The position numbers were made by a program, and so were the translations under genes. A DNA stretch of 63,250 nt, counting the filler. It is 11 parts of 11 records of this genome, joined end to end, with 100 filler letters (N's around TTAATTAATTAA, not from the genome) between each part and the next. Parts side by side here need not be neighbours in the genome. Positions count along the whole stretch, not along the records: positions 4,917 to 10,311 come from SRR15195285_431; 10 more parts are not named here. One strand, 5' to 3'. Positions 1 through 63,250 of this stretch are shown here, piece by piece. Below the pieces are notes generated by a model that was not told where the DNA came from, did no database searches, and saw only the letters and a program-made list of their open reading frames with translations. Numbering within the stretch: the first letter of the stretch is position 1; each line of letters opens with the position of its first letter.

Positions 1-386
1 GTGTTTATTGTGAGGACAGATTTGTTCTTTGTATCTTTAGTTTAGTTTACTCTTGTCTGCAGCCCACGCAGCCTCTGGTGCTGGTACCGGTACTGGCTGT
101 GGCGTTTGCGCGGTTGAATCATGGAGGCGTCTCTTGCTCAACGCGAGCGCTGATTCTCAATCGTCAATGCAGTTTGATTCGATACTGCAACGACTCTGCA
201 CGATCATATCAATTATCAGCTGCATTTACCAGTGAAAACTTGACCCCTCTCCAGTGAGTCTGTCAGGAATCGCAATCGCATGCAAATCGGGCCTCTTTGC
301 GATACGTACCCCCGGGGGCCAGACATATATAATAGAACGGTACGCAGGGACCGTGACCGACGGGTGGTGGCCGCGCGGGGCCGGCG

Positions 387-3300
387 ATGATGACGATGGC
401 GCCACTGCTGCTACTAATGCTGGCGGCTCCTACGCTGTCGTCGCAGCGTGCTGTGACGCTGGAGGTACCGCAGCGAGTGGGCTTCCGCACACCGGAAGCG
501 AGCGACAGGTACAGAAATGGTTCCAACAGAGGTACGCGTCACCGTGTCACCGGCGGCTTGCTTGCATCAGTCATGACTGAGCTGCCGAGGCTGCTACGCC
601 AGCGGCCTCCCACAGGCGCCCAGGCACTGGCTGGCACTGAACGGAGCTGCGCGCTGCTGCCGACCTGCCTCACCAGGGATCTTTTGGTTTCCTCACACGC
701 TCACGACCATGCCGGACGACGGCGTGATCGTGCTGCGGGTTGCCGTGCACCCAGACGCGGAGCTCGCGAACAACCACGCGGCGATGTTCACCTCGGCAGA
801 CCGTGGCCGCTCGTTCCGATCGCAAACTGCCCCCAGCTGCAGCGCCGCGAACGTGTCAGCGTGCTCACTGCCAATGAGGACCGGCGACGACCGCCGCGTG
901 GGCAGCGAGCAGCCGAAGCGCTTCGGCCCGACGCTGTCCTGGGAGCTTTCCATTCCCCAGAGCGGATGCGCCAGCCAGCCAGACCAGCTCCTGGGCATAC
1001 CCTACCAGACGCACATTGGGCGTACCAATTCGAGCAGTGGCGTGGGCCACAGCCTTGGCTGGAATGCGTCGCTGCTGTCGGTGGATCCTGACGGAACTGT
1101 CGCCGTCACTGAGCCGCGCATCGAAGTCCCTGTCACCGGGCTGCCACATCCGGTTCTCAACGACTCGACTCTCAGCGGTGGGGTCAGACTTGCCAGCGCG
1201 CACGCGTACAGTGGCGCGGGCGTCACGCTCCCTGACGGTTCCCTGCTTGCCCTGCTGACTGACGTTGCGTACGTACCTCGTGCGTGCACGCCGATTAAGG
1301 CGCGTCCGTGCAAGTTCATCCTTGCGATACAGTCGACGAGCTGCGGGCGCAGCTGGCAGTACTTGTCTACGGTGACAGATGGCGGAACGGAGGGCTCGGT
1401 GCTGCAGCTAGACGACGGTCGGCTGCTGGCCGTGTTCAGGCACAACTTTCAAGGCGCGCCGTACCACAGCATGCGCTTCAAGCAAGTGCTCTCAGTGAAC
1501 CACGGCCGGAGCTGGGGAGCTGCGAAGGAGATGCGCGCGGAGGTGCGGGAAAACGCTTTTTTTGCGCCATTTTATGGTGAAAACAATCGTTTTGCCGAGA
1601 CAGGTTCGGGACAAAGATAAGGAAACGCTGACAAACAGGAGCCGTATTTCGCAGGCGGGCAGCGTACCTCCCCACTCAGTGATGCCTACGCTCAAGGCCC
1701 TGACTGGGTCCAGCGGCTACCTACTCTCGGGCGGGCGTGATGGGATGTATCTATGGTACTGCGCAACAACAGCATGTGTGGATGACGGCCAGTGGGTGTC
1801 GACAAACGTTGCCGCGCATCATAACGCCGTTGTTGACGATCCATTTGGACAGTTTCCAGCTGGGTGCGTCAACGAATCAGGTTGGCAGAACATTGGCATG
1901 TTGGGATGCCCAAGCAAATCGTACCTTGGTTTGACCATCCTTGCGCAAGCAAGAACTGCAGCTGATGCAGATACCGACACAGCCAGCTTTGTCGTGTGCT
2001 ACTCACACTGTGGTAACGTGAGCAGCTATGGCTTTTGTTTCAGCGAGATTGGGCGAGGACAGGAAGTATTCTGCGTGCGAGGTGGCTTGACAACAGCCGT
2101 CACTGCGAATACGAGTAGCCTGAAGACAGACGACGCCGATAGTTCGAGCCCTGCTCCTCAATCGCAACACGAGGTCGTCGTGCGAATCCGCACCTTGCAG
2201 ACGGACACAGCACACAACCCGACTCAGCGCTCGTACTGGATGCTGCAAGCGAGATCAGGTGCATCAATAGCAGTCAACGGGAGGTGTGACTCACCGTCGA
2301 CGGAGTGTGAAGGCTTCACTGCGACACAAGTACTATCGCTGATCGAAAAGCTGCGACCGACGACTCTAGAGCGCTTCATCAGTGGGCAGCAGGATCTGTG
2401 GAAGCAGGTGCCTGTAGATGCAGGCCAGCCAAACATGACCGTGAAGGAATTCCTCAATGCTGCCCAGGCGCGCCTCGCGCCAGGTGGCGAGATCACCGTC
2501 CGCGCATCGCTGAATGAGTGGTGCTGCGGGAAGCCCATCTGCCATCCAGGACCTGGTGGCTGCCCTGGTGCCGATGGACCAGTACCAAATGGTGGCTTTG
2601 CTAAGTTCCTCGAGACGACTGCTCAGCTGTGGAAGGTCGGGCAGCAGCTAAATGTGCCATTCAAGACGATCGGGCTCGATAATTGGTCGGGCCCGTGGAA
2701 GTCAGGCGTGCAACCAGCGACGGTGAAGGCGATGCTGCAAGGTGTCCAAGCACAGGGCTGGAATTCCATCGCAGTCAACGAGGTTGGTGGCTTTTTCTCA
2801 TCGTTTGGGTTGGCAGACACTGCGGAGATTGGCGTCGTGCAAGACGCAGAGAAGACCCCACCTGTTGTGGTGGATGCGACAAAGCTGGCCCAAGTCAAGA
2901 ACGCAGGCATTGCAAACGCTGCTGTGTATATCGACTTTCCAGCCCAGTACAGAGACTTTGACACTCTGAGCGTAGACCAGCAGGCAGATAGCCTGGTGGC
3001 GCTCGGTCGCAATCAGACAAAGGGAGGGTATAGGTTTGTGTGGGCAGTGGTGCAAGGGCACTGTACGCCTCTTGGTCACTACAACGGCACACATGGATCG
3101 TGTACGGTTCTCTGCGACACGACCAGGACGATGACGAGCAAGTCGGGCAAGTATGCCGGCAAGAGCCTCTTTGACGTAATTGTTTCAGAAGTTCGGACTT
3201 CGCGTGCGGGCCTGAAGACCGACGACACCAATAGTTCAGAGACAAGGGAGAAGGGCCATGGGGCCACATACTGCCCAGCCATCGACTGGCGAAACGTTCC

Positions 3301-4552
3301 ACCGCCACCGCCGCCGACTCTGCGTGGCAAGGTAGCTCATACCTCGCGCATCCTCACAGCAGGGTCGTACTGCCACGCTGGTGAGACTGGCGGTACCTGC
3401 GGTGGGTATCTGGACTATGGCGGTCCCACCTGCGTACTGAGCGCGAACGAGACGCTGCTATGCTTCTTCTGCGGAGAGAAGAAAATTCACTCCGACGACG
3501 ACAATTGGGCGGATGTAGTGCTACGTCGCTCGTTCGACAGAGGCCGGTCATGGCAGCCGTTGCAGGTTGTAGCGTCGGATAACAACGCGTCGACGCCACG
3601 GGGTGAGTGGCAGACGTACGGGAACACAGCTGCTGTGCTGGACCGCAGCACTGGCAAGATCGTCCTGCTGTTCGACAAGAACAACACTCGGCTGCTCGTC
3701 ACATCTTCGTCGGACCACGGTGCGACCTTCGAGTCGCCACGCGATATCACTGCCGCCACCAAGCCGAAAAATTGGGGCTGGACAGCGGTCTCTTTTTCCG
3801 GAGTGCAGCTGCGCACAGGGCCGCACCGAGGGAGGATGGTAGTCGCGCTCTGCTTCTTCGATCACTTCCCTGAGATATATCCGCCATACCGAGGCGATTG
3901 GTACCCAATATCTCGATCGGGCGTCCTTTATAGCGACACCGGCGGCAGGACGTGGGAGGCAGGAGGTCACACGCAGGTTAACATGACAGATAACGAAGCA
4001 GCGATTAGTGAGCTAGCCGACGGTACACTGGTGCTGAACAGCAGAAATTATCTCGGGGCCTCGCACTACGGCACCATCCACCCGTATGGTCAGAGCGACT
4101 ATGGAGAGGGCTACAACTACAGCGCGCACCCACCGCACCGCGGCCTCTCCTTCTCCACCGATTCTGGCGCAACTTTCTCAGACACGTACCACCCGCCGGC
4201 GCTCGAGGGTCCGACCTGCGAGGGAGCGCAGCTGACTGGGTGGGACACACCCGCTGAGCTAGGGATTGCCGGCAACCAGACGCTGTTCTTCACTAACCCT
4301 GCCGCTACGTTCGAGCGTGCAAACTTGACGATGAAGATGTCAGTCGATGGGGGGTGCGGGTGGTCGGAGGTCGTGCGTGTGAATACAGGCACGAGTATGT
4401 ACTCGTCGATCGTGCAGTTTGTCGACGGAGCCATCGGGGTGGCGTTCGACGATGGCAGCGACATCCACTGCCCGCCAAAGAGCACTTACGGTTGCGGCTC
4501 AAACAACGAGACGTTCAAACTGATCGAGCTGAGCAAGGCAGTTCCTACATGA
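387..4552 (+). CDS. Secreted multi-module protein: signal peptide + BNR/Asp-box beta-propeller + unknown module + GH33 sialidase-like module, separated by LKTDD linkers
   Basis: Exons 387-531, 677-1542, 1655-4552; GT-AG introns 532-676 (phase 1) and 1543-1654 (phase 0) join three ORFs in frame. Hydrophobic N-terminus MMTMAPLLLLMLAAP. Asp boxes SADRGRSF, STSCGRSW, SVNHGRSW, SFDRGRSW, SSDHGATF, SDTGGRTW, STDSGATF, SVDGGCGW. Sialidase-like NEAAISELADGTLVLNSR, ERANLT, SMYSS. Confidence 0.85.
1543..1654 (+). mobile_element. Introner-like spliceosomal intron (112 nt) with imperfect complementary ends
   Basis: GTGCGGGAAAACG...CGTATTTCGCAG; removal restores EMRAE|AGSVP; the ends can base-pair; A/T tracts contrast with the GC-rich exons. 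Mobility is inferred, only one copy is in the window. Confidence 0.5.
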
Positions 4553-4816
4553 ATGATATTGTAGCAAGTGTTCTCCAGGCCCCTTCTCCTACTTGACTCC
4601 CTCGATAGGTCCATGCTGATCTCAAGCTTACCGCTGCATAACCTATCGACACAGGCATAGGCTAGCTCGGTGTCAATATTTTTATGCCCGGTGTCACTAT
4701 TTAAAAGCTCAAAAACCGGACTATGCATTTTCGTCGTTGGTGGCCACGATTGGCGTACTAGTAGGACGACGCCCCTAGCCTCAGCGCACCCGGAGCCGCT
4801 CGGTTTGGTGGCATGT

Positions 4817-4916
4817 NNNNNNNNNNNNNNNNNNNNNNNNNNNNNNNNNNNNNNNNNNNNTTAATTAATTAANNNNNNNNNNNNNNNNNNNNNNNNNNNN
4901 NNNNNNNNNNNNNNNN
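4817..4916. other. Artificial contig spacer (N44-TTAATTAATTAA-N44); same spacer at 10312-10411, 15975-16074, 23501-23600, 30284-30383, 37031-37130, 44129-44228, 50035-50134, 53930-54029, 58937-59036
   Basis: Identical 100-nt linker with stops in all six frames, present ten times. Confidence 0.98.
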
Positions 4917-5138
4917 ACCTTACGGCACCAGTCAAAATTTACAAAAAAATCAGAGTTTTTCTGCGATGATTTGCTGTGGGCGCCCTGGCGCCGCGCCGGG
5001 TCTGTGCGTGCGCCATGCACGCGCCCACGCACGCACGCACCGGCGGCGCGACGCGCGGTCGAATGAACGCGCGCGCGAGGTCGCGTCGCGGTACTAGCTA
5101 GCTGCTATAGTACGCGCCGGTGGCACCGACCCGGCGAT

Positions 5139-8100
5139 ATGAAGGAGAACAAGACCATGATGGCCCTCCTGGCCGTGGCGGTGATTCTGGGCACGCTGGG
5201 CCAGAGCAACGCACAGACGGCGCTCGACCTCTTCCAGCAGGCGCAGGCGCTGGAGAACGAGGGCTGCACGATCACGTACGTGCCTTCTTGTCTCCTTCCT
5301 GTTCGTCTCTCTCCGTCATCCCTCTCTTACGGATTCGTTGGCACTCTGGAGAGAGAAGCTATTTCCTCTGCTATTGGGGGTTCGGAATGTTTTGCTGCTG
5401 GTGTTGGTCAAGATGCTGATTCAATGGGAGCAGGTACCCTCGGGGGCAGGTGCACGGTGGGGGTCATCGTCGGCTGCAGCTCGGCCTCGGCGCCTTGACC
5501 TCCCAGACATGCTCGCTCGCAACCGTCCAAGACCGAGCGGCAGAGGTGGACGCAGCCTGCTGCCCAGGAGACTCATGCGGTGGGCAGCAGCCCAGTTCGT
5601 GCGACTACCACTGCGCTAGCCACTTCGTGCCGTTCTATGCAGACTGTGGCACGCTCCTCAGCTCCGTCGGCCAAGATATGAGCGCGGTCAACGACATGTG
5701 TACGCCCAGCAGCACCAGCCAGATATCCAAGGCGGTGCAGAAGGCGGTGTGCCCTGACGCAATTCTTAGCTGCCACAATCCGACAGGCCCGATCTTGTGC
5801 GTCGATGAGACCGCCGGCGGTGGCGCCAACGCGGCAGAACTATCCGAGTGTACCAGCTGGACCAGCCAGGGTGGTGGGTGGAGAGCCAGTGGCGAACCAT
5901 GTGGTGGTATTGAATCGATCACAGGCTCTGCAAATTTGATCCAGAACGGAGATTTTGAGACCCCAACGCTTGCGCAGGCGGATTGCATGGGTGGGCATGA
6001 CTCGTCGTTCCGTGGGGACGACCATTGCCAGTACAAGTACTTGTACCCACCCATCTCAGAGTTTTGCCACGCCGACTGCCAAATTCCTGGGTGGCAAATT
6101 GGTGAGGCTGACACGGTTGCATCCGCAGGAGTCTACATTGCTCTAGCCGAGAACGGGAATATACCATGGGGAGGACTTGATTCACACATGGGTCGCCAGT
6201 ATCTTGTGTTGGAGGGCGCGGGAACTTACGCACAGCAGACACTCTTTGGCTTGCAACGTGGATCAGTCTACGAAGTCCGTCTACGGATGGCCAATCGGCC
6301 CGGCTATGGTGATGAAGAGAGCGTGGTGATCAAGGTGGACAACCATGTGGTCGGCGAGAGCAGCCATCCTCCCGACGACTTTGAACAATTTGGAACTGCT
6401 TTTACTGCTCGGAGCTCACAACCTGTACTGCGGATCGAGAACGACACTCCTAGTGACGATGATACGGCACTATTCATCGATGAGGTGACGGTCACGCCCG
6501 TGCAATTGGGAGCTGCAGTGGCCATTACCAACGGCGGTTTTGACGAACAGAGCGTGACTGATGACGGCGGCTTCACGTACACGACACCACAGGGGTGGAC
6601 TAGCTCGGGATCTGTGTTGATACAATCGGGTGCGTCGCCCTGGGGAGGTGTATCTGCCAACTCGGGGACCAACTTTCTTGGCCTGCAAGGGATGGGCGCT
6701 TATGTAGAACAGACAGTAGGTGGTCTCTCCGCTGGCACAACGTATGTCATCCAGTTCAGCTTTGGCGATCGTCCTGGGTACGGCGAAGACGAGATGATGC
6801 ACGTGAAAATCGATGGTGTTGTGATATGGGAAAGCATGCACCCTGAAGATGGGATGTCTTGGTACTCAGCAGTCTTTACAGCGGCGGCCGAAGCTGCTGT
6901 GCTTCGATTTGAAAACGATTCTCCGGAAGGCGACCGGTCTGTATTCCTTGACTCTGTGTCTATATTTACGACAGCAAACGGGCTGTCAGTTGTCCTTCCC
7001 GATTCATCTAGCGAATTGCAGCTATTTGACTTCCAGCTGTTGAACATTCCAATGACCTGGGAGGACGCAGAAGCCGAGTGCGAGCGCCGCAACCGTAAGC
7101 TAGCGTCAGTGCACTCCATCGAGGAGAACAACTATATTGCAACACTTCACCACGCAGACGATGCTGGCTTGTATGACGGGGCGTGGATCGGCGCACGTGA
7201 TTCAGCTGATGGTACTGGCGAACCAGGCTGCTGCTGGTCGTGGGTAGACGGCACAGAGTTCGGTGCGGCGCCTTCAGTTTTCCTAGCCACTATCAAGCCT
7301 GACTGATCCTGATATATGCAATTTTTTTGCTGTAGATTGGCACAACTGGGGTGCCGGCGAGCCCAACAACGGGCGCGCAACCTGCCCAGCGGATATTCGT
7401 GACGATGGGACGTGTGGCGAGAACGTGGCGCTGATTGCTGCTCACTTTTCTACTTGGGACGATCATCCAGAGTCAGGCGGTGGCAACGAACGCGACGCCG
7501 CCCGAAGCGACTACCAGTGGAATGATGCTGGGTCATCGTCCTTGGAACAAGCTGTCTGTGGCGCACCGTCCCAAGCAGGATCGCGGACCACCTTAGCATA
7601 CTACTCGTTCGACGATGGCACTCCACGCGATTGGAGCGGCAACCATAGAGATGGCGTCATTGAGGGTGGCGTCACGTTTGTTGATACTGGTGTCTCAGGC
7701 AAGTCGGCCAGCTTTGACGGGACGGGTCGAATTGTTGTGTCTGCGTTCCGGAACTGGGCGTGGGGGCAGCATTTTGCAGTTTCGACATGGTTTATGCGTA
7801 GTCCAGACGGTGCAGGCAACTACGAAGGCATCGTCAACAATGGGTACTACACGCATGGGTCTTGGGAAATCCGCATGGGGAGAGAGATGGGTGGCACCTC
7901 AATAGGCGGTGGAATCATTACGGAAGGGCACGGTGAAGCTTGGGATGTCAACGGCCTTGGGGCCCGTGTCAATGTATGGCACCACGTTGCCCTCGTGTAT
8001 GACTCGGACACAGTACATTTTTACCTCGATGGACAGCGCACTACAGATCAAGCCGACCACGGTGACATCGTCGCGCGAGCGACTGATGTGGTCATTGGCC

Positions 8101-9959
8101 AAGCAGGAACCGGAAGTGATCACGAGGTGAGCAATGCCATCTCTGCGGCTCGCTGGCCTCTCACAAAACTTTCTCAATCGCGCCGATGCTTCCTGCCATA
8201 TCGGACAGTACTTTACCGGGCTCATCGACGAGGTGAAGATCTTCAGCCGCGCCCTAGGACACGATGAAGTGCTGGAGATATTTCGCTCGACTGTCCACAA
8301 TGGTAAGCTTTGTGTCTATGCCTGCTCTTGATGTCGTACCAGCAACTGACTGTCATTGCGTTTAAACTCAGGTGGACACTGCGAAAACCAGGCTAGCCAT
8401 TCGCATTGCGACACGTCCAGTGGAGATGGGAACTTTGATTATTGTGACGGAACGAGTGCAAGGCAGGTCCATGATTTAGGAGCAGCACACGGGACTGTCG
8501 GACAGCCAGAGTACGAGAGTGGAAACATTGGAGACTCAAATGAGGTCTGCCACCCGAGCGCCTCTCTCATTGCTGATGGCGAACCAGCGGGACTAGCACG
8601 AAACAGTCGCAACTATGGCGTTCTTGATGGCCATGCTGTTACTGCCTGCCTCGAGGTCGAATGGGACGCAGAACTGATGAGCTCGGGAATCAGATTTGCG
8701 GCAGCGTCTTCCGACGAAGAAGTCTGCCAATCTGCAGACTATAACTGCGCAAGTGAGTACTGTGGCACTGGGGGATCGTTTCTGGTGTTCGCGTCCGGCG
8801 GTCAAAGGGCGGGTCTCACGGACTACAGCTCGTTTTTTTACCAGGGTACGGCAACCATCGCCACGGATGATGGCGGCGCGGGCAATGGGATCGACGGTGC
8901 AATGCTTTTCGATGAGATGACATTTGACCAAGGTGAACAAGCGGTGCAGTACTTGATGCTCTGCCGGTCAGGCGCAGGTCGCGCTCGAGATAATATTTTG
9001 ATTGACTACGTTGCGCTTCGAGCATCTGCTCGCGACTATGAAGAAAGTGCTGGCAGCCATTGTGACCCACGTCCTGCTCCACCACCGCCTCCACGTGGTG
9101 AAGCATTTGCGCCTCGGCCATACTTCAATGTCAACAGCTACGATGGTGTATCATACAACGGCAGAGAATGGGTGGATGTCGCCGGCACTGGGTCCGAAGC
9201 AGCCGTTAGTGGAGCGCACTTTGTGCAGGCCACCCTCCCGAAGCATTTCCAATTTGACGGCGATACTCACTTCGTCTTCGATGATCCAGCTGTGTTCGAC
9301 TTCCGCGGGGACTTCAGCGTGTCTGTTACTGTGAGGCCCCCGCCAAATCTTGAGCCGTTCCATATGCTCCTATCGCGACGCCGTGACTCCGACTACACAA
9401 CACACCACCAGTTGTTCGTTGATACACGGTGAGCACGTGCTAACACTGCTTGTTCATTGATCCACGTATGACGTACACGTGCTAACACTGCTTGTTCATT
9501 CCTGTGACAGGAGCACGTGGGTTGGAGATTGGCTGGTAAGCGGTTCTGTCTATGCCTGCTCTTGATGTTGCACCAATAACTAACTGTCATTGCGTTTATC
9601 CGAAGGTGGGCGAGCCAGTAGCCGTATTCTACATGGGCACGGGCACTGACGGTGTGTGGGCATATACAGCACCTTTCGCTGTCGGTGACTTCGTTCATCT
9701 GACGTTCGTTGTGAGTGCTGGGCGAATCTGTGGATACACCAACGGTGTCAGGTCTGGCGATTGCTCAGCGAATCTCAGCGACAATCTGAGACAGCTCGGT
9801 ACCGGAGTACCTCTTGAGGTCGGCGGTGAAGACTCGTACACATCGCATCCGCTATGGTCGATGGCGTCAGTCATTTACTATGATCGAGCACTATCAGAGG
9901 AGGAGGTCAGCTACAACTACGCTGCATCGAATTGCCTCGAGCTGGAAAGCGGCTGTTGA
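5139..9959 (+). CDS. Secreted multidomain lectin-like protein (Cys-rich N-domain, two DUF642/CBM-like beta-sandwiches, C-type lectin, two LamG/ConA-like domains)
   Basis: Exons 5139-5275, 5434-7262, 7336-8126, 8209-8302, 8372-9428, 9511-9535, 9606-9959; all introns GT-AG and frame-consistent. Signal peptide; NLIQNGDFE and ITNGGFDE repeats; CTLD motifs TWEDAEAEC, WIG, WVDGTEFDWHNWGAGEPNN; LamG motifs WHHVALVYD, FTGLIDEVKIFSRAL, YYDRALSEEEV. Confidence 0.85.
9434..9500 (+). repeat. 25-bp perfect direct repeat inside intron 9429-9510
   Basis: CACGTGCTAACACTGCTTGTTCATT at 9434-9458 and 9476-9500; each copy contains a branch-point-like GCTAAC. Confidence 0.9.
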
Positions 9960-10205
9960 GTCATCTCCGACTCATCTGTACGCTAATTGCAAGTAGCCGG
10001 ATTCTTTATCACCGGTGTCATGTGCGACATGTGTTATCGACCCACCAGCGCTGGGCGTAATTTACGATGATATTGAAGAGAATCACTGCAGTTTCAGTTT
10101 ACATTTTGCGTCCCTCGTATAGCAGACCTATAAGTGAGGTAACACAATCAAGGTGGAGCCACACTCTCTTGCACTGAGCCATTCTCTGGACTACGCATGC
10201 CACAA

Positions 10206-10311
10206 TCACAAAGCAATCTGTGACTCTACAGCCAGCTCATCGGCTGCTGGCTCATCAGCTGCTAGCTCAGGCTCGACATCAGCTTCGACAGGCTGCGACT
10301 CTACAGCCAGC
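10206..10311 (-). CDS. 3' end of a truncated gene with acidic repeats (LAVESQ...EPAADELAVESQIAL*)
   Basis: Open frame from the contig edge to TGA at 10206-10208, with a repeated peptide. Confidence 0.4.
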
Positions 10312-10411
10312 NNNNNNNNNNNNNNNNNNNNNNNNNNNNNNNNNNNNNNNNNNNNTTAATTAATTAANNNNNNNNNNNNNNNNNNNNNNNNNNNNNNNNN
10401 NNNNNNNNNNN

Positions 10412-10604
10412 CCTCCTCCATCTGTGCTTGTTTCGTGCCTTCCCACGTGGCGGAGTCGGTCCTGGCTGTCGTGGGCCGGCTTGACGCCGACCCGAAGCTG
10501 GAAGGGAAGGGATTGGGCGCGGCTTTTGCCCGCTCCTCCCCGGACCTTCTGGCGGAGGCGGAGGGGAACGCGCTGGCTGCAACCGAGGCGGCCAGGGTCG
10601 CCAT
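10412..10604 (-). CDS. 5' fragment of an unknown gene cut by the contig end
   Basis: ATG in ACCATGG context, GC-rich open frame running into the spacer; no recognisable domain. Confidence 0.35.
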
Positions 10605-11035
10605 GGTCTTGGGCGGCGCGAATTTGCAGACAAGAGGAATTCAATATTCATTCGCCGAATCTGGGCACTGGATCGCGTCCCGGCATTCACTTGAAACTCG
10701 TAGGATTTCCAGCATTTTCCCGCGTATATACGAGTCAATGACGCTGCACGAACTCGCAATTCTGTGCAGTTCTGAGCATCTCTTACACTTGCTTTTAGTC
10801 GAGTTTGCAGTCCAGAGAATCCGGTGAAAACTCGACGGCATTTGCCAGTACAATTGAAGGGAGTCTGAGTTAGCAGTACGTCGAGTGTTTCGATGTATGA
10901 AATTGAATGAATGTTGAATCATACTGCCTGTACCCGGATATGCGGTACGCGATCGATGCGCGTGCGTGGCGCTGCGCGCGTCGCGTTCGCCGGCGCGCGG
11001 GGTGCCGTTGCGGTCGTTTTACGTGATTGCAGAAG

Positions 11036-14000
11036 ATGTGGTCCGTGCTGGTGAGTGCTGCCATGGCACTCGCCGTTGCTGAGGCAACGTCGGCACGAGT
11101 GCGGCTTGGGGCATCGCCCACCGTGACAGTGAGCACGGGTGCTGGCCAGCACTTCACGCTGGAGGCAGTCGGGCCAGCGTTCCGTGTCGGCGTCTCTACG
11201 TCCGGTGCAGCACGCGCCAGTAGCGCGATGGCGCTGTCCACGCTCATGCTCCCAGAGAGTAGGGCTGACCAAGCAGCCAACGTCACGATCGAGCACTGGC
11301 CTGCCAGTACGGAGCTTGGCTCTGGGATAGGGCTGCGCGCCAGCTTTGGCGCAATTTACCTAGCCAACCGCACTTCGACGAAGGAGACCGTTCTCGTGCT
11401 CCTCGGCGCTTCTGGAAGTGAGATCACCCGAGGGGCGCTGGCTGCACGTACTGAGCCGCCTGCGTTGGGTATGAAGGCACAGGCGCCTTCGTGCGAGATC
11501 GCTGGCACGCCCAACACTGACAAGGTGAACGGGGACCGCCTCAAGGCCTCTGTCGAAGACCTGAAGTCGGACTGCTGTGCAGCCTGCACGGCTTTCGCAG
11601 GCTGCAGCGCGTGGATCTTTGCAACCGATGTGCCGGCAGGTGCTGACAACTGCTGGCTTATGGATGGCGTCACCAAGACAAAGACAGCTGCGGGGCGAAT
11701 CTTTGGGAAGGTCGGTGGGGCCACCAGTCGCGGACTGCAGCTCAAGCTCAGCGCATCGCCCGATGCCAAGAGTTATGGCTTCGGTGGCGCTGACCAGGAG
11801 CCCGGTGTCGATGGGGATCCATTTGCTGCGACGGCTGTGCAGCCGATTGTCGGCAATCGTGTGTGGCGTACACCATCCTACTGGGCGACCGAAGGGTACG
11901 CAGTTCTGGGTGTTGCATCGACCAGCCACGCCGCCGGCAATCTCGCTGGCTACGGTGCGAGTTGGCAACGTTCGAATAACTTCATCACATGGGATATCGA
12001 GGGGACACGTGGCGATCTGTACCTCGCGCCTGCAGCTACTCTCCCACAAGGAGTGTCTGCAATTGCTGAGCTGACAGGACCGGCGGCTGTACCACCAGCA
12101 TGGGCTTTTGGGTTTCTTGCGTGTCGGTGGGGGTGGGACAATCGCTCATATATCGAACAGACGCTGCACAAGTTCCGGTGCGTCCACTGCAACTACTCTC
12201 ATTACAGTGCTTTCCGTACCTCTCCAAACTACGCAGGGTCTAGCGGTCTGATCACGGCAGCGGCAGACCTGCCCTTCTATTCACACATGTGCCGGACTCT
12301 GCTTCAGGGACGGTCGCTTTCCACTGGATGCATTCATTTCGGATTATGGATGGTTTACCAATGTCCCAAATGCTCCTACTCAGGATGACTTTGGCTACAA
12401 CCCATCGACATTTCCAGAGCCCACGGCGCAGCTTGCGAGCTATCACGCTGATCTGCACGTCAAATTTGGTGGCATCCGCAAACCGCGGATTGCCAATGCT
12501 TCCATGTTGGCAGAGGTGAATGCCTCCGGGTTCCTGCTAGATGGCGCTTCCAATAATTTGAATTTCTCAATCCCGAAAGCACGAGAATGGTATGCAGAGA
12601 AGCAGGCGCACTACCTTCAAGCGGGAGTATGTTCTCCGACCAATGCTCCTTGCAAATCGCATCGCAACTGCTTGATCATACTAGTGTGCAATTGCTCCTG
12701 ACCAATGCTGCCAAATGGAGCAGGTAGACTTTTGGTGGAATGATGAGGGAGAGACTCAATATGAGACGTAATCGACCCGTTTGCTAGAACTGGACCATTG
12801 TTGTAGCTGTATTGTAGTTGTCCTGACATTGCCTTACGGAATTGTGTCTGTGATGTCCAGGTATCATCTCTGGAATATCGCACATCAGGCTGCATTGACT
12901 GCACATGATCCGACACGACGCCTCTTCACTCTGAATCGGGCCTACACGCCTGGGATTGGCCGTATGGGTGTAGGTATATGGACGGGTGATATTTCGGTGT
13001 CGTGGGCTGCTTTCCAACGGACGCCAGCCACGATCCTACGCTGGGGTCTCGCTGGGGCGTTCTTTGTGGCGTGTGATACGGGTGGGTTTGAAGGAAGTGC
13101 CACCCCACCAGACTTGCTTTCGCGCTGGTACCAGCTGTCGAGTGTGCTTCCGATTATGCGGGTGCACTCCCGTGTTCAGAATCCACCACACTGGCCGTGG
13201 CTGTATGGTGCGGCGGCAGAAAAACCGATGCGAGCCGCGCTGATGTTGCGTTACGCTCTCCTACCAATGATTTACAGTCTTGCTCATCACGCACGAGAGG
13301 TCGGAGCACCGCTCGTGCGACCACTAATGTACGAATTCCCGAACCAGGAGCAACTTGCACACGTCAGTGATCAGTTCACCCTGGGCACGTCGCTGCTCGC
13401 GGCTCCAGTGCTGGTGCAGAATGCCACTACCCGTACAGTTGTTCTACCAGGACTAGATGCGGGTACATCTCTCGAATTTCAAAACCAGACCTTACCTTCG
13501 TGGTTTGCCTTCAATTCTACCAAGACTCATGCCGGGCAGCAAAATCTCAGTCTGTCTGGACTGACGTTGAGCGATTTCCCTCTGTTTGTACGTGGTGGTT
13601 CGATCTTGCCGCTGGCACCAGTCGGTGCTCAGTACGTCGCCGAGAGCCAAACCATGGGTCCACTTGAGGTTCACATATACAGTGGTGCCAATACTCAGTT
13701 CGTTGTTGTCGAAGACGATGGAGAATCAACAGGCTATGCAACAGCAACAAAGGCGGTGCGTGAGATTGTCATTTGTTGTGATTCTAGTGCCCTGTTGTTT
13801 TTGCAATGATTGTGCATGTCTTGCAAAAATGGCTCCAAGTCACAAGAAGGCTGACTCGAAAGTGTAATTGGCGTAGGCGGTGAAACGGACTGTTTTACGT
13901 TGGGATGAGTCCTCACGCACACTAGAATGGAAAGCGACTGGAGACTACAGAGGCATCACAACGTATAAGCAGCTTAAGGTGGTGCTTTGGCTTCCTCAGG

Positions 14001-14062
14001 CGCCAGCTGCGATTGTGTCGGCCTCAGCTGAGATAGGTATGGGTGGAAGGCTGCAGATGTGA
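11036..14062 (+). CDS. Secreted glycoside hydrolase family 31 (alpha-glucosidase/xylosidase-like) with an inserted PAN/apple-like module
   Basis: Exons 11036-12177, 12308-12626, 12724-12767, 12861-13755, 13877-14062. Motifs PPAWAFGFLACRWGW, FPLDAFISD, nucleophile region DFWWNDEGE, WTGD, acid/base CDTGGF, MRVHS, PLVRPL, EDDGES. Confidence 0.9.
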
Positions 14063-14208
14063 GCATCATTGGTCCTCAATTACCAATTATAATTCCGGAT
14101 TACTTTTCTACGAATTTAATGAGGCCATTATCGCTATCCTATCTATGTATAGTTCGTTGCCCAACGCTCTAGTACTGGGACGCGCAGAGAGGTGCGCTCC
14201 CAGCTTGA

Positions 14209-15756
14209 TTATTTTTCCTCGTGATCTTCTTCGCACGGGAAGGCAATGCTCTCCGGCATGCGAAAGGCAATCCATGCGAGGAAGGCAGTGATCATCGCAC
14301 AGCCATAGAAACTCAGACTGTGGTCAAGCGGCCACCCCAGACCGTTTGTAATTGACCATGCAAAGAGAGGGCCGCCAATTGCGGGACCGGTCATCTTACC
14401 GAACCCTGAGACAGCCATACTAAAGCCATTGAACACACCGCGCCGACCTGCGGGCACAGAGTTGTTGAGGACTAGGTTCATGTTTGTAAAGGACATTTCA
14501 GCCAATGCCTTCCTCAGCGCGAACATCGTTGCGACGTAGCCATACCTGCAACATCAAGCATCAGAGCGAGCGTTTGTGCAATGCGCATACAAAGCAGCGA
14601 GTGATAAGACTTGCACGTCGTACTGGATTGCTGGATCGGCCGAGAGCGGAAAGCGAGACGCCGTAGCCAGAGGAATCGCACACCAGAAGGGCAGCTGCAG
14701 ACAAACGAGGCGTCTCAATAAACCTAGTGTCCCATACATCCGATTAGCCGACGGATAGATCAGAACCTGAAAAACTATCAGCGAGCCACCAGTTACTGCC
14801 AGCACAGAACCAATCTGCGATGTGTTGTAGCCAAGCCCGCCGGCTGAAACAGGCGCGGAGGCCCAGAGGCTAAGCAGCATCGGATCAAAAAATTCGACAA
14901 ACATGGCCACTGTGTAGAAACTGATGCTAAGTTTTGGCTTCTCATCGAGGCAAAACTGGCATTTGTTTGACACGGTAGTTTGGGGAGCCGACTTGGAGTT
15001 GACACCAGAATTCACAACATCACTCAGTAAACTTTCGTTTTCAGAATCACTGTCGTTCGACTCCGCGGGTATCTCAGGCTGCTGGCCTTTGCCACCGCCA
15101 CACATAGGCTTTGCTCCTCCTGGTAGTGACTCTGGGAGCGTTTGCAGCAATAGCGCTCCTATGCTACAGAGGCCCGCAGTCACGAGGTTTGGCAGTGCGT
15201 ACGGATATCTCCCAAGTAGGCTATCTGCAGCGATCCACTCCGGATACTTGTCGGCCGGCCGCGCCAGTAGACCGCCAAACGTCGGACCCACAATCACAGC
15301 GATGCCCCAGCACGCCCCTAGGTAGCTCATAGCCCGGGGTTGGTGGTACGGTTCGATGAGTTCCGTGAGCATCATCTTGGCTGTACCGAGCATGAAGTCA
15401 CACAGGCCGTTGAGCAGGCGGATCCCTACTGCCAACCAGTAAACCTCACAGAACCCGAACGCCAGCGCCGTAATGCCGGTCATGACTACGCTAATCGTGG
15501 CCACCGGCTTTCGACCGTACCTGTCTGCGGCCCAGCCCCACGCGATAGACGTGACGACTCTCCCGAGTTGCTGCGCGGACGTCAGGTACCCAGCAAAGTA
15601 CCCCGGCTTTCGTGGGTCTTCCACCATTCCCAAATCTTCAACCAGTCTCGGGATGAACGGGAACACGACCGTCATGTTGAAGGCACACCCGAACATGCCA
15701 AGGCAACACACAGCGGTTGTGTAGTATGGAAACGGACCCGTCGGCTCGTCGCGCAT
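14209..15756 (-). CDS. MFS transporter, ZIFL/DHA1-like
   Basis: Exons 15756-14624 and 14545-14209 (intron 14623-14546). MFS motif A WGWAADRYGRKP, GPTFGGLLARP, GPAIGGPLFAWS; about 12 hydrophobic segments. Confidence 0.88.
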
Positions 15757-16694
15757 CCCTGCACCCGGCAGCTGCGTGCCCTCGGGCGTACACAGCGCGC
15801 AGCGCGCTGCCAGGCCGCAAGTAGCGTGACGGAACGGAGTCGCGCGCGCGCCACGCACACCCGCCCGGTCCCCGGCACACACACACCTATAGCAGAGGTC
15901 TATCGGGCCGAATGGGCTATTTCTAGCCCCGCTAAGCTACCAAGGGGGGGAGAGGCTAGGCGCTAGCCCAGCATNNNNNNNNNNNNNNNNNNNNNNNNNN
16001 NNNNNNNNNNNNNNNNNNTTAATTAATTAANNNNNNNNNNNNNNNNNNNNNNNNNNNNNNNNNNNNNNNNNNNNCGAGAAATCACTGGGGGAAGGAGCTT
16101 CTGACAAATGTCTCTTGGACAAAACTCGTGGAACTCTCGTTTGGGAAAAGGAGGACGCTGCTCCTGATCTTGTCACCGAGAGCCCAACCGGTAAAGCAAC
16201 GGTATCAGTTCACGATTGGTTTTGACAGTGTTGCGCAGCACCGTGACGTGTGAAAAATTGCACGGTCCAGCTTGCTGAGAAATGAGTCTCCCGGCTCGCA
16301 GAATTCTCAGCATACGGTATTGTCTGCGCGCGCTGAAGAACCTTCGTTTCCGCGTCGAATTCCCGCGGAATCGTGAGGTACCTGCCCGTAAATGCAGGCA
16401 GCTGGACTCGTGGACTGGGAGGACTGCCGTGGAGGCGGGACTCAGGGCACAGGGGTCAGGGATCGCGGCGCAGGGAGCCTGCCTCACTGCCTGCCTGAAC
16501 AGTCGCGACTCACACGCGCGCACGCCGGCCCGCATCCAGTGCAGCAGCACTGCGTGGCAGCGAGGCGTGGCTCCGTCCTGCCGCCCACCTGAGCTGCGTG
16601 GCGGTGGCGCTCCGTCCCGGGAGCTCCGGCACTGACGAGGCTGCCACTGACGGGACACTGCGCGAGCCGGTGCTCCTCACTCAGCACACGCACG

Positions 16695-18336
16695 ATGAAT
16701 GGCGCAGACCTGCTGGGCCACGCCCGCACTGCTGGCAAGCTCGGGCCAGCAGGCGCAGTGCACAGGGCCACGATTGGCGGCGAGCGCTACGTGCTGCTCA
16801 TGAACGCGCAGGGCCGCTACCTCTCGGTCACTGCGGCACCCAATAATGATGCCGCGCAGGGCCGTGCTCTCACGACAACGCCTCACGCCAGCGACGAAGC
16901 TTGCTGGCTGCTGCGTACCGAGCACAGGGCGAGCGGCGTGGCGTCGGCTGCGCCGAGCAAGCCACCAACGAAAAAATGGATGAGGATGCGGCAGGCGACG
17001 GCGTCACCGGGCACGACCGTACCTCCACGGGCAATGGCTCAACCGCAAGCACCATCGTGGTCGTCAACCATCGGCGAGGTCACGTTTCACCACCAACTAA
17101 CGGGGACTGTGCTACACTCGTCTCCCACTGAGGCCTCGGTGCCGAAGGTTTCCAGCGAAGGCGTAGTGAACACTCCAGGGATTGGCGAAGCAGTGACCCT
17201 GTCAACGAGCGCTGGCAACCTTGACTCGGACGGCGGGCGTGTCGACTCTGGTTCCGCTGCCGCCACCTTCCAGCTATTGCACGGGCCGGATCGGCTACCG
17301 AGCGAGTACTTCGCGCAAATGCGCGAGACGGGTTACTGTGCCATGCCCCGTCTGATTGCACCGTCGGCGTTAGCCGAACTGCGCCATGCATACGGCCTTG
17401 ACGGCACTGTGCCTGACCAGCGACAGCAGGGCCCAGCCTCTACTGTGTCTGTAAAAGTACTGACACATCCAATCGTCAGCTGGCTCGCTCACCAGTACAT
17501 GCGAACCTCTGAGCTCCGGGTTGGTGCAGGGCCGTCGCTCGTAACTCTGCATCCCGGCCAAAACGCAGAAGGCGTGGGAGGGTGGCACTCTGATTATCCG
17601 TGCGTGTTTTTCCGGTACACGCAAAACGTTCACATCGATTCCGCTGTATGCTGCTGTGGCACCGCCACCGAGCTAACTGCATCTGGTCCGGACTCGCAGG
17701 TATGCCGCATCGCACACATTTTCAGATCAGTATCCGTACCTGGCGTGGGGACGTTATCCAGACGCGGAACAGCCAGGGTCGGGAGCACTTGGCCTGCTCT
17801 GCAACATCTGCATAGACGATTTCACAGCGCAGAATGGCGCCACCATGTTTGCGTTGGGCTCAGTAAGTGAGGGCACGGCGCCACCCAGCGAGTGGGAAGG
17901 ACTGTCGATGCTCGAAGAGGTCCCCGCAGGCGGACCTTGCGACCGCGGAGCAGATCGCAAAGCCGAGCAGTTGGTAGCCCCGGCGGGCACCGTCATACTC
18001 TACGACTGTCGAACGTGGCACCGGCAGCATGCAAACCTTTCGAGACAATCACGCTCATGCCTGCTGACAATCTTCACCCCTCGGTGGGTCCTGCCGGCCC
18101 ATGGAGACCAGACCGGGATGCGGGATGCGATGCTGTCCGCACCGGGAGTGACGGCGAGAGAGACGGAGCGCCTGATCCACCTGCTAGGGGACCAAAACGC
18201 GGACGTGGAAAATTGGCCAGTGGTAAGGCCGATTCTTCCAGATGCGCACGGGGCCAGCGCGGGAAATGGCAGCATTGCCCCTGACCAAGAGGAGCTGACA
18301 GAGACCAGTGCACGGAGACAGGCAAGCAAACTGTAA
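16695..18336 (+). CDS. Phytanoyl-CoA dioxygenase (PhyH) family 2OG-Fe(II) oxygenase with peroxisomal PTS1
   Basis: Intron 17600-17699 joins GGWHSDYP to IDDFTAQNGAT...APAGTVILYDCRTWHR (HxD...H triad); C-terminal SKL. Start codon uncertain. Confidence 0.8.
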
Positions 18337-18403
18337 ACGAAACGTCCAGCATCGTAATATTAAGGCTATGCTTGCGCCGGGAGGCAACAAACCCTGAGAG
18401 ACC

Positions 18404-19637
18404 CTAACTCCAGCCACCGATGGAGCACACGCCGTGCGCTGCAGCTTCTGGTGTACACTTGTCTACGGGATTCTGCCCAAACTCTCGATCCCACATATCG
18501 TAGCACTGAGGATCGCAGCACACGGGTACGGTCGATCCATTTCACTGCGATGCCGCAAACGGTTTGCAGGGGCGGGATATTAAGGACGGTTTTGCAACGC
18601 ACCTTGCTGATTGATCTGCAGTTGGTTTTCGAGATTGGAGGCGCCGCGCCCGGCCACTTCTTTGTGATGTCTGGTGCGGGATTCTCGCATTTATGCACGA
18701 GCTCGTTGTACACCTGCCGGTAGTTGTACCTATCTACTCGCCGAGCCGCTAGACCGATGGTATCGCTGTCGAGGTTGTCCGTCTGGTGCCACCAGCCAGT
18801 TGGGTAGTACAGCACCTCGCCCGGGTACGCAATCGTCCGCGTGCACTTGGCCTTGGCAAAGCGCGGAAAGCGCTTCAGGTCAACGTCGTACGCATCGATA
18901 TCACCCGGATTGTACAGCTTATCGCGCTGATCTGGGCCGCAGACCGTCCAGCGCTTCCGGCCGACCACCTGCACCTGGTATGTCGCCGTCGCAATGCCAT
19001 CGGGGTGGAAGAACATCCCGGAACCGTTCTTGCCCATGACTAGCACCTTCCAGTGGCAGTGCCGCAGCCAATTGTCGGCTGGCCATTCTTCCGGTGACCG
19101 GGCTGGAAGACAAGTCTTCATCCAGGCCTCGTCGACCGTGAACCACTGCGGCAGCGCCTCCAGCGTCGACTTCAGCCTTCGCCAGCTGCCCATGTTCAGA
19201 CGCCACTGAAGGTATGGAGTATCGCGCCGCGCCTCCCAGGCGGGCGAGCCTGCAGCCGCCCAGTCGGGGCCGACGTCCCTCATGGTGCGCAGGAATGGTT
19301 TGTTGTTGATATCCAGCATCCCCTCGCGGTAGTAGTCCACGATCTCATCGCCAAATTTCTCGCCGAACCACTTGACGGACCAGAGCTCCTCCGCGCTGCC
19401 GAGCCCCGAGGAGTTGTTCTCGTTGAGCGAGAGCACGAAGGGCAGGTTCCCGCCGTAGTAGACGCTGCTTGGGTCGCTCAGCTCCGCCGCGCTGATCCTC
19501 GGCAGCTCCGGCATCCTGCTGCCGTACTTCTGCTCGTACTTCTTGGAGCCTGGGTTCCGGCCACCGCTGACCACATCGCCGAGCAGCAGCAGAAGCAGCA
19601 GACGCGGCAGCGGCAAGAGTGACAGCAACGGCCCCAT
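18404..19637 (-). CDS. Secreted/ER JmjC-domain (cupin-like) 2OG oxygenase
   Basis: Exons 19637-18603 and 18505-18404. Signal peptide; GSGMFFHPD, GRKRW, PGEVLYYPTGWWHQTDNL. Confidence 0.85.
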
Positions 19638-20219
19638 CGACCGTGCTCCCGCCGTCCCCACGCGCCGGATCTACAATCTTTAATATTAATGCATAGAACT
19701 CACTGATAAATGACGCCGACACTCCGCGCACCGCCCCGAGCCCAGTTTGTTTCGCATACAGTACCAGAACCTGACGTTAGGTTTGGTAAAAAACATTCCG
19801 AATTAGAACTGCGACGTGCGAGATTTCCGATAAGAAATCGTGTTTCTGTAGACTACGGTACCTCTCCGAGAGTTGGAACAGAATCCTGCTTCCTGGGAGT
19901 AGGATCCTACCGGTACAGTACTATTTTCCAGTACACACTGCGCAACATTGTAAAGAAAAGTACACCGGCGCTTGATTTTGCAGAATGAGAATCGACCTGA
20001 ATCGCGCTGGTCCACACGTGGCGCTGGCGTTGCGCTGCTGGAGGCCTCCCCTCCCCCCGGGCTGTCTGTCTGGCTCTCTCTCTCTCTCGCTGTATCCCGC
20101 GATACTATATAGAATAGTAGATTGGATATACGTCCGCCCTACTCGATTGATAGAGGCGGTTCGTTCCGGAGAGGCGGTTTGGAGGGTGCGGACGGCTGAC
20201 GCTGAGCTGGCTGCCCGAG

Positions 20220-23200
20220 ATGTCCACGGTCGCCGAGCTGGACACGATCCTGGCGCGGCTGGCGGGGATGGACGATGAGAAGCTGGAGGCACCGCTGGCG
20301 AAGCTTCTGCCGCGGCTGCTGAGCCCGACGATGGTGGGGGCGCAGGACGCCGCGCTGCGCGGCAAGGTCATCCAGATCCTCACGCACTGCAACAAAAGAA
20401 TCAAGGCGGCGCCGAAGCTCCAGCTGCCCGTGGCAGGTGGGTCCGCCCTTGCAAGGCAGCACGCGCCCACCCCTCGTCCTCCTGCTGCTGACACGCGCGG
20501 CGCGTGGTGCAGCTCTCCTGAGCACGTATGCACAGCACGCGAACCCGAAGGCCTTAGAGAACAATTTCATCATCATGTACCTCGACTTTGGGGTGCCGCG
20601 GTTGGCGCCAGAAGCCAAGGGGCCGCTGTTCGGCCAGCTGATGTGTCAGATTGCGGCGCGACCAGCTGCACAGCAAGCTACACTGCACCGCCTGCTGCTG
20701 AATGTCGCGCCACACTTTGCACTGCCCACCGAGGAGAAAGCCCGCGCTGATGCAGTCGCTTTCTTTGGTGACCATGCAGCCGACCTGGCGTACGTGATCG
20801 AATTTTTCACGGACGTGATGGTGAGTGCCTGCAAGCGCAATCTGTTGTTCCATAGAGCGAATTCTGACCGTGGCTGTACGACTTGCTCGCAGCTGTACTT
20901 TCCTCTAGCAGCAGCCCCGGCAGAGCAAGCTGCCGCGCCAGTGGCATCAGTCCAAGCGGCTGCGAACTTTCAAGATCAGGCCCGTGCTGCAGCTGTCGCC
21001 ATGAGGCGTGGTCCGCAGTCACCAGAGCAGATCCAGGCAGCCGAGGCAGCCCAGGCTGCACAGGAAGCGGCAAGAACACTGACTCCTGGGCTGTCATCTG
21101 ACCGAGCTAGGCGCGTCGAGGGCAAAGCCGCCCCGGAGCCGGCGCAGCTGACACTGCATAAACAGGCAGTGTTGCATGCAGTCAAGGGATTTGAAGGCAG
21201 CGATGCACTTAGCACGGCACAGCTGCTGCCCCTGCTGCTCATAGGCACGTGCGACTTCAACGACGAGGTCTGCCGCAAGGCTGACGACCAGCTTCGCGGG
21301 CTGGCAGTCGACATGGATGACGCAGACGTGCTCAAGGCTATGTTTGTCTTGATTACAGGCACCCCAAAACATTTAGTACCGAAGACCACTGCTGGTCAGC
21401 GAGTCATACCTGCGCGCGCAACTCTGCGAGCCAAGGTCATGCAAAAGCTCCTTCTATCCATGGAGGCAACCAATTCGTTCCCCGGTAATCTCGAAGTTAT
21501 TGTCGGGTGTCTTTTCCATACACAACCGGGAGAAACCGGCGATTCGCTGTTGCGCGTCCGCGTGTTGGGCATGGAATTTGCGAGATGGGTGATCAAGCAC
21601 TCGAGTGATGCGAAGCTGTTTCTTATCGCATCTGTGCTACACACCAGTCTGCTCAAGGTGATTCAACAGGGAGTTGCCGTGCCGCTGGCAACGGAAGGGG
21701 CCGCTCCCCGCGGAGGCAGTGGCTCCCTCGTGAACACAGTCAGAGGGCTAGCCTTTCACGCTTTGGCTGAGCTAGCCGTTCGCAAGCCTAGCCTAGTGAA
21801 CACTGATGCATCACTAGTGCGATTGTTCTTTAAGATCCTGGGCAATGAGGACGAAGATGATGTTGTGCGTAGCTATGTGCGCGAGGCGCTGACTGCACTC
21901 ATTGTTGTGTACTCTCAAGCATCTACAGAAGTCCTTCAGGCGATACAAGACCTGCTGGAGCAGACGTTTATGCGCACGGGGGACTCGAACGCACGTTTTA
22001 CTGTCGTGCATTGGACGAACCAGCTTTTCCCTTTCGATCACATCTCATCACGGCATATCAACCTGATGGCTGTCGGAGATTCCCAGGACGACGTTGCCGA
22101 AGAAGCGCGGTTTGGCCTCAGCCCGGAGCATCATGTAAGCCAAGGTGGACTGCGTGCTTCCGCTCCGTTGGGTCCTGGGCGAAAAGTAAAGATGCCAGCG
22201 CACCCAGCATTCTCGCAGATGGCATTGGCCATTGTGGACCACACTCCTGATCTTATGCGACCACAGGACGCTGAGCACTTGCCGTTCCAAGCTATTGTAT
22301 GCACATCAATGCTAGCGTTCCTGCGTTCATGCCTGGAGTCTGACAAGAAGTCTGCAGCGATGAGCCTTACAGATCTGATGCTGAAGCTTCTCGAGGAAGA
22401 GCCGTCTTCACTAGACGCATACGAAGCGCTGCTCCGAAGTCTGTTTGTTGCCTCTGCGGATTCAAAGCTCCAGATGACTGTATCGTTGGCGCTGGATGAG
22501 TACCTCTCCGCGCTACCTGCCGAGTGCGCTAGGCGGACACAATTTGCCGAACCTGCAGTCGCAAGCTGGTTGCGCAGGTGGGTGCTGCATACTGCAGATG
22601 AGAAGACCCAAGAAGCACTTGCGCTGGCTCTTGGTGCTTCAGCTCATGGTGCTGGCGAAGAAGCAGTGGACCGCTTGGCGCAAGGACTCTTGAAAGTTGC
22701 TGTCAATGAGTCAGAAGGGATTGGCGAGCGGTATGGTGCCATAATCTCGGTCGGAGTCCTCCTCAGCCAAGTAAAAGATAAGACCGCGGAAGGCAAAGAT
22801 CGATTCTTGCTTGCACCAGAGCGCCGCAGTACACTTGCTGTAGGACTTTTTGAAGCATTAGTCACTGAGAAACACGAGGCAGTCCGTCGAGCCCTGTGCA
22901 TTGCCGTCGGAAGCGCTGGCCAGGTTGATTCCCTTCCGCTTCCGCCCGGCGAGTTCCCTGCTGTTGACAGTGAGGACTCAAGCGCTGTTGGTTCGGAGCC
23001 GGAACCGTCTGAAACTGAGACCGAGCCAGCAGCTCCAACTCGTTACGGGGTCATTTGCTGTCTCGTCAAAATCCTCGAAGATCCAAAGGCCAAAGGTAAA
23101 TTGGCCATGCTTGCTGCTACAACCCTTGGGCAGCTCTGTCTTGGAGACCGGTGTGTTCAAGCGCTGAGCATGTGCAAACATGCTCTATTGCGCACCCCCA

Positions 23201-23500
23201 AAACCATGCAGGGTGTTGGTGATGCTGGATATGAATCGCAGTTTGTAGTCGGCAAAGCGCTTGTGTGTGTCGCATCAGCACAGAAAGCTGCTGCCCCAGG
23301 TGATTCTGAGCTAACTACTACAGACGCCGTCGCCGACACCACAGCAGTCGAAAATGACTGCACGGATTCTCTGGTATCAGTAGTATTTGAAAGATTGGCT
23401 GCTGTTGACGAACTCAAGCAGCGTGGTGCTGCTTGTATCTGGCTGTTCTGTTTGGTCGATTATCTTGGGAGCCACCCAGCAGTTCGCTCTCGCCTCATAG
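20220..23500 (+). CDS. ECM29: Proteasome adaptor ECM29 (HEAT repeats), 3' truncated
   Basis: N-terminus LARLAGMDDEKLE...RGKVIQILTHCNKRIKAAPKLQLPV, NFIIMYLDFGVPRL, FPFDHISSRHI. Introns 20437-20512 and 20821-20892 (in frame). Confidence 0.85.
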
Positions 23501-23827
23501 NNNNNNNNNNNNNNNNNNNNNNNNNNNNNNNNNNNNNNNNNNNNTTAATTAATTAANNNNNNNNNNNNNNNNNNNNNNNNNNNNNNNNNNNNNNNNNNNN
23601 GGGAGAGGGTTGGTGGGGAGAGCGTGTGTGGCGTTGAGGTGGCCCATCCCGGGTGGGGAGTGTGTCTGTCCCAACACCGGAAGCACGGCTTCCTCGCAGC
23701 TCCTGCTGCTGGCGCTCGCTGTCGCAGCCTCGGAGTTGGTGGCGGTTCGCGTGTGGCGAGCGGGGTGTCCGTTGGGGGGCGGGGAAAGAGGAGGTGGGGT
23801 GAGGCGGAGCAGCTGACGGGAAGCGTC

Positions 23828-26368
23828 ATGACGGGCGCGATGTTTCCGAACCACACGTCGATGACGATCGCCGCGAAGGCGGAGCTTGGGCCGTGCAGCA
23901 CGCGAATGCGCTATCACCGCCCGAAATACAAGCCGCCCAAGGAGGTGGACGTGGCGCAGGCGGGCTCGTACCTCCCGCTGTATCAGCTGCGGTCGATGGG
24001 GGTACGCACGCCGTCGCCGGAGCCGCCGGAGCCGTTCTCCGCGCGCGAAGCCGCGGTTCCGTCGCTGCCGAAGCTTCCGGGCGCGTCGACGGGCGGCATT
24101 CGCAGCAGTGGGCCGCTCACTCATCCGCGCGGCAACACGAAGAAGAACCGGACGGGTAGACCGACGGGTAGATCGACGACCGGCATCGGGCCGATAAGCA
24201 CAGGCGCGCTCAAGTGGGCGCCGATGCCGCCCAAGGAGAGCCAGGTGCTGCGGCACGGGCGTGCGGATGGGCTGAAGGGTAGGTCGGGGCCGGCGCGGCG
24301 CGTCCGGCCACTGCGCGTGGACCCAACGGACACGCAAGCTCAGAGCGGCGTGCCGCAGACCCCCTTCTACGCCGCGGACACGCTTCGCGTGGCAATGGCC
24401 GTCATCCGCGCGGGGGAGCACGCCGAAGATGTGTGGCAGAAAGTGGCCGCAGAAGTGGGTGGCGATCGTGGCGCTGCTGAATGTCGACGATGCTGGGAGC
24501 GTATCCTGTGCGCTAGGTGCAACGTTGAGCTGCGAGATGCCATTCGGGAGAAGGATCTTCCCGGTCTCCGCAAAGCGCTTGGTCGTGCTGCCGCTCTGCA
24601 CTACGAGTGCCCGGAGGTGGGCGAGGCAGAGCTCTTGCAAGCGGAGCTGGAGGCCATGGTGCGAGACTATGACGACGGGATTGAAGGGGGGATCGATCAC
24701 GTGTTGCCCTGGTCTGTACAGCAGCTGGTATCGCAGCTCCGCGTAGCGCTGTATAAGACCGCGACGGGCCAGGACATAGTAAACATGCTGCGCCGCTGGG
24801 ACCACGATGGCTCTGGCGAGATTACGTATGACGAGTTTGTTGAAGCGCTGCGGGATGAGGTGAAGATGCCGACGACAGCCCTTCGGGACGACGACCTTCG
24901 CATGCTTTTCGACCACGTAGATAGCGATGGTAGCGGGGCCGTTGAGCCGGAGGAACTCATTGAGTTCCTGAAAAGAGGCTCGGGCCAGCGGCTGCGAGGC
25001 GCCAGCAAACTGCCAGACTCAGAAAAGGAGAGGCACGATAGTGTCATGAGGCAGGCTCATGAAGCTGGTCAGCTGGAAGGCATGGCGTTCGAGCGCGCTG
25101 CTAAAGGTGGGCCAGCTCGCGCCAAGAAGAAGCGTGCCAAGGCGCCCAAGCTTGTCGCGGACCTCCCACTGAAGGTCTTACTAGACAAGCTGTTCGAGAC
25201 GCAGGACGCGAATCGGTACAATATCTTGCTCCAGTCAAATGGTTTCGAGACGGTTAACGACGTTAAACTAGCAAGCCCTGAGTATTTTGAGGCGCTGGGT
25301 ATGCCGAAAGCAGCTGTAGAGCTCCTGTTGGTAGAGGCCAACCGGAAGGAAGTGGAGACGGTGGAGGAAGCGAGCCCCGAACTCATCTCGGAAGTGAAAT
25401 ATCTTGTAGGCGAGTGGTTTGAGAAGATGGATGACGATGGCAGCGGTGAGATTACCATGTACGAAGCATCTGACTTGCTGAACTCGCTGGGTCCACGGGA
25501 AGGTTCGAGGTTAACGTGGGGCGAGCTTCTAGCAGAGATAGACACAAACCGCGACGGCAAGATTTCAGTCGATGAGGTCGAAAACATTTTCCTGAATGCA
25601 GCACCCGACAATGATGAGGAGTTCATTAAGGTCGTCCTCACGCCGCTTCGCGACCTGCAGGCGCAGGGGTGGGAAGTTGTCGATATGCGGAAGAAGAAAG
25701 CGCAAGCTGAGAATCCTCACTGGCGAGACTCCGACAACAACGAGGGCGGTGTTACAGATTTGCGCAGGATCGGGGAAGAACCCGGCGAGGACAACCACAA
25801 CAAGACGATGAAATTCATTTTGTCAGGGCTTGAAGCTGCCGCAATAGTTGAATCCAACACGAAAAGAAAGGGAGCGCAGCGGGTGATAAGCAACCGGCTT
25901 GCGCAACCTGTCGGCCAAAAACTTTTTGGCATGCGGCGAGATGGCGAAGACGACGAAATTTCATGGGTTGTCAATCGAAAAAATCTCTTGGACGAGGCCA
26001 TCGACGAGGAAGAGGATGACGCCTTCAGCGCTGCTCGACAAGCACTCGCAGCTGCTGGCATCAAGCAGGTTGAGGTCCGTCCGCTCCGCAAGGGCTGGAT
26101 GGACTATGATTCAGAGACACCGATTCGCTTCATAATTCTGGACAAATGGAGAGGGCACGTGAAGAGGGAAAAGAAGTTCCGAGGAATCATTCTGCGGATG
26201 ACCATCATGCGGCAGTACATGCAGACTGCGACTTGTTTTTCGGCGTGGAAGCAGTTTCACGCTCGCTCCATGGCACGTATACGGAGAGAGAACGAGCTGG
26301 CTAAGGAGGAGACGGAGAGGAACGCGAAAGTCAGAGGCAAGGTCAAAGGCTTTTTTGGTGAGGATTGA
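23828..26368 (+). CDS. EF-hand calcium-binding protein with Myb/SANT-like and SAM-like domains
   Basis: EF loops DHDGSGEITYDE, DSDGSGAVEPEE, DDDGSGEITMYE, DTNRDGKISVDE; WQKVAAEVGGDRGAAECRRCW (Myb-like); YNILLQSNGFETVNDVKLASPEYFEALGMP (SAM-like). Start uncertain. Confidence 0.8.
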   Translation: MTGAMFPNHTSMTIAAKAELGPCSTRMRYHRPKYKPPKEVDVAQAGSYLPLYQLRSMGVRTPSPEPPEPFSAREAAVPSLPKLPGASTGGIRSSGPLTHPRGNTKKNRTGRPTGRSTTGIGPISTGALKWAPMPPKESQVLRHGRADGLKGRSGPARRVRPLRVDPTDTQAQSGVPQTPFYAADTLRVAMAVIRAGEHAEDVWQKVAAEVGGDRGAAECRRCWERILCARCNVELRDAIREKDLPGLRKALGRAAALHYECPEVGEAELLQAELEAMVRDYDDGIEGGIDHVLPWSVQQLVSQLRVALYKTATGQDIVNMLRRWDHDGSGEITYDEFVEALRDEVKMPTTALRDDDLRMLFDHVDSDGSGAVEPEELIEFLKRGSGQRLRGASKLPDSEKERHDSVMRQAHEAGQLEGMAFERAAKGGPARAKKKRAKAPKLVADLPLKVLLDKLFETQDANRYNILLQSNGFETVNDVKLASPEYFEALGMPKAAVELLLVEANRKEVETVEEASPELISEVKYLVGEWFEKMDDDGSGEITMYEASDLLNSLGPREGSRLTWGELLAEIDTNRDGKISVDEVENIFLNAAPDNDEEFIKVVLTPLRDLQAQGWEVVDMRKKKAQAENPHWRDSDNNEGGVTDLRRIGEEPGEDNHNKTMKFILSGLEAAAIVESNTKRKGAQRVISNRLAQPVGQKLFGMRRDGEDDEISWVVNRKNLLDEAIDEEEDDAFSAARQALAAAGIKQVEVRPLRKGWMDYDSETPIRFIILDKWRGHVKREKKFRGIILRMTIMRQYMQTATCFSAWKQFHARSMARIRRENELAKEETERNAKVRGKVKGFFGED

Positions 26369-27024
26369 GGCAGCTCCGCTCCCTATCGTTTGAGCCAATA
26401 TGTGCTTTCTGTGCAGTTGTGCCGCCTCGTTGTGCTGCAACAACCTCGCGCTAGCTGAAGCCAGCTGCATGGCGTGCGTGCGCGTGGATGTTGCAGCGAG
26501 GGGCGGGCGGGCTGCCCAGGCTTCCGTAGCGTTGAAACGCACGCAGCAAAATCAGACATCTGGGAATGGTCCTCATCACGAAGTTGTTGACAACGCCGAT
26601 AATGATGACGCGTAAGTCTTATGGCGGCCTCAATTTGATAGCAACTGCTGCAGATTATTCTGCAATGTAAGGCTAGCTGCTCAGTAGCATCTTCTTGCCT
26701 GTGTGCCTCCAGAGATCTGCCAGAGATGCCGGAAGAGGTACACGAAGAGGTGCACGAAGAGTTAGTCAAGCCAAGGGCAGCGTAATGCCTGCTGATGTGG
26801 GATCCGCGCGCGAAATGCACCATCACCCGAGTCTACAGTGGGAGTAGCAGTGTGCAAGCACTGGCTGTGAGTCCCAATACACCTTGATCAAGCAACGGCT
26901 GATTGACAAGACAACATGTTCGTGCATTGGGAGCACTTGATGGAAAGACAGACAGTGGGGAAGATGTGCGTTTTTGCGCCAGTGCTGCCGCATCTCCCGC
27001 GCACCGACACAGCTAGTGTAGGCA

Positions 27025-27996
27025 TCAGTCGTCGTCAACCTTGTATGACACCTGCGAGTTCACCTTGTGCACCTTGGTCGAGAACGATCGCAGCCGCATA
27101 TCCTCCGAGTTAGCGATGAATTTTGCATCGGTCTCTGCCCACTCGTCCGCAACCTTAGCGTCCTGATCTGCATATAGGAGTACCTCGAATGCGCAAGGTT
27201 CGTCTGATGTGCATGGACAGGTGCACAGAGTGAGGAGGCAGCACAAACGTGGTAGTTACGAAAGGCGCTGCGCACCGAGCATCGGGAGGAAGGTGACAGA
27301 TGCGGTGATCTGGCGGATGATGGCCTGAATTTCTTTCGTGATCTCTTTCATCGGTTTTTCGTGCACCGGTCCACCCTCTGCGGTCACCTCTTTATCCGCT
27401 TCGATATCGAACGCCCACCGTTCCAGTGTTTCTCCTGTGGTGACGCCTGTCACCACCACCACGACCTTCTGGAGTGCATGCGCCATGAGCCAGTCTGCGG
27501 CGATGACAGACACGAAAACGATGGGACATCTCAGCTAAGGTTCCCGTTCTCAACATCTAAAGGCAACCATTGTCGTGGTGTGTCCGTTGCTATCCTTACT
27601 GCGGATCATCTTGGTGACGTTCCCCAGGTACTCCTGCAGGCCGGTGTCGTTGGTGACCAGCATTGTGAGCCCGTATTTGGGGACCTGGCTGAACTGGTCC
27701 GGCGGGTAGACGCCTCGCTGCGAGGCGCGAAACGACGCAGCGGTAAGCTCACATTGCGGCACGCGGGCTAACCAAGCCAGACAGCGCGCACCTGGTAAAG
27801 AATGCTGCGAACAGGTCACGAAAGCCACAGCACGAGCACGCGGCGTCAGTGCCAGAGCAGCGCCAGAGCACGCAGTTCAGCCAGTTCGCTCGCTCGCTCG
27901 CTCGCACCTGTTGATACTGTAGCCAAAGAACTCCGTGACGATGTCCACCGATCCCTTGAGAGTGATCCCATTGGACGTCGCCGCCTTCGACGCCAT
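27025..27996 (-). CDS. MAD2: Spindle checkpoint protein MAD2 (HORMA domain)
   Basis: Exons 27996-27908, 27804-27792 (13 nt), 27717-27600, 27494-27276, 27203-27025 give ITLKGSVDIVTEFFGYSINSILYQRGVYPP...LERWAFDIE...EIQAIIRQITASVTFLP...LRSFSTKVHKV. Confidence 0.95.
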
Positions 27997-28702
27997 CCCC
28001 ACCTCCTACGCAGCTCCGATATACCACCGCCAGGGTCCTGATTCTGTCAGCGAACTATGTTACAATTCAGTCAATTAGACGGTGGAATATATGTATATAA
28101 ATGTATATATCGTTGCTTTGGCCACATTAGCGATTACTCTGCGGGCAGATCGCGGATAGGCCCCGGGGCATCTGAGTACCGTTGGAAGTCCGTGTACAAA
28201 CTCGTTTCATTGTTTTTTTACTCAAATACTTTCGACTGCACAATTCGCCATTAAAAAATCATTATATCCATCTTTTGTGCACCTTGAGTGCCACAGGTGA
28301 AAAGCTCGAGCGCACCGAATCCGTCAGCGTCACGGGCTGGGTCAGAATTCAGTCCGCAGACAGACTCAGGACCACAGAAATTTCGGTTCTAATCTTCGAT
28401 GAAATCCCGCAACTCGAGGTGGTCATAGGTCAACGGGAGTGAAGTTGTGTGACGGTAGGATCCTACTGTATTTCTCGATGAGTTCTCTCGATACTACTAT
28501 AGTCTACAGTCATACCGAGTATATCAAGCGAATCCAACCCAGCACGCAGCAGCCTGGAATCGAGTGAATTCAAGAATCCTTCGCATGAGCCGCCAACGTC
28601 CGCTGCTGGTCCAACGCCTTTTTTGCTGCCAACGGCCGTGCGCGTGGTGCCGGTGGTGGTGGCGACAAAAGACGCACACCATGGCGGTCGTACCACCAGG
28701 GA

Positions 28703-30283
28703 TTGCCAAACTTTCTCCCTCAAGGAATGGCAGTGATGAACCCACTGGGGATTTACGCTGGGGATTTGCCCATGTTTTTGGAGGCAGCGGCCCTCGTGGT
28801 GGCACTGCCATCCACTAGCCAGGGATTTGCCCATGTTTTTGGAGGCAGCAGCCCTCGGGCTGCACGATGGTGGCCCTGGCAGGCGATGTCCGCAGGTACG
28901 GATGCTGCAGCAGCAGTGTCTGAGACGCTTCAATACGCCATAGGTAGTGCACTGGCGGTGATGGCTGGGCACGGATGGGTAATCGTCGACTGGACGATGC
29001 GGGAGGATGAGAAGGCTGTGGCTCGGACGGCGCCGCGTACGAGCGGACGGCAACGATCGGCCGTGTGGGTCCGGCGCATGCAGCACGAAGAGGAGGGTAG
29101 CCTCCCACCCCCGTCGGCAATGATGCGTGATGAAGCTGCGGCGCACGCAGATGAATGTACCGTGGAAGCTACCGAACCGCCGCGAGCAATAGCGCTGATG
29201 CACAGCTGTGCGGAGCTGCAGCGCATGCAGCGAGATGAAGAGCGGCACGTTGGTAGAATGTGGGAAGAAGAGCGGCACCGTCGGGCAGAGGAGGAAGCAA
29301 TACAGCAGCAGCAGCTTCTTCTGCAGTCGCATGCTGTGTACTGGTGCAACAAGGCGGCGCAGTCTCCAGCAGCTGACAGGCTGCGCGCAGCGTTGCAGGC
29401 CGTTGCTTCACTGGAGGCTGAGTTTGCTACGTTGCTGCAGCACACGCAAGATCAGCTGGTGCAGACACCACGTGCAACTGAGCCCGCAGTGTCCCTAGTG
29501 GAATCGACCAATGACGCTGGGCAGCAGTCATCAGCATCTTCACATGGGCATCTAGCATGTGCGAGTAAACAGGCACCACAGTCAGCGCTGGACCTGGCCA
29601 TAGCTGCCGAAGAGAGAGCTTTACGAGAAGTGATCGCCAGGCGTGAGGAGGACGAACGTCAGTTTGAGCTACTGGAAGCGACACAGCAAGCACGGCGGAA
29701 AGAAGCAGAGATGCTGGGTAGGCAAAAATTAGCAGCGACGCGTGCGGACAAGTTAGCGACAGAAGCAGAAGTGCGGACGTCAGCCGCAGGAACGAGTAGA
29801 GCGCACCAAGAAGAGGAAAGCCCACTTGAGATAGACGCGCACGCACCTTCACTCGGAGACTATCAACGTAATCCGATGATGGAGGTGGCAGCAGAACTGG
29901 GGTTGGAAGAAAGAATTCTTGAGTCTGACGGTGGCGAGGACAACGACCTAGATGACGAGAGTGATAGTGATGGTGACAGCAGTGATCATGGCGGTGATTG
30001 TGGGAATAGTAGCAAAAGCAGCGCTGCGCGGACCACTGGGACGATCACAGATTCACAGCACCCAAGACAACCAAGAGCGGACACGTATCAACGTAATCCG
30101 ATGAAAGAGATGGCCGAGAGAATAGAAGCCGAAGGGGTAGAATCATTTGGTGATGAAGCAACAGTAACAAGCGTTGCTGCAGAACACGAGCATATAATGG
30201 ATGTGGAAGCAGCTGCACGCAAGGCAGCTGCAGAAACGGCAGAGGCAGAGGTAGCGCGACTAGCCGCTGAGGAGGAAGCTGCG
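28703..30283 (+). CDS. Low-complexity coiled-coil/acidic protein, 3' truncated; start uncertain
   Basis: Long open frame rich in E/A/R, with the internal repeat YQRNPM twice; runs into the spacer. Confidence 0.6.
28761..28857 (+). repeat. 36-bp direct repeat (35/36 identical), 61-bp spacing
   Basis: GGGATTTGCCCATGTTTTTGGAGGCAGC(G/A)GCCCTCG at 28761-28796 and 28822-28857. Confidence 0.85.
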
Positions 30284-30383
30284 NNNNNNNNNNNNNNNNN
30301 NNNNNNNNNNNNNNNNNNNNNNNNNNNTTAATTAATTAANNNNNNNNNNNNNNNNNNNNNNNNNNNNNNNNNNNNNNNNNNNN

Positions 30384-33300
30384 CCATACCAACAGCGGAA
30401 ACTTCATCGAGGAGCAGCAGCAGCAAGAAATGCATCGACTTGAGTTAGCGCAGCGAGAACGGGAGCAGGTACAGTGGCTGCGCAAGAGGGAGAAGGACAT
30501 TTCACAGACCATAGCACAGGCTGCAAACACCGTAGACGCGGAGGTAACCCCGCACATTCAGCGGCAGCCGTCAGGCACAGCGTGGAGAGAAGTGCCTACT
30601 TCAGAGTCTCGGACACCTAGTTCCTCATCACCTGAAGACGCTCTTGACAAGCCCACTTCATCCTCCGAGGCTTCATCGGCTCCTGCTGCACGTACTGCAC
30701 AGACTCCCCATAACCGGCCTCCAGTATTGTCGCCCGAGGATAACGTGGATCCACGCGTCTCATCGAGCTCAGTCGGCTCAGCCAAACAGGGGCGTGCTTC
30801 AGAGGAAGCACTGTGGACACCGCGAACAGCACAGGAGCGCCGCGTGACTGTGAACTTGCGGCAAAAGACATCCCAGCTCGAGCAAGAAAATGCTCAGCTA
30901 AAGAAGCAGCTACAAGACTCCCGCTCGGCAGGTGCAGTTGTCAAGCAGGAGAGCGCGGCGATGGTTTTGCGGTTGCGACAGGCTACGAAAGACTTAGAAC
31001 GCGAACGGGTGCGGGCTGGTGACGAAAGTAGAGCCCGAGCAATTTGCGAAGGCGAGCGGGATGCCGCTACCACAATGGCCAGGGCGGCAACAGACAAGTT
31101 GGCCGCGATCGAGCGCGACCAGGAACGGTACCAGTCATCGATGAAAGACCATGCTGACAGGTCCAAGACGGAGGAGTTGTCTACACGGCGACATGCAGAA
31201 AGGGTTAGAACACATTCGCCGAGGCAGCCAGACGAGGAGCATCACTGGCAGAACGAGTCGTCCGAAAGCAGCGGCAGTGGACCCAGTGTGGCTGGTGGCC
31301 CAGCATGGGAAGTGCTCAACGTACAGCTTGAAACGGAGCGTGACGCACTTAGGGCGGCAGAAGATGCTTTATTGGAATCGGAGCAAAAGCACAAACTCTA
31401 CGGGCATGATTCGTCTGCGTCTGACAAGCAGGAAGCTGGTGCTCAGTCTCGGGATTCCGAGGATGACTCAAGGCAGATGGCTGCCTCCCTGCGCCGGTCT
31501 CTGTCACCACAGCCTGAGAGAGGAAATTTGTCGAGCCCTGTACAAACGCTTGAAGAGCTTGAGCAGCGATGGGCCACGTCCGCGCAACAGCAAACAGCAA
31601 TCGCTAGTCCCTGCGATGGCCCAGCTTCAATACTAGCATCCGCAGAAAACGATGAACCGGGATTGATAGAAGTAGTGTGCCCAATAGGTGTCGCAAGCGG
31701 CGACTGGCTTACTGTCGAAATCGGCGAAGAAGGTGGTACACTTGATGTACAGGTACCGCCTGGGATTAATCCAGGCGATGCATTCCTTGTCGATGAACGT
31801 GAACAGGTTGGATCGTTGGTGACAGGTTTGGACGAATCCAGTGCTGCCGCAGCGGCAGCAGCACTCGAAGCGGCAGAACAGCGCGCAGATGAGTCAGAGC
31901 GAGAGCTCAGCGAGGTGATGGCCCAAGTTGCAGCTGCCTTGCAACGACGCACAGAGGATGCCGCCAAAATGGAACAAATGGAGTTAGCTCTAGCGACAGA
32001 AAAACAAGGGCGAGCAGCCGACCAGGCTGGTCTGAGCTCCTATCTAGACCGTGAATCGAGTCTCAAACAGTCTTTGGCTGAAGAGGAGCGACGGACAGCA
32101 CAGTCTGTGCAAGAGCTGGAGAGCATTCGAGGGCAACTGGAGATTGCAGAAGCTGAGCTACAAAAGGAAAAGCTTGCGCACGGGGAAGCCAAAGCTGAGA
32201 CTGAACGACTGATGGAGCAAGCCCGAAACAGTGCTGCGGACGTCGCGAACGCATCTGAAACAGCGTCTGCAGCGCTCCTTGCAGAGCTCCGTATGGAGCA
32301 GAACGTACGCAGTGCAGCTGAGGACGAGGTTCAGACGCTGCGTGCCGAGCTGACTAATGCGCAACATACGTCTGCCGAGGTGGCACGTTTACAGGCCCGC
32401 GTGGAACAAGAGCAGAAATCGGTAGCGGAGGTGCAGAAATCTCTCGAGCTAGCAGAGAAAAAGGTGTCAGAGGTTGTCGAGGAAACGGCATCAGCGATCA
32501 TGTTGGCACGGGCAGAGGAAGCTGCATTAGCCGTAGTGAACGCAAGAAGAGATTTGGCATCAGAAAACGAAGAGTCAGTAGCGAAAGCCGTAATGGCTGA
32601 GCGATCACGGTTAGAAGCCATCCATGCATCAGCGTCACAGCAAGCCGCAGAAGAAATAGCTCTGCTGAACACAAAAGCGAAAGCCCAATCTTTGCAGGAA
32701 AAAGAAGCGGTGGCGCTATGGGAAGAGCAAGAGACTGCATTGATGCGACAGCTAGAGGAAGCTGAGAATGATCTGGCAGAAGTGACACAGGCATATCCAC
32801 TGGCGTTGGAAGAAGCTAAAGCTTCCCTAGCAGCGGCTCACGAGCTGGAGTTGCAGGCACTGCGAGATGAGCCTCAGCCTGAGCCTGAGGACATGGTGCA
32901 TGTGAACGAGTTGGTGGCGGAGATAGAAGAGCTGAAGGTAGCGGCAGAAACACAGGCGCAACAAGAACAGGCTGCTGTTAATCTGTGGGAGAAGCAAGAG
33001 GCGTTGTTGACTAAGCAGATCGAGGAAGCAAAGCATGATCTGGAGGTCGCTCGCGAGACGAGTGCTGAGTTAGAGTCACGGAGCACAGCTGCTGCGAAAG
33101 AGATAGCCGATCTGAAGGCACAAACAGAAGCACAGGAGGTGCAAGAGAAAGAAGCGGTGACGCTGTGGGAACAGCAAGAAGCCGCATTAATGCGACAACT
33201 ACAAGAAGCCGAGAGCGATCTGGCTGAGCTCACACAGGCGTATCCTCTAGCGCTGGAGGAAGCTAAAGCTTCGCTAGCTGAAGTGCACGCACACGAAATG

Positions 33301-35595
33301 GAGGTTGCCACCGGCGTCTCAGCGCTTGTCTCGGCCGAGCCAGCATCGTTGGCCGAGCTTGCTGATGAAGACCGCATTGATGAACTACGTGCTGAGATAC
33401 ATGAGAAGCAAGAAGAAATCGAAGAGCTGTATGAAATCCACGAGCAGCGATCAAAGCAGATTTCTGCGTTAGAGCAAGATGTGCTGCACATCGGGCGCCA
33501 GTTGTCAGAGGCAGAGACTTTGAATGGAACTTTACAAGCTGAGCTGTCTGATGCGCGCACGTCAAATGCTGCAGACAATGTCGCCGCCGAAACAGTGCTG
33601 AGGGTTGAACTGAATGAAGCTCAGGCCGCAAATGAAGTGTTGCGGGTTCAGTTGGCAAATCTGGTTGAGCAAGACGACACCTGCAGTGTGCCGAAGCTCC
33701 AGGCAGATTTGCTCAAGCAAGGGGCAGCGATGAAGACTGCTGAGGAGGCCCATCGGAAATCGCTGCAGAACGTGTTGGCTGCACACGCAGCGGAACTCAA
33801 TGCTCTCAAGGATGCACACGCCGTTGAGGTTGCAGCCGCGCGAAGTGAAGCTGTGAAAAGGTCTGAAACTGCACAGGCGGCCTTACTGAACGTGCGCACG
33901 ATGCTCACACCTGTGAAGGGCAATGTGGACCGAGCTGCTGATAATGTGACGCCAGGTCATTTAATTCCACCGCCGGTAGCTTCCCGAAAGGACGACACCA
34001 CTGTGGCACTGCAGGAGCGCGAGGCTGCAGCGCTGCAGCAGGTTGAAGAGCTACGAGCACGTTTGGAGCAAATGGAAAAGATGCATCAGCCCAGGCCTGT
34101 TGGTAGAGATGGCAATGTTAGCGCTGTGGCGCGATCTCGATCGAGCGAAATGGCTCACACCGTGCGTGCGATGCTATCTGGGGTGGAGATCGGAACACCG
34201 GCAAGAGGCACAGACTCGGGAGCACCTTCAGCTGCGCAGCTGCAAGATGAATACCTGACAAGGGCAGTGTTAGCTGCCGAGATTGCTCAATCCAACACTC
34301 CAAATACGGCAAAGCGAAAGCAAGAGCTGCTGGGATCGGCCGGAGCCGGCAGCACCCCTGCAGATCTTGCTAAATATCGCCCAGATGATTATGACAGCAC
34401 AGTCGAAAGACGCCAGCGAGAGGCAGAGATCAAGTCTACCCTCGAAGCAGGGATGATATCCCCAGCCGAAGCAGAAAAAATGCTCCTACATCACAAGCTT
34501 GAGGCCTCGCTGACACCGGCAAAGGACGACATAGTTCACAGTCCGCAAGCCGAAAATGCGCCTGTGGACGCTACCAGCTGGGATCAGCTAGCGCACAACC
34601 TCGACAATGCACTGACTGATGCACACCAGACCATGCAATCTACTGCCGATCGCGCCGATGACGATGCCAATGCTGACGAAATAAACCCATTCGAACCCTC
34701 GTCTGGAATGGAACTGGAGTCCTTTGTTCCTGAGCCGACTGCAGAAAACGACAGTGATCCGTTCAAGACCTCGTCTGATGAAGATGATAGGCCGCTGTCT
34801 CCCGTCCCCGAACATGAAGAGTCACTAGGAATGCCCTGTTCAGACATTGCAGACAGCTGCGAGGAGGACATGGCAGTGGCGGGTGGCCAGAATGATCCAG
34901 CGACTATTACAGCCAGCATGGACATGTCCGACCGCCACCATAACGGTGATTTCACGCAAGAAACTGGCGCATTCACTGTTGAAGAGCAGATGGACCCTTT
35001 CGAAGAAGCTGCGGCCAGCGCAATGCTGTCCAGGATGGCTGCGGGCGCGGATGACGCCAGCGATTCCGACCCGTTTCGCACTTGGTCCGACGAGGACACG
35101 CGGTTGAGCATTCTCAGCCCGGTACTTGAGGATGCCGCGGGTGAAGCTGGTTCTCAGTCAGACTTATCGCAGCAGTCGGCTGTGTCGCTGCTCGAAGAGC
35201 ACTGCCGACATGCTTCTGTCGCGACTGCGACTGTTGCATCGGGCAGCAGCACTGCTGCGGAGAACATGCATTTGGTGAAAAGCATGCAAGCAAGCCTCGA
35301 CGAACACAGTCCGATTCCTGCAAGCGCATACGTGACGGAGAGCCTCGTCGAACGCATGAAAGTGATCTCTGCCAGCACGTCATCAACGCCCACTGCCAAT
35401 GCGCTAGCACACCGACGGACTCAGTCCGCACAGCAGCCAATATTTCCACAAGAGGAGCTGCCGCGCAGTCCCGACAATGTGAACGTCTCGATGAGCAGTC
35501 TTCTTGATGGATCTTCGGATGATTTTTTATCAGAATCTGAAAGTGGAAGCACTGAAGACGAACACGTGGACGTGGAGGTGGAGACAGACGTGTGA
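30384..35595 (+). CDS. Large coiled-coil protein, probably 5' truncated, with an internal ~45-aa duplication
   Basis: 1721-aa ORF, heptad-rich; QEKEAV.LWE.QE.ALMRQL.EAE.DLAE.TQAYPLALEEAKASLA twice; small IEVVCPIGVASGD...VQVPPGINPGDAFLV module. Confidence 0.8.
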
Positions 35596-35732
35596 GCTCT
35601 TGTGATGGCGTCTCAACACGCCGAGCGCGGCTCAGCCTGATATTCGAATGCATTGACTCGTACCCAACAACGCAACTTCATTCCGAACGACACGACTGTC
35701 AGGAGCACAGGGCCATTCGTTGTCTAGCCGAA

Positions 35733-37030
35733 TCACGCCGTCGCCTCTGGCTCCGTTTTCTCCTCGGCTGGTGGTGTATCGCCAGCCTGTGCGCTGGCAG
35801 GTACTGGAGCCTCACCGCTCGGCGGCAACCCTAGAGCCGGGTTTTGCTCTGCCTCAGGCTCAGCTGCCGGCTCCGCTGCTGGCTCAGGCTCAGGCTCCGC
35901 CGGCAGCTCGGCCTTGTACGTCGAGATTAGTGTGAGTGGAATGGCCCGGAACGGGTTCTCTGCGTTCAGCGTCCCGGATTCAACCATCTTAGCCAAGGTG
36001 CCCTGCTCCTCGCGAACGGCCATGTAAGCCGCCTGTGCTTCGGCGCTCTCCCATTCCTCGAAAATGAACATGGTCGCGCCTTTCTTGTATGATCGCATAG
36101 ACAGGATACCTTTCTGCGACGCGGTAAATGCCAGGCCGTCTTCCGACTGGGACCACGCAAGCAATTCGGCGTACTTGGCCTCATCGGCCGCATTGATCTC
36201 GACGGCAATGTGAAAGCCGACTTCGCCAGTCGTCTTCTCGCCCGTAATGTCCCACGGCACTGCATCCGTGAGCGAGGCGATATCCGGAGCCTCAAATTTA
36301 TCCATAACGCCAAGCGCCGCTTTGTCCAGCGGCTCCGGGGCCGGCTCGCCCTCAGCGGGCGGCTCCCCCGGTTGGCTGCGCTCGCCACGGAGTGCTAGGT
36401 AGGCTTCCTGCGAAGCTGGAAGATCCCACTCCTCAAACAGGTCTGCGCGTCCCAGCACACGCAACAACGGCACGCGGAGTCAGGGCTGCAGATTCTTTCG
36501 CTGCCAGCGCACGGCGGAGACTTGGCAACACGGCGGACGCACAGATGCCGGTCTCGGTCGTGAAGCACTGGACAAGGAGGCACCCGCTCTGACTCTTCGT
36601 GAGCGGGAGTCCGTCCTCGGTGTCGGACCATGCGATCCACTCGTCCACGCCCACCTTGCCGTCCTTGCACTTGATCTCGAGCGTAGACGTGTGCCCGACG
36701 TACCCGGCGAGGTATTTGGCCGCCATCCTCTGGTCTAGCTCGTTCACCTTAGCGGAGGCGGCCGCCGACGCCGCGGCAGCTTTCTCGCTGATGCCGTGTG
36801 TTTCGTCGAGCTCCTTGGCCTTGGCGGCAGCGGCCGCCTTGGCGGCGGCGGCCTTCTCAGACGCGCCCGTCTTCTCGTCGAGCTCCTTGGCCTTCGCTGC
36901 TGCCGCCAGCCTCGCCGCGGCGGCCTTGTCCGACAGACCATGCTTTTCGTCCATCGCCGCCGCCTCGGCCTTCACCACCGCCGCCCCCGCCGCAGCCTTC
37001 TCCGAGATGGCATACTTCGCGTCAGCCGCC
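35733..37030 (-). CDS. Protein with Ala/Lys-rich LEA-like repeats and two ABM (dimeric alpha-beta barrel)-like domains, 5' truncated
   Basis: Intron 36542-36443 yields TETGIYLFEEWDLPASQEAY; second copy MFIFEEWESAEAQAAY; both preceded by EDGL..T.SQ.G; repeats KAKELDE..G.SEKAAAA. Confidence 0.7.
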
Positions 37031-37300
37031 NNNNNNNNNNNNNNNNNNNNNNNNNNNNNNNNNNNNNNNNNNNNTTAATTAATTAANNNNNNNNNNNNNN
37101 NNNNNNNNNNNNNNNNNNNNNNNNNNNNNNGGTCAGACCCAGCGCTAGCACCGCCGATTTGTAGGCGTATTGGCGGCTGGATTTAAGCGGCGCCCCAAGG
37201 CGTGCCCACGAGCATCGCAGGCGGCCCCTGGGTGCGTAGATACGCAGGCTCCGCGGGTGGACCGGCCGGGTCAGCTTCGTCCGAAACAACCTCCCCGAGA

Positions 37301-39889
37301 ATGCATCCGCCGTTGCTACTGCTGGTGGTGGTGTCGATGTGCTTCTCTAGCCCGGCGGCTACCGCGGCTGCGTCCAAGCCTCCGCATGTATTGTTCGTCC
37401 TCGCCGACGACTTGGGCTGGGGCAACGTGGGCTGGCACCGCGAGACGCCGACCCCGGAGGTCAAGACGCCGAAACTGGACCAGCTTGTGAAGGATGGCAT
37501 CGAGATGAACCGGATGTACACCTGGCACGCGTGCTCGCCTACGCGGTCGTCGCTGCAGACAGGCAGGTTGCCTATTCATGTCAACGCGCACAACGCCAAC
37601 CCGGAGATCTACAACGCCAGCTCCGCCTCAGGCACGGGCGCAGGGATCCCGCGCAACATGACGGGCATGGCTGCCAAGCTCGCAGCCGCAGGATACAACA
37701 CCGTCTTTGTTGGGAAATGGGATGCTGGCATGGCGACGCCGCACCACACGCCAGCGGGGCGGGGCTATAAATCCGCGCTCTGCTACTTTCATCACGCGAA
37801 TGACTACTGGTCGCAACACGATCCAGCTGGTGGCAAAGGGGCGCCTTGCGCGGAGAAGATTGGCGTTGACCTTTACGACACAGCGCAGCCTGCTTGGGGC
37901 CTAAACACCAGCATCGTCCACCACAACTACCGAGACAACCAAGCGTATGAGGAAGTGACGTTCCACACTCGACTGTCGAAGGAACTCGCCGCGCACGACG
38001 CTACCACCCCACTGTTCATGTTTTACGCGGCCCACCTCGTCCACTTACCGTACCAAGTCCCACAAGACTATCTCGACGCGATGTCGAAAGCCGGAGGGGG
38101 ACCGATTGACAACTCCACTTCCGAGGACGATTCAATGCGTATGATTTATCACGCCATGGTTCACTACCTCGATGACGCCGTCGGTGCTCTGGTGGAGGAA
38201 TGGAAGGCGAAGGGGATGTGGAACACCACTCTCATGTGGTTTTGCTCCGACAATGGAGGGCCGATCTACGCCGGAGGCAACAACTATCCGATGCGTGGCG
38301 GCAAGTACTCAGAATTCGAGGGAGGCGTGCGTGTCAGCTCGTTCCTCTCTGGCGGTATGGTCCACCTTGCAAAACGTGGCTTGCGGTCGGAGGCACTGGC
38401 ACACGTTGCGGATGTCTACGTGACCCTCTGCTCTCTGGCCAAAGTCTCCGCCGTCGACGAGTGGGCGATAACCTCTAGGCTGCCGCCGGTGGACGGATTC
38501 GATCTCAGTGCGGTCTTTCTGTCGCCCAACCCTGCCACGGTCTCCGCCTCGCCGCGCCAAGTAGTGCCGCTCGCACCGCTCACGGGTGGTGATCTGGGAA
38601 ACCTCGAGGAATATGAGCGTCTACTCGCCACTTGGAACGCACGGCAACAACAGCAGCAACGTCGTGAGGTCACAGCTGTCGTGTCGCACGACCCGGCGAC
38701 GGTGCAGTGGGATGTGCACATGAACGCTACGTGTGGCGCCGATACCGGGAGCAAGATTAAGCCGAATGGCCACCTAGTAAACGTGACGCTTGCAGAGTGT
38801 GAGGAGCACTGTGGGGCGAATCAGTTGTGTAAAATGCTCCAGTACGCCAACCACGACCGCTGGTGTGGGCTGCACAACGCGACTTCAGCACCGATACCCT
38901 CGAAACAAGACGATAAGTTCGACTGCGTCTGCAAAGGCCCCTGTCCGGCTAGACCGGGCCCGTCGCCGTCACCTCCGGGGCCGAAGCCGCCAAAGGTGCC
39001 GATGTGCTACAGATCGCAGAAGTGCACGGTCGACCCGACATCTGGCTTCGAACCTTTTGCCGTGAAGAAGAAGCAAACCGAGTCCGAATGCTGCAGCGCG
39101 TGCGTCGCCCTGGTGAACAGCACGCATGGTGGTCCGGTCTGCGCGCTGGCCGTCCTCCTGCCCGACCCGGAGAGTTCTGACAAAAGCGGCTCTTGTGCCC
39201 TATACACTAAGTATGCTCTAGGTGCCAAGGCTAATAACCCCAACAAAACTGTCTGCTTTCAGCCGTCGGCGGACAACCCACCACCAGAGCCCGTAATCAT
39301 GGGTCAGGCTGGAATCGTTGTTGGGGATATGAAGCTTGTGACTGGGGTGCAAGTCAATATGGCGATCTTCACTGGGCCCCACTACCCGAACGCTTCGACC
39401 CCCCACGATCTGATCGACGGCAAGGTGCCAAGCTTTGGCTGCAGCACACCAGCGAAGCCATGGGGCTGCCTCTTCAACCTCTCGTCTGACCCGACGGAGC
39501 ACAACGATCTTGCCACTGCGCAACCTGCAGTCGCGAAAGCGCTCCTCCACACCCTGCGAAACGTCTCCCACACTTACTTTGACCCAGAACGTGGTGACGT
39601 CGACCCAGCTGCGTGCGCTCGAATGATGGGCCCGAATCACGGTTTCTTCGGACCGTGGCTAGAGATGGAGATGGAGATGGAGATCCCGGCGGCTGCTCAA
39701 GCCGACGGGGAGAACAGCAACACGGTGCTTGCCACGGCCGAGCTAACGCAGCGCGTGCCGCCGACGCCTACAACGACGCTGCAAGAGGACAGCGGGGTCA
39801 TCTACCGCCTGGAGATTGAGCTGGGTATGTTGGAGAAAGCAAGGAAGGAATGGGCAGGCAAGAAGCAGACGAATGATTTAAGTCAATAA
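37301..39889 (+). CDS. Secreted S1 (FGly-type) sulfatase, arylsulfatase B/I/J-like, with PAN/apple-like insertions
   Basis: Signal peptide; PHVLFVLADDLGW, CSPTRSSLQTGR (CxPxR), GKWDAG, SDNGG, NYPMRGGK, EGGVRV, LFNLSSDPTEHNDLA. Confidence 0.93.
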   Translation: MHPPLLLLVVVSMCFSSPAATAAASKPPHVLFVLADDLGWGNVGWHRETPTPEVKTPKLDQLVKDGIEMNRMYTWHACSPTRSSLQTGRLPIHVNAHNANPEIYNASSASGTGAGIPRNMTGMAAKLAAAGYNTVFVGKWDAGMATPHHTPAGRGYKSALCYFHHANDYWSQHDPAGGKGAPCAEKIGVDLYDTAQPAWGLNTSIVHHNYRDNQAYEEVTFHTRLSKELAAHDATTPLFMFYAAHLVHLPYQVPQDYLDAMSKAGGGPIDNSTSEDDSMRMIYHAMVHYLDDAVGALVEEWKAKGMWNTTLMWFCSDNGGPIYAGGNNYPMRGGKYSEFEGGVRVSSFLSGGMVHLAKRGLRSEALAHVADVYVTLCSLAKVSAVDEWAITSRLPPVDGFDLSAVFLSPNPATVSASPRQVVPLAPLTGGDLGNLEEYERLLATWNARQQQQQRREVTAVVSHDPATVQWDVHMNATCGADTGSKIKPNGHLVNVTLAECEEHCGANQLCKMLQYANHDRWCGLHNATSAPIPSKQDDKFDCVCKGPCPARPGPSPSPPGPKPPKVPMCYRSQKCTVDPTSGFEPFAVKKKQTESECCSACVALVNSTHGGPVCALAVLLPDPESSDKSGSCALYTKYALGAKANNPNKTVCFQPSADNPPPEPVIMGQAGIVVGDMKLVTGVQVNMAIFTGPHYPNASTPHDLIDGKVPSFGCSTPAKPWGCLFNLSSDPTEHNDLATAQPAVAKALLHTLRNVSHTYFDPERGDVDPAACARMMGPNHGFFGPWLEMEMEMEIPAAAQADGENSNTVLATAELTQRVPPTPTTTLQEDSGVIYRLEIELGMLEKARKEWAGKKQTNDLSQ

Positions 39890-40612
39890 GATAGTCTAAG
39901 TCAAGTGAAGGGAGTTAGTCTTATGGCGCTTAGACCAAAATCTGGTGTTCTACAGTGCAGACACTTTCATCTACAGCAAAGACAGCGCACATCATGGTGC
40001 TAGAGCCTCCACTAGCTACGTAGCTAAAACCTAGGAGCCCACAAATCGCGACCTCGGTGAGCAATCAATGTGACACCGGACATAAAGCTTGTGTCATCAG
40101 CTCCACCCCACTGCCGGGCAAGCCTGCCGCTTTTGTGGCTCCGTCCAACCTGCTTTAGCTCGGCTGTTATGTGCTGCGTTGTGCATTGTGCTTGGACGCC
40201 TGATTTTGACCCTCGGTGCTGACGTGTACGGTGCAGGGTCGCTGAGCAATACTAGCACTAGTATCTCGCGCGCGCGGTCGGTGTGCGCCGGAGACGGAGT
40301 CGCGTGCCCGCGCGCGCGCGCGCGCCGCGCGGCGGTCGCGACGTCGCACGCATGATCGAGGCGCTTGCTATCATATACCTTGCTTGCACCAGTCGCCATG
40401 CACTGCATGATCGCGTCCCACATTGGGAAGCTTCCTTGTCCACTCAACTTGCCCTTCCTATGCTATCGAGCGATACGTACGTAGTAATCCTAGCTAGGGC
40501 CCACGTAGCGGGCGGGGTTCCTGTTCTTCGTTGCGACGCACCCTCAGCGCCGGCAGAGTCACTACTATTGATAGTATGCGAGGCGTAGCTGCTGCATGCT
40601 AGTGGCGCGCGA

Positions 40613-41503
40613 ATGCAGCAGCGCGTGGAGCTTGCGACAACCGAAGGCGACGGCAGCGCTCATCGCAGCAGCCTCACCTTCTCGCCCTCTCGTGGCCGCT
40701 TGCCAGCGCGGGTGAAGCCGACGGGCTCAAGCCACAGCCCGGCGACGGCTTCCCATGCGTCGCTGCTCACGGGTGGCCCGGCCGGCCGCTCGAGATCGGA
40801 GCGGCGCGCGTGGGTACCGGTACCGGTAGTGGTGCATGGTCAGTGTGTCTGCTGTCGGCAAAATCGCGGTGTGGGCAACGAGATGCTGCTTTCGCGCTCT
40901 TGCGACTGTCGGGGGACTGCTGGGCTATTCCACAGACGGTGTCTGCTAGCAGCTGCACAGGCCGATCCGACGCAGTGGACAGCGTGCCCAGCGTGCGGAG
41001 TAGGCTGGCACAAGGAGCTCAACCTGAGCATGGCAACGGAGCGGTGGCGCTTGGTGGCAGATCAGCCGGAAAAGACTCCCTCACGTCTCCAAGCGGCTCT
41101 GCATCTGGCCCAAGCAATCGCGGAGAATGGAAATCTGGCGGAGGCTGTGCGCCTCGGGGCGCATACGCTTGCCATTTCCCGGGACACACATGGGAAGCAG
41201 CACCCACAGACGTTGTTGGCTGCTGGGCGTCTCGCCGCGCACATGACCGAGGTAGGTGACTTTGCGTCGGCACTGCCGCTGCAGATTGAAGTCTTGGCTG
41301 CGCACAGGGCACGCGATGGCAACGACAGTCCGGTTACGCAAGTCGCGATGCGCAACCTCGCTATCAGCTACCATCACGCGGGCAACAAGGCAGCTGCAGC
41401 GCTGCTGTACAAAGCAGTGCTAGACATCCGTCGGCGCACATTGCCAGCGGACCACCCCGACTTGCTAGCATCGACATTAGATGTTGACGAAATGGTGGCA
41501 TGA
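40613..41503 (+). CDS. RING-variant (C4HC3) zinc finger + TPR (kinesin-light-chain type) protein, putative E3 ligase
   Basis: CVCC...CDCRGTAGLFHRRCL...CPAC; HGKQHPQTL, RNLAISY, RRRTLPADHPDLL. Confidence 0.8.
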   Translation: MQQRVELATTEGDGSAHRSSLTFSPSRGRLPARVKPTGSSHSPATASHASLLTGGPAGRSRSERRAWVPVPVVVHGQCVCCRQNRGVGNEMLLSRSCDCRGTAGLFHRRCLLAAAQADPTQWTACPACGVGWHKELNLSMATERWRLVADQPEKTPSRLQAALHLAQAIAENGNLAEAVRLGAHTLAISRDTHGKQHPQTLLAAGRLAAHMTEVGDFASALPLQIEVLAAHRARDGNDSPVTQVAMRNLAISYHHAGNKAAAALLYKAVLDIRRRTLPADHPDLLASTLDVDEMVA

Positions 41504-41544
41504 CATCGTGAATGGTTGCAGGACATGTTTGTTGTTGCTTGAGT

Positions 41545-42062
41545 CGAGTAGCCAAGCTTGGCAACTAGCGCAGGCGAGATCACGATGCCCATAGCCGAGA
41601 AGCCGATTTTTTCGCAGTCAGATGCTACGTGCTCGTAAAAGAAGCGTGCCTCCGCAAGTGAGCCAGGATCGTGCTGCGCAATGCGCCCGCAGAGGGCGTG
41701 CACTCTATCGGTCACCCGTTGCGCCACACCAGTAATGCCGGACGCTGTGTGTGCTAGCCCGAAGATGATGATGCTATACATGCCAAGATACGCGCACATG
41801 GTGCAGAGCCTGAGCATGGCCAACAACTGGGTGCCAGCTGGAGCACGCGTGTAAGCATCAGCCTCGTCATAGACGGCAATAGCGCTGAGCAATGCGCAGA
41901 GCACTGCCACGAACTCCACACCGAAAAGGAACCAGCGAAAGGAAGCACTGAAGCCCTCAATCGTGCTCTTCATCTGCTCGTAGTTTTTGTACGCGCTTCG
42001 GATATCAATCGGTGCTGTGGCTGGGTTCCAGAGCTCAAAATTGTCGATCGCCTGGCGCAGTT
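41545..42062 (-). pseudogene. Fragment of a multi-TM protein resembling the C-terminal half of gustatory-receptor-like/DUF3537 7TM proteins
   Basis: Two or three TM segments followed by FFYEHVASDCEKIGFSAMGIVISPALVAKLGY; no clear start or last TM helix; upstream frame blocked by TGA. Confidence 0.35.
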
Positions 42063-42283
42063 CCCTGCCAGCAGACGCATAGAGCCACGTGACGGCATCT
42101 CATCCGCTGCGCTGGGAACTGTGCTATTGGTGCTGTTCAAGAGTAGATGCAAGTACATTTCGTTCTGCTGTGGGTTGTGGAAGTGCGACAGAGAAGTTCA
42201 GAACAGCGATGAAGAGGATGAAGAGCGGGGAGTGGCGCAGGTGCGCGGCCAACCGCCGGAAAAACCACTTTGGAGGGTATCAT

Positions 42284-44128
42284 TTATGCGACAAATAGGT
42301 ATGGGTGGTCGCTAAACTGGCCATATGCCCGCACAAGCAGCATCCAAAAACTATCGTCGAGCTGAGAACAATTTGCGAACGTGGCACTTTCAACGCAAAA
42401 CATCTTCTCAAATGCTCTATCACACAAGATGTCAACGACGTGCTGGACAACATCGCCATCCAGTTGGCTCTCAGGCTGCGACGCCGCCAGCACGAGATTT
42501 TTGTTGTTGCACACCTTGGCCCATGACAGCAATTGGTGCGCCCTCAACAGTGGCAAGCCATCATATTTCAATGTACCAATCAGAATCGACCGTGTGGCTG
42601 CCTTGTGGAAGTGGGTGTCCATTACGGATAACCTCGATTCAGACTGTGTAAAGGCAGACCAGTGTGAGCGAAAACCACCTCCTGCTACCGTGTGCAGGAC
42701 GAGCTCAACACCTTGGTCATTCGCAGCATGCGCATGCTGTCCGACAGTATCGTCGTCTGATAGGTTTTTTCCGTGGGCCACCAATCGTATCGCTTCGGCC
42801 ACGGAAAAGCTTGACTTCACACAAATATGCTTCTTGACCTCCCACAATGTCATGGACGGCGGCATTTGACATTCGTGTTGTTCTCCTAGGATAGTTTTGA
42901 CCAACACACGGACGTCAGTGTTTTCTTCGTCTGGCTCTGGCTCCGCTGCTGCGAGGACGCTTCGATGCCTCGGCAGCTGTTCCCGGGGCTCTTGCAAAGG
43001 TGGTTGTATGCCTGCATCCTGGGGCTCCGGCTGAGGTGGTCGTGTGCTTGCAGCTTGTGGCTCGTTATCCGCATCACCACATACATGGTCGTGGGCAACA
43101 ACGCCGGCTGGTGCTGTGCTCACACTCATCACGCCATTTTGGCTGCTGGCTCCCGTAGACCCAAATCCAGGCCTCTCAGGCTCGTCGGGCTCACCGAATG
43201 TTTGAGCTTCTGTTAATTGCACCGGCGACTTGTCATACGCAACGCCTAGCGGCTGAGGGGCGTCGCTAGATGGCACTGATCGAAGCGATTGTTGTAGCAA
43301 TTTGGTTGTCTGGGGTACTCGCAAACGCTCTGGCAAGCACGATTGCAGCTGGCTCCACCCGCTAGCATCCCGACAGACGACCTCCCGCACCTTGGCTGTA
43401 TACGCCACCGGATCTCTGCTGGCAAGCCCACTCGCATCCCCATTCCCCTGTATATTGTAGTCGCAGTCAGCAGGTCGCTGATCACTCATACCACTGTGCA
43501 GGATTGTCTTCAACTGCTCGAGCAGCTTAACCAGAGTGCAGGCCGGGGTCCATTCGGTAAGCATTGGAGCTCTCATGAATCCATAGCCAACTGAGCTGGC
43601 CCAGGCAACACAAGGGTGAAAAATCGGCGTATGTATGCGGACCGTGGGTGGTTTGAAGGGATAGACATCGGGGAAATCGATTTGCAGCAGGAAGAGTCCA
43701 CCTTCCAGCAGCGTCCCTGCCTCACCACGAATGCACGCAATTAAATGGGATATCCCGGACAGATCTATCGGAGAACGCCTAGCGTCGGCATCGGCCTCCT
43801 TCGCTGCCTTTGTCTCATCCTCCTGCTCCTTTGAGGAAGGCTCCTCGTCGAACATCATGTATGGCCATACATCGATCCCCTCAGGTTTGCCGGCAGCCTT
43901 CAACTTGATGTATTGCTGCATCTCCAGCGCGATGCGTTTTGAGCGCTGTCTGAGCGCTCCCGCCGTCCGAGCGCTCCCGTTGCTGTTCGACTGGGCGGTG
44001 CTCAAGTTTGTGACGTGGGGCATTACGTGGGACAATTGTCGACTTTCTCCCAGGTCTGCGGGTGGGGCTCGATTACAGACGTCGACACCCTCGGCTACCA
44101 GGTCTGGCAACGCACTTTTGGGGGGCAT
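42284..44128 (-). CDS. Ubiquitin-conjugating (UBC) fold variant fused to a ubiquitin-like domain; may be 5' truncated
   Basis: KRIALEM, IRGEAGTLLEGGLFLLQIDFPDVYPFKPPTVRIHTPIFHPCV, EWTPACTL; Ubl VLVKTILGEQHE...RLVAHGKNLSDDDTV...LHTVAGGG. Confidence 0.8.
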   Translation of the reverse strand: MPPKSALPDLVAEGVDVCNRAPPADLGESRQLSHVMPHVTNLSTAQSNSNGSARTAGALRQRSKRIALEMQQYIKLKAAGKPEGIDVWPYMMFDEEPSSKEQEDETKAAKEADADARRSPIDLSGISHLIACIRGEAGTLLEGGLFLLQIDFPDVYPFKPPTVRIHTPIFHPCVAWASSVGYGFMRAPMLTEWTPACTLVKLLEQLKTILHSGMSDQRPADCDYNIQGNGDASGLASRDPVAYTAKVREVVCRDASGWSQLQSCLPERLRVPQTTKLLQQSLRSVPSSDAPQPLGVAYDKSPVQLTEAQTFGEPDEPERPGFGSTGASSQNGVMSVSTAPAGVVAHDHVCGDADNEPQAASTRPPQPEPQDAGIQPPLQEPREQLPRHRSVLAAAEPEPDEENTDVRVLVKTILGEQHECQMPPSMTLWEVKKHICVKSSFSVAEAIRLVAHGKNLSDDDTVGQHAHAANDQGVELVLHTVAGGGFRSHWSAFTQSESRLSVMDTHFHKAATRSILIGTLKYDGLPLLRAHQLLSWAKVCNNKNLVLAASQPESQLDGDVVQHVVDILCDRAFEKMFCVESATFANCSQLDDSFWMLLVRAYGQFSDHPYLFVA

Positions 44129-44228
44129 NNNNNNNNNNNNNNNNNNNNNNNNNNNNNNNNNNNNNNNNNNNNTTAATTAATTAANNNNNNNNNNNNNNNN
44201 NNNNNNNNNNNNNNNNNNNNNNNNNNNN

Positions 44229-44372
44229 GCAGACAGGCAGGCAGGCAGACAGACAGACGCTGCACCGCCACAGCCACAGCCACAGTAGCTATAGGTGGAG
44301 CTCGATAGGAGCGAAGGCACAGGCACAGGCAGGCACACTACAGGTGCACGCCCACACAGGCAGGCACACTAG
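44229..44372. repeat. Simple/low-complexity repeats (CAGG/CAGA runs, CACAGC x2, CACAGGCAGGCACACTA x2)
   Basis: Directly visible at the contig start. Confidence 0.7.
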
Positions 44373-44530
44373 CTAGAGGTGGGAGCTTGATGTCCAGCCT
44401 CCTATCTTTAGAGCTGGGCGGGAGCTGGACAGCAGTCGCTAGATGGTAGCTCGACAACTAGCCATGTTGACCCAACGCACGTGTGGCTGTTGTACGGTCG
44501 CACTGACGCTCGCCGTGTGCCTTTTGTCGG

Positions 44531-46951
44531 ATGCTTGCTGTGCCACAGGTGGCGGGAGCGTCGGAGCAGAGCGCGCGGGCGATCGCCGAGACGCTGGTTG
44601 GGACCGTCGGAAATGGGTCTGGCGAGGCGGACCCGTCAGTGCTCGCGTGCAGCATGGCTTTGCTGGCGGACGCGACGGCGAACGAGCGGCTCAAGCTCGC
44701 GTTCCAGGCGTGCGATGGTGCCGACAGCGGCTTTGTCACGGTGCACCGGCTGTCGTACTTCATCAAGGCCTTCGGCGGCGTGCTCGTCGCCGCCGTCGAG
44801 TGCATTCTGGCGGCCACCAGCGCCGCGATGGGCGCGACGGACCCAAGCGCACAGATGACGCTGCTGCGGGACACTATGCCCAAGATGAAGGCCACGATCG
44901 CCTCGCTGTCGCGCTCCGCCAAGGAGCTGTGGTCGCCGCACGGGATCGGCGTGGCCGACTTCCAGATCTGGGCGTCCAGCAACCACTCTGTATCCGTGTG
45001 GGTAAAGCGGCTCGCCGGTGTGTGGGCGGGGCCGATCATGCGGCTGAGTGTGAGCGCCCCGCGGACGCCGCCCGACGCCCTGGCCGCCCTGAAGGGAGCG
45101 GAGCCCCTCCTGGCGCCTGAGAAGCTCACCGACCTGCTCTCGGGCGTCTGGCCTGGGAGTGCTGCGTCCCTGCGAGACCGCATGTTCGTGATGCACGCCC
45201 CGGAGGACGGTATCAACCTGCAGAAGAAGGAGGCGTCTGTATCGCTGATTCTGCTGCTCCAGAACCTCGAGCCACCCGCCGCGCTGGAGGCGATTGCCGA
45301 GATGCAGCACCAGGCTTCTGATGCTGAGGCGCCAATGGAGGGGGTGACAATCGACAGTGTCGTACAGGCAATGAGCACCTTGAGTCGCGAGGTGGCGGAT
45401 GGTCTGATCGTGTGCTGCTCGCTGCTCGTGGATGGACGGCCGCGCGGCGGAGTGTCGCGCCAGCAAGCGTTTGAGCTTCTTGACCCGCCCCTCAAGGAAG
45501 TCGGCGACCGGATAGCCGGCGCTGTGGTGGCCGAGGCCACCGATGCGTCATCTGGTGAGATCACGCCTGAGTCGTTTTCAAAAGCAGTTTCAACCAATGC
45601 CGACATGGTGGTCTGGGTGGAGAAGCTGCAGAGCCACTGGCCAAGTTTGGCCATGCTGTACTCGTCCACTTTCTGCAGAGCGCTGCGTGTGCGGCATGCT
45701 GCGCGTCGGGGTCTACCCTCGGCTGGCGGTAGCGGAGATAGTGGATCGCCTCGAGACAAGAATGTTGCAGCTTCGAAAATCCAGGCACTGGCGCGAGGCG
45801 CGACGTACCGGACCAAGATCAAGACTGCCAGCAAGGGTGCAGTCACGGTCCAGAGCTTCTGGCGGATGCTGAAGGCAAAGAAGGACGTGGAATCAATCAA
45901 GCAGCGCCAGGCCAAAGAGGACACGTGGGAGAAGGAACGCAGGCAACGGATCGAGCGCCTACATCGAAACGAGGCAGAGATGTTGGCCATGAAGCAGGTC
46001 CCTGCCAATGCTGTGGAGATGTGGTCGATGTCACGGCGCGTCGACGCGATCGTTGCTATTCAAGCGGCAGCGCGCAGCAGAGCAGTGCGGCGGACCATGC
46101 CGCAACGCCGACTGGAGCTTCAGCAGGCGAATGCCGCGCGCGTGCTCCAGAAATGTATACGTCGCTGGATGTCTGCACCTAAGGAGGCGGCCACGTTGCC
46201 TACCAAGATCCGTCGTGATGGCACGACCCTTCCGCGGCCAATCGCCAAGATGTCTGCAGAGACGATCGCAAACTGGCAAAATGTCATCCACAATCGGAGG
46301 CAACGGCGCCCACCGCTAGAGCCGAGTGAGCTCTGGGCCATGCGCCGCAATATCCAGGAGAAACTTTACGATCGGTCGCTGCGGCGGATGGAGTTTCAAG
46401 AGAGGAATGCGAATCGAGACCGGATGCTTCGTACGCATGTCTCAGTTGCGCCTGCTTTCACCTCCGTCTTCTCATCTCGTCCGATTTTCTGTGGCCACAA
46501 TGCAGGTACAATCCCGGCCAAGACGCAGCTGCTTATGGAGGCGGCCGATTTGAACGATCTCAGGCAGGACGCAGAAGAGTGGCTCCACCTGTTTCCGGCC
46601 CCGCCGCCGTCGAGGTTGCAGAACAGTCGCGAGTCACATGTCGCTTTCCGGTGCGCATGATGCCTGCAATTCAACGCGTGAGGAGTGGCAACTCTCTGAA
46701 TCGCATGTGGGTGTGCTCATCGTCGCAGGCGGGGTGCAAGTGAGCAACCCAGGGGCAACCACGGAAACGCTGAGGCTGCCGCTGCAATTGGAAACGATGG
46801 CACCGTCGCTGAGATGGACGACCTTTCGAGCCTTGGGCATCAGTCCTCACGTGCATCACAGGAGATGCTGCGACCTGTGATGTCGTCCGACCGCGACGCC
46901 CTGGAAGCAGAGCTCGAGATGCTGCGGAGACAGCTGTCCTCGACCGCTTAA
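44531..46951 (+). CDS. IQ-motif calmodulin-binding protein with degenerate EF-hand-like N-region; 5' end uncertain
   Basis: IQ motifs KIQALARGATYR, VQSFWR, IQAAARSRAVRR, LQKCIRRW; introns 46431-46505 (in frame) and 46651-46728; stop TAA 46949-46951. Confidence 0.7.
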
Positions 46952-47327
46952 GAGACAGAGCCATTTGAAGATGACGGAGCCGAGCATTATGTCCCTGCCA
47001 GTGTGCAAGATGCAGTTGCGGCGGCCAAAGGGGCAGAGCGGCGGGCGCATCAGTTTTGAGACTGCGATACTGTCACTGGCGGGATTCAGTGATGTGGGTG
47101 ATAAAGTTCCGCCGCAACACGGTTCATGATTAAGCCCGTGTATAGGGGCAGGCTAGTGTTGGAGCTGTTCGAATAGATTGGATTTGTGACTCGTCCTTTA
47201 CGCCCGTTTCGTGTTGCATAGCGGTCAGCAACATGCGAAGTTCAGTTTACGACAGTCGAACAGTGCAGTGTCTAGGCATTGCAATTTTGGCACTTGATGG
47301 ACCGGTGCATTCCGTCACTCGTTCACT

Positions 47328-49086
47328 TTAAAGCTCCTCCCTTGCTCGCGCCCGTCGCTTCAGCTCGAGCTCAACATCCACATTAGCATCAGCAGTCTTT
47401 CTTGGTTTGCCATTTGCGCTACCACCGGTACCCTTGCGTGCAGCCGCTCGCCTGTTGAGCTCTGCTTGCACTTCCGCATCATCTTCTGCCGGCACCTCCG
47501 CGGTGGACGATTTCGGCTTCTTTTCAATTGTGTAACCCTTCTTTGCTAGCCTTTCCAGCATTGCCTGCTCCTCGGGACTCAAGGCGGCGCCCTCGTCACC
47601 CACTGCGTCCTCATCTTCCTCGATCGTTACTTCCTTCACATCGTCTTCTGGTGCCTCTTCCTTCTCGGCGGCCGATTCACCACCGGGTTTAGTTGTGCCG
47701 CCACTCTTCTCTGCTGGCTCCGGTTCGCCCTTGCCCTCTTCTTCATCCATTCCAGCCTTCGCCTTTTCAATGAAGTCATCCATTGTCATGTCTGTGCGCC
47801 CTGCCGCCTTCAGCTCTTCCAATTGTGCTTTCACCTGCTCAAATCGTGCATGAAGTTTCTCCAAGTGCTCCTCAATGACCTCGACGATTTCAGTGTGCTC
47901 CTTGCCTTCCGCGATTGCGGTGGCGTTGCGTCCACGGCGATCCATGATCGAAACGTCCAAAGCCTTTTTCGGGCTATCCAGGAGAAATTCGTCTGACTTC
48001 TCGAGCAACATCTTCACCATCTGAGGTTGGCAGTCATAAGAGAATCAGTACTGCCTGCTGTGTGGTGATGTACTGTCTCTTCGGAGAGCTTTGCACAGAG
48101 CGGTTGGTTCTACGGCAGCCTGTGTTGAGTCTTACCTCTATATTGCCCTCACTAGCGAGCAGGTGCAGTACTGTCCCTCCGGTGTTGTCCCTGCACACAC
48201 AATCAAGTGGTCAATTCGATGCAGCACATGCGAGAGCAACAACACCCAGTAGCAGATGAGAGGCGGAGCACTGCTCGCACTTTTGGTTCAAGTCGGCGCC
48301 CGCCTCCAGCAGAGCGTCCACAGACGACTTGCTCCCACCGTTCGTCGCTGCAGCCAGGTGCAGCGCGGACAGTCCCGTCTGAGACTTCATGGTTACCTCT
48401 GCGCCTGCCTGCGCAAGAGCATACACCACCGCGTCGTGGCCGAAGCCTGCGGCCATCATCAACGGGGTATACTCTCCGGCATCAACTGCATTCACGAATG
48501 CCCCCCCCTCCAACAGCGCCTCGGTAGCCTCCGCGTGTCCAGCGCTGGCTGCTAGGTGCAGAGGTGTCTGGCTGTTGTCGCCTTTCAGCCGTAGATTCGC
48601 TCCGGCCGCAGCAAGCACTGTGATCGATGCCGCAGCTCCCGACCGGGCGGCCGCGAAGATAGCTGTCTCACCTGCGGTTCCTGGGAGATCCAGCTCGGCC
48701 CCTGCATCGATCAGCATCTGCAGAATTTCCGTGTGACCATTGTGCGCAGCGGCACCCAGGCTGGACTTGTTGCCGCCGTTCAGTGCATCTGCGTTCGCGC
48801 CAGCTTTCAAGAGCTCGGCCACTACTGCCCCATAGCCACGCAGGCTGGCGATATAGAGCGCCGTGGTGCCATCTTCTGGGTGCTGCTCGTCAAGGTTGAC
48901 CCCAGTCGCCGCGATAGACGCCACGGCAGCTGTATCTTCATCTCTCACTGCTTGGATTAGCTCCTCCACTCCGCCGTGCACCGGTGTCGGTGCCAGCAGC
49001 AGCCCCGCCGCCAGCAGGACCGCCAGTACCTCCAGCGTCCCGCATGACACCCACCCGGCCCGCGCACGCTGCCGCACGCCGAACAT
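47328..49086 (-). CDS. ER-luminal ankyrin-repeat protein (signal peptide, C-terminal REEL)
   Basis: Exons 49086-48281, 48190-48136, 48020-47328; ankyrin motifs GTTALYIA, GETAIFAA, TPLHLAA, TPLMMAA, SALHLAA, GTVLHLLA; KDEL-like REEL. Confidence 0.88.
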
Positions 49087-49925
49087 CAACTCCAGCCGCG
49101 CCTCCACCCGTTCACGCACACCCACCCGCACGCGCTGCCCTCCCTCCCCCTCCCTCTCCCTCTCCCTCGTGCTGCCCTCTCCCTCTTGCTCCCTCCCAAG
49201 CCGCAGCTGGACCACCACAGCCAACGCGTTGTCGTCGATGGGATCTTCGATGACCAGTAGGATGGCGAGCTCGATGCGTGGGATCGCCACCGTCGGTCCC
49301 TGCCTACTATTCATAGTACAGCTGTACATGCGTCGGCTTGCCCAACGACCGGCCGGTGCAACCAGATCCCGAGAACGCGGGATGATGAGGTGATTCGACA
49401 TTCGAGTGATGATCTGAGATCTCAACCCGGAGCAGCAAGAGTCATATTTCCTACAATTGTATCTGCCCAGAAGTTTTTGCACGAGTCTCGAGCTCTCGAC
49501 TCTCTCGCGGATACTGCAGGACCTACTTTTTTCAATTGCGAATAGCAATCGCTACATTTACTCAAGTACACGGTATCTGCAGTACTATTGATGAATGGTA
49601 CTGTACCGGTAGGTGTACCCAGGTAGGCATTCTCTACTATCAATAGTACTGGTACTGCATCATGTATCATGACGACATTCGAACATGTGGATGCAACGTG
49701 ATTCATCTGTCGAGTCTGATCTCAGCACACCACGTGTGCGAAGACGGACCCTCGGTCACACTCGAAACTCTGATACACGTACAGTACCGTAGCACCTCAC
49801 CAACCTCACCAGCAAGTCGCCAGGCGATCATTCGAATCATCGGAAATTCGCTGATCTCAGAACGACGCAGAAGTCGAGCTCAAATGATATTCTGATCATC
49901 GATCAATACTATGATTGATCTAGTA

Positions 49926-49974
49926 TAGTACCATATCAACGATCGTTTGTACTATGATCGTTGATATGGTACTA
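49926..49974. repeat. Perfect 19-bp inverted repeat with 11-nt loop
   Basis: TAGTACCATATCAACGATC (49926-49944) / GATCGTTGATATGGTACTA (49956-49974). Confidence 0.9.
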
Positions 49975-50235
49975 CCTAGTGGTTCATTGCTCTACCGGTT
50001 ACCGGTTACCGGTTAAAAAAACGACCGGTAATTTNNNNNNNNNNNNNNNNNNNNNNNNNNNNNNNNNNNNNNNNNNNNTTAATTAATTAANNNNNNNNNN
50101 NNNNNNNNNNNNNNNNNNNNNNNNNNNNNNNNNNGTTGGCGCGATACTACGAATTGCTCAGGTGCCGGATACACTGCCCCAGCGCGGGTCGGTGCGACTG
50201 TTGCATCACGTGTCAGAGAGAGCGGCTCCGCCGGT

Positions 50236-50760
50236 ATGATTCCAAGCGCACCTGCTGTGCCATGCATATCAATAGTATGGCTGCCGCTGCTACTGCTGCC
50301 GCTGCCAGAACCGGTCCACGCGCAGCGATCGGACGACTGGCTGCTGCAAAGCCCATCGGAGACGTCGACAGTGGTCGAAGGATCACTCGGTGGAGTGCCG
50401 ACACTGACGCTGCAGAACGGCCTCGCGAGCCGCGTGTTTGTGATCGCGCCGCCTCCTCCAGCAGGGCCGCCTCCTCCGGCTCCAGGGCCATGCCCAGCGT
50501 GGTGCACCGGCTGTAATGAGGACAGTGAGGACGCCCTGAGCTCCGCTAAGGAGTGCTGTCCCAATCCGGGTGGCAGGCTTGTCCATGGTCCGAACAAAGG
50601 CGAGGTTTACCCATACTTTGGGAAGCCTTGCTCAGAGCAGAGCGACTGTGGGCAGTGTACGAACGATCATGCGTGCATCTGCACCAGGAACGGTGGTCCT
50701 GCTGGCGCCAGCTGCTGCATGCCCCTACATGGTCACCAGTCGTCAAACGTAGAGCTATAG
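50236..50760 (+). CDS. Small secreted Pro/Cys-rich protein
   Basis: Hydrophobic N-terminus; DWLL...LTLQNGLASRVF segment, poly-Pro linker, Cys-rich C-terminus. Confidence 0.55.
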   Translation: MIPSAPAVPCISIVWLPLLLLPLPEPVHAQRSDDWLLQSPSETSTVVEGSLGGVPTLTLQNGLASRVFVIAPPPPAGPPPPAPGPCPAWCTGCNEDSEDALSSAKECCPNPGGRLVHGPNKGEVYPYFGKPCSEQSDCGQCTNDHACICTRNGGPAGASCCMPLHGHQSSNVEL

Positions 50761-50761
50761 T

Positions 50762-51965
50762 ATGCACCAGCTGTGCAGGCTGCTGCTGTTGGTTCTGGGC
50801 ACAAGTTGTGCAGGCCAGCAGGCTGGAGAGTGGGACCGGCGACGAGTGGGACCCACGGTGAACACGACCAGCGACGGCGACGCCGCCAAGTCCCCCTGCG
50901 GGAAAGCAGACGACCCGCGCGACTGTGCGGCCCTCATCGATCTAGCGCAAAGCACCGGCTACAAACACTGGACAGTGCGCGATGGTTGGCTGAAGTCTGG
51001 GCTGTCCGTCTGCGAGTGGTTCGGCGTGAGCTGCAAAAAGAGCCGCGTGTCCAAGCTGCAGCTAAAGGCCAATAACCTGAGCGGTTCGATCCCGGACTCT
51101 ATCGAGGGCTTGAAGCTGCTGACCGTGCTCGACTTACGAGGGAAGCGTCCACCGGGGTATGGCCCCGAGAGCTGCCTGGCACAGGGTGGCAACAACTTCA
51201 ACAACTCACGAATGCCTCACTCGTTCTATGCGCTGGAGAACCTTGTTACCTGGAACATGGAATATACGTGTCTCGGAGGAACGCTGTCACCAGCGCTCGG
51301 GAACATGCTGAAGCTTGAGGACATGCTGATCCACGGCAATTTCATCAGTGGCACCCTTCCCATCGAGATCGACAACCTGCCGCAGCTGATACAGGGCAAG
51401 CTTGGTCGCAACCCGATCAGTGGCACACTGCCACCGCTAACGAGGCCGAAGCCGCTCCTTGAGAAGTGAGTGCTTTGCCCGCAAGGCCTGTATCTCCCGC
51501 AAATTCAGATTCAATTGAGTTTTCAAACTCGTGTGGATCAGGTACAACTGCAATTTCTGTGCTCTCACCGGCACGTTCCCCGACACGTGGTCGGTGAACA
51601 AGTTCCCAAGGCTCACACAGTTCTTCTGGGACGGCAATGGCTTCTCAGGGACGCTGCCGGGTTCGGTAGGGTCGCTCAAGGCGCTCACAACTCTCTCGCT
51701 GAACATCAACAACTTCGAAGGCAAGTTTCCGGTGTCATTTTGCAAGACAACAGCCCCAGACTGTCGCATCGGGGCAGACCACGGATATGCTGGGCTTGTG
51801 CGATATCAGGCGATTTACCCGTGGACTCTATCAATGAACGCCAGCGGCAATCGGTTCAAGTGTGGCAGTGGCAAAAGTGGCCTGCCACCGTGCATCACTG
51901 AAGGCAGCAACTGCAACAAGACCTACAAGGACCCTGCAAAGAACAGTCCAGTTCTGTGCGTGTGA
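50762..51965 (+). CDS. Secreted leucine-rich-repeat protein (plant-type extracellular LRR with N-cap)
   Basis: Exons 50762-51465 and 51542-51965; signal peptide; CEWFGVSC, LQLKANNLSGSIP, NFISGTLP, NGFSGTLP. Confidence 0.88.
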
Positions 51966-52057
51966 GCGAGGTGCTGTGGATGTTCATGCTATGATTGCTA
52001 TGAACACTCCTTCTGCATTCGTACGAACATCCGCTCTGTATTGGAATACCACAGCAA

Positions 52058-53681
52058 TTAGTCAGCCTTCTTCGTCTTCGCGTCCTTTTTGGCTTCATCC
52101 ACTACGTCTACCACTACAAAAGTCGCGTAAATTGCTGCCACTAGCATCGCCACACCGCCAAGTCCAATAAACAACTGCGCCCACGCGTGCTTGATAGCGT
52201 TGGTATCGTCTCCGGCTGACTCCAGTAGTGACGCCACGAGCAGAGGTGACAGGTACGACGGTGCCGTTGCTACGCAGAGAGGCCGCACAGGGCGTCGAGT
52301 CAGCAAAGATCTCTGCCTTTACCTACAATCCACTTTTGTGCGTTCCACACCCACTAATGTGCACACTGAGGGAAACAAAATGATGAGGGGGGATGGGCAG
52401 GTGGATTATTTTCTGTTTACCGAGGCTGTTTCCTACACCCATGAGCAAGCCGGTGTTTGTCCTTGTGATGTCATAGTAGTTGGCTACGTGCCCGAATGAC
52501 TGCACTGTAAGGCCCAACCAGAGTACGTTCAGCGCCACTGTGAACATGTAAGCCGGAGGAAGCTCCTCGTTAGTCGCCAGACATGCGAGCACTCCACAGC
52601 CGACCGCAAACAAAGAGTAGCCGCCGATAGAAGCTACCCGGCGGATCGAGATTACAGACAATCCGAAGCTGTCCACGTGGCCTTTGAGTAGCATTGAGCC
52701 AGAGACAGCGGTGATGTGCAGTGTGGCCAGGTGCATCCCGCTATTGTTCTCCCCTAGTGACTCCAAGTAGTATTTCGGCATTTCCTGCTCGTAGGTGTAG
52801 CGGCCCAGGTTGAACATGGCGTGTGACAGAATCAACACCCAGGTTCCCTTGTTCGTGAACAGCGCCCTAACGCTGCCACCGCCCACACCTATGTCGTTTC
52901 TTGCGGCGTTTATCGTGCAGACAGCGCGCTTCTTTGGCGAAGCAGCAGCTGCCACCTTTTGTTCGACGAGCATCTCCTCAGCACGGTAGAGGGCTGCCTC
53001 TTGGGCGCTGAGCGTCAGCCGGCCGCCTGTAGCCGTCGGTCCGTCGGACACCATGAGCTGAAAAACGATTAGGAACAGCCATGTCACCGCAGAGAGTACG
53101 TACATGGTGTTGCGCCAGCCAACAGCTGTGGTGAGGTAGGCGACGATCAGACAATTTGCTAGGCTACTTCCCACCGTGGAGACCGACTCCATCGAGACAC
53201 ACCAGTTCTTCTCGGCAGGAAGGCACCAATTTTTGATGAGGCCGGTCATGGTGGGGTGCTCAGCGCCGCAACATAAGCCGACCAGGAAGCATGCCCATTC
53301 GACAACCCGCGGGCTGGCGTCAGCGCCCACGGCGGTGACCATAGACGGAATTCCGCCGAGCCCCAGGGCGAAGGACAAAAGCGACAGCGCCTGGAACTTC
53401 TTATTGCCTGTGCGGTCCCCCGCTATCCCACCTGGAATCTGTGTAAACATATAGCCAAAGGAAAACGCTGACTTGACACGCCCCTGGTCTGCCGCGGACC
53501 ACCCAAGCTCAGACGCCATCGCCACCACGAAGAAAGAGAACGCCATCCGGTCGAGATTGACCATGAACCGGACAAGCGACACCAAGATGATCGTTCGAAA
53601 TCGTATCGGCGCTTTCTCGCCACTGTTCGCCGCCGGAGCCGGCACCACACCAGTGCTGGGAGAGCGAGAGCGGCCCGGCAT
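52058..53681 (-). CDS. MFS anion:cation symporter (SLC17/sialin/PHT4-like)
   Basis: Exons 53681-52421 and 52269-52058; NLDRMAFS, LGWSAADQGRVKSAFSFGYMFTQIPGG, GHVANYYDITRTNTGLLMGVGNSLAT. Confidence 0.88.
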
Positions 53682-53900
53682 CTCTCTCGCTCCTTGCGGG
53701 CACGCGAGTGTCCTGAGACAGCGACAGAGACAGAGACAGAAAAGCACAGTGAGAGGGCGTCACTCGTTAGTGCCTCCGAGCTTCGGGACCGGCGGCGCCG
53801 AGCTTCCGAGCATGCAGCCTCGCTTGCAACGATCGATGCGAGCTTCGGGACTCCCGCGCGCGCGCGCGCGGGTGCGCACGCGCGCGGGCCACAGTTGGAA

Positions 53901-53929
53901 ATGACAATGACAATGACAATGACAATTTC
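53901..53929 (+). repeat. (ATGACA)4-ATTTC repeat at contig end; related sequence at 58885-58905
   Basis: ATGACAATGACAATGACAATGACAATTTC versus ATGACAATGAATGACAATTTC. Confidence 0.7.
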
Positions 53930-54563
53930 NNNNNNNNNNNNNNNNNNNNNNNNNNNNNNNNNNNNNNNNNNNNTTAATTAATTAANNNNNNNNNNNNNNN
54001 NNNNNNNNNNNNNNNNNNNNNNNNNNNNNGTTTGCAGTATCTTTTCAGTACCCAGATTGGCCGCCGGACTCGATTCATTTCATGCAAATTTCACACGGAA
54101 TTCCACTACGACCCGGCTAGACCCCCGATTTGGAAACTCCTGGTTACAATCTCGAGAATTTGTTCATTATAAATCCGCATTTATTCCAATGCAGTAGTAT
54201 CAGAGTTTGTTCCTGAATTCATGCACTCAAGTTCATTTATACCGAATTCTGCGTATATAGAGTTCGCGGTAGGGTGAATTTGCGTGTACACTGTATTGTA
54301 CAAATACACTATAGTCACGACTTGTGAAGCAGATCGTGCATGAATTCATGATCCGCCGCTTTCTGGTGATGTATTATTCAATATCTAATATGATACATCA
54401 CCGGAAGATGTATCATATATCGATACCCTGGCGAACAGCGCGCGAGCATAGCACGAGGTCGGTGCTGGTCGGCTCGCATCGTGCGGTGTGCTCCCGGAGC
54501 CCTGGTGTACGACGAGGCGCCCGCCCGCTTGACATCATCACTAGGCGCAAGATAGAGATCGAT

Positions 54564-57500
54564 ATGCGGTCTGTCTTCTCCGCCCTGGTGCTGCTCGCCG
54601 GTGCGTGCGAGACAGGCGCCACCAGGGGGGCCGCCAGCAGCACAGGACGTGCCACACACCCCGCAGCGAGGCACCGCGGCATCTGGAGCGCCGCACCGCG
54701 TCGCACGCCCTCCACGATGGTGCCGGACGGCCCGATCGCCGCCAATGGCGACATGGGCGTCGGCATTGGGAACGCGGCGCATGGGAATCAGTCGTACTAC
54801 TTCGGGAAGATGGACTTCTGGAGCAGCAATGCGTTCGACGGCAGCCGGTTCGAGTGGACGCACGTCGCTCCAGCTTTCATCGAGATGAGCTTCGCCTCAG
54901 TTCTGGCGACACAGCCGGGACGCACGTCGAGCTGGACCGCAGTGCAAGAGCTGTACGAACCCGTACTCAACACCACGCTCGCGGCAGGGACTGGCGCTGA
55001 AGTGCACACGTCTGCCGTCTTCGCACCTGAGACCAACGTGATGACCGTGCGGCTGCGCTCAGCCAAGACGACAACACTTTCACTCCGTCTGTCGACACAG
55101 CTGCCATCCGCTTGCGACGGCCACAAAAGTTGCATGGCCGACTTGCCGATGAAGTTTCAAACGATCACTGAGCCCGATGGTGGCAGCGCTCTCACGTTGA
55201 CGCGTGAAGCTAATCACTGGGTGAATAACGAGGCCGTTCTAGTTGAGTGCGACCCAGAGCTGATCCCCACGATGGGACAGCGCGAGTTTGATATCGCTCC
55301 TGATGGAACGATTAGTCTCCATTCTTCAACAGCGGACACTGGTGTCGACGCCGAGGCTGTTGAAGAGTGCCTCGCGCTGTTGCCCACCGAGGGCCAGCCG
55401 TTCCCGGCGAGCGTTCGGCACCATCCCGTGACTGATACCATCGTCAGCAAGGGTCCATGTGCTACGGTAGAGGGTCGGTGGTTGCTTGCGGCGAACGGTG
55501 AGATCAAACATTCGTCCACCGGACAGTGCGCCGTCTACTCTATCATGGACTGGTCAATGAGCGTGTTCCCGGAAGACTGCAGCAAAGCCACAGCAAACGA
55601 AAGCCTTGGGACCACTTGGAAACACGACACCACCTCAGGTCACCTGCAAGCTACGCAATGGAAGCCTGCACCAGGGCTTGCCGTCCGAGAAGTTCCACAG
55701 GACGTTCCCCACTGCCTTCTAGCTCCGGTAGCGAATGTGAACGTGTCACTCGGTATGGCAGTACTGCTACGCGAAAGCGCTTTGGGACCAAGCGCTCCAA
55801 ACGCGGCGGCCAAAAGTGGCACCGCCGGGCAAGAGCCTTTCGCTGCCTATTCGTCCTTTGATATCGAGGCGGGCAAGGAATACGTGATGTCAGTGTCGAT
55901 TGAGACAACACGTACAAATCATGTGCCCATCGCGGACAGCGCGCTGAATACGGCGCTGCGACAGGTCCGAACTACTGACGTCGACGCCATCGACATTGAA
56001 AATCGCAATTGGTGGTCAAAGTGGTGGGAGACGGGCGCAGTCGTTGATTTGGGGCCACACAGACAAACACTTGAGTCGTTCTACTACGGGCAACAGTATA
56101 TGCTCGGAAGTATGTCGCGACCATGCTTGAATGAGACTAAACCAAACAGTGGACGCTGTCGCGACGGTGCCACTGTCCCGGGTCTCCTTGGACCGTGGAG
56201 CATGATGAACCCCGTGGGATGGTGTGATCGATTGACGCTCGATTACAACGTCGAGGCGAATTACTTTGGTGCGGCATCTTCGAACCATTTAGACAGCATG
56301 AAACCTTACTTCCCCACAATGGACCCCCTCCTAGAGTCTGGGAGGCGGCGGGCAAACATGTCTTGGAGTTCTCCCTGGACAAAGTACGCTGGATACGAGA
56401 ACTCTACAGATTACGTATCCCAAGGGCACCCAGCCTACGCCAGATGGATGACCGATCTCGAGCACGTGCAAATCGGGCCCCAAGCAAATCTTGTATCACA
56501 GGAGAGACTCACAACGAAAGGGCACTATAGTGGTGCGCAAATGATCTGTGCTATGGGTCCGTGGGCGAACATGGGGCAGTGGAAAGATAACGCGATTCGT
56601 TTCGACGGCGCGCTCATGGCTGTCCCTTATGTCGATTATTTCGAGCACACGATGGACATGGACTTTTTAAAGGAGACCGCGTATCCGTTTCTGAAGCCAC
56701 AAGCAGAGTTCTACGCCGACTACATAGTCCTGAATCAAAACGGGACGTATGATGTCCCATTGGCATGCGCGCAAGAAGGATGTGGCCCACGCCAAATGGG
56801 TGAGTTGGGTTCTTTCGTGCAGTTCAACCCGACAGTGGACTTAGCTTTTGCTGAGTGGACGATGCGAACGGCGGCTTCCTGGGCGAAACTACTTGATGTG
56901 GATGCTGAGATGCAGGTTGATTTCTTGCATAAGGCCTCGAAGTTGTCACCATACCCGATGACAGTCGATACAGCCTTCAACAATCGCACAGTGTGGAGCG
57001 AGGCCAAGGTACAGCGCTGGGCAGGCGATCCGAACCCGACGACCATGGATGCTTTCTGCAAAGAGGCTATTCTGCCGAATGGTGAACCGTGTCGGGACTC
57101 GACCCCATTTCACGCAAATTACATGTACCCGATCGTTCAGTTCGCACCAATGCATCCAACGGGATTGGTTAACCTGGACAGCGACGCTGAGACGCTAAAA
57201 CTGGCCCGGCAGACGGTATGGGGGCAGAACTTTCAAAGCAAGTGGGCGCCTGTCAACGGTCTCTGCCTTGCCTGGCCGTCAGCGGCCAAACTAGTGGACG
57301 GTCAAGCTGCACCCACAGATGAATTCGGCACGACAACGCTTTTGAACGAGATGGAGAGTGCACTCAATCACACGATGCAGCCTAATCTGTGGCCATCAAT
57401 GAACGGTGGAGGTGTCGAGCAAGTTGGCGCAACGCAGGCGATAAACGATCTCCTAGTTCAGTCGATCAACGGCAAACTGACGTTTTTCCCTGGTTGGGAA

Positions 57501-57758
57501 CCAGGGGCGAGTGTGCAATTCACTAACATCCGCACACGGGGGGCATTTTTGGTCTCTGCTCGCAGGACTGCTGCTGCCGAGCTTCAGGATGTCCGAATCC
57601 GCTCGGAGGTTGGCGGTCCGTGCATGATGCATCGCCATGGATCACAAAAGCCCACCGTGAAGGCAGTGGGCACAGGGTTGACTATGGCTGTCCGATGTAC
57701 CGCATCTGAGTGCACGTTTGACACTGTAGCGCAGGCGAGCTACGAAGTACAATTTTAA
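54564..57758 (+). CDS. Secreted GH95-like glycoside hydrolase (alpha-L-fucosidase-like) with a ricin-B-like insertion
   Basis: Signal peptide MRSVFSALVLLAG; DGPIAANGDMGV, PGLLGPW, TLDYNVEANYFGAASSNH, FLKETAYPFLK, LLVQS, FFPGW, IRTRGAFLVSA; GEIKHSSTGQC-type ricin segments. Confidence 0.8.
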   Translation: MRSVFSALVLLAGACETGATRGAASSTGRATHPAARHRGIWSAAPRRTPSTMVPDGPIAANGDMGVGIGNAAHGNQSYYFGKMDFWSSNAFDGSRFEWTHVAPAFIEMSFASVLATQPGRTSSWTAVQELYEPVLNTTLAAGTGAEVHTSAVFAPETNVMTVRLRSAKTTTLSLRLSTQLPSACDGHKSCMADLPMKFQTITEPDGGSALTLTREANHWVNNEAVLVECDPELIPTMGQREFDIAPDGTISLHSSTADTGVDAEAVEECLALLPTEGQPFPASVRHHPVTDTIVSKGPCATVEGRWLLAANGEIKHSSTGQCAVYSIMDWSMSVFPEDCSKATANESLGTTWKHDTTSGHLQATQWKPAPGLAVREVPQDVPHCLLAPVANVNVSLGMAVLLRESALGPSAPNAAAKSGTAGQEPFAAYSSFDIEAGKEYVMSVSIETTRTNHVPIADSALNTALRQVRTTDVDAIDIENRNWWSKWWETGAVVDLGPHRQTLESFYYGQQYMLGSMSRPCLNETKPNSGRCRDGATVPGLLGPWSMMNPVGWCDRLTLDYNVEANYFGAASSNHLDSMKPYFPTMDPLLESGRRRANMSWSSPWTKYAGYENSTDYVSQGHPAYARWMTDLEHVQIGPQANLVSQERLTTKGHYSGAQMICAMGPWANMGQWKDNAIRFDGALMAVPYVDYFEHTMDMDFLKETAYPFLKPQAEFYADYIVLNQNGTYDVPLACAQEGCGPRQMGELGSFVQFNPTVDLAFAEWTMRTAASWAKLLDVDAEMQVDFLHKASKLSPYPMTVDTAFNNRTVWSEAKVQRWAGDPNPTTMDAFCKEAILPNGEPCRDSTPFHANYMYPIVQFAPMHPTGLVNLDSDAETLKLARQTVWGQNFQSKWAPVNGLCLAWPSAAKLVDGQAAPTDEFGTTTLLNEMESALNHTMQPNLWPSMNGGGVEQVGATQAINDLLVQSINGKLTFFPGWEPGASVQFTNIRTRGAFLVSARRTAAAELQDVRIRSEVGGPCMMHRHGSQKPTVKAVGTGLTMAVRCTASECTFDTVAQASYEVQF

Positions 57759-57773
57759 GAAAAAATCTTTTTC

Positions 57774-58409
57774 TCAACATTTCGCCCCGTCGCACGGTCT
57801 TCCTCTCCATTCACTTTTCATCTTGACCGTCTCTGGTCTGTTGAGTCGCTCCAGTTCCGCTGCGGCGGTCAGTCGCTTGTTGAGGATGGACTTGGACACT
57901 GTCATGAAGATTTCCTCGACGCTCGCGCCAGTGCGCGCGCTGGATTCGAGGAGCATCGCATGGTGGTCCTGCGCGAGCTGCGAACTCTCGAGAAAAGGTA
58001 CCTGCCGAGCGCCGTCCTGTGCTTCGGCCAGGTCGACCTTGTTCCCAACCAGCATGATCACAACATCTTTCGCGGCTAGTGTGCGTGCCTCCTCGATCCA
58101 GGTTGGCAAGTGGTCGTAGGACTCACGGTTCGTCACATCGTAGAGCACCAGCGCGCCCATGGCGCCTCGGTAGTAGCTTCGCGTCACTGAACGATAGCGC
58201 TCCTGCCCTGCGGTGTCCCAGATTTGCAGCTTAATGCGCTTGCCGTTGAGGGAAATGATTCTCGAGCCAAACTCCACACCAATCGTGTGGGCGCAGTCTG
58301 GGAAAAATCTCCCCTCCAGGAACTGGTGCAGCAGGCACGACTTGCCGATCCCCGCGTCGCCGATCAGGATGAGCTTGAAGAGAAAGTCATAGGTGCCGTC
58401 GTCACCCAT
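57774..58409 (-). CDS. RAB4: Rab GTPase, Rab4-like
   Basis: [63 protein letters not shown]-terminal Cys. True start is the internal ATG at 58409. Confidence 0.88.
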
Positions 58410-59036
58410 CGCTCCAGCAGGGTGATCAGAAGCTGAGGCCCTAGGGTTGTAGGGTTGGCACTCGTCACATGTACCACTGCAGCAGACTAAGCCTGCGACA
58501 AGCTCGGACAGCAACCACGCAGTCCTTCCTAGCAGCCGCGCTGGCGAACGTTGCTCGCAGCCAGCAGCCCAGCCCAGCCGCGCTCCCGCTTGCTCGCACG
58601 GCTTAGCCCGGCGCTCACGTCTCCGCCTCCGCCTGGGAGCAGCCGTGGGCAGCAGCAGCAGCTGCTGCAGCAGCAGCAGGCAGCAGCGGCACTGTGGCAA
58701 ACGAGCCTCTAGCAGCGAGGGAGCAGGCCCATCATCGGTGCGGCCTTGGTCATCGATATCGCCGCGCCGGCTCCGCGCCACGCTCCCGCCCGGCGCGGCG
58801 GCCGGCGCTCCCCGCGCGCGCGCGACGATCTAGTAGCTATTCGAATATACGTACTACCTGGTACTATAGTATACAAATTACAATATGACAATGAATGACA
58901 ATTTCATTTTTTTGTGATACTTTACATGATTGTAAANNNNNNNNNNNNNNNNNNNNNNNNNNNNNNNNNNNNNNNNNNNNTTAATTAATTAANNNNNNNN
59001 NNNNNNNNNNNNNNNNNNNNNNNNNNNNNNNNNNNN

Positions 59037-59507
59037 GGAGGAGGAGGAGGAGGACAGCGACGACGACGATGAGGAAGAGGAGAGCGACGAGGAAGAGGAG
59101 AGCGACGACGAGGATCCACTGACGTCTCTCTGTGACGAAGCCCAGGAGGGAATGAAAGAGCTTACGAAGGCGCTGAAGGCTGCCCAGAAAGCGCGCGACA
59201 AAATCAAGGAGGCCATCAAGGGTGCGGGCGAGTGCGAAGTCGAGGACGTTGCCCTGCTCACCAGCAGCGGCTGGTGCGTTGTGCCTCTATTGTGCAGAGC
59301 ACGTTGTCTTTGAGGGCACGCTGTCTGCGCTGCATCGCAACGTGTATATTAGTTCATCGTGAGTGTTGATGTCGGTGACGAATCTGTTTCGACAGGGGCA
59401 AACTGATCAAGAAGCTGTCCAAGCTCGAAGGCGAGAAGAAGATCAACAACGCGGCGCAAAAGCAGCTGGACACATGGATGGCGATCGCCAAGAAGAAGTC
59501 AGCCTAA
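59037..59507 (+). CDS. 3' end of an acidic protein with a TFIIS-N (IWS1/Med26)-like helical domain
   Basis: Intron 59274-59395 gives LLTSSGWGKLIKKLSK...INNAAQKQLDTWMAIAKK*; preceded by a D/E tract. Confidence 0.6.
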
Positions 59508-59597
59508 TCAAGCAGCAGCGGCAGCGGCAGCGACGACAGCTGCTGCCAAAAGATGCACGATCGCGCGAAAATGAAACTGGAAGCATTCAAAACTTTG

Positions 59598-60383
59598 TTA
59601 AAGCTCGCCTTTGGTTGTCGTTTGCTCGTCCCCTAGGATTTGCCATTTTCCTGGAGATGAGCTGGCCTCGCGAGCAGCCTTTGCATGAATGAAATAGTGC
59701 TCCGCTACCAAGTGTGGTGGCTGCCACCGCCGGTTCATTTGCTGGGGGCAGGCCGCCGTCCCTTTGGTGCAAAGGGAACGCTTCACTTCGTAAGTCTCCG
59801 GAGAGCTTCGCCACAGATCCCCTCGCTGCGTCCGCACCATCCCATCGCGAATGACGCTGACCATCGTGTCCTCGTGGTCGTTCATCAAAGTCAAACACGC
59901 CTGGCGGTAATCACGCAGGATGTCTATCTTCAGCTCCATGCCATCCGGCACATCGGCGGGCTTTGGCGGCAGCAGCCGCACATACCCTCGCATCTCCGTG
60001 TCCTGCCCGAAAAAACGCTTGGCATCTTTGTGCACCAGTTGCCACTGCGGCTCGCCTCGGTATGGCTTCGTTGGCGCCAGCCCGTAGTCGCCAAGTGCAT
60101 CCGCTGAGCATACCGCCTCAGCCAGCTCGGCAAAGCCAGAGTCGGACTCCCAGGTCGACATTGTCGTAACCTCGCGAGTGCCATCGTCTCGCAGCCGCCA
60201 CCCTGTCTCCACCGTCTCGTTTCTGACCATGCTGCGGTGGATGGCAATGTCCAGGGCTTCCGCGACGTGCTCACACATAGTGCACCTTTTGCTGAGCTCC
60301 GCCGGAGACACCTGATCATGCACCTCAGCGGCGACGTTCGCACAGAGCGCTCCCACCAGAGCCACTGCTTGTAGCGGCAGCAT
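59598..60383 (-). CDS. Canopy (CNPY/DUF3456, saposin-like) ER protein
   Basis: Signal peptide; CTMCEHVA, ETGWRLRDDG, ACLTLMNDHED, LCTKGTAAC; C-terminal KGEL. Confidence 0.8.
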   Translation of the reverse strand: MLPLQAVALVGALCANVAAEVHDQVSPAELSKRCTMCEHVAEALDIAIHRSMVRNETVETGWRLRDDGTREVTTMSTWESDSGFAELAEAVCSADALGDYGLAPTKPYRGEPQWQLVHKDAKRFFGQDTEMRGYVRLLPPKPADVPDGMELKIDILRDYRQACLTLMNDHEDTMVSVIRDGMVRTQRGDLWRSSPETYEVKRSLCTKGTAACPQQMNRRWQPPHLVAEHYFIHAKAAREASSSPGKWQILGDEQTTTKGEL

Positions 60384-60883
60384 CGACGGCGCCGTGATCG
60401 TGCTGAGGGCACGCGACGGTCAGTGTACGTGTACCAGGTGCACGCTCGCGATGGCCAGCTCGCCCGGCTGCGCGCCCACGCACGCGAGTACTGAGGACGG
60501 AGCCTCCCTGCCGCCTGGCCACCGTGGACGTGCCTGCCACTGGCAGTGCGGCCGCCTCGGGCGCACGATCGCAGGCAGACAGACAGTCACGGTGCGGAAT
60601 ACCCGATATTGTCGACATTGCAATTGCATTTTCAAGTACGAAAATACATAGGAGCCGCCGCTGGCGCCGGTGCGTTGCTCGAATGCTGATCCGTGATCGA
60701 GTGGTGATGTGATCCTGATCGTCGCTATCATCAGCTGCACGCGTGCACGGTCGTCGCGCGCCGGTGGTGACGGGCGACCGTGGCCACTCGATTCGTGACG
60801 TACTGGCGTGGCTCGTGATACTGCTGCTCACTAGTTCAGTCGCGGCTCTCGCTCCAGCCCCCACACAGCCTGCCAGCACCGCC

Positions 60884-61609
60884 ATGGCGTCACAGCTCTG
60901 CTTCGAGGTTCGGTACAACCGCTCCTGAGACGGCGGCGCTCAGGAGCGCGATGCCGCCATCCGCTTCATCCAGGAGGTCTATGCGGAGTGAGCTCTTGCC
61001 GCATTTGCCACGCTCGCAGCCGCTTGCGCTGCTGCGCACGACAGTTCTGCCACCGCAGGACAAGGGCTGCTTTGCAGTCATCCGTGCTCGCCCATCGCAG
61101 GGTAGAATAACGTGCCAGCCGAGCTTCCTGATAGATGACGATGCCTCGGCCGATGACCTTCGTTCCGGTTCTCTGACCCGAATTTGTTACATGTGTTGCT
61201 CTCGGTGGCTGCAGCGCGCGCATCACGCACAAGCGAATGGACAGGTGCGACGCACGCCCCACGCCACCAGAGACGCGCCGGCGTCTCGCTATCAGAGTGG
61301 GAGCCACTTGACTATTACGCGCCTGCTTGACGCCAATGCCGTTCTCACGGATCACGCGTCGATCTTGCAATCAGTGGGCCGCTCCAAGTCCAGATCATCG
61401 GGCCGGACGGTGAAGACGTCATCGTGGTGGATCAACGCCAGCTGTACCGGTGCGACCGCGTGAAACCAACTGCCGGCCAGCGAGAGAGTTCATCCTCTCG
61501 CAACCTGTCTTCTGAATCGATCGCAATGTACTTTCTGGCCTACAGAAAGTACGGCTGGCCTGCTGGCGAGGCGATCAAGGAGGCGCTGTCAAAGATTGAG
61601 ATTGACTAG
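60884..61609 (+). CDS. Candidate selenoprotein, Rdx/SelW-like small thioredoxin fold (90 aa), in-frame TGA at 60926-60928
   Basis: Strong start context CACCGCCATGG; exons 60884-60987, 61215-61244, 61375-61449, 61546-61609 (three GT-AG introns, total 273 nt) give MASQLCFEVRYNRS-U-DGGAQERDAAIRFIQEVYADARITHKRMDSGPLQVQIIGPDGEDVIVVDQRQLYRKYGWPAGEAIKEALSKIEID*. Confidence 0.7.
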
Positions 61610-61676
61610 ATAGATGCGCGTAGACATGCCGACATTCTGCCTATCACTATGCATGCCTCAACGCTGTTGTTTCCTA

Positions 61677-61762
61677 GCCAATTGACGGCCGCATGCACCA
61701 CTGCTCCCATCGTTGTCGCCAACGGTGCTGGTGGCACGGTGCGCGACCTGAAACGCCCTGGC
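61677..61762 (+). promoter_or_regulatory. Possible non-canonical SECIS-like hairpin in the 3' UTR
   Basis: TGAC (61683-61686) opposite TGAA (61749-61752) could form the G.A/A.G quartet; GGCCGC..GCACC pairs with GGTGCGCGACC; GCCA/TGGC lower helix. Lacks the canonical ATGA and apical AA. Confidence 0.3.
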
Positions 61763-61874
61763 CGCTCGTAGATCGTGCACGAGTGGCGTACGGTGGCTGG
61801 ACCACTGCGGTGTGCGCATGCAATGCAGCAAACATGTGACTGTTGCGGTTGGATTTTTGCTCCAACACTCAATA

Positions 61875-62648
61875 TCAGCCTGTCCAGTTGTCGTCTCTCT
61901 CGTCGATATCAGGCTCCGCTGCGGTCACCTCACGCACCTCTTCAATGTAGTGGCAAATGACGTTTTTGATCATGAATCGCACAGTCACGGTCGAGCTCGC
62001 GCAGGATACACAGGCGCCAACCAGCCTCAAGACTAAATGCCCTCGTTCGTGGTCAAAGCTAACATACTCAACATCCCCACCGTCCATCTGCACGTTTGGC
62101 CTGATGTGCGTCTCAAGCACTTCCTTGATATGCAGCACGGTCTCATCGTCGTCGCTGTCGATTTCTGCAATCGCCTCCAGACGCCGCGCGTCAACGGCCT
62201 CATCTATGACAGGATTGCCGGAGAGCAACAGCGAGTCAATGGTCCGCTCAACTGCGACGTCCACAGTACACGCTCCATCCGGATGGGCAACCTCGTCTTC
62301 CCAATTCACAGCGCTCAGGTCGAGCGACACAGTGATGAAATGCGGCGCCAGTGTCACACCGCTGACTCCAGGGATGACACAAAAAAGCTCCTTTGCGAGA
62401 GGAGACTCGCTGGCCTCGTACCTGCTCCGGTAGTCAAGAGCTGGGCCTGGCGACTGCAGTACCATCTCTCCGTCGCCCGGGGTGAACTGACGTGCCGATG
62501 GGTTGGGTGTAGTCTGGGCAAGCACGGCCAGGTGCCTACGTGAACACTCAGCTGCCCGCTGTCCATACAGTCCTGGGATAGAGAGTAACTGCCGCTTGCG
62601 TGGATGGGGACTCAATGGCCTCGCTCGCAAGCTGAGATGTCGCAGCAT
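61875..62648 (-). CDS. NFU1: Mitochondrial Fe-S cluster carrier NFU1
   Basis: Arg-rich transit peptide; QTTPNPSARQF, SPLAKELF, IRPNVQMDGGDVEY, GACVSCASSTVT (CxxC). Confidence 0.93.
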   Translation of the reverse strand: MLRHLSLRARPLSPHPRKRQLLSIPGLYGQRAAECSRRHLAVLAQTTPNPSARQFTPGDGEMVLQSPGPALDYRSRYEASESPLAKELFCVIPGVSGVTLAPHFITVSLDLSAVNWEDEVAHPDGACTVDVAVERTIDSLLLSGNPVIDEAVDARRLEAIAEIDSDDDETVLHIKEVLETHIRPNVQMDGGDVEYVSFDHERGHLVLRLVGACVSCASSTVTVRFMIKNVICHYIEEVREVTAAEPDIDERDDNWTG

Positions 62649-63250
62649 TGCACAGCCGCTTCAGTCTGTGGCCACACCTAGCTCAGTTGCCCATGCTCGA
62701 CCTTGCAGCATGATGTAGCCAGTCGATCTGTCCCGTTTCCGGTGTACGGCGTCGAATGATAGGGTACCTAGCTACCGTATCATACACTCTCTCCCATACA
62801 GTACGATTTCGGAGCCTCCGACAGGGAGATTGACTGCAGCGATTCAACGCCACAGAGACCCTCGCCTGACAGCACACGCGCGCCCTAGAGCCAAGGGCGG
62901 CGATGGTACGTGCTCAGAGGGCCTGCACGCAGTCCAGGTGCACCTGGGCCCAGTCCGTCGCCACGCGCTCACCGGCAGCGAGTGTCGTCGAGTGTGAAGT
63001 GCACGCGCGGTCCACGGCGCTCGGCGGGTCCAGGTTTAACACATTCGTCACATGCCGCAACCAGCAGCAGCGCCGCTACGGATTCGTACGCGATACGGCG
63101 ATACCGGCGTCACGCATTGAAGGTGCACCGCCCGCGCGCGTCGTCGCCGCCGCGCCCGCTACGCTAGCGACGCGCCGCTGCGCCGGGCTCGGCCGCGCCG
63201 CTGCCACAGCGGGTAAGTAGAACGTGATATAGCGGTATTTTGCCTCATTT

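Follow-up and report, generated by a model that had tools for sequence, protein, structure and literature searches.

In multi-modular bacterial glycoside hydrolases (Caldicellulosiruptor-type and cellulosomal enzymes), catalytic and binding modules are carried in one secreted chain with low-complexity linkers, and recombination takes place in the linker DNA. Eukaryotic secretory polyproteins cut at a repeated linker include the Nicotiana alata proteinase-inhibitor precursor (EEKKN linker) and fungal Kex2-processed repeat proteins. The plastid-targeted polyproteins of Euglena and dinoflagellates have decapeptide linkers that are removed by a dedicated protease. The gene described here lies at 387-4552 of the window, the whole stretch of 63,250 nt of DNA that was analysed, and its modules are separated by a short tag, K-[T/S]-D-D. 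Like the bacterial enzymes, it and its relatives had several modules per secreted chain, the same module in many architectures, and recombination at the linker DNA. However, the protist genes are eukaryotic with introns, their linkers are variable in length and have one strict four-residue island in place of Pro/Thr repeats, and the fused forms bear the tag where a signal peptide would stand.

The N. alata and Kex2-processed precursors likewise have one signal peptide and autonomous units with a short conserved motif in the linkers between them, and an acidic, Asp-containing linker such as this one would suit a vacuolar Asn/Asp-specific endopeptidase. In those precursors one small unit is repeated, whereas here unrelated full-size enzymes are reshuffled between genes. 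As in the Euglena and dinoflagellate polyproteins, a protist chain carries conserved linkers between its units; however, the compartment and the linker sequence are different, and the units of those polyproteins repeat one protein. No published description of a K-[T/S]-D-D junction tag, or of such a secreted-enzyme polyprotein in protists, was found in the literature. None of the terms glycoside, sialidase, CAZy, polyprotein, fusion and linker occurred in the main text of PMC8599508.

Gene layout and modules

The gene proposed at 387-4552 was borne out, although not as a single open frame: it was a eukaryotic gene of three exons in three frames (exon 3 in full, 1655-4552), as shown by the stand-alone homologues P0335, P0334 and P0353, with which it is colinear (Table 1). 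In the encoded product, a signal peptide (recognised by eye, with no prediction tool) was followed by a BNR propeller, then by a glycosidase-like module that has a TIM-barrel fold and matches no Pfam family, and last by a GH33-type sialidase. Exons 1 and 2 were joined between a donor GAG/GTACGC at 532 and an acceptor CACCAG/G at 676, giving ...GSNRG/IFWFPHTL, which was colinear with the stand-alone P0335 and P0353; no spliced RNA contig was seen for intron 1 when RNA and DNA contigs of four runs were mapped to the window. Across the splice point of intron 2 the homologues were uninterrupted (...EMRAA-VGSVPPHSVMPTLK), and one RNA-library contig of a relative diverged from the window at 1540, next to this intron. 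Intron 2 was kept in two RNA-library contigs (records 10 and 16), which may reflect DNA carry-over or intron retention. The intron sequences had no copies elsewhere in the window beyond 12-16-nt chance matches.

Table 1. Features of the gene at 387-4552, in window coordinates
Feature	Position	Strand	Content
Exon 1	387..531	+	Start codon; hydrophobic N-terminus MMTMAPLLLLMLAAPTLSS..., putative signal peptide; then start of first propeller, VGFRTPE (FRIP-like)
Intron 1	532..676	+	145 nt, GT..AG; placed by homologue colinearity
Exon 2	677..1542	+	Bulk of first BNR/sialidase-like propeller (BNR1); includes MRTGDD loop 874-891
Intron 2	1543..1654	+	112 nt, GT..AG, phase 0; sequence reading
Exon 3, first part	1655..2095	+	C-terminal portion of BNR1, ending ...CVRGGLTT
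Linker 1	2096..2173	+	AVTANTSS-LKTDD-ADSSSPAPQSQHE; motif 2120-2134; 28-nt repeat copy 2118-2145
Module B	2174..3193	+	(beta/alpha)8-barrel, glycoside-hydrolase-like, no Pfam family (AF2 and Foldseek)
Linker 2	3194..3268	+	RTSRAG-LKTDD-TNSSETREKGHGAT; motif 3212-3226; 28-nt repeat copy 3210-3237
Sialidase cassette	3269..4552	+	Cys/Pro-rich N-terminal extension, then GH33-type BNR_2 propeller; stop codon 4550-4552

The part of BNR1 in exon 2 was colinear with P0335, P0334, P0336, P0337 and P0353 and had a weak BNR_2 match in Pfam (8e-05, below the Pfam cut-off); stand-alone BNR1 forms stopped 3 to 16 residues from the ...CVRGGLTT end. The MRTGDD string in this propeller had been taken for a degenerate copy of the junction motif. 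In the homologue alignment it fell in a length-variable loop inside BNR1, between the conserved blocks ACSLP and RFGPTLSWE, and this position ruled it out as a third junction. The last module (3269-4549) is predicted to be a GH33-type sialidase with a BNR_2 propeller. It matched PF13088 (BNR_2) at 8.3e-17, with 61.9 bits against a cut-off of 31.4, and PDB entry 1eur at 8e-18; nearly all of the 47 distinct PDB sequences matched were sialidases, and Asp-boxes of the form S-x-D-x-G-x-x-W/F (SFDRGRSW, SSDHGATF, SDTGGRTW, STDSGATF and SVDGGCGW) were read in its translation.

LKTDD copies as local cases of a junction motif

The first-pass annotation had reported LKTDD twice in the gene, each time at a module boundary and followed by xxSS, with the DNA around it also conserved. 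On translation, both copies fell within a single open stretch and shared its frame, at the two boundaries of the series BNR propeller, unknown module and sialidase module, with ADSS and TNSS following. The surrounding DNA formed a 28-nt direct repeat with 25/28 positions identical; it gave 2 matches in the window and none in any of 100 shuffles, and no direct repeat in 1900-3500 was longer; the two copies were spaced 1092 nt, or 364 codons, apart. No further copy of the 28-nt DNA motif was found in the 63 kb, no further [LMIV][KR][TS]DD site was present in the six frames of the window, and a motif of the LKTDD type was absent from its other large secreted-type genes (GH31, GH95, sulfatase and DUF642-lectin).

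Linker 1 was crossed without a joint by DNA contigs of two studies and one RNA-library contig (records 2, 22 and 12), and linker 2 was bridged by DNA contigs of two studies (records 6 and 23). There were no loose contig ends at either repeat copy among those listed for the four runs, a check that leaves paralogues in the samples aside. Alternative splicing or trans-splicing at LKTDD was rejected, since the window was contiguous there, both junctions were bridged by DNA contigs of the two studies and no joints were reported. In an AF2 model of the exon-3 protein, the second motif (residues 520-524) lay 2 residues past the last helix of module B (505-518) and opened a 63-residue stretch (520-582) that was mostly of low confidence (520-537 and 545-582). 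Residues 1-167 of this model were a truncated propeller with pLDDT <50, leaving the upstream side of motif 1 uninformed; the BNR1 homologues in its alignment had 16-19% identity and were poorly aligned.

The motif recurred well beyond this gene. Of 20 related proteins (13,782 residues in total), 8 carried K[ST]DD, at 13 sites that each had a different context, compared with 0.16 sites expected and a maximum count of 3 in 2000 shuffles; the enrichment holds for these 20 proteins, which were chosen after the motif had been seen and are all relatives of modules in gene 387-4552. The 13 junctions were not fully independent, because five of them precede module B and three precede the sialidase. When module borders were set by Pfam or by stand-alone homologues, each of the 13 sites lay, by our reading, between two modules. 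Motif carriers numbered 34 among all 353 proteins fetched; 32 were copies of the 13 junctions and the remaining 2 were bacterial sialidases with the motif inside an Asp-box. The position before K was L, M, V or F in 10/13, position +5 relative to K (two residues past DD) was D, E or N in 9/13, and the T/S position was T at 8 sites and S at 5. The linkers were otherwise variable in length, from 0 to >15 residues, and rich in S, T, D and E. The modules joined included the BNR propeller, the TIM-barrel module, GH33 sialidase, GH28, a GH78-type rhamnosidase, beta-helix, sulfatase and PAN.

The two LKTDD copies were local cases of a junction motif that spans the lineage, a hydrophobic residue and K-[T/S]-D-D, in many cases with x-[D/E/N] after it. 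This motif lies in the linkers that join the modules of predicted secreted polysaccharide-degrading proteins in marine protists that resemble Picozoa. The expectation that the motif would recur was borne out by these 13 distinct junctions, which join unrelated modules in genes of one lineage, and the earlier suggestion that LKTDD recurs in picozoan proteins agreed with EukProt labels, which assigned some of the related clusters to Picozoa. Some junctions departed from the rule. The junction between module B and GH88 in P0014 and P0002 had no motif (ASRSSITQAHG), the junction before module B in P0005 had none or a degenerate form, and degenerate forms were read at junctions in P0014 (KNGDD), P0333 (KTDE and KHDDD) and P0336 (VKTAT and VKTDK).

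Cassette exchange and the proposed role of the tag

One sialidase cassette followed three different upstream modules, in the window and in loci L001 and L002, at 91-99% nucleotide identity. Downstream of the motif, identity was 90.9% over 1398 nt between the window and L001, 93.5% over 477 nt between the window and L002, and 98.9% over 474 nt between L001 and L002; upstream of it nothing was in common, with module B in the window, a beta-helix in L001 and a rhamnosidase C-domain in L002. The DNA homology of the cassettes started at the K codon of the motif, with breakpoints exactly at GAAGAC. L002 was taken as genomic DNA because of an apparent unspliced intron, read by eye, with a GTGAG donor at about position 27. 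Module B was preceded by BNR1, GH28, an unnamed module and two other unnamed regions in different architectures. The sialidase was terminal or, in P0267, continued by ...LVSKSDDASS... and a further module, and in P0337 a BNR1-like module came after ...SLKTDDGL.... The proposed check on module order was thus answered in the affirmative, with homologous modules in different orders and combinations and the motif at their joints.

Stand-alone forms with N-terminal signal-peptide-like sequences were found for module B (P0035, P0038 and P0052), the sialidase (P0003, P0148 and P0146) and BNR1 (P0335 and P0353), and their signal peptide stood at the place where the fused forms bear the K-[T/S]-D-D linker. 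In the stand-alone forms of module B the module began at VVRIRT directly after the signal peptide. These comparisons, made at the level of sequence, showed that the modules behave as self-contained cassettes, three of which in gene 387-4552 also exist alone behind their own signal peptide, and that the cassettes have been recombined at the linker. Since one sialidase cassette came after three modules, the homology started at the motif and stand-alone forms existed, module shuffling at a conserved junction motif was well supported, and we regard the pairing of junction motif and cassette shuffling as highly probable.

The best overall explanation, to which we give a probability of roughly 60%, is a lineage-wide junction tag with cassette shuffling, the tag being most likely a processing site. 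The four residues were read as a recognition site because they form an island of conservation in linkers that otherwise vary in length and sequence. The most likely role of such a site would be proteolytic processing in the secretory or digestive-vacuole pathway, where cleavage would free the individual enzymes from a common precursor made with just one signal peptide. Cleavage at the motif, taken by itself, is putative and falls somewhat short of an even chance. We can name no protease specificity that fits K-[T/S]-D-D, and there was no candidate protease among the 18 large ORFs of the window.

A possible reading, though one held by us with less confidence than cleavage, is that the motif is an uncleaved linker feature: a hinge, a capping element, or an O-glycosylation or phosphorylation site of Thr/Ser beside acidic residues. 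The chain would then stay an intact multi-enzyme, and breaks in linkers would be tolerated as harmless to the folds. The restriction of the third-from-last position to T or S, as for a modified hydroxyl, would suit this, as would linkers rich in S, T, D and E that are predicted to be disordered, and the absence of the motif from some junctions. Intact multi-catalytic glycosidases are common in bacteria, which also counts for an uncleaved chain. However, a passive hinge needs no four invariant residues amid linkers of such variable length, and we know of no modification consensus that fits K-[ST]-D-D in 13/13. Further, the motif lies exactly at the signal-peptide cleavage region of the stand-alone forms, which fits the making of a mature N-terminus.

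The processing site and the shuffling may be combined into one 'swap-and-cut' scheme, in which Picozoa-like protists would concatenate unrelated full-size hydrolases behind a single signal peptide; the K-[T/S]-D-D tag would serve as a vacuolar or secretory protease signal and, via its DNA, as the preferred crossover, so that new combinations would arise in frame and be released separately. In this complete form the proposal is speculative and on the unlikely side. To our knowledge, a eukaryotic polyprotein system of this kind for secreted enzymes has not been described. If the tag is a cleavage site, this would be an unusual way for a eukaryote to make secreted or digestive enzymes as polyproteins, and the tag could become a portable linker for enzyme engineering. 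Picozoa are marine heterotrophs, abundant and uncultured, and their feeding mode is unclear. Polysaccharide-degradation domains are enriched in Picozoa according to one preprint (10.64898/2026.04.17.719054). The junction tag with cassette exchange offers a concrete handle on how the picozoan enzyme repertoire was built up and diversified, and the K-[T/S]-D-D tag a simple sequence rule for dividing giant predicted picozoan proteins into functional units.

Peptide or DNA constraint, and the unnamed barrel

The first-pass annotation had also offered the DNA motif as a recombination site. That homology between cassettes breaks exactly at the motif, and that the local linkers share codons, stood in favour of this; elsewhere only four residues were kept, which spoke against it. 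The two linkers of gene 387-4552 used the same codons for K-D-D-D-S-S, with a chance of about 0.002 under window codon usage, and the shared codons included AGT, which makes up 9% of Ser codons in the window. The junction at linker 1 matched that of L001 at 24/26 nt. The two local linkers probably share DNA ancestry. Other junctions kept K-[T/S]-D-D only, with unrelated flanks (KSDDGDG, KTDDQEAA, KSDDVVV and KSDDNDAM). The lasting constraint was placed on the peptide and not on a DNA signal, because these junctions keep four residues only, exchange T and S, and have unrelated flanks. The DNA comparison covered 4 motif copies, 3 of them homologous, so that it is chiefly the protein data that speak to peptide versus DNA. 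A metagenome locus search gave 3 loci.

It is improbable that the stretch of about 26 nt is itself functional, acting in site-specific recombination or as the signal of a mobile cassette, so that modules are chained in frame and the peptide is a by-product. The identity of the local copies, rare AGT codon included, the breakpoints at GAAGAC and the match of linker 1 to the L001 junction over 26 nt count for such an element. However, T/S interchange and unrelated flanks elsewhere point to conservation at the peptide level, neither terminal inverted repeats nor a recombinase was found in the inserted segment, the DNA motif had no further copy in the 63 kb, and ordinary recombination, assisted by the homology of similar linkers, accounts for the breakpoints. 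It is unlikely that the DNA carries a dedicated recombination signal. Under the preferred reading of a junction tag with cassette shuffling, the two linkers would be copies of one DNA stretch of about 26 nt, and their duplication may be the scar of the latest event, which would have placed module B between BNR1 and the sialidase by recombination between two linkers or by an insertion that duplicated the linker. We considered and rejected a transposon insertion with target-site duplication: a flanking direct repeat was present, but there were no terminal inverted repeats and no transposase. The 1092-nt segment was a conserved enzyme-like module with 106 homologues.

That the repeat records a single local event with no wider meaning, whether a 1092-nt insertion with target-site duplication or a slip, is very improbable: the 28-nt repeat does surround exactly one module at a spacing divisible by three, but the motif, far from being a lone duplication, was found at eleven further junctions in seven other proteins and before module B in four other architectures. 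Assembly chimeras at a short shared repeat are scarcely credible as the source of the alternative architectures, because, although the relatives are mostly short metagenome or transcriptome contigs and a common core of 24-28 nt could mislead small-k assemblies, the L001-type junction KRMKTDDTDSS occurred in 6 fetched proteins and the L002-type SIRKTDDTDSS in 3, their clusters had 19 and 17 member sequences (ENA and JGI), and the window architecture was bridged by contigs of two studies and repeated in a second public record, P0001, with 2 residue differences.

Module B had no match in Pfam, neither for the window module nor for P0034, P0037, P0039 and P0044. Its AF2 model (pLDDT 86.6, pTM 0.89) had alternating strands and helices, a TIM-barrel fold, and the top Foldseek matches in the PDB were nearly all glycosidase barrels (GH113, GH5, GH35 and Cwp19), weak and with TM at most 0.54. 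An Atlas search pointed to GH5-like, DUF4434 and GH53 proteins, with no score above 0.87, and these serve only as leads. Sulfatases, CBM96 and beta-helices were frequent fusion partners of this unnamed TIM-barrel module, which, as modelled, may represent a new glycosidase family. Its near-invariant residues were D182, D267 and D328, numbered on the first row of the alignment (window 2135-3226).

Structure of the gene and its surroundings

The gene at 387-4552 did not form a single open frame; it comprised three exons in three frames, and removal of introns 1 and 2 left a 1302-residue product without a stop. Three stand-alone homologues among the fetched proteins (P0335, P0334 and P0353) were colinear with this product, reading '...GSNRGIFWFPH...' and '...EMRAAVGSVPPHSVMPTLK...' uninterrupted across both exon joints. 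Intron 2 was unspliced in two RNA-library contigs (X14 record 10 and X15 record 16), reflecting either DNA carry-over or intron retention, so it is the homologues that argue for splicing of both introns. For this gene, the public protein model (P0001 and P0010; 992 aa) began within intron 2 and thus missed the first two exons. One contig of a relative departed from the window at 1540. Several short contigs with flanks unlike the window matched ~35-45 nt within 1586-1636 of intron 2 (X1 record 3, X15 record 17 and X14 loose ends at 1590 and 1625); the piece looks like a short sequence repeated at other loci of the sampled communities, and no second copy was found in the window.

Features of the gene and of the window
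Feature	Position	Strand	Evidence
Signal-peptide-like N-terminus and BNR1 propeller	up to ~2095	+	weak BNR_2 match; homologues
Intron 1	532-676	+	
MRTGDD	874-891		
Intron 2	1543-1654	+	GT..AG, 112 nt
LKTDD, motif 1	2120-2134		
LKTDD, motif 2	3212-3226		
28-nt repeat	2118-2145; 3210-3237		25/28 identical
Module B, (beta/alpha)8 barrel	2174-3193	+	AF2 pLDDT 86.6, pTM 0.89
GH33-type sialidase cassette	3269-4549	+	PF13088 at 61.9 bits; 1eur at 8e-18
Polysaccharide-related genes	5450-7303; 11027-12385; 12781-13806; 37202-39886; 54324-57755		
Polysaccharide-related genes	14557-15882; 52326-53747	-	
Open frame, 542 aa	28703-30328	+	no Pfam match at E 1e-4
Open frame, 1721 aa	30430-35592	+	no Pfam match at E 1e-4

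The barrel fold of module B was predicted with confidence. Its structural matches to glycosidase barrels were weak, and no Pfam family matched it; 106 homologues were found, some distant ones being fused to a sulfatase, CBM96 or beta-helix. An AF2 model was built for the exon-3 protein; it is informative for the downstream side of motif 1, residues 1-167 being a propeller fragment. In it, motif 2 (residues 520-524) started two residues past the last helix of module B, and a low-confidence stretch opened there and extended to 582.

The window represents nuclear DNA of a eukaryote. Besides housekeeping-type genes (ECM29, EF-hand, Ras, ankyrin, UBC and JmjC), it was dense in polysaccharide-related genes (GH31, GH95, sulfatase, DUF642 with C-type lectin, PAN and two MFS transporters); apart from the gene at 387-4552, no window gene carried a K[TS]DD tag. 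Skew in AT and GC was strong in the region holding the 1721-aa frame (30-34 kb). The window's 880 N were read as scaffold gaps; the region of the finding had none and was confirmed by independent contigs.

A conserved tag in variable linkers

As first noticed, LKTDD occurred twice in the gene, both copies lying in one frame of a single long open stretch, each followed by xxSS and embedded in the 28-nt repeat. This was the longest direct repeat within 1900-3500, with a start-to-start spacing of 1092 nt (364 codons). The degenerate 28-nt pattern matched the window twice, at the two motif copies, and 0 of 100 shuffles had any match; no third [LMIV][KR][TS]DD was present in six frames of the 63,250 nt. 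MRTGDD had been proposed as a degenerate copy, but it sits in a BNR1 loop with a different length and sequence in each homologue, between the conserved blocks ACSLP and RFGPTLSWE.

Relatives of all three modules were collected. In a set of 20 proteins (longest per architecture, 13,782 residues), all relatives of this gene and picked after the motif was seen, K[ST]DD occurred at 13 sites in 8 proteins, all in distinct contexts (expected 0.16; maximum 3 in 2000 shuffles). The motif thus had parallels in other genes, at 11 tagged junctions beyond the window's two. Among all fetched proteins, 34 of 353 carried it; 32 were copies of the 13 junctions and two were bacterial sialidases with the motif within an Asp-box. 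The suspected picozoan recurrence is consistent with cluster entries of the relatives in EukProt labelled Picozoa sp. COSAG02, 04 and 06.

Tagged junctions, read from homologue comparison and Pfam matches
Upstream	Tag	Downstream	Source
BNR1	LKTDD	module B	window
Module B	LKTDD	sialidase	window
Beta-helix	MKTDD	sialidase	L001, P0281
Rhamnosidase C-domain	RKTDD	sialidase	L002, P0267
Sialidase	SKSDD	further module	P0267
Unnamed	AKTDD	unnamed (no Pfam match)	P0014
GH28	LKSDD	module B	P0014
Unnamed	MKSDD	PAN	P0023
Unnamed	VKTDD	module B	P0023
Unnamed	FKTDD	module B	P0034
Unnamed	VKSDD	unnamed	P0333 (no Pfam scan)
Unnamed	LKSDD	module B	P0333
Unnamed	LKTDD	BNR1-like	P0337

Within linkers that were otherwise variable and disordered, the tag formed an island of conserved peptide sequence. 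In these 13 junctions, which are partly related (5 precede module B and 3 precede sialidase), position -1 was L, M, V or F in 10, the second residue past DD (+5 from K) was D, E or N in 9, and 0 to >15 unconserved residues separated motif and next module. The motif was absent at the module B/GH88 junction of P0014 and P0002 and at the junction preceding module B in P0005; degenerate tags were KNGDD (P0014), KTDE and KHDDD (P0333), and VKTAT and VKTDK (P0336). Among >90% identical proteins (P0004, P0018, P0019, P0023 and P0028), the linker behind the tag was hypervariable in length, with indels immediately past VKTDD (Q-S, QKEHEGRAVQVP, QQHEGRAVQVP and QEHEAGHATQVP).

Cassette exchange at the tag

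Homologous modules occurred in different combinations with the tag at the joints. The window and two metagenome loci, L001 and L002, shared the sialidase cassette (window versus L001, 90.9% nucleotide identity over 1398 nt; window versus L002, 93.5% over 477 nt; L001 versus L002, 98.9% over 474 nt). The alignments started at the motif (window 3211-3213), and the sequence upstream was unrelated: module B in the window, a beta-helix in L001 and a rhamnosidase domain in L002 (P0141, on the rhamnosidase side, had precomputed PF17389 and PF17390). Cassettes have therefore been exchanged with breakpoints at the K-[T/S]-D-D island. L002 was taken to be genomic because a GTGAG donor in it was read by eye as part of an unspliced intron. 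Among the fetched proteins, 6 had the L001-type junction string and 3 that of the L002 type (clusters of 19 and 17 member sequences), and DNA contigs from two studies bridged both window junctions; chimeric assembly and alternative splicing at the motif are therefore unlikely. A ~34-nt tandem duplication with a frameshift lay in the L001 cassette at ~1128-1200; several contigs stopped at this spot (past ...FDKNNT), which varied in close relatives (TRLLVTSSS, TKLLVTSTS, TKIFVTSSL and TQLLITDSS).

Junction 1 matched the sialidase-type junction of L001 at 24/26 nt. Under window codon usage (AGT, 9% of Ser codons; GAT, 40% of Asp codons), an independent K-D-D-D-S-S would be written with these same six codons with a probability of ~0.002. 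The 'xDSS' after the motif at junction 1 was typical of the sialidase-type linker and absent from the four other linkers preceding module B. From these sequences, the two local linkers are probably duplicates of a single stretch of DNA, and module B could have been placed between BNR1 and sialidase via recombination of two such linkers or a linker-duplicating insertion. No BNR1-tag-sialidase gene lacking module B was found among the collected BNR1 relatives.

Possible roles of the tag

Stand-alone forms with a signal-peptide-like N-terminus existed for module B (P0035, P0038 and P0052), sialidase (P0003, P0148 and P0146) and BNR1 (P0335 and P0353), and in fused forms the tag and linker occupied the place of this leader, showing that the tagged linker replaces the signal peptide. 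A literature search found no published description of a K-[T/S]-D-D tag joining such enzyme modules. The nearest known parallels are the multi-modular glycosidases of bacteria, whose linkers recombine, the secretory polyproteins of eukaryotes that are cleaved at repeated linkers, and the plastid polyproteins of Euglena and dinoflagellates. None of these is known to combine what is seen here: a eukaryotic protein in which a single four-residue tag links unrelated full-size enzymes and also marks the exchange points.

We infer that the four-residue island is a recognition site. Its likeliest role, with a probability of about 0.4, is predicted to be in processing by a protease of the secretory pathway or of the pathway to the digestive vacuole. 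The tag stands where stand-alone forms would gain their mature N-terminus, making it a candidate cleavage point, and the enzymes are of the type expected in a digestive compartment. An acid Asn/Asp-specific endopeptidase would suit an Asp-Asp site. The main rival, that the tag is an uncleaved hinge or bears a modified Thr or Ser, is a real possibility held at less than even odds. The early suggestion of a DNA recombination site stood in part, as homology started at the motif and the local linkers shared codons; a dedicated DNA signal is nevertheless unlikely, because the other junctions kept only four residues, with Thr and Ser interchanged and unrelated flanks.

Follow-up and report, generated by a model that had tools for sequence, protein, structure and literature searches.

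The origin of new spliceosomal introns is still debated, and we know of no demonstration in vivo of any step in a mechanism of intron transposition. Among the described systems, the closest to the locus reported here are the fungal same-gene duplications of near-identical introns identified by van der Burgt et al. 2012 and summarised by Collemare et al. 2013 (PMC3609843). As that summary presents them, the non-segmental half of these duplications comprises two similar introns in one gene only and at different positions, which are few, of ordinary length, without a special fold and without duplication of the exon flanks; the authors suggest transposition inside the same transcript. Intron transposition more widely is tabulated in a 2012 review that could assign only 14 events to it, with cases from Oikopleura and Mycosphaerella (PMC3443670, Table 1), and in the reverse-splicing model given there the insertion of an intron into its own mRNA is an explicit part. 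Introners, as delimited by Gozashti et al. 2022/2025 (PMC9860276, PMC12130899), are sets of similar introns, four or more in number, whose host genes belong to different paralogy groups; their families, known from Micromonas, Aureococcus, dinoflagellates and Dothideomycetes, usually run to tens to thousands of copies in unrelated genes. Intron gains in Daphnia are lineage-specific, possibly polymorphic and accompanied by short direct repeats, and the inserts are mostly of unknown or unrelated origin.

The locus described here comes from an uncultured marine protist, most likely a picozoan, and lies in a window of 63,250 nt, that is, the whole stretch of DNA analysed, made up of 11 contigs. Two introns of one gene, intron A (8303..8371, plus strand; 69 nt, phase 1, GTAAGC...CAG) and intron B (9536..9605, plus strand; 70 nt, phase 0, GTAAGC...AAG), closely resemble each other. 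As in the fungal pairs, similar introns were found only within the same gene across the 63-kb window, at different positions and between unduplicated flanking exons, and A and B are of ordinary length with no special fold. In contrast to the fungal pairs, they occur in a marine protist, are 83% alike rather than near-identical, share a 6-nt target, and have relatives that indicate which copy is the older. The pair is most readily understood as an intron copied to a new site, and we consider it probable, from the sequence comparisons set out below, that B is a copy of A at an unrelated site and hence a non-segmental same-gene intron duplication. The pair would then record, with unusual clarity, how an existing intron gave rise to a new one; events of this kind are rare but already known from fungi and from a small number of animals, and the pair alone is a single anecdote.

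The host gene (5139..9959, plus strand) was modelled by hand as seven exons and six introns with a CDS of 4287 nt (1428 aa), and the spliced CDS is open across 1428 codons, its sole stop being the terminal one. Its Pfam domains (DUF642, C-type lectin and two Laminin_G_3) predict a secreted, multi-domain, lectin-like protein of carbohydrate-binding type. The first intron (5276-5433) is tentative. An intron within the C-type lectin domain (7263..7335, plus strand; 73 nt, phase 1) was placed by a change of frame and the continuity of the motif; none of the RNA joints observed falls on it. Intron D (8127..8208, plus strand; 82 nt, phase 0) has GT..AG ends and an RNA joint at 8124|8207, carried by RNA contig 25, and intron C (9429..9510, plus strand; 82 nt, phase 2), which adjoins B, has an RNA joint at 9427|9510. 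These last three introns are unrelated in sequence to A and B. Intron C contains an exact 25-nt duplication, and its 5' end shares a 9-nt direct repeat with the next exon. Between C and B lies a micro-exon (9511..9535, plus strand; 25 nt) encoding S-T-W-V-G-D-W-L, which is joined on both sides in one RNA contig and is colinear in homologues. A further loose end at 6393/6429, seen in runs X1 and X14, was not interpretable as an intron.

A and B are the shortest introns of the gene, at 69-70 nt versus 73-158 nt for the others. In A the branch motif is CTGAC, with its A at 8349, and in B it is CTAAC, with its A at 9583; both lie 22 nt from the acceptor. GT...AG ends, the branch motif and the interrupted open frame predict that both are U2-type spliceosomal introns.

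Global alignment of A with B gave 58 matches, 11 mismatches and one gap over 70 columns (Jukes-Cantor distance 0.18), with identical blocks of 22 nt (8313..8334 = 9547..9568, plus strand) and 16 nt (8349..8364 = 9583..9598, plus strand), the latter beginning at the branch-point A. The original prediction had given the coordinates, lengths and phases of the two introns and this match with the lengths of its two blocks, all of which were reproduced exactly, and it had placed the introns between the peptides STVHN|GGHC (A) and GDWL|VGEP (B) in a TG|GTGG context, which was confirmed. Its description of the copying as recent holds in a relative sense only, with A and B differing at 16% of aligned sites. 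The whole extent of the likeness is 8301..8375 at A and 9534..9609 at B (both plus strand), running from 2 nt 5' of the donor to 4 nt 3' of the acceptor (TG|GT...AG|GTGG, identical at the two sites), with none beyond.

This likeness stands out from every background that was examined. With blastn-short, B was the sole match of intron A in the 63-kb window (E 2e-13), and in a self-BLAST of the window the pair appeared as 76 nt at 84% (E 2e-15), among five repeat pairs in total. A 20-mer from the first block matched twice in the window at up to 3 mismatches, and 0 of 100 shuffles gave two matches. A profile built from A and B recovered both with nhmmer at E ~1e-21, the next match having E 1.8. 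The other nine pairs among the gene's five short introns reached 55-63% with the same aligner, versus 83% for A and B, and 2000 shuffles of B with the splice signals kept gave a mean of 42.7 matches (sd 2.6, maximum 52) against the 58 observed. On the alignment, shuffle, BLAST and profile results, chance likeness of A and B is excluded.

A lack of splicing had been named as an outcome that would refute the copying, and for B RNA speaks directly against it. Contig 28 of RNA run X16 joins 9427|9510, its match to the DNA stopping at 9537, beyond which it carries an overhang of 10 nt equal to 9608-9617; this 10-mer is unique in the window, so that the overhang spans intron B, the RNA evidence for B being this one low-depth contig and its 10-nt overhang. 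For A no RNA junction was seen, and its splicing is supported indirectly, by stops and homologues. Intron A holds two in-frame stops; its retention would end the protein at residue 960, and retention of B at residue 1321. Fourteen homologue clusters read ...HN/HG-GGHCEN... unbroken across site A; a conserved protein requires the removal of A. The sole RNA-library contig over A (X14 record 15, 8300-8591) is unspliced; X14 and X15 contigs are colinear with the DNA across introns generally and are uninformative on splicing, and stretches that they leave uncovered carry no weight as evidence.

Similar introns at unrelated positions, alike up to their borders, in an aquatic microbial eukaryote also recall the introners (PMC9860276, PMC12130899), which according to PMC9860276 occur disproportionately often in aquatic organisms. 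Had an introner, a mobile transposon that creates introns and has further copies elsewhere in the genome, inserted independently at the two sites, with a TGGTGG-like target or a GGT target-site duplication, one could readily account for a likeness confined to the introns and an identical exon context at both sites, and the intron positions of this gene family vary across nearly all lineages seen, as active gain would give. We regard this origin as quite unlikely, however. BLASTn of the intron against the assembly had been proposed as a way to count copies; run on the 63-kb window of the assembly, it gave two, A and B, which share a gene and a strand; this is below the published threshold of at least four introns in different paralogy groups (PMC9860276, PMC12130899). 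No third copy was found at profile sensitivity anywhere in the window, including the 58 kb contributed by ten further contigs of that assembly, and blastx found no A/B-like read-through peptide among 150 relatives' ORFs. A protein search with an ORF reading through intron B returned 16 exon homologues, none with an intron-B-like peptide, and one with a 66-aa ORF spanning exon 4 together with parts of introns D and A returned only the window's own ORF. Scans with a 20-mer found no true copy in JGI metagenome contigs and no match in GTDB genomes or IMG/VR, collections that may not contain the organism; one JGI match (L001) was rejected as a chance match, its likeness being limited to the 20-mer. 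A protein-guided search for the locus in GTDB genomes gave 39 pattern matches and 0 relatives.

The structure of the two introns points the same way. In the accounts cited above, many introners are marked by terminal inverted repeats or by a duplicated target site, whereas no inverted repeat links the two ends of A or of B. The introner-like elements (ILEs) of fungi exceed regular introns in length and have a stable predicted fold; A and B resemble them in neither respect, being no longer than the gene's other introns and folding no better than shuffles (z +1.96 and +0.39).

The reading that B was copied from A leaves the shared exon context to be considered. The joined exons at both sites read TGGTGG, a hexamer with four occurrences in 4134 nt of spliced CDS, two of which are the A and B junctions. 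This common context fits the target-site preference that had been proposed, from a single event. GGT lies on both sides of both introns; since the two loci have this triplet in common and it falls partly within the splice consensus, a GGT target-site duplication is indistinguishable from a target preference (n=2). The GGT at A and B and the 9-nt repeat at C resemble the short direct repeats of the Daphnia gains, although a 3-nt repeat is also expected from the splice consensus alone, and in contrast to the Daphnia inserts the source here would be an intron of the same gene. With two copies, mechanism, target-site duplication and target preference cannot be established.

The comparison of orthologues suggested in the original prediction was informative on direction: distant relatives lack A and B where these sites are covered, and near ones are interrupted at A and continuous at B. 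Among the former, four ORFs from Picozoa single-cell genomes (P0147, P0075, P0074 and P0082) are uninterrupted at every A or B site that they cover (4/4), a 748-aa unspliced ORF from a 72%-identical lineage (P0135) reads through sites D, A and C, and all 14 homologue clusters that are at most 72% identical and cover site A are continuous there. Judged by these distant relatives, both introns appear to be the derived state. A clade of 10 rows, 89-97% identical, has support of 100/100. All four close relatives in this clade that reach site A begin inside an intron there, and at this site the 97% relative reads PLRQNS|GG, compared with SLRLNS|GG in the window. At C and B, in contrast, 10 of 10 close-relative ORFs covering both sites are continuous, an absence judged from ORFs rather than nucleotide sequence; the uninterrupted form would read ...GATTGGCTG-GTGGGC.... 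Intron C is absent in all relatives covering its site, and the outgroups lack both C and B. On the tree these two introns occur in the window row only (1/14 rows), which is nested (99/99) with a relative without them.

Since close relatives are interrupted at A and continuous at C and B, A looks like the parent and B like its daughter, and B appears young. This polarity would fall if the relatives' contigs were cDNA with A retained, which is unlikely because the ENA-sourced ORFs regularly read into introns and several of the contigs are 6.8-8.1 kb long. As a separate observation, intron positions in this gene family differ among nearly all lineages seen.

A different history would make B (with C) as old as A and lost in the relatives, for example through a cDNA-mediated process that removed the two 3'-most introns at once, or would have A copied from B. 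The joint loss of adjacent 3' introns is the classical reverse-transcriptase pattern in the review's account (PMC3443670), and in other close lineages P0111, P0119 and P0107 are interrupted near the B site: their ORFs start at or just past the B boundary, which places an interruption within 9 codons upstream. As no start codon lies between them, the C, 'STW' and B sites are inseparable in these three ORFs, and the suggestion that P0111 and P0119 are interrupted exactly at B was weakened, the break being possibly at C, 'STW' or B. P0107 is identical over 108 residues to the continuous P0113, and this patchy interruption near B implies that B may be older or polymorphic. The idea that the 376-aa relatives have B without C was rejected, for their ORFs begin at an internal Met and show no break at either site. 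We nevertheless judge this history very unlikely. The presence of C and B in a single row nested beside a relative without them would need several losses, and site A is interrupted in every close relative reaching it. In addition, over the last 21 nt of A the divergence between the window and the 97% relative is similar to that between A and B, which would date the copy near that split, a comparison made by back-reading from the peptide only.

A duplication of exon and intron together, the flanks having since diverged, could be imagined in a gene with two paralogous LamG-type domains, and homologous flanks had been named as another outcome that would speak against copying. We consider it extremely unlikely. 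Pfam places A past the end of the first Laminin_G_3 domain (profile position ~151) and B near position 53 of the second, and the sole weak domain-domain alignment sets B opposite the middle of exon 3, not A. BLASTP of the exons flanking A and B gave a best E of 0.2, the DNA likeness ends 2 and 4 nt outside the introns, and relatives exist without both introns. The flanks being unrelated, this is not an exon-intron duplication, and the similarity of A and B is unexplained by similarity of the encoded protein. That unrelated introns were made alike by selection on a shared element, such as a small RNA or splicing enhancer, or by chance is scarcely credible: the identical blocks (22 and 16 nt) exceed expectation from even 16% divergence, but chance is excluded as described above, A and B match nothing in Rfam at E up to 1 and fold no better than shuffles, one block spans the branch point and pyrimidine tract that any intron requires, and relatives without both introns argue that the gene requires no conserved element there.

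The inference of intron copying or transposition is supported by likeness bounded at the splice sites between unrelated flanks. On this reading, a copy of A would have been placed 1.16 kb downstream, on the same strand and still within the gene, at another TG|GTGG site that is not homologous to the first. Since it came equipped with a GTAAGC donor, a CTRAC branch point and an acceptor, the copy would have been spliced from the start with the reading frame kept. Two routes may be envisaged. In one, which we put forward tentatively, the excised A lariat would reverse-splice into its own transcript at a mimic of its own exon junction, followed by reverse transcription and recombination. In the other, which is plausible but doubtful, the nearby intron would have served as the template for an insertion at the DNA level while a break was repaired, with TGGT/GGTGG microhomology priming the synthesis. 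The locus resembles the reverse-splicing transpositions as presented in the review (PMC3443670) in having a new intron homologous to another, at a formerly intron-less site and with exact splice boundaries. It differs from them in that a DNA-level templated copy is an equally good fit.

The pair offers a probable parent and a probable daughter in one gene with an identical 6-nt target, a second new intron (C) adjoins B and leaves a 25-nt micro-exon, and close relatives appear to lack the daughter. These features make it a good natural test case for reverse splicing versus repair-templated copying. The pair would also give a first indication that introns are being actively gained in Picozoa, a major uncultured group of marine heterotrophs: the literature searched, which included the main texts of two surveys (PMC9860276, PMC12130899) and a supplement, contains no mention of introners in them. 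A broader proposal is that Picozoa are in a state of active intron gain, in which ordinary short introns would copy into matched sites (here TGGTGG) and strains 90-97% identical would differ in the presence of introns, A and B being parent and daughter and other lineage-specific positions having arisen likewise. We think this unlikely.

Single-base variants occur at 8308 and 9463 in DNA run X1, which contains both introns and in which no intron-less joint was seen. As X1 may be the source sample, it is not independent evidence. The 8308 variant was also seen in P0150, a cluster mate of the 66-aa ORF, which otherwise has the same genotype as the window.

Introns A (8303-8371, + strand) and B (9536-9605, + strand) of one gene align over 70 columns with 58 matches, 11 mismatches and 1 gap, including identical blocks of 22 nt (8313-8334 = 9547-9568) and 16 nt (8349-8364 = 9583-9598), so that both alignment and searches confirm the pair as originally noted. 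The match scored E 2e-13 in blastn-short and E 2e-15 in a self-BLAST of the window, where it was one of only five repeat pairs. A profile search of the window recovered both introns at E ~1e-21, the next match having E 1.8. A and B are 83% identical, as against 55-63% in the nine remaining pairs drawn from five introns of the host gene, and their 58 matches compare with a maximum of 52 in 2000 shuffles. This likeness is far beyond chance. It spans 2 nt 5' of the donor to 4 nt 3' of the acceptor (TG|GTAAGC...AG|GTGG), and the flanks outside TG|...|GTGG are unrelated. The inference that an intron had been copied is supported by a likeness that ends at the splice borders, by unrelated flanking exons and by distant relatives without an intron at the A or B sites they cover.

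The host gene (5139-9959, + strand) was modelled by hand, with a script check, as seven exons and six introns, all on the + strand: a tentative intron 1 (5276-5433), one at 7263-7335, D (8127-8208), A, C (9429-9510) and B. Its spliced CDS of 4287 nt has a lone stop at the terminus, and the protein carries Pfam domains DUF642, a C-type lectin domain and two Laminin_G_3. Many ORFs of >1000 codons run without interruption elsewhere in the window, and introns are therefore not dense in this genome. The window's 11 short contigs are chained by N44-TTAATTAATTAA-N44 linkers (a six-frame stop linker) at 4817-4916, 10312-10411 and nine more sites, and genes either side of a linker have no physical linkage. 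The piece carrying the gene, 4917-10311, is at least partly present in 19/23 listed public runs (16 studies; seawater and marine metagenomes and metatranscriptomes). The source organism is most likely a picozoan, because homologues of the gene share 90%-identity clusters with EukProt proteins named as Picozoa sp. single-cell genomes. At 6391-6429, contigs of the DNA run X1 and the RNA run X14 break or continue into unlike sequence; this stretch is not readable as an intron and is perhaps a strain variant or paralogue junction.

Both introns have GTAAGC donors, AG ends and a CTGAC or CTAAC motif with its A 22 nt from the acceptor. Splicing of B is directly supported by a single low-depth RNA contig that carries the junction (record 28 of run X16). 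This contig aligns to 9290-9427, jumps 82 nt with GT..AG ends, resumes at 9510-9537 and ends with 10 extra letters, unlike the next genomic bases, whose sole window match, 9608-9617, follows directly on intron B; the two sides of the B joint have the GT in common. The join of 9427 to 9510 and the matching overhang indicate that C and B were both removed and, as the contig has junctions on both sides of it, that the 25-nt micro-exon between them (9511-9535, + strand) is real. Another X16 contig joins 8124 to 8207 across D. Contigs from the RNA runs X14 and X15 are colinear with DNA over the introns (8300-8591 across A, 9438-9582 across C and B); being unspliced RNA or DNA, they say nothing on splicing.

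For A, the predicted splicing stands on stops and homologue continuity, its junction being outside the cover of X16 and the X14 contig over A being unspliced. Intron A contains two in-frame TGA stops, its retention would end the protein at residue 960, and the site is unbroken (...ST.H(N/G)-GGHCEN...) in 14/14 covering homologue clusters of at most 72% identity. These observations give strong, if indirect, support for removal of A from the transcript. P0121, a 516-aa JGI ORF of the window genotype, is a genomic read-through of A, C and some of B in which TGA is translated as Trp, an annotation artefact of the wrong genetic code on a eukaryotic contig.

Relatives came from a full HMMER search whose query was the exon separating A from C (62 proteins) and from word-index searches (16 and 14 proteins), the sets more or less overlapping. 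They are contig-level ORF predictions, many of which run into introns at their ends or read through introns in frame, and therefore reflect the intron state of the underlying DNA; single-cell genomes are DNA by nature. Four ORFs of named Picozoa single-cell genomes are continuous at the window intron sites they cover: P0147 through D, A, C and B, P0074 through D and A, and P0075 and P0082 through C and B. P0135, a 748-aa ORF of the 72%-identical sister lineage, has two introns of its own in frame; it shows no break at the 7263, D, A and C sites and then enters an intron after 'STW'. The orthologue comparison proposed originally thus found distant Picozoa relatives without an intron at the A and B sites covered, and the unbroken ORFs indicate that A and B are both derived within the window's lineage.

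In a maximum-likelihood tree of 14 rows the window groups with P0098/P0116 (99/99 support), nested in a 100/100-supported clade whose 10 rows share 89-97% identity. The ORFs of all four clade relatives reaching site A (P0098, P0116, P0112, P0118) start within an intron at that site, its acceptor being YCAG|GT and its phase that of the window; P0116 reads PLRQNS|GG against SLRLNS|GG in the window and so carries an orthologue of A. At the C and B sites, 10/10 covering close-relative ORFs are continuous (P0098, P0116, P0112, P0118, P0115, P0108, P0110, P0113, P0120, P0117). Taken as DNA, these states would make A the older intron, gained on the clade stem, and B and C the younger, gained later on the window branch. 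Divergence between A of the window and A of P0116 is about that between A and B, a rough comparison on few intron bases back-read from peptides, and suggests copying somewhere near the window/P0116 split. If the continuous relatives were cDNA with A retained, the A-to-B polarity would be lost. This is unlikely, because ENA-sourced ORFs of the gene family regularly run into introns, because several relatives' contigs (6.8-8.1 kb) exceed the ~5-kb pre-mRNA, and because retention of A in 4/4 lineages with C and B spliced in 10/10 would be odd.

Three ORFs of close relatives, P0111 (95% identity in the last exon), P0119 and P0107, start at or just past the B boundary. With no ATG, GTG or TTG in the 9 codons upstream, their contigs must be broken at some point among the C, 'STW' and B sites. 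Over 108 residues P0107 matches the continuous P0113 exactly; near-identical lineages therefore differ in whether this 9-codon stretch holds an intron, a patchiness that could reflect polymorphism, repeated gain or loss. Run X1 carries variants in intron A (8308, C>A) and intron C (9463, C>A), the former also in two JGI-derived ORFs, P0121 and P0150, and the A+C+B genotype is therefore present in more than one data set.

On the best reading, A is an ordinary intron that was duplicated non-segmentally within its own gene to give B, A being the parent and B the daughter. Both spliced junctions are TG|GTGG, and the contexts of three other introns checked differ. Of the four TGGTGG sites in the spliced CDS (4134 nt), two are the A and B junctions; the chance of hitting one of the three other sites is ~3 in 4133 under uniform insertion, and softer if a splice-compatible context is required. 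A may have reverse-spliced into a site resembling its own ligated junction, or a repair-templated copy may have been primed by TGGT/GGTGG microhomology; the shared context is compatible with either, and the mechanism is open between the two. GGT could possibly also be the target-site duplication of a transposon, a reading of one event only; A and B had no terminal inverted repeats, matched no Rfam family and gave no predicted stable fold. Membership of an introner family is possible, but two copies in one gene within 63 kb fall below the threshold stated in PMC9860276 and PMC12130899, a minimum of four introns from different paralogy groups. Against it also, blastn-short, self-BLAST and the profile search found no third copy in the 63,250-base window, and no A/B-like read-through peptide (E <0.05) occurred among 150 relatives' ORFs outside the window's own genotype, five ORFs of which contain one (P0121, P0114, P0109, P0149, P0150). 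A and B have the length of ordinary introns, which sets them apart from the introner-like elements of fungi described in PMC3609843. Exon-intron duplication is contradicted by domain positions (exon 3 spans positions 3-127 of the first Laminin_G_3 profile, the following 31 residues complete the domain and A lies after its end; B lies at the start of the last exon, ~8 residues ahead of position 61 in the profile of the second), by flanks that, as originally claimed, are unrelated (BLASTP, best E only 0.2), and by the sole weak domain-to-domain alignment, which sets the B site against the middle of exon 3.

The closest category to the same-gene copying of A is the non-segmental half of the fungal 'same gene duplications' of introns described in PMC3609843 (82 members in 24 species, half segmental), where three C. 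elegans cases also appear. Next closest are the intron transposition events of Oikopleura and Mycosphaerella (PMC3443670, 14 events assigned in its Table 1). The literature searched, with the main texts of PMC9860276 and PMC12130899 and one supplement of the former, holds no report of introners or intron gain in Picozoa. Intron copying within one gene is a known, rare kind of event, and A and B are most likely a further case, here in a probable picozoan.

Within intron C a 25-nt segment is duplicated exactly in direct orientation (9434-9458 = 9476-9500), which doubles the intron's CTAAC motif, and a 9-nt direct repeat links intron positions 3-11 (9431-9439) with the start of the following exon (9511-9519). 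Flanking direct repeats of this kind are reported for repair-generated introns. C is missing from every relative covering its site, and the micro-exon is flanked by two introns, both apparently lineage-specific. Read-through peptides of P0135, P0011, P0012, P0028, P0087, P0090, P0093, P0097, P0115, P0120 and P0147/P0092 place introns at many lineage-specific positions, namely after STW, NNGY, HFQF, SYTNH and GEPVA and before LARNS and VTACLEV. Across relatives, introns occupy three or four different places within the ~15 codons surrounding the micro-exon, and intron turnover looks unusually high in this picozoan gene family. The repeat unit of C (9444-9456, 9486-9498) is complementary at 12/13 positions to an exonic stretch at 8934-8946, ~500 nt upstream, a match that could be accidental or could mark a templated fragment. 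Further repeats of the window comprise a 139-nt pair, 82% alike, that lies in an ORF of 1751 codons, along with two short-period tandem arrays and a 49-nt palindrome (32693-33278, 36733-37023, 28761-28857 and 49926-49974).
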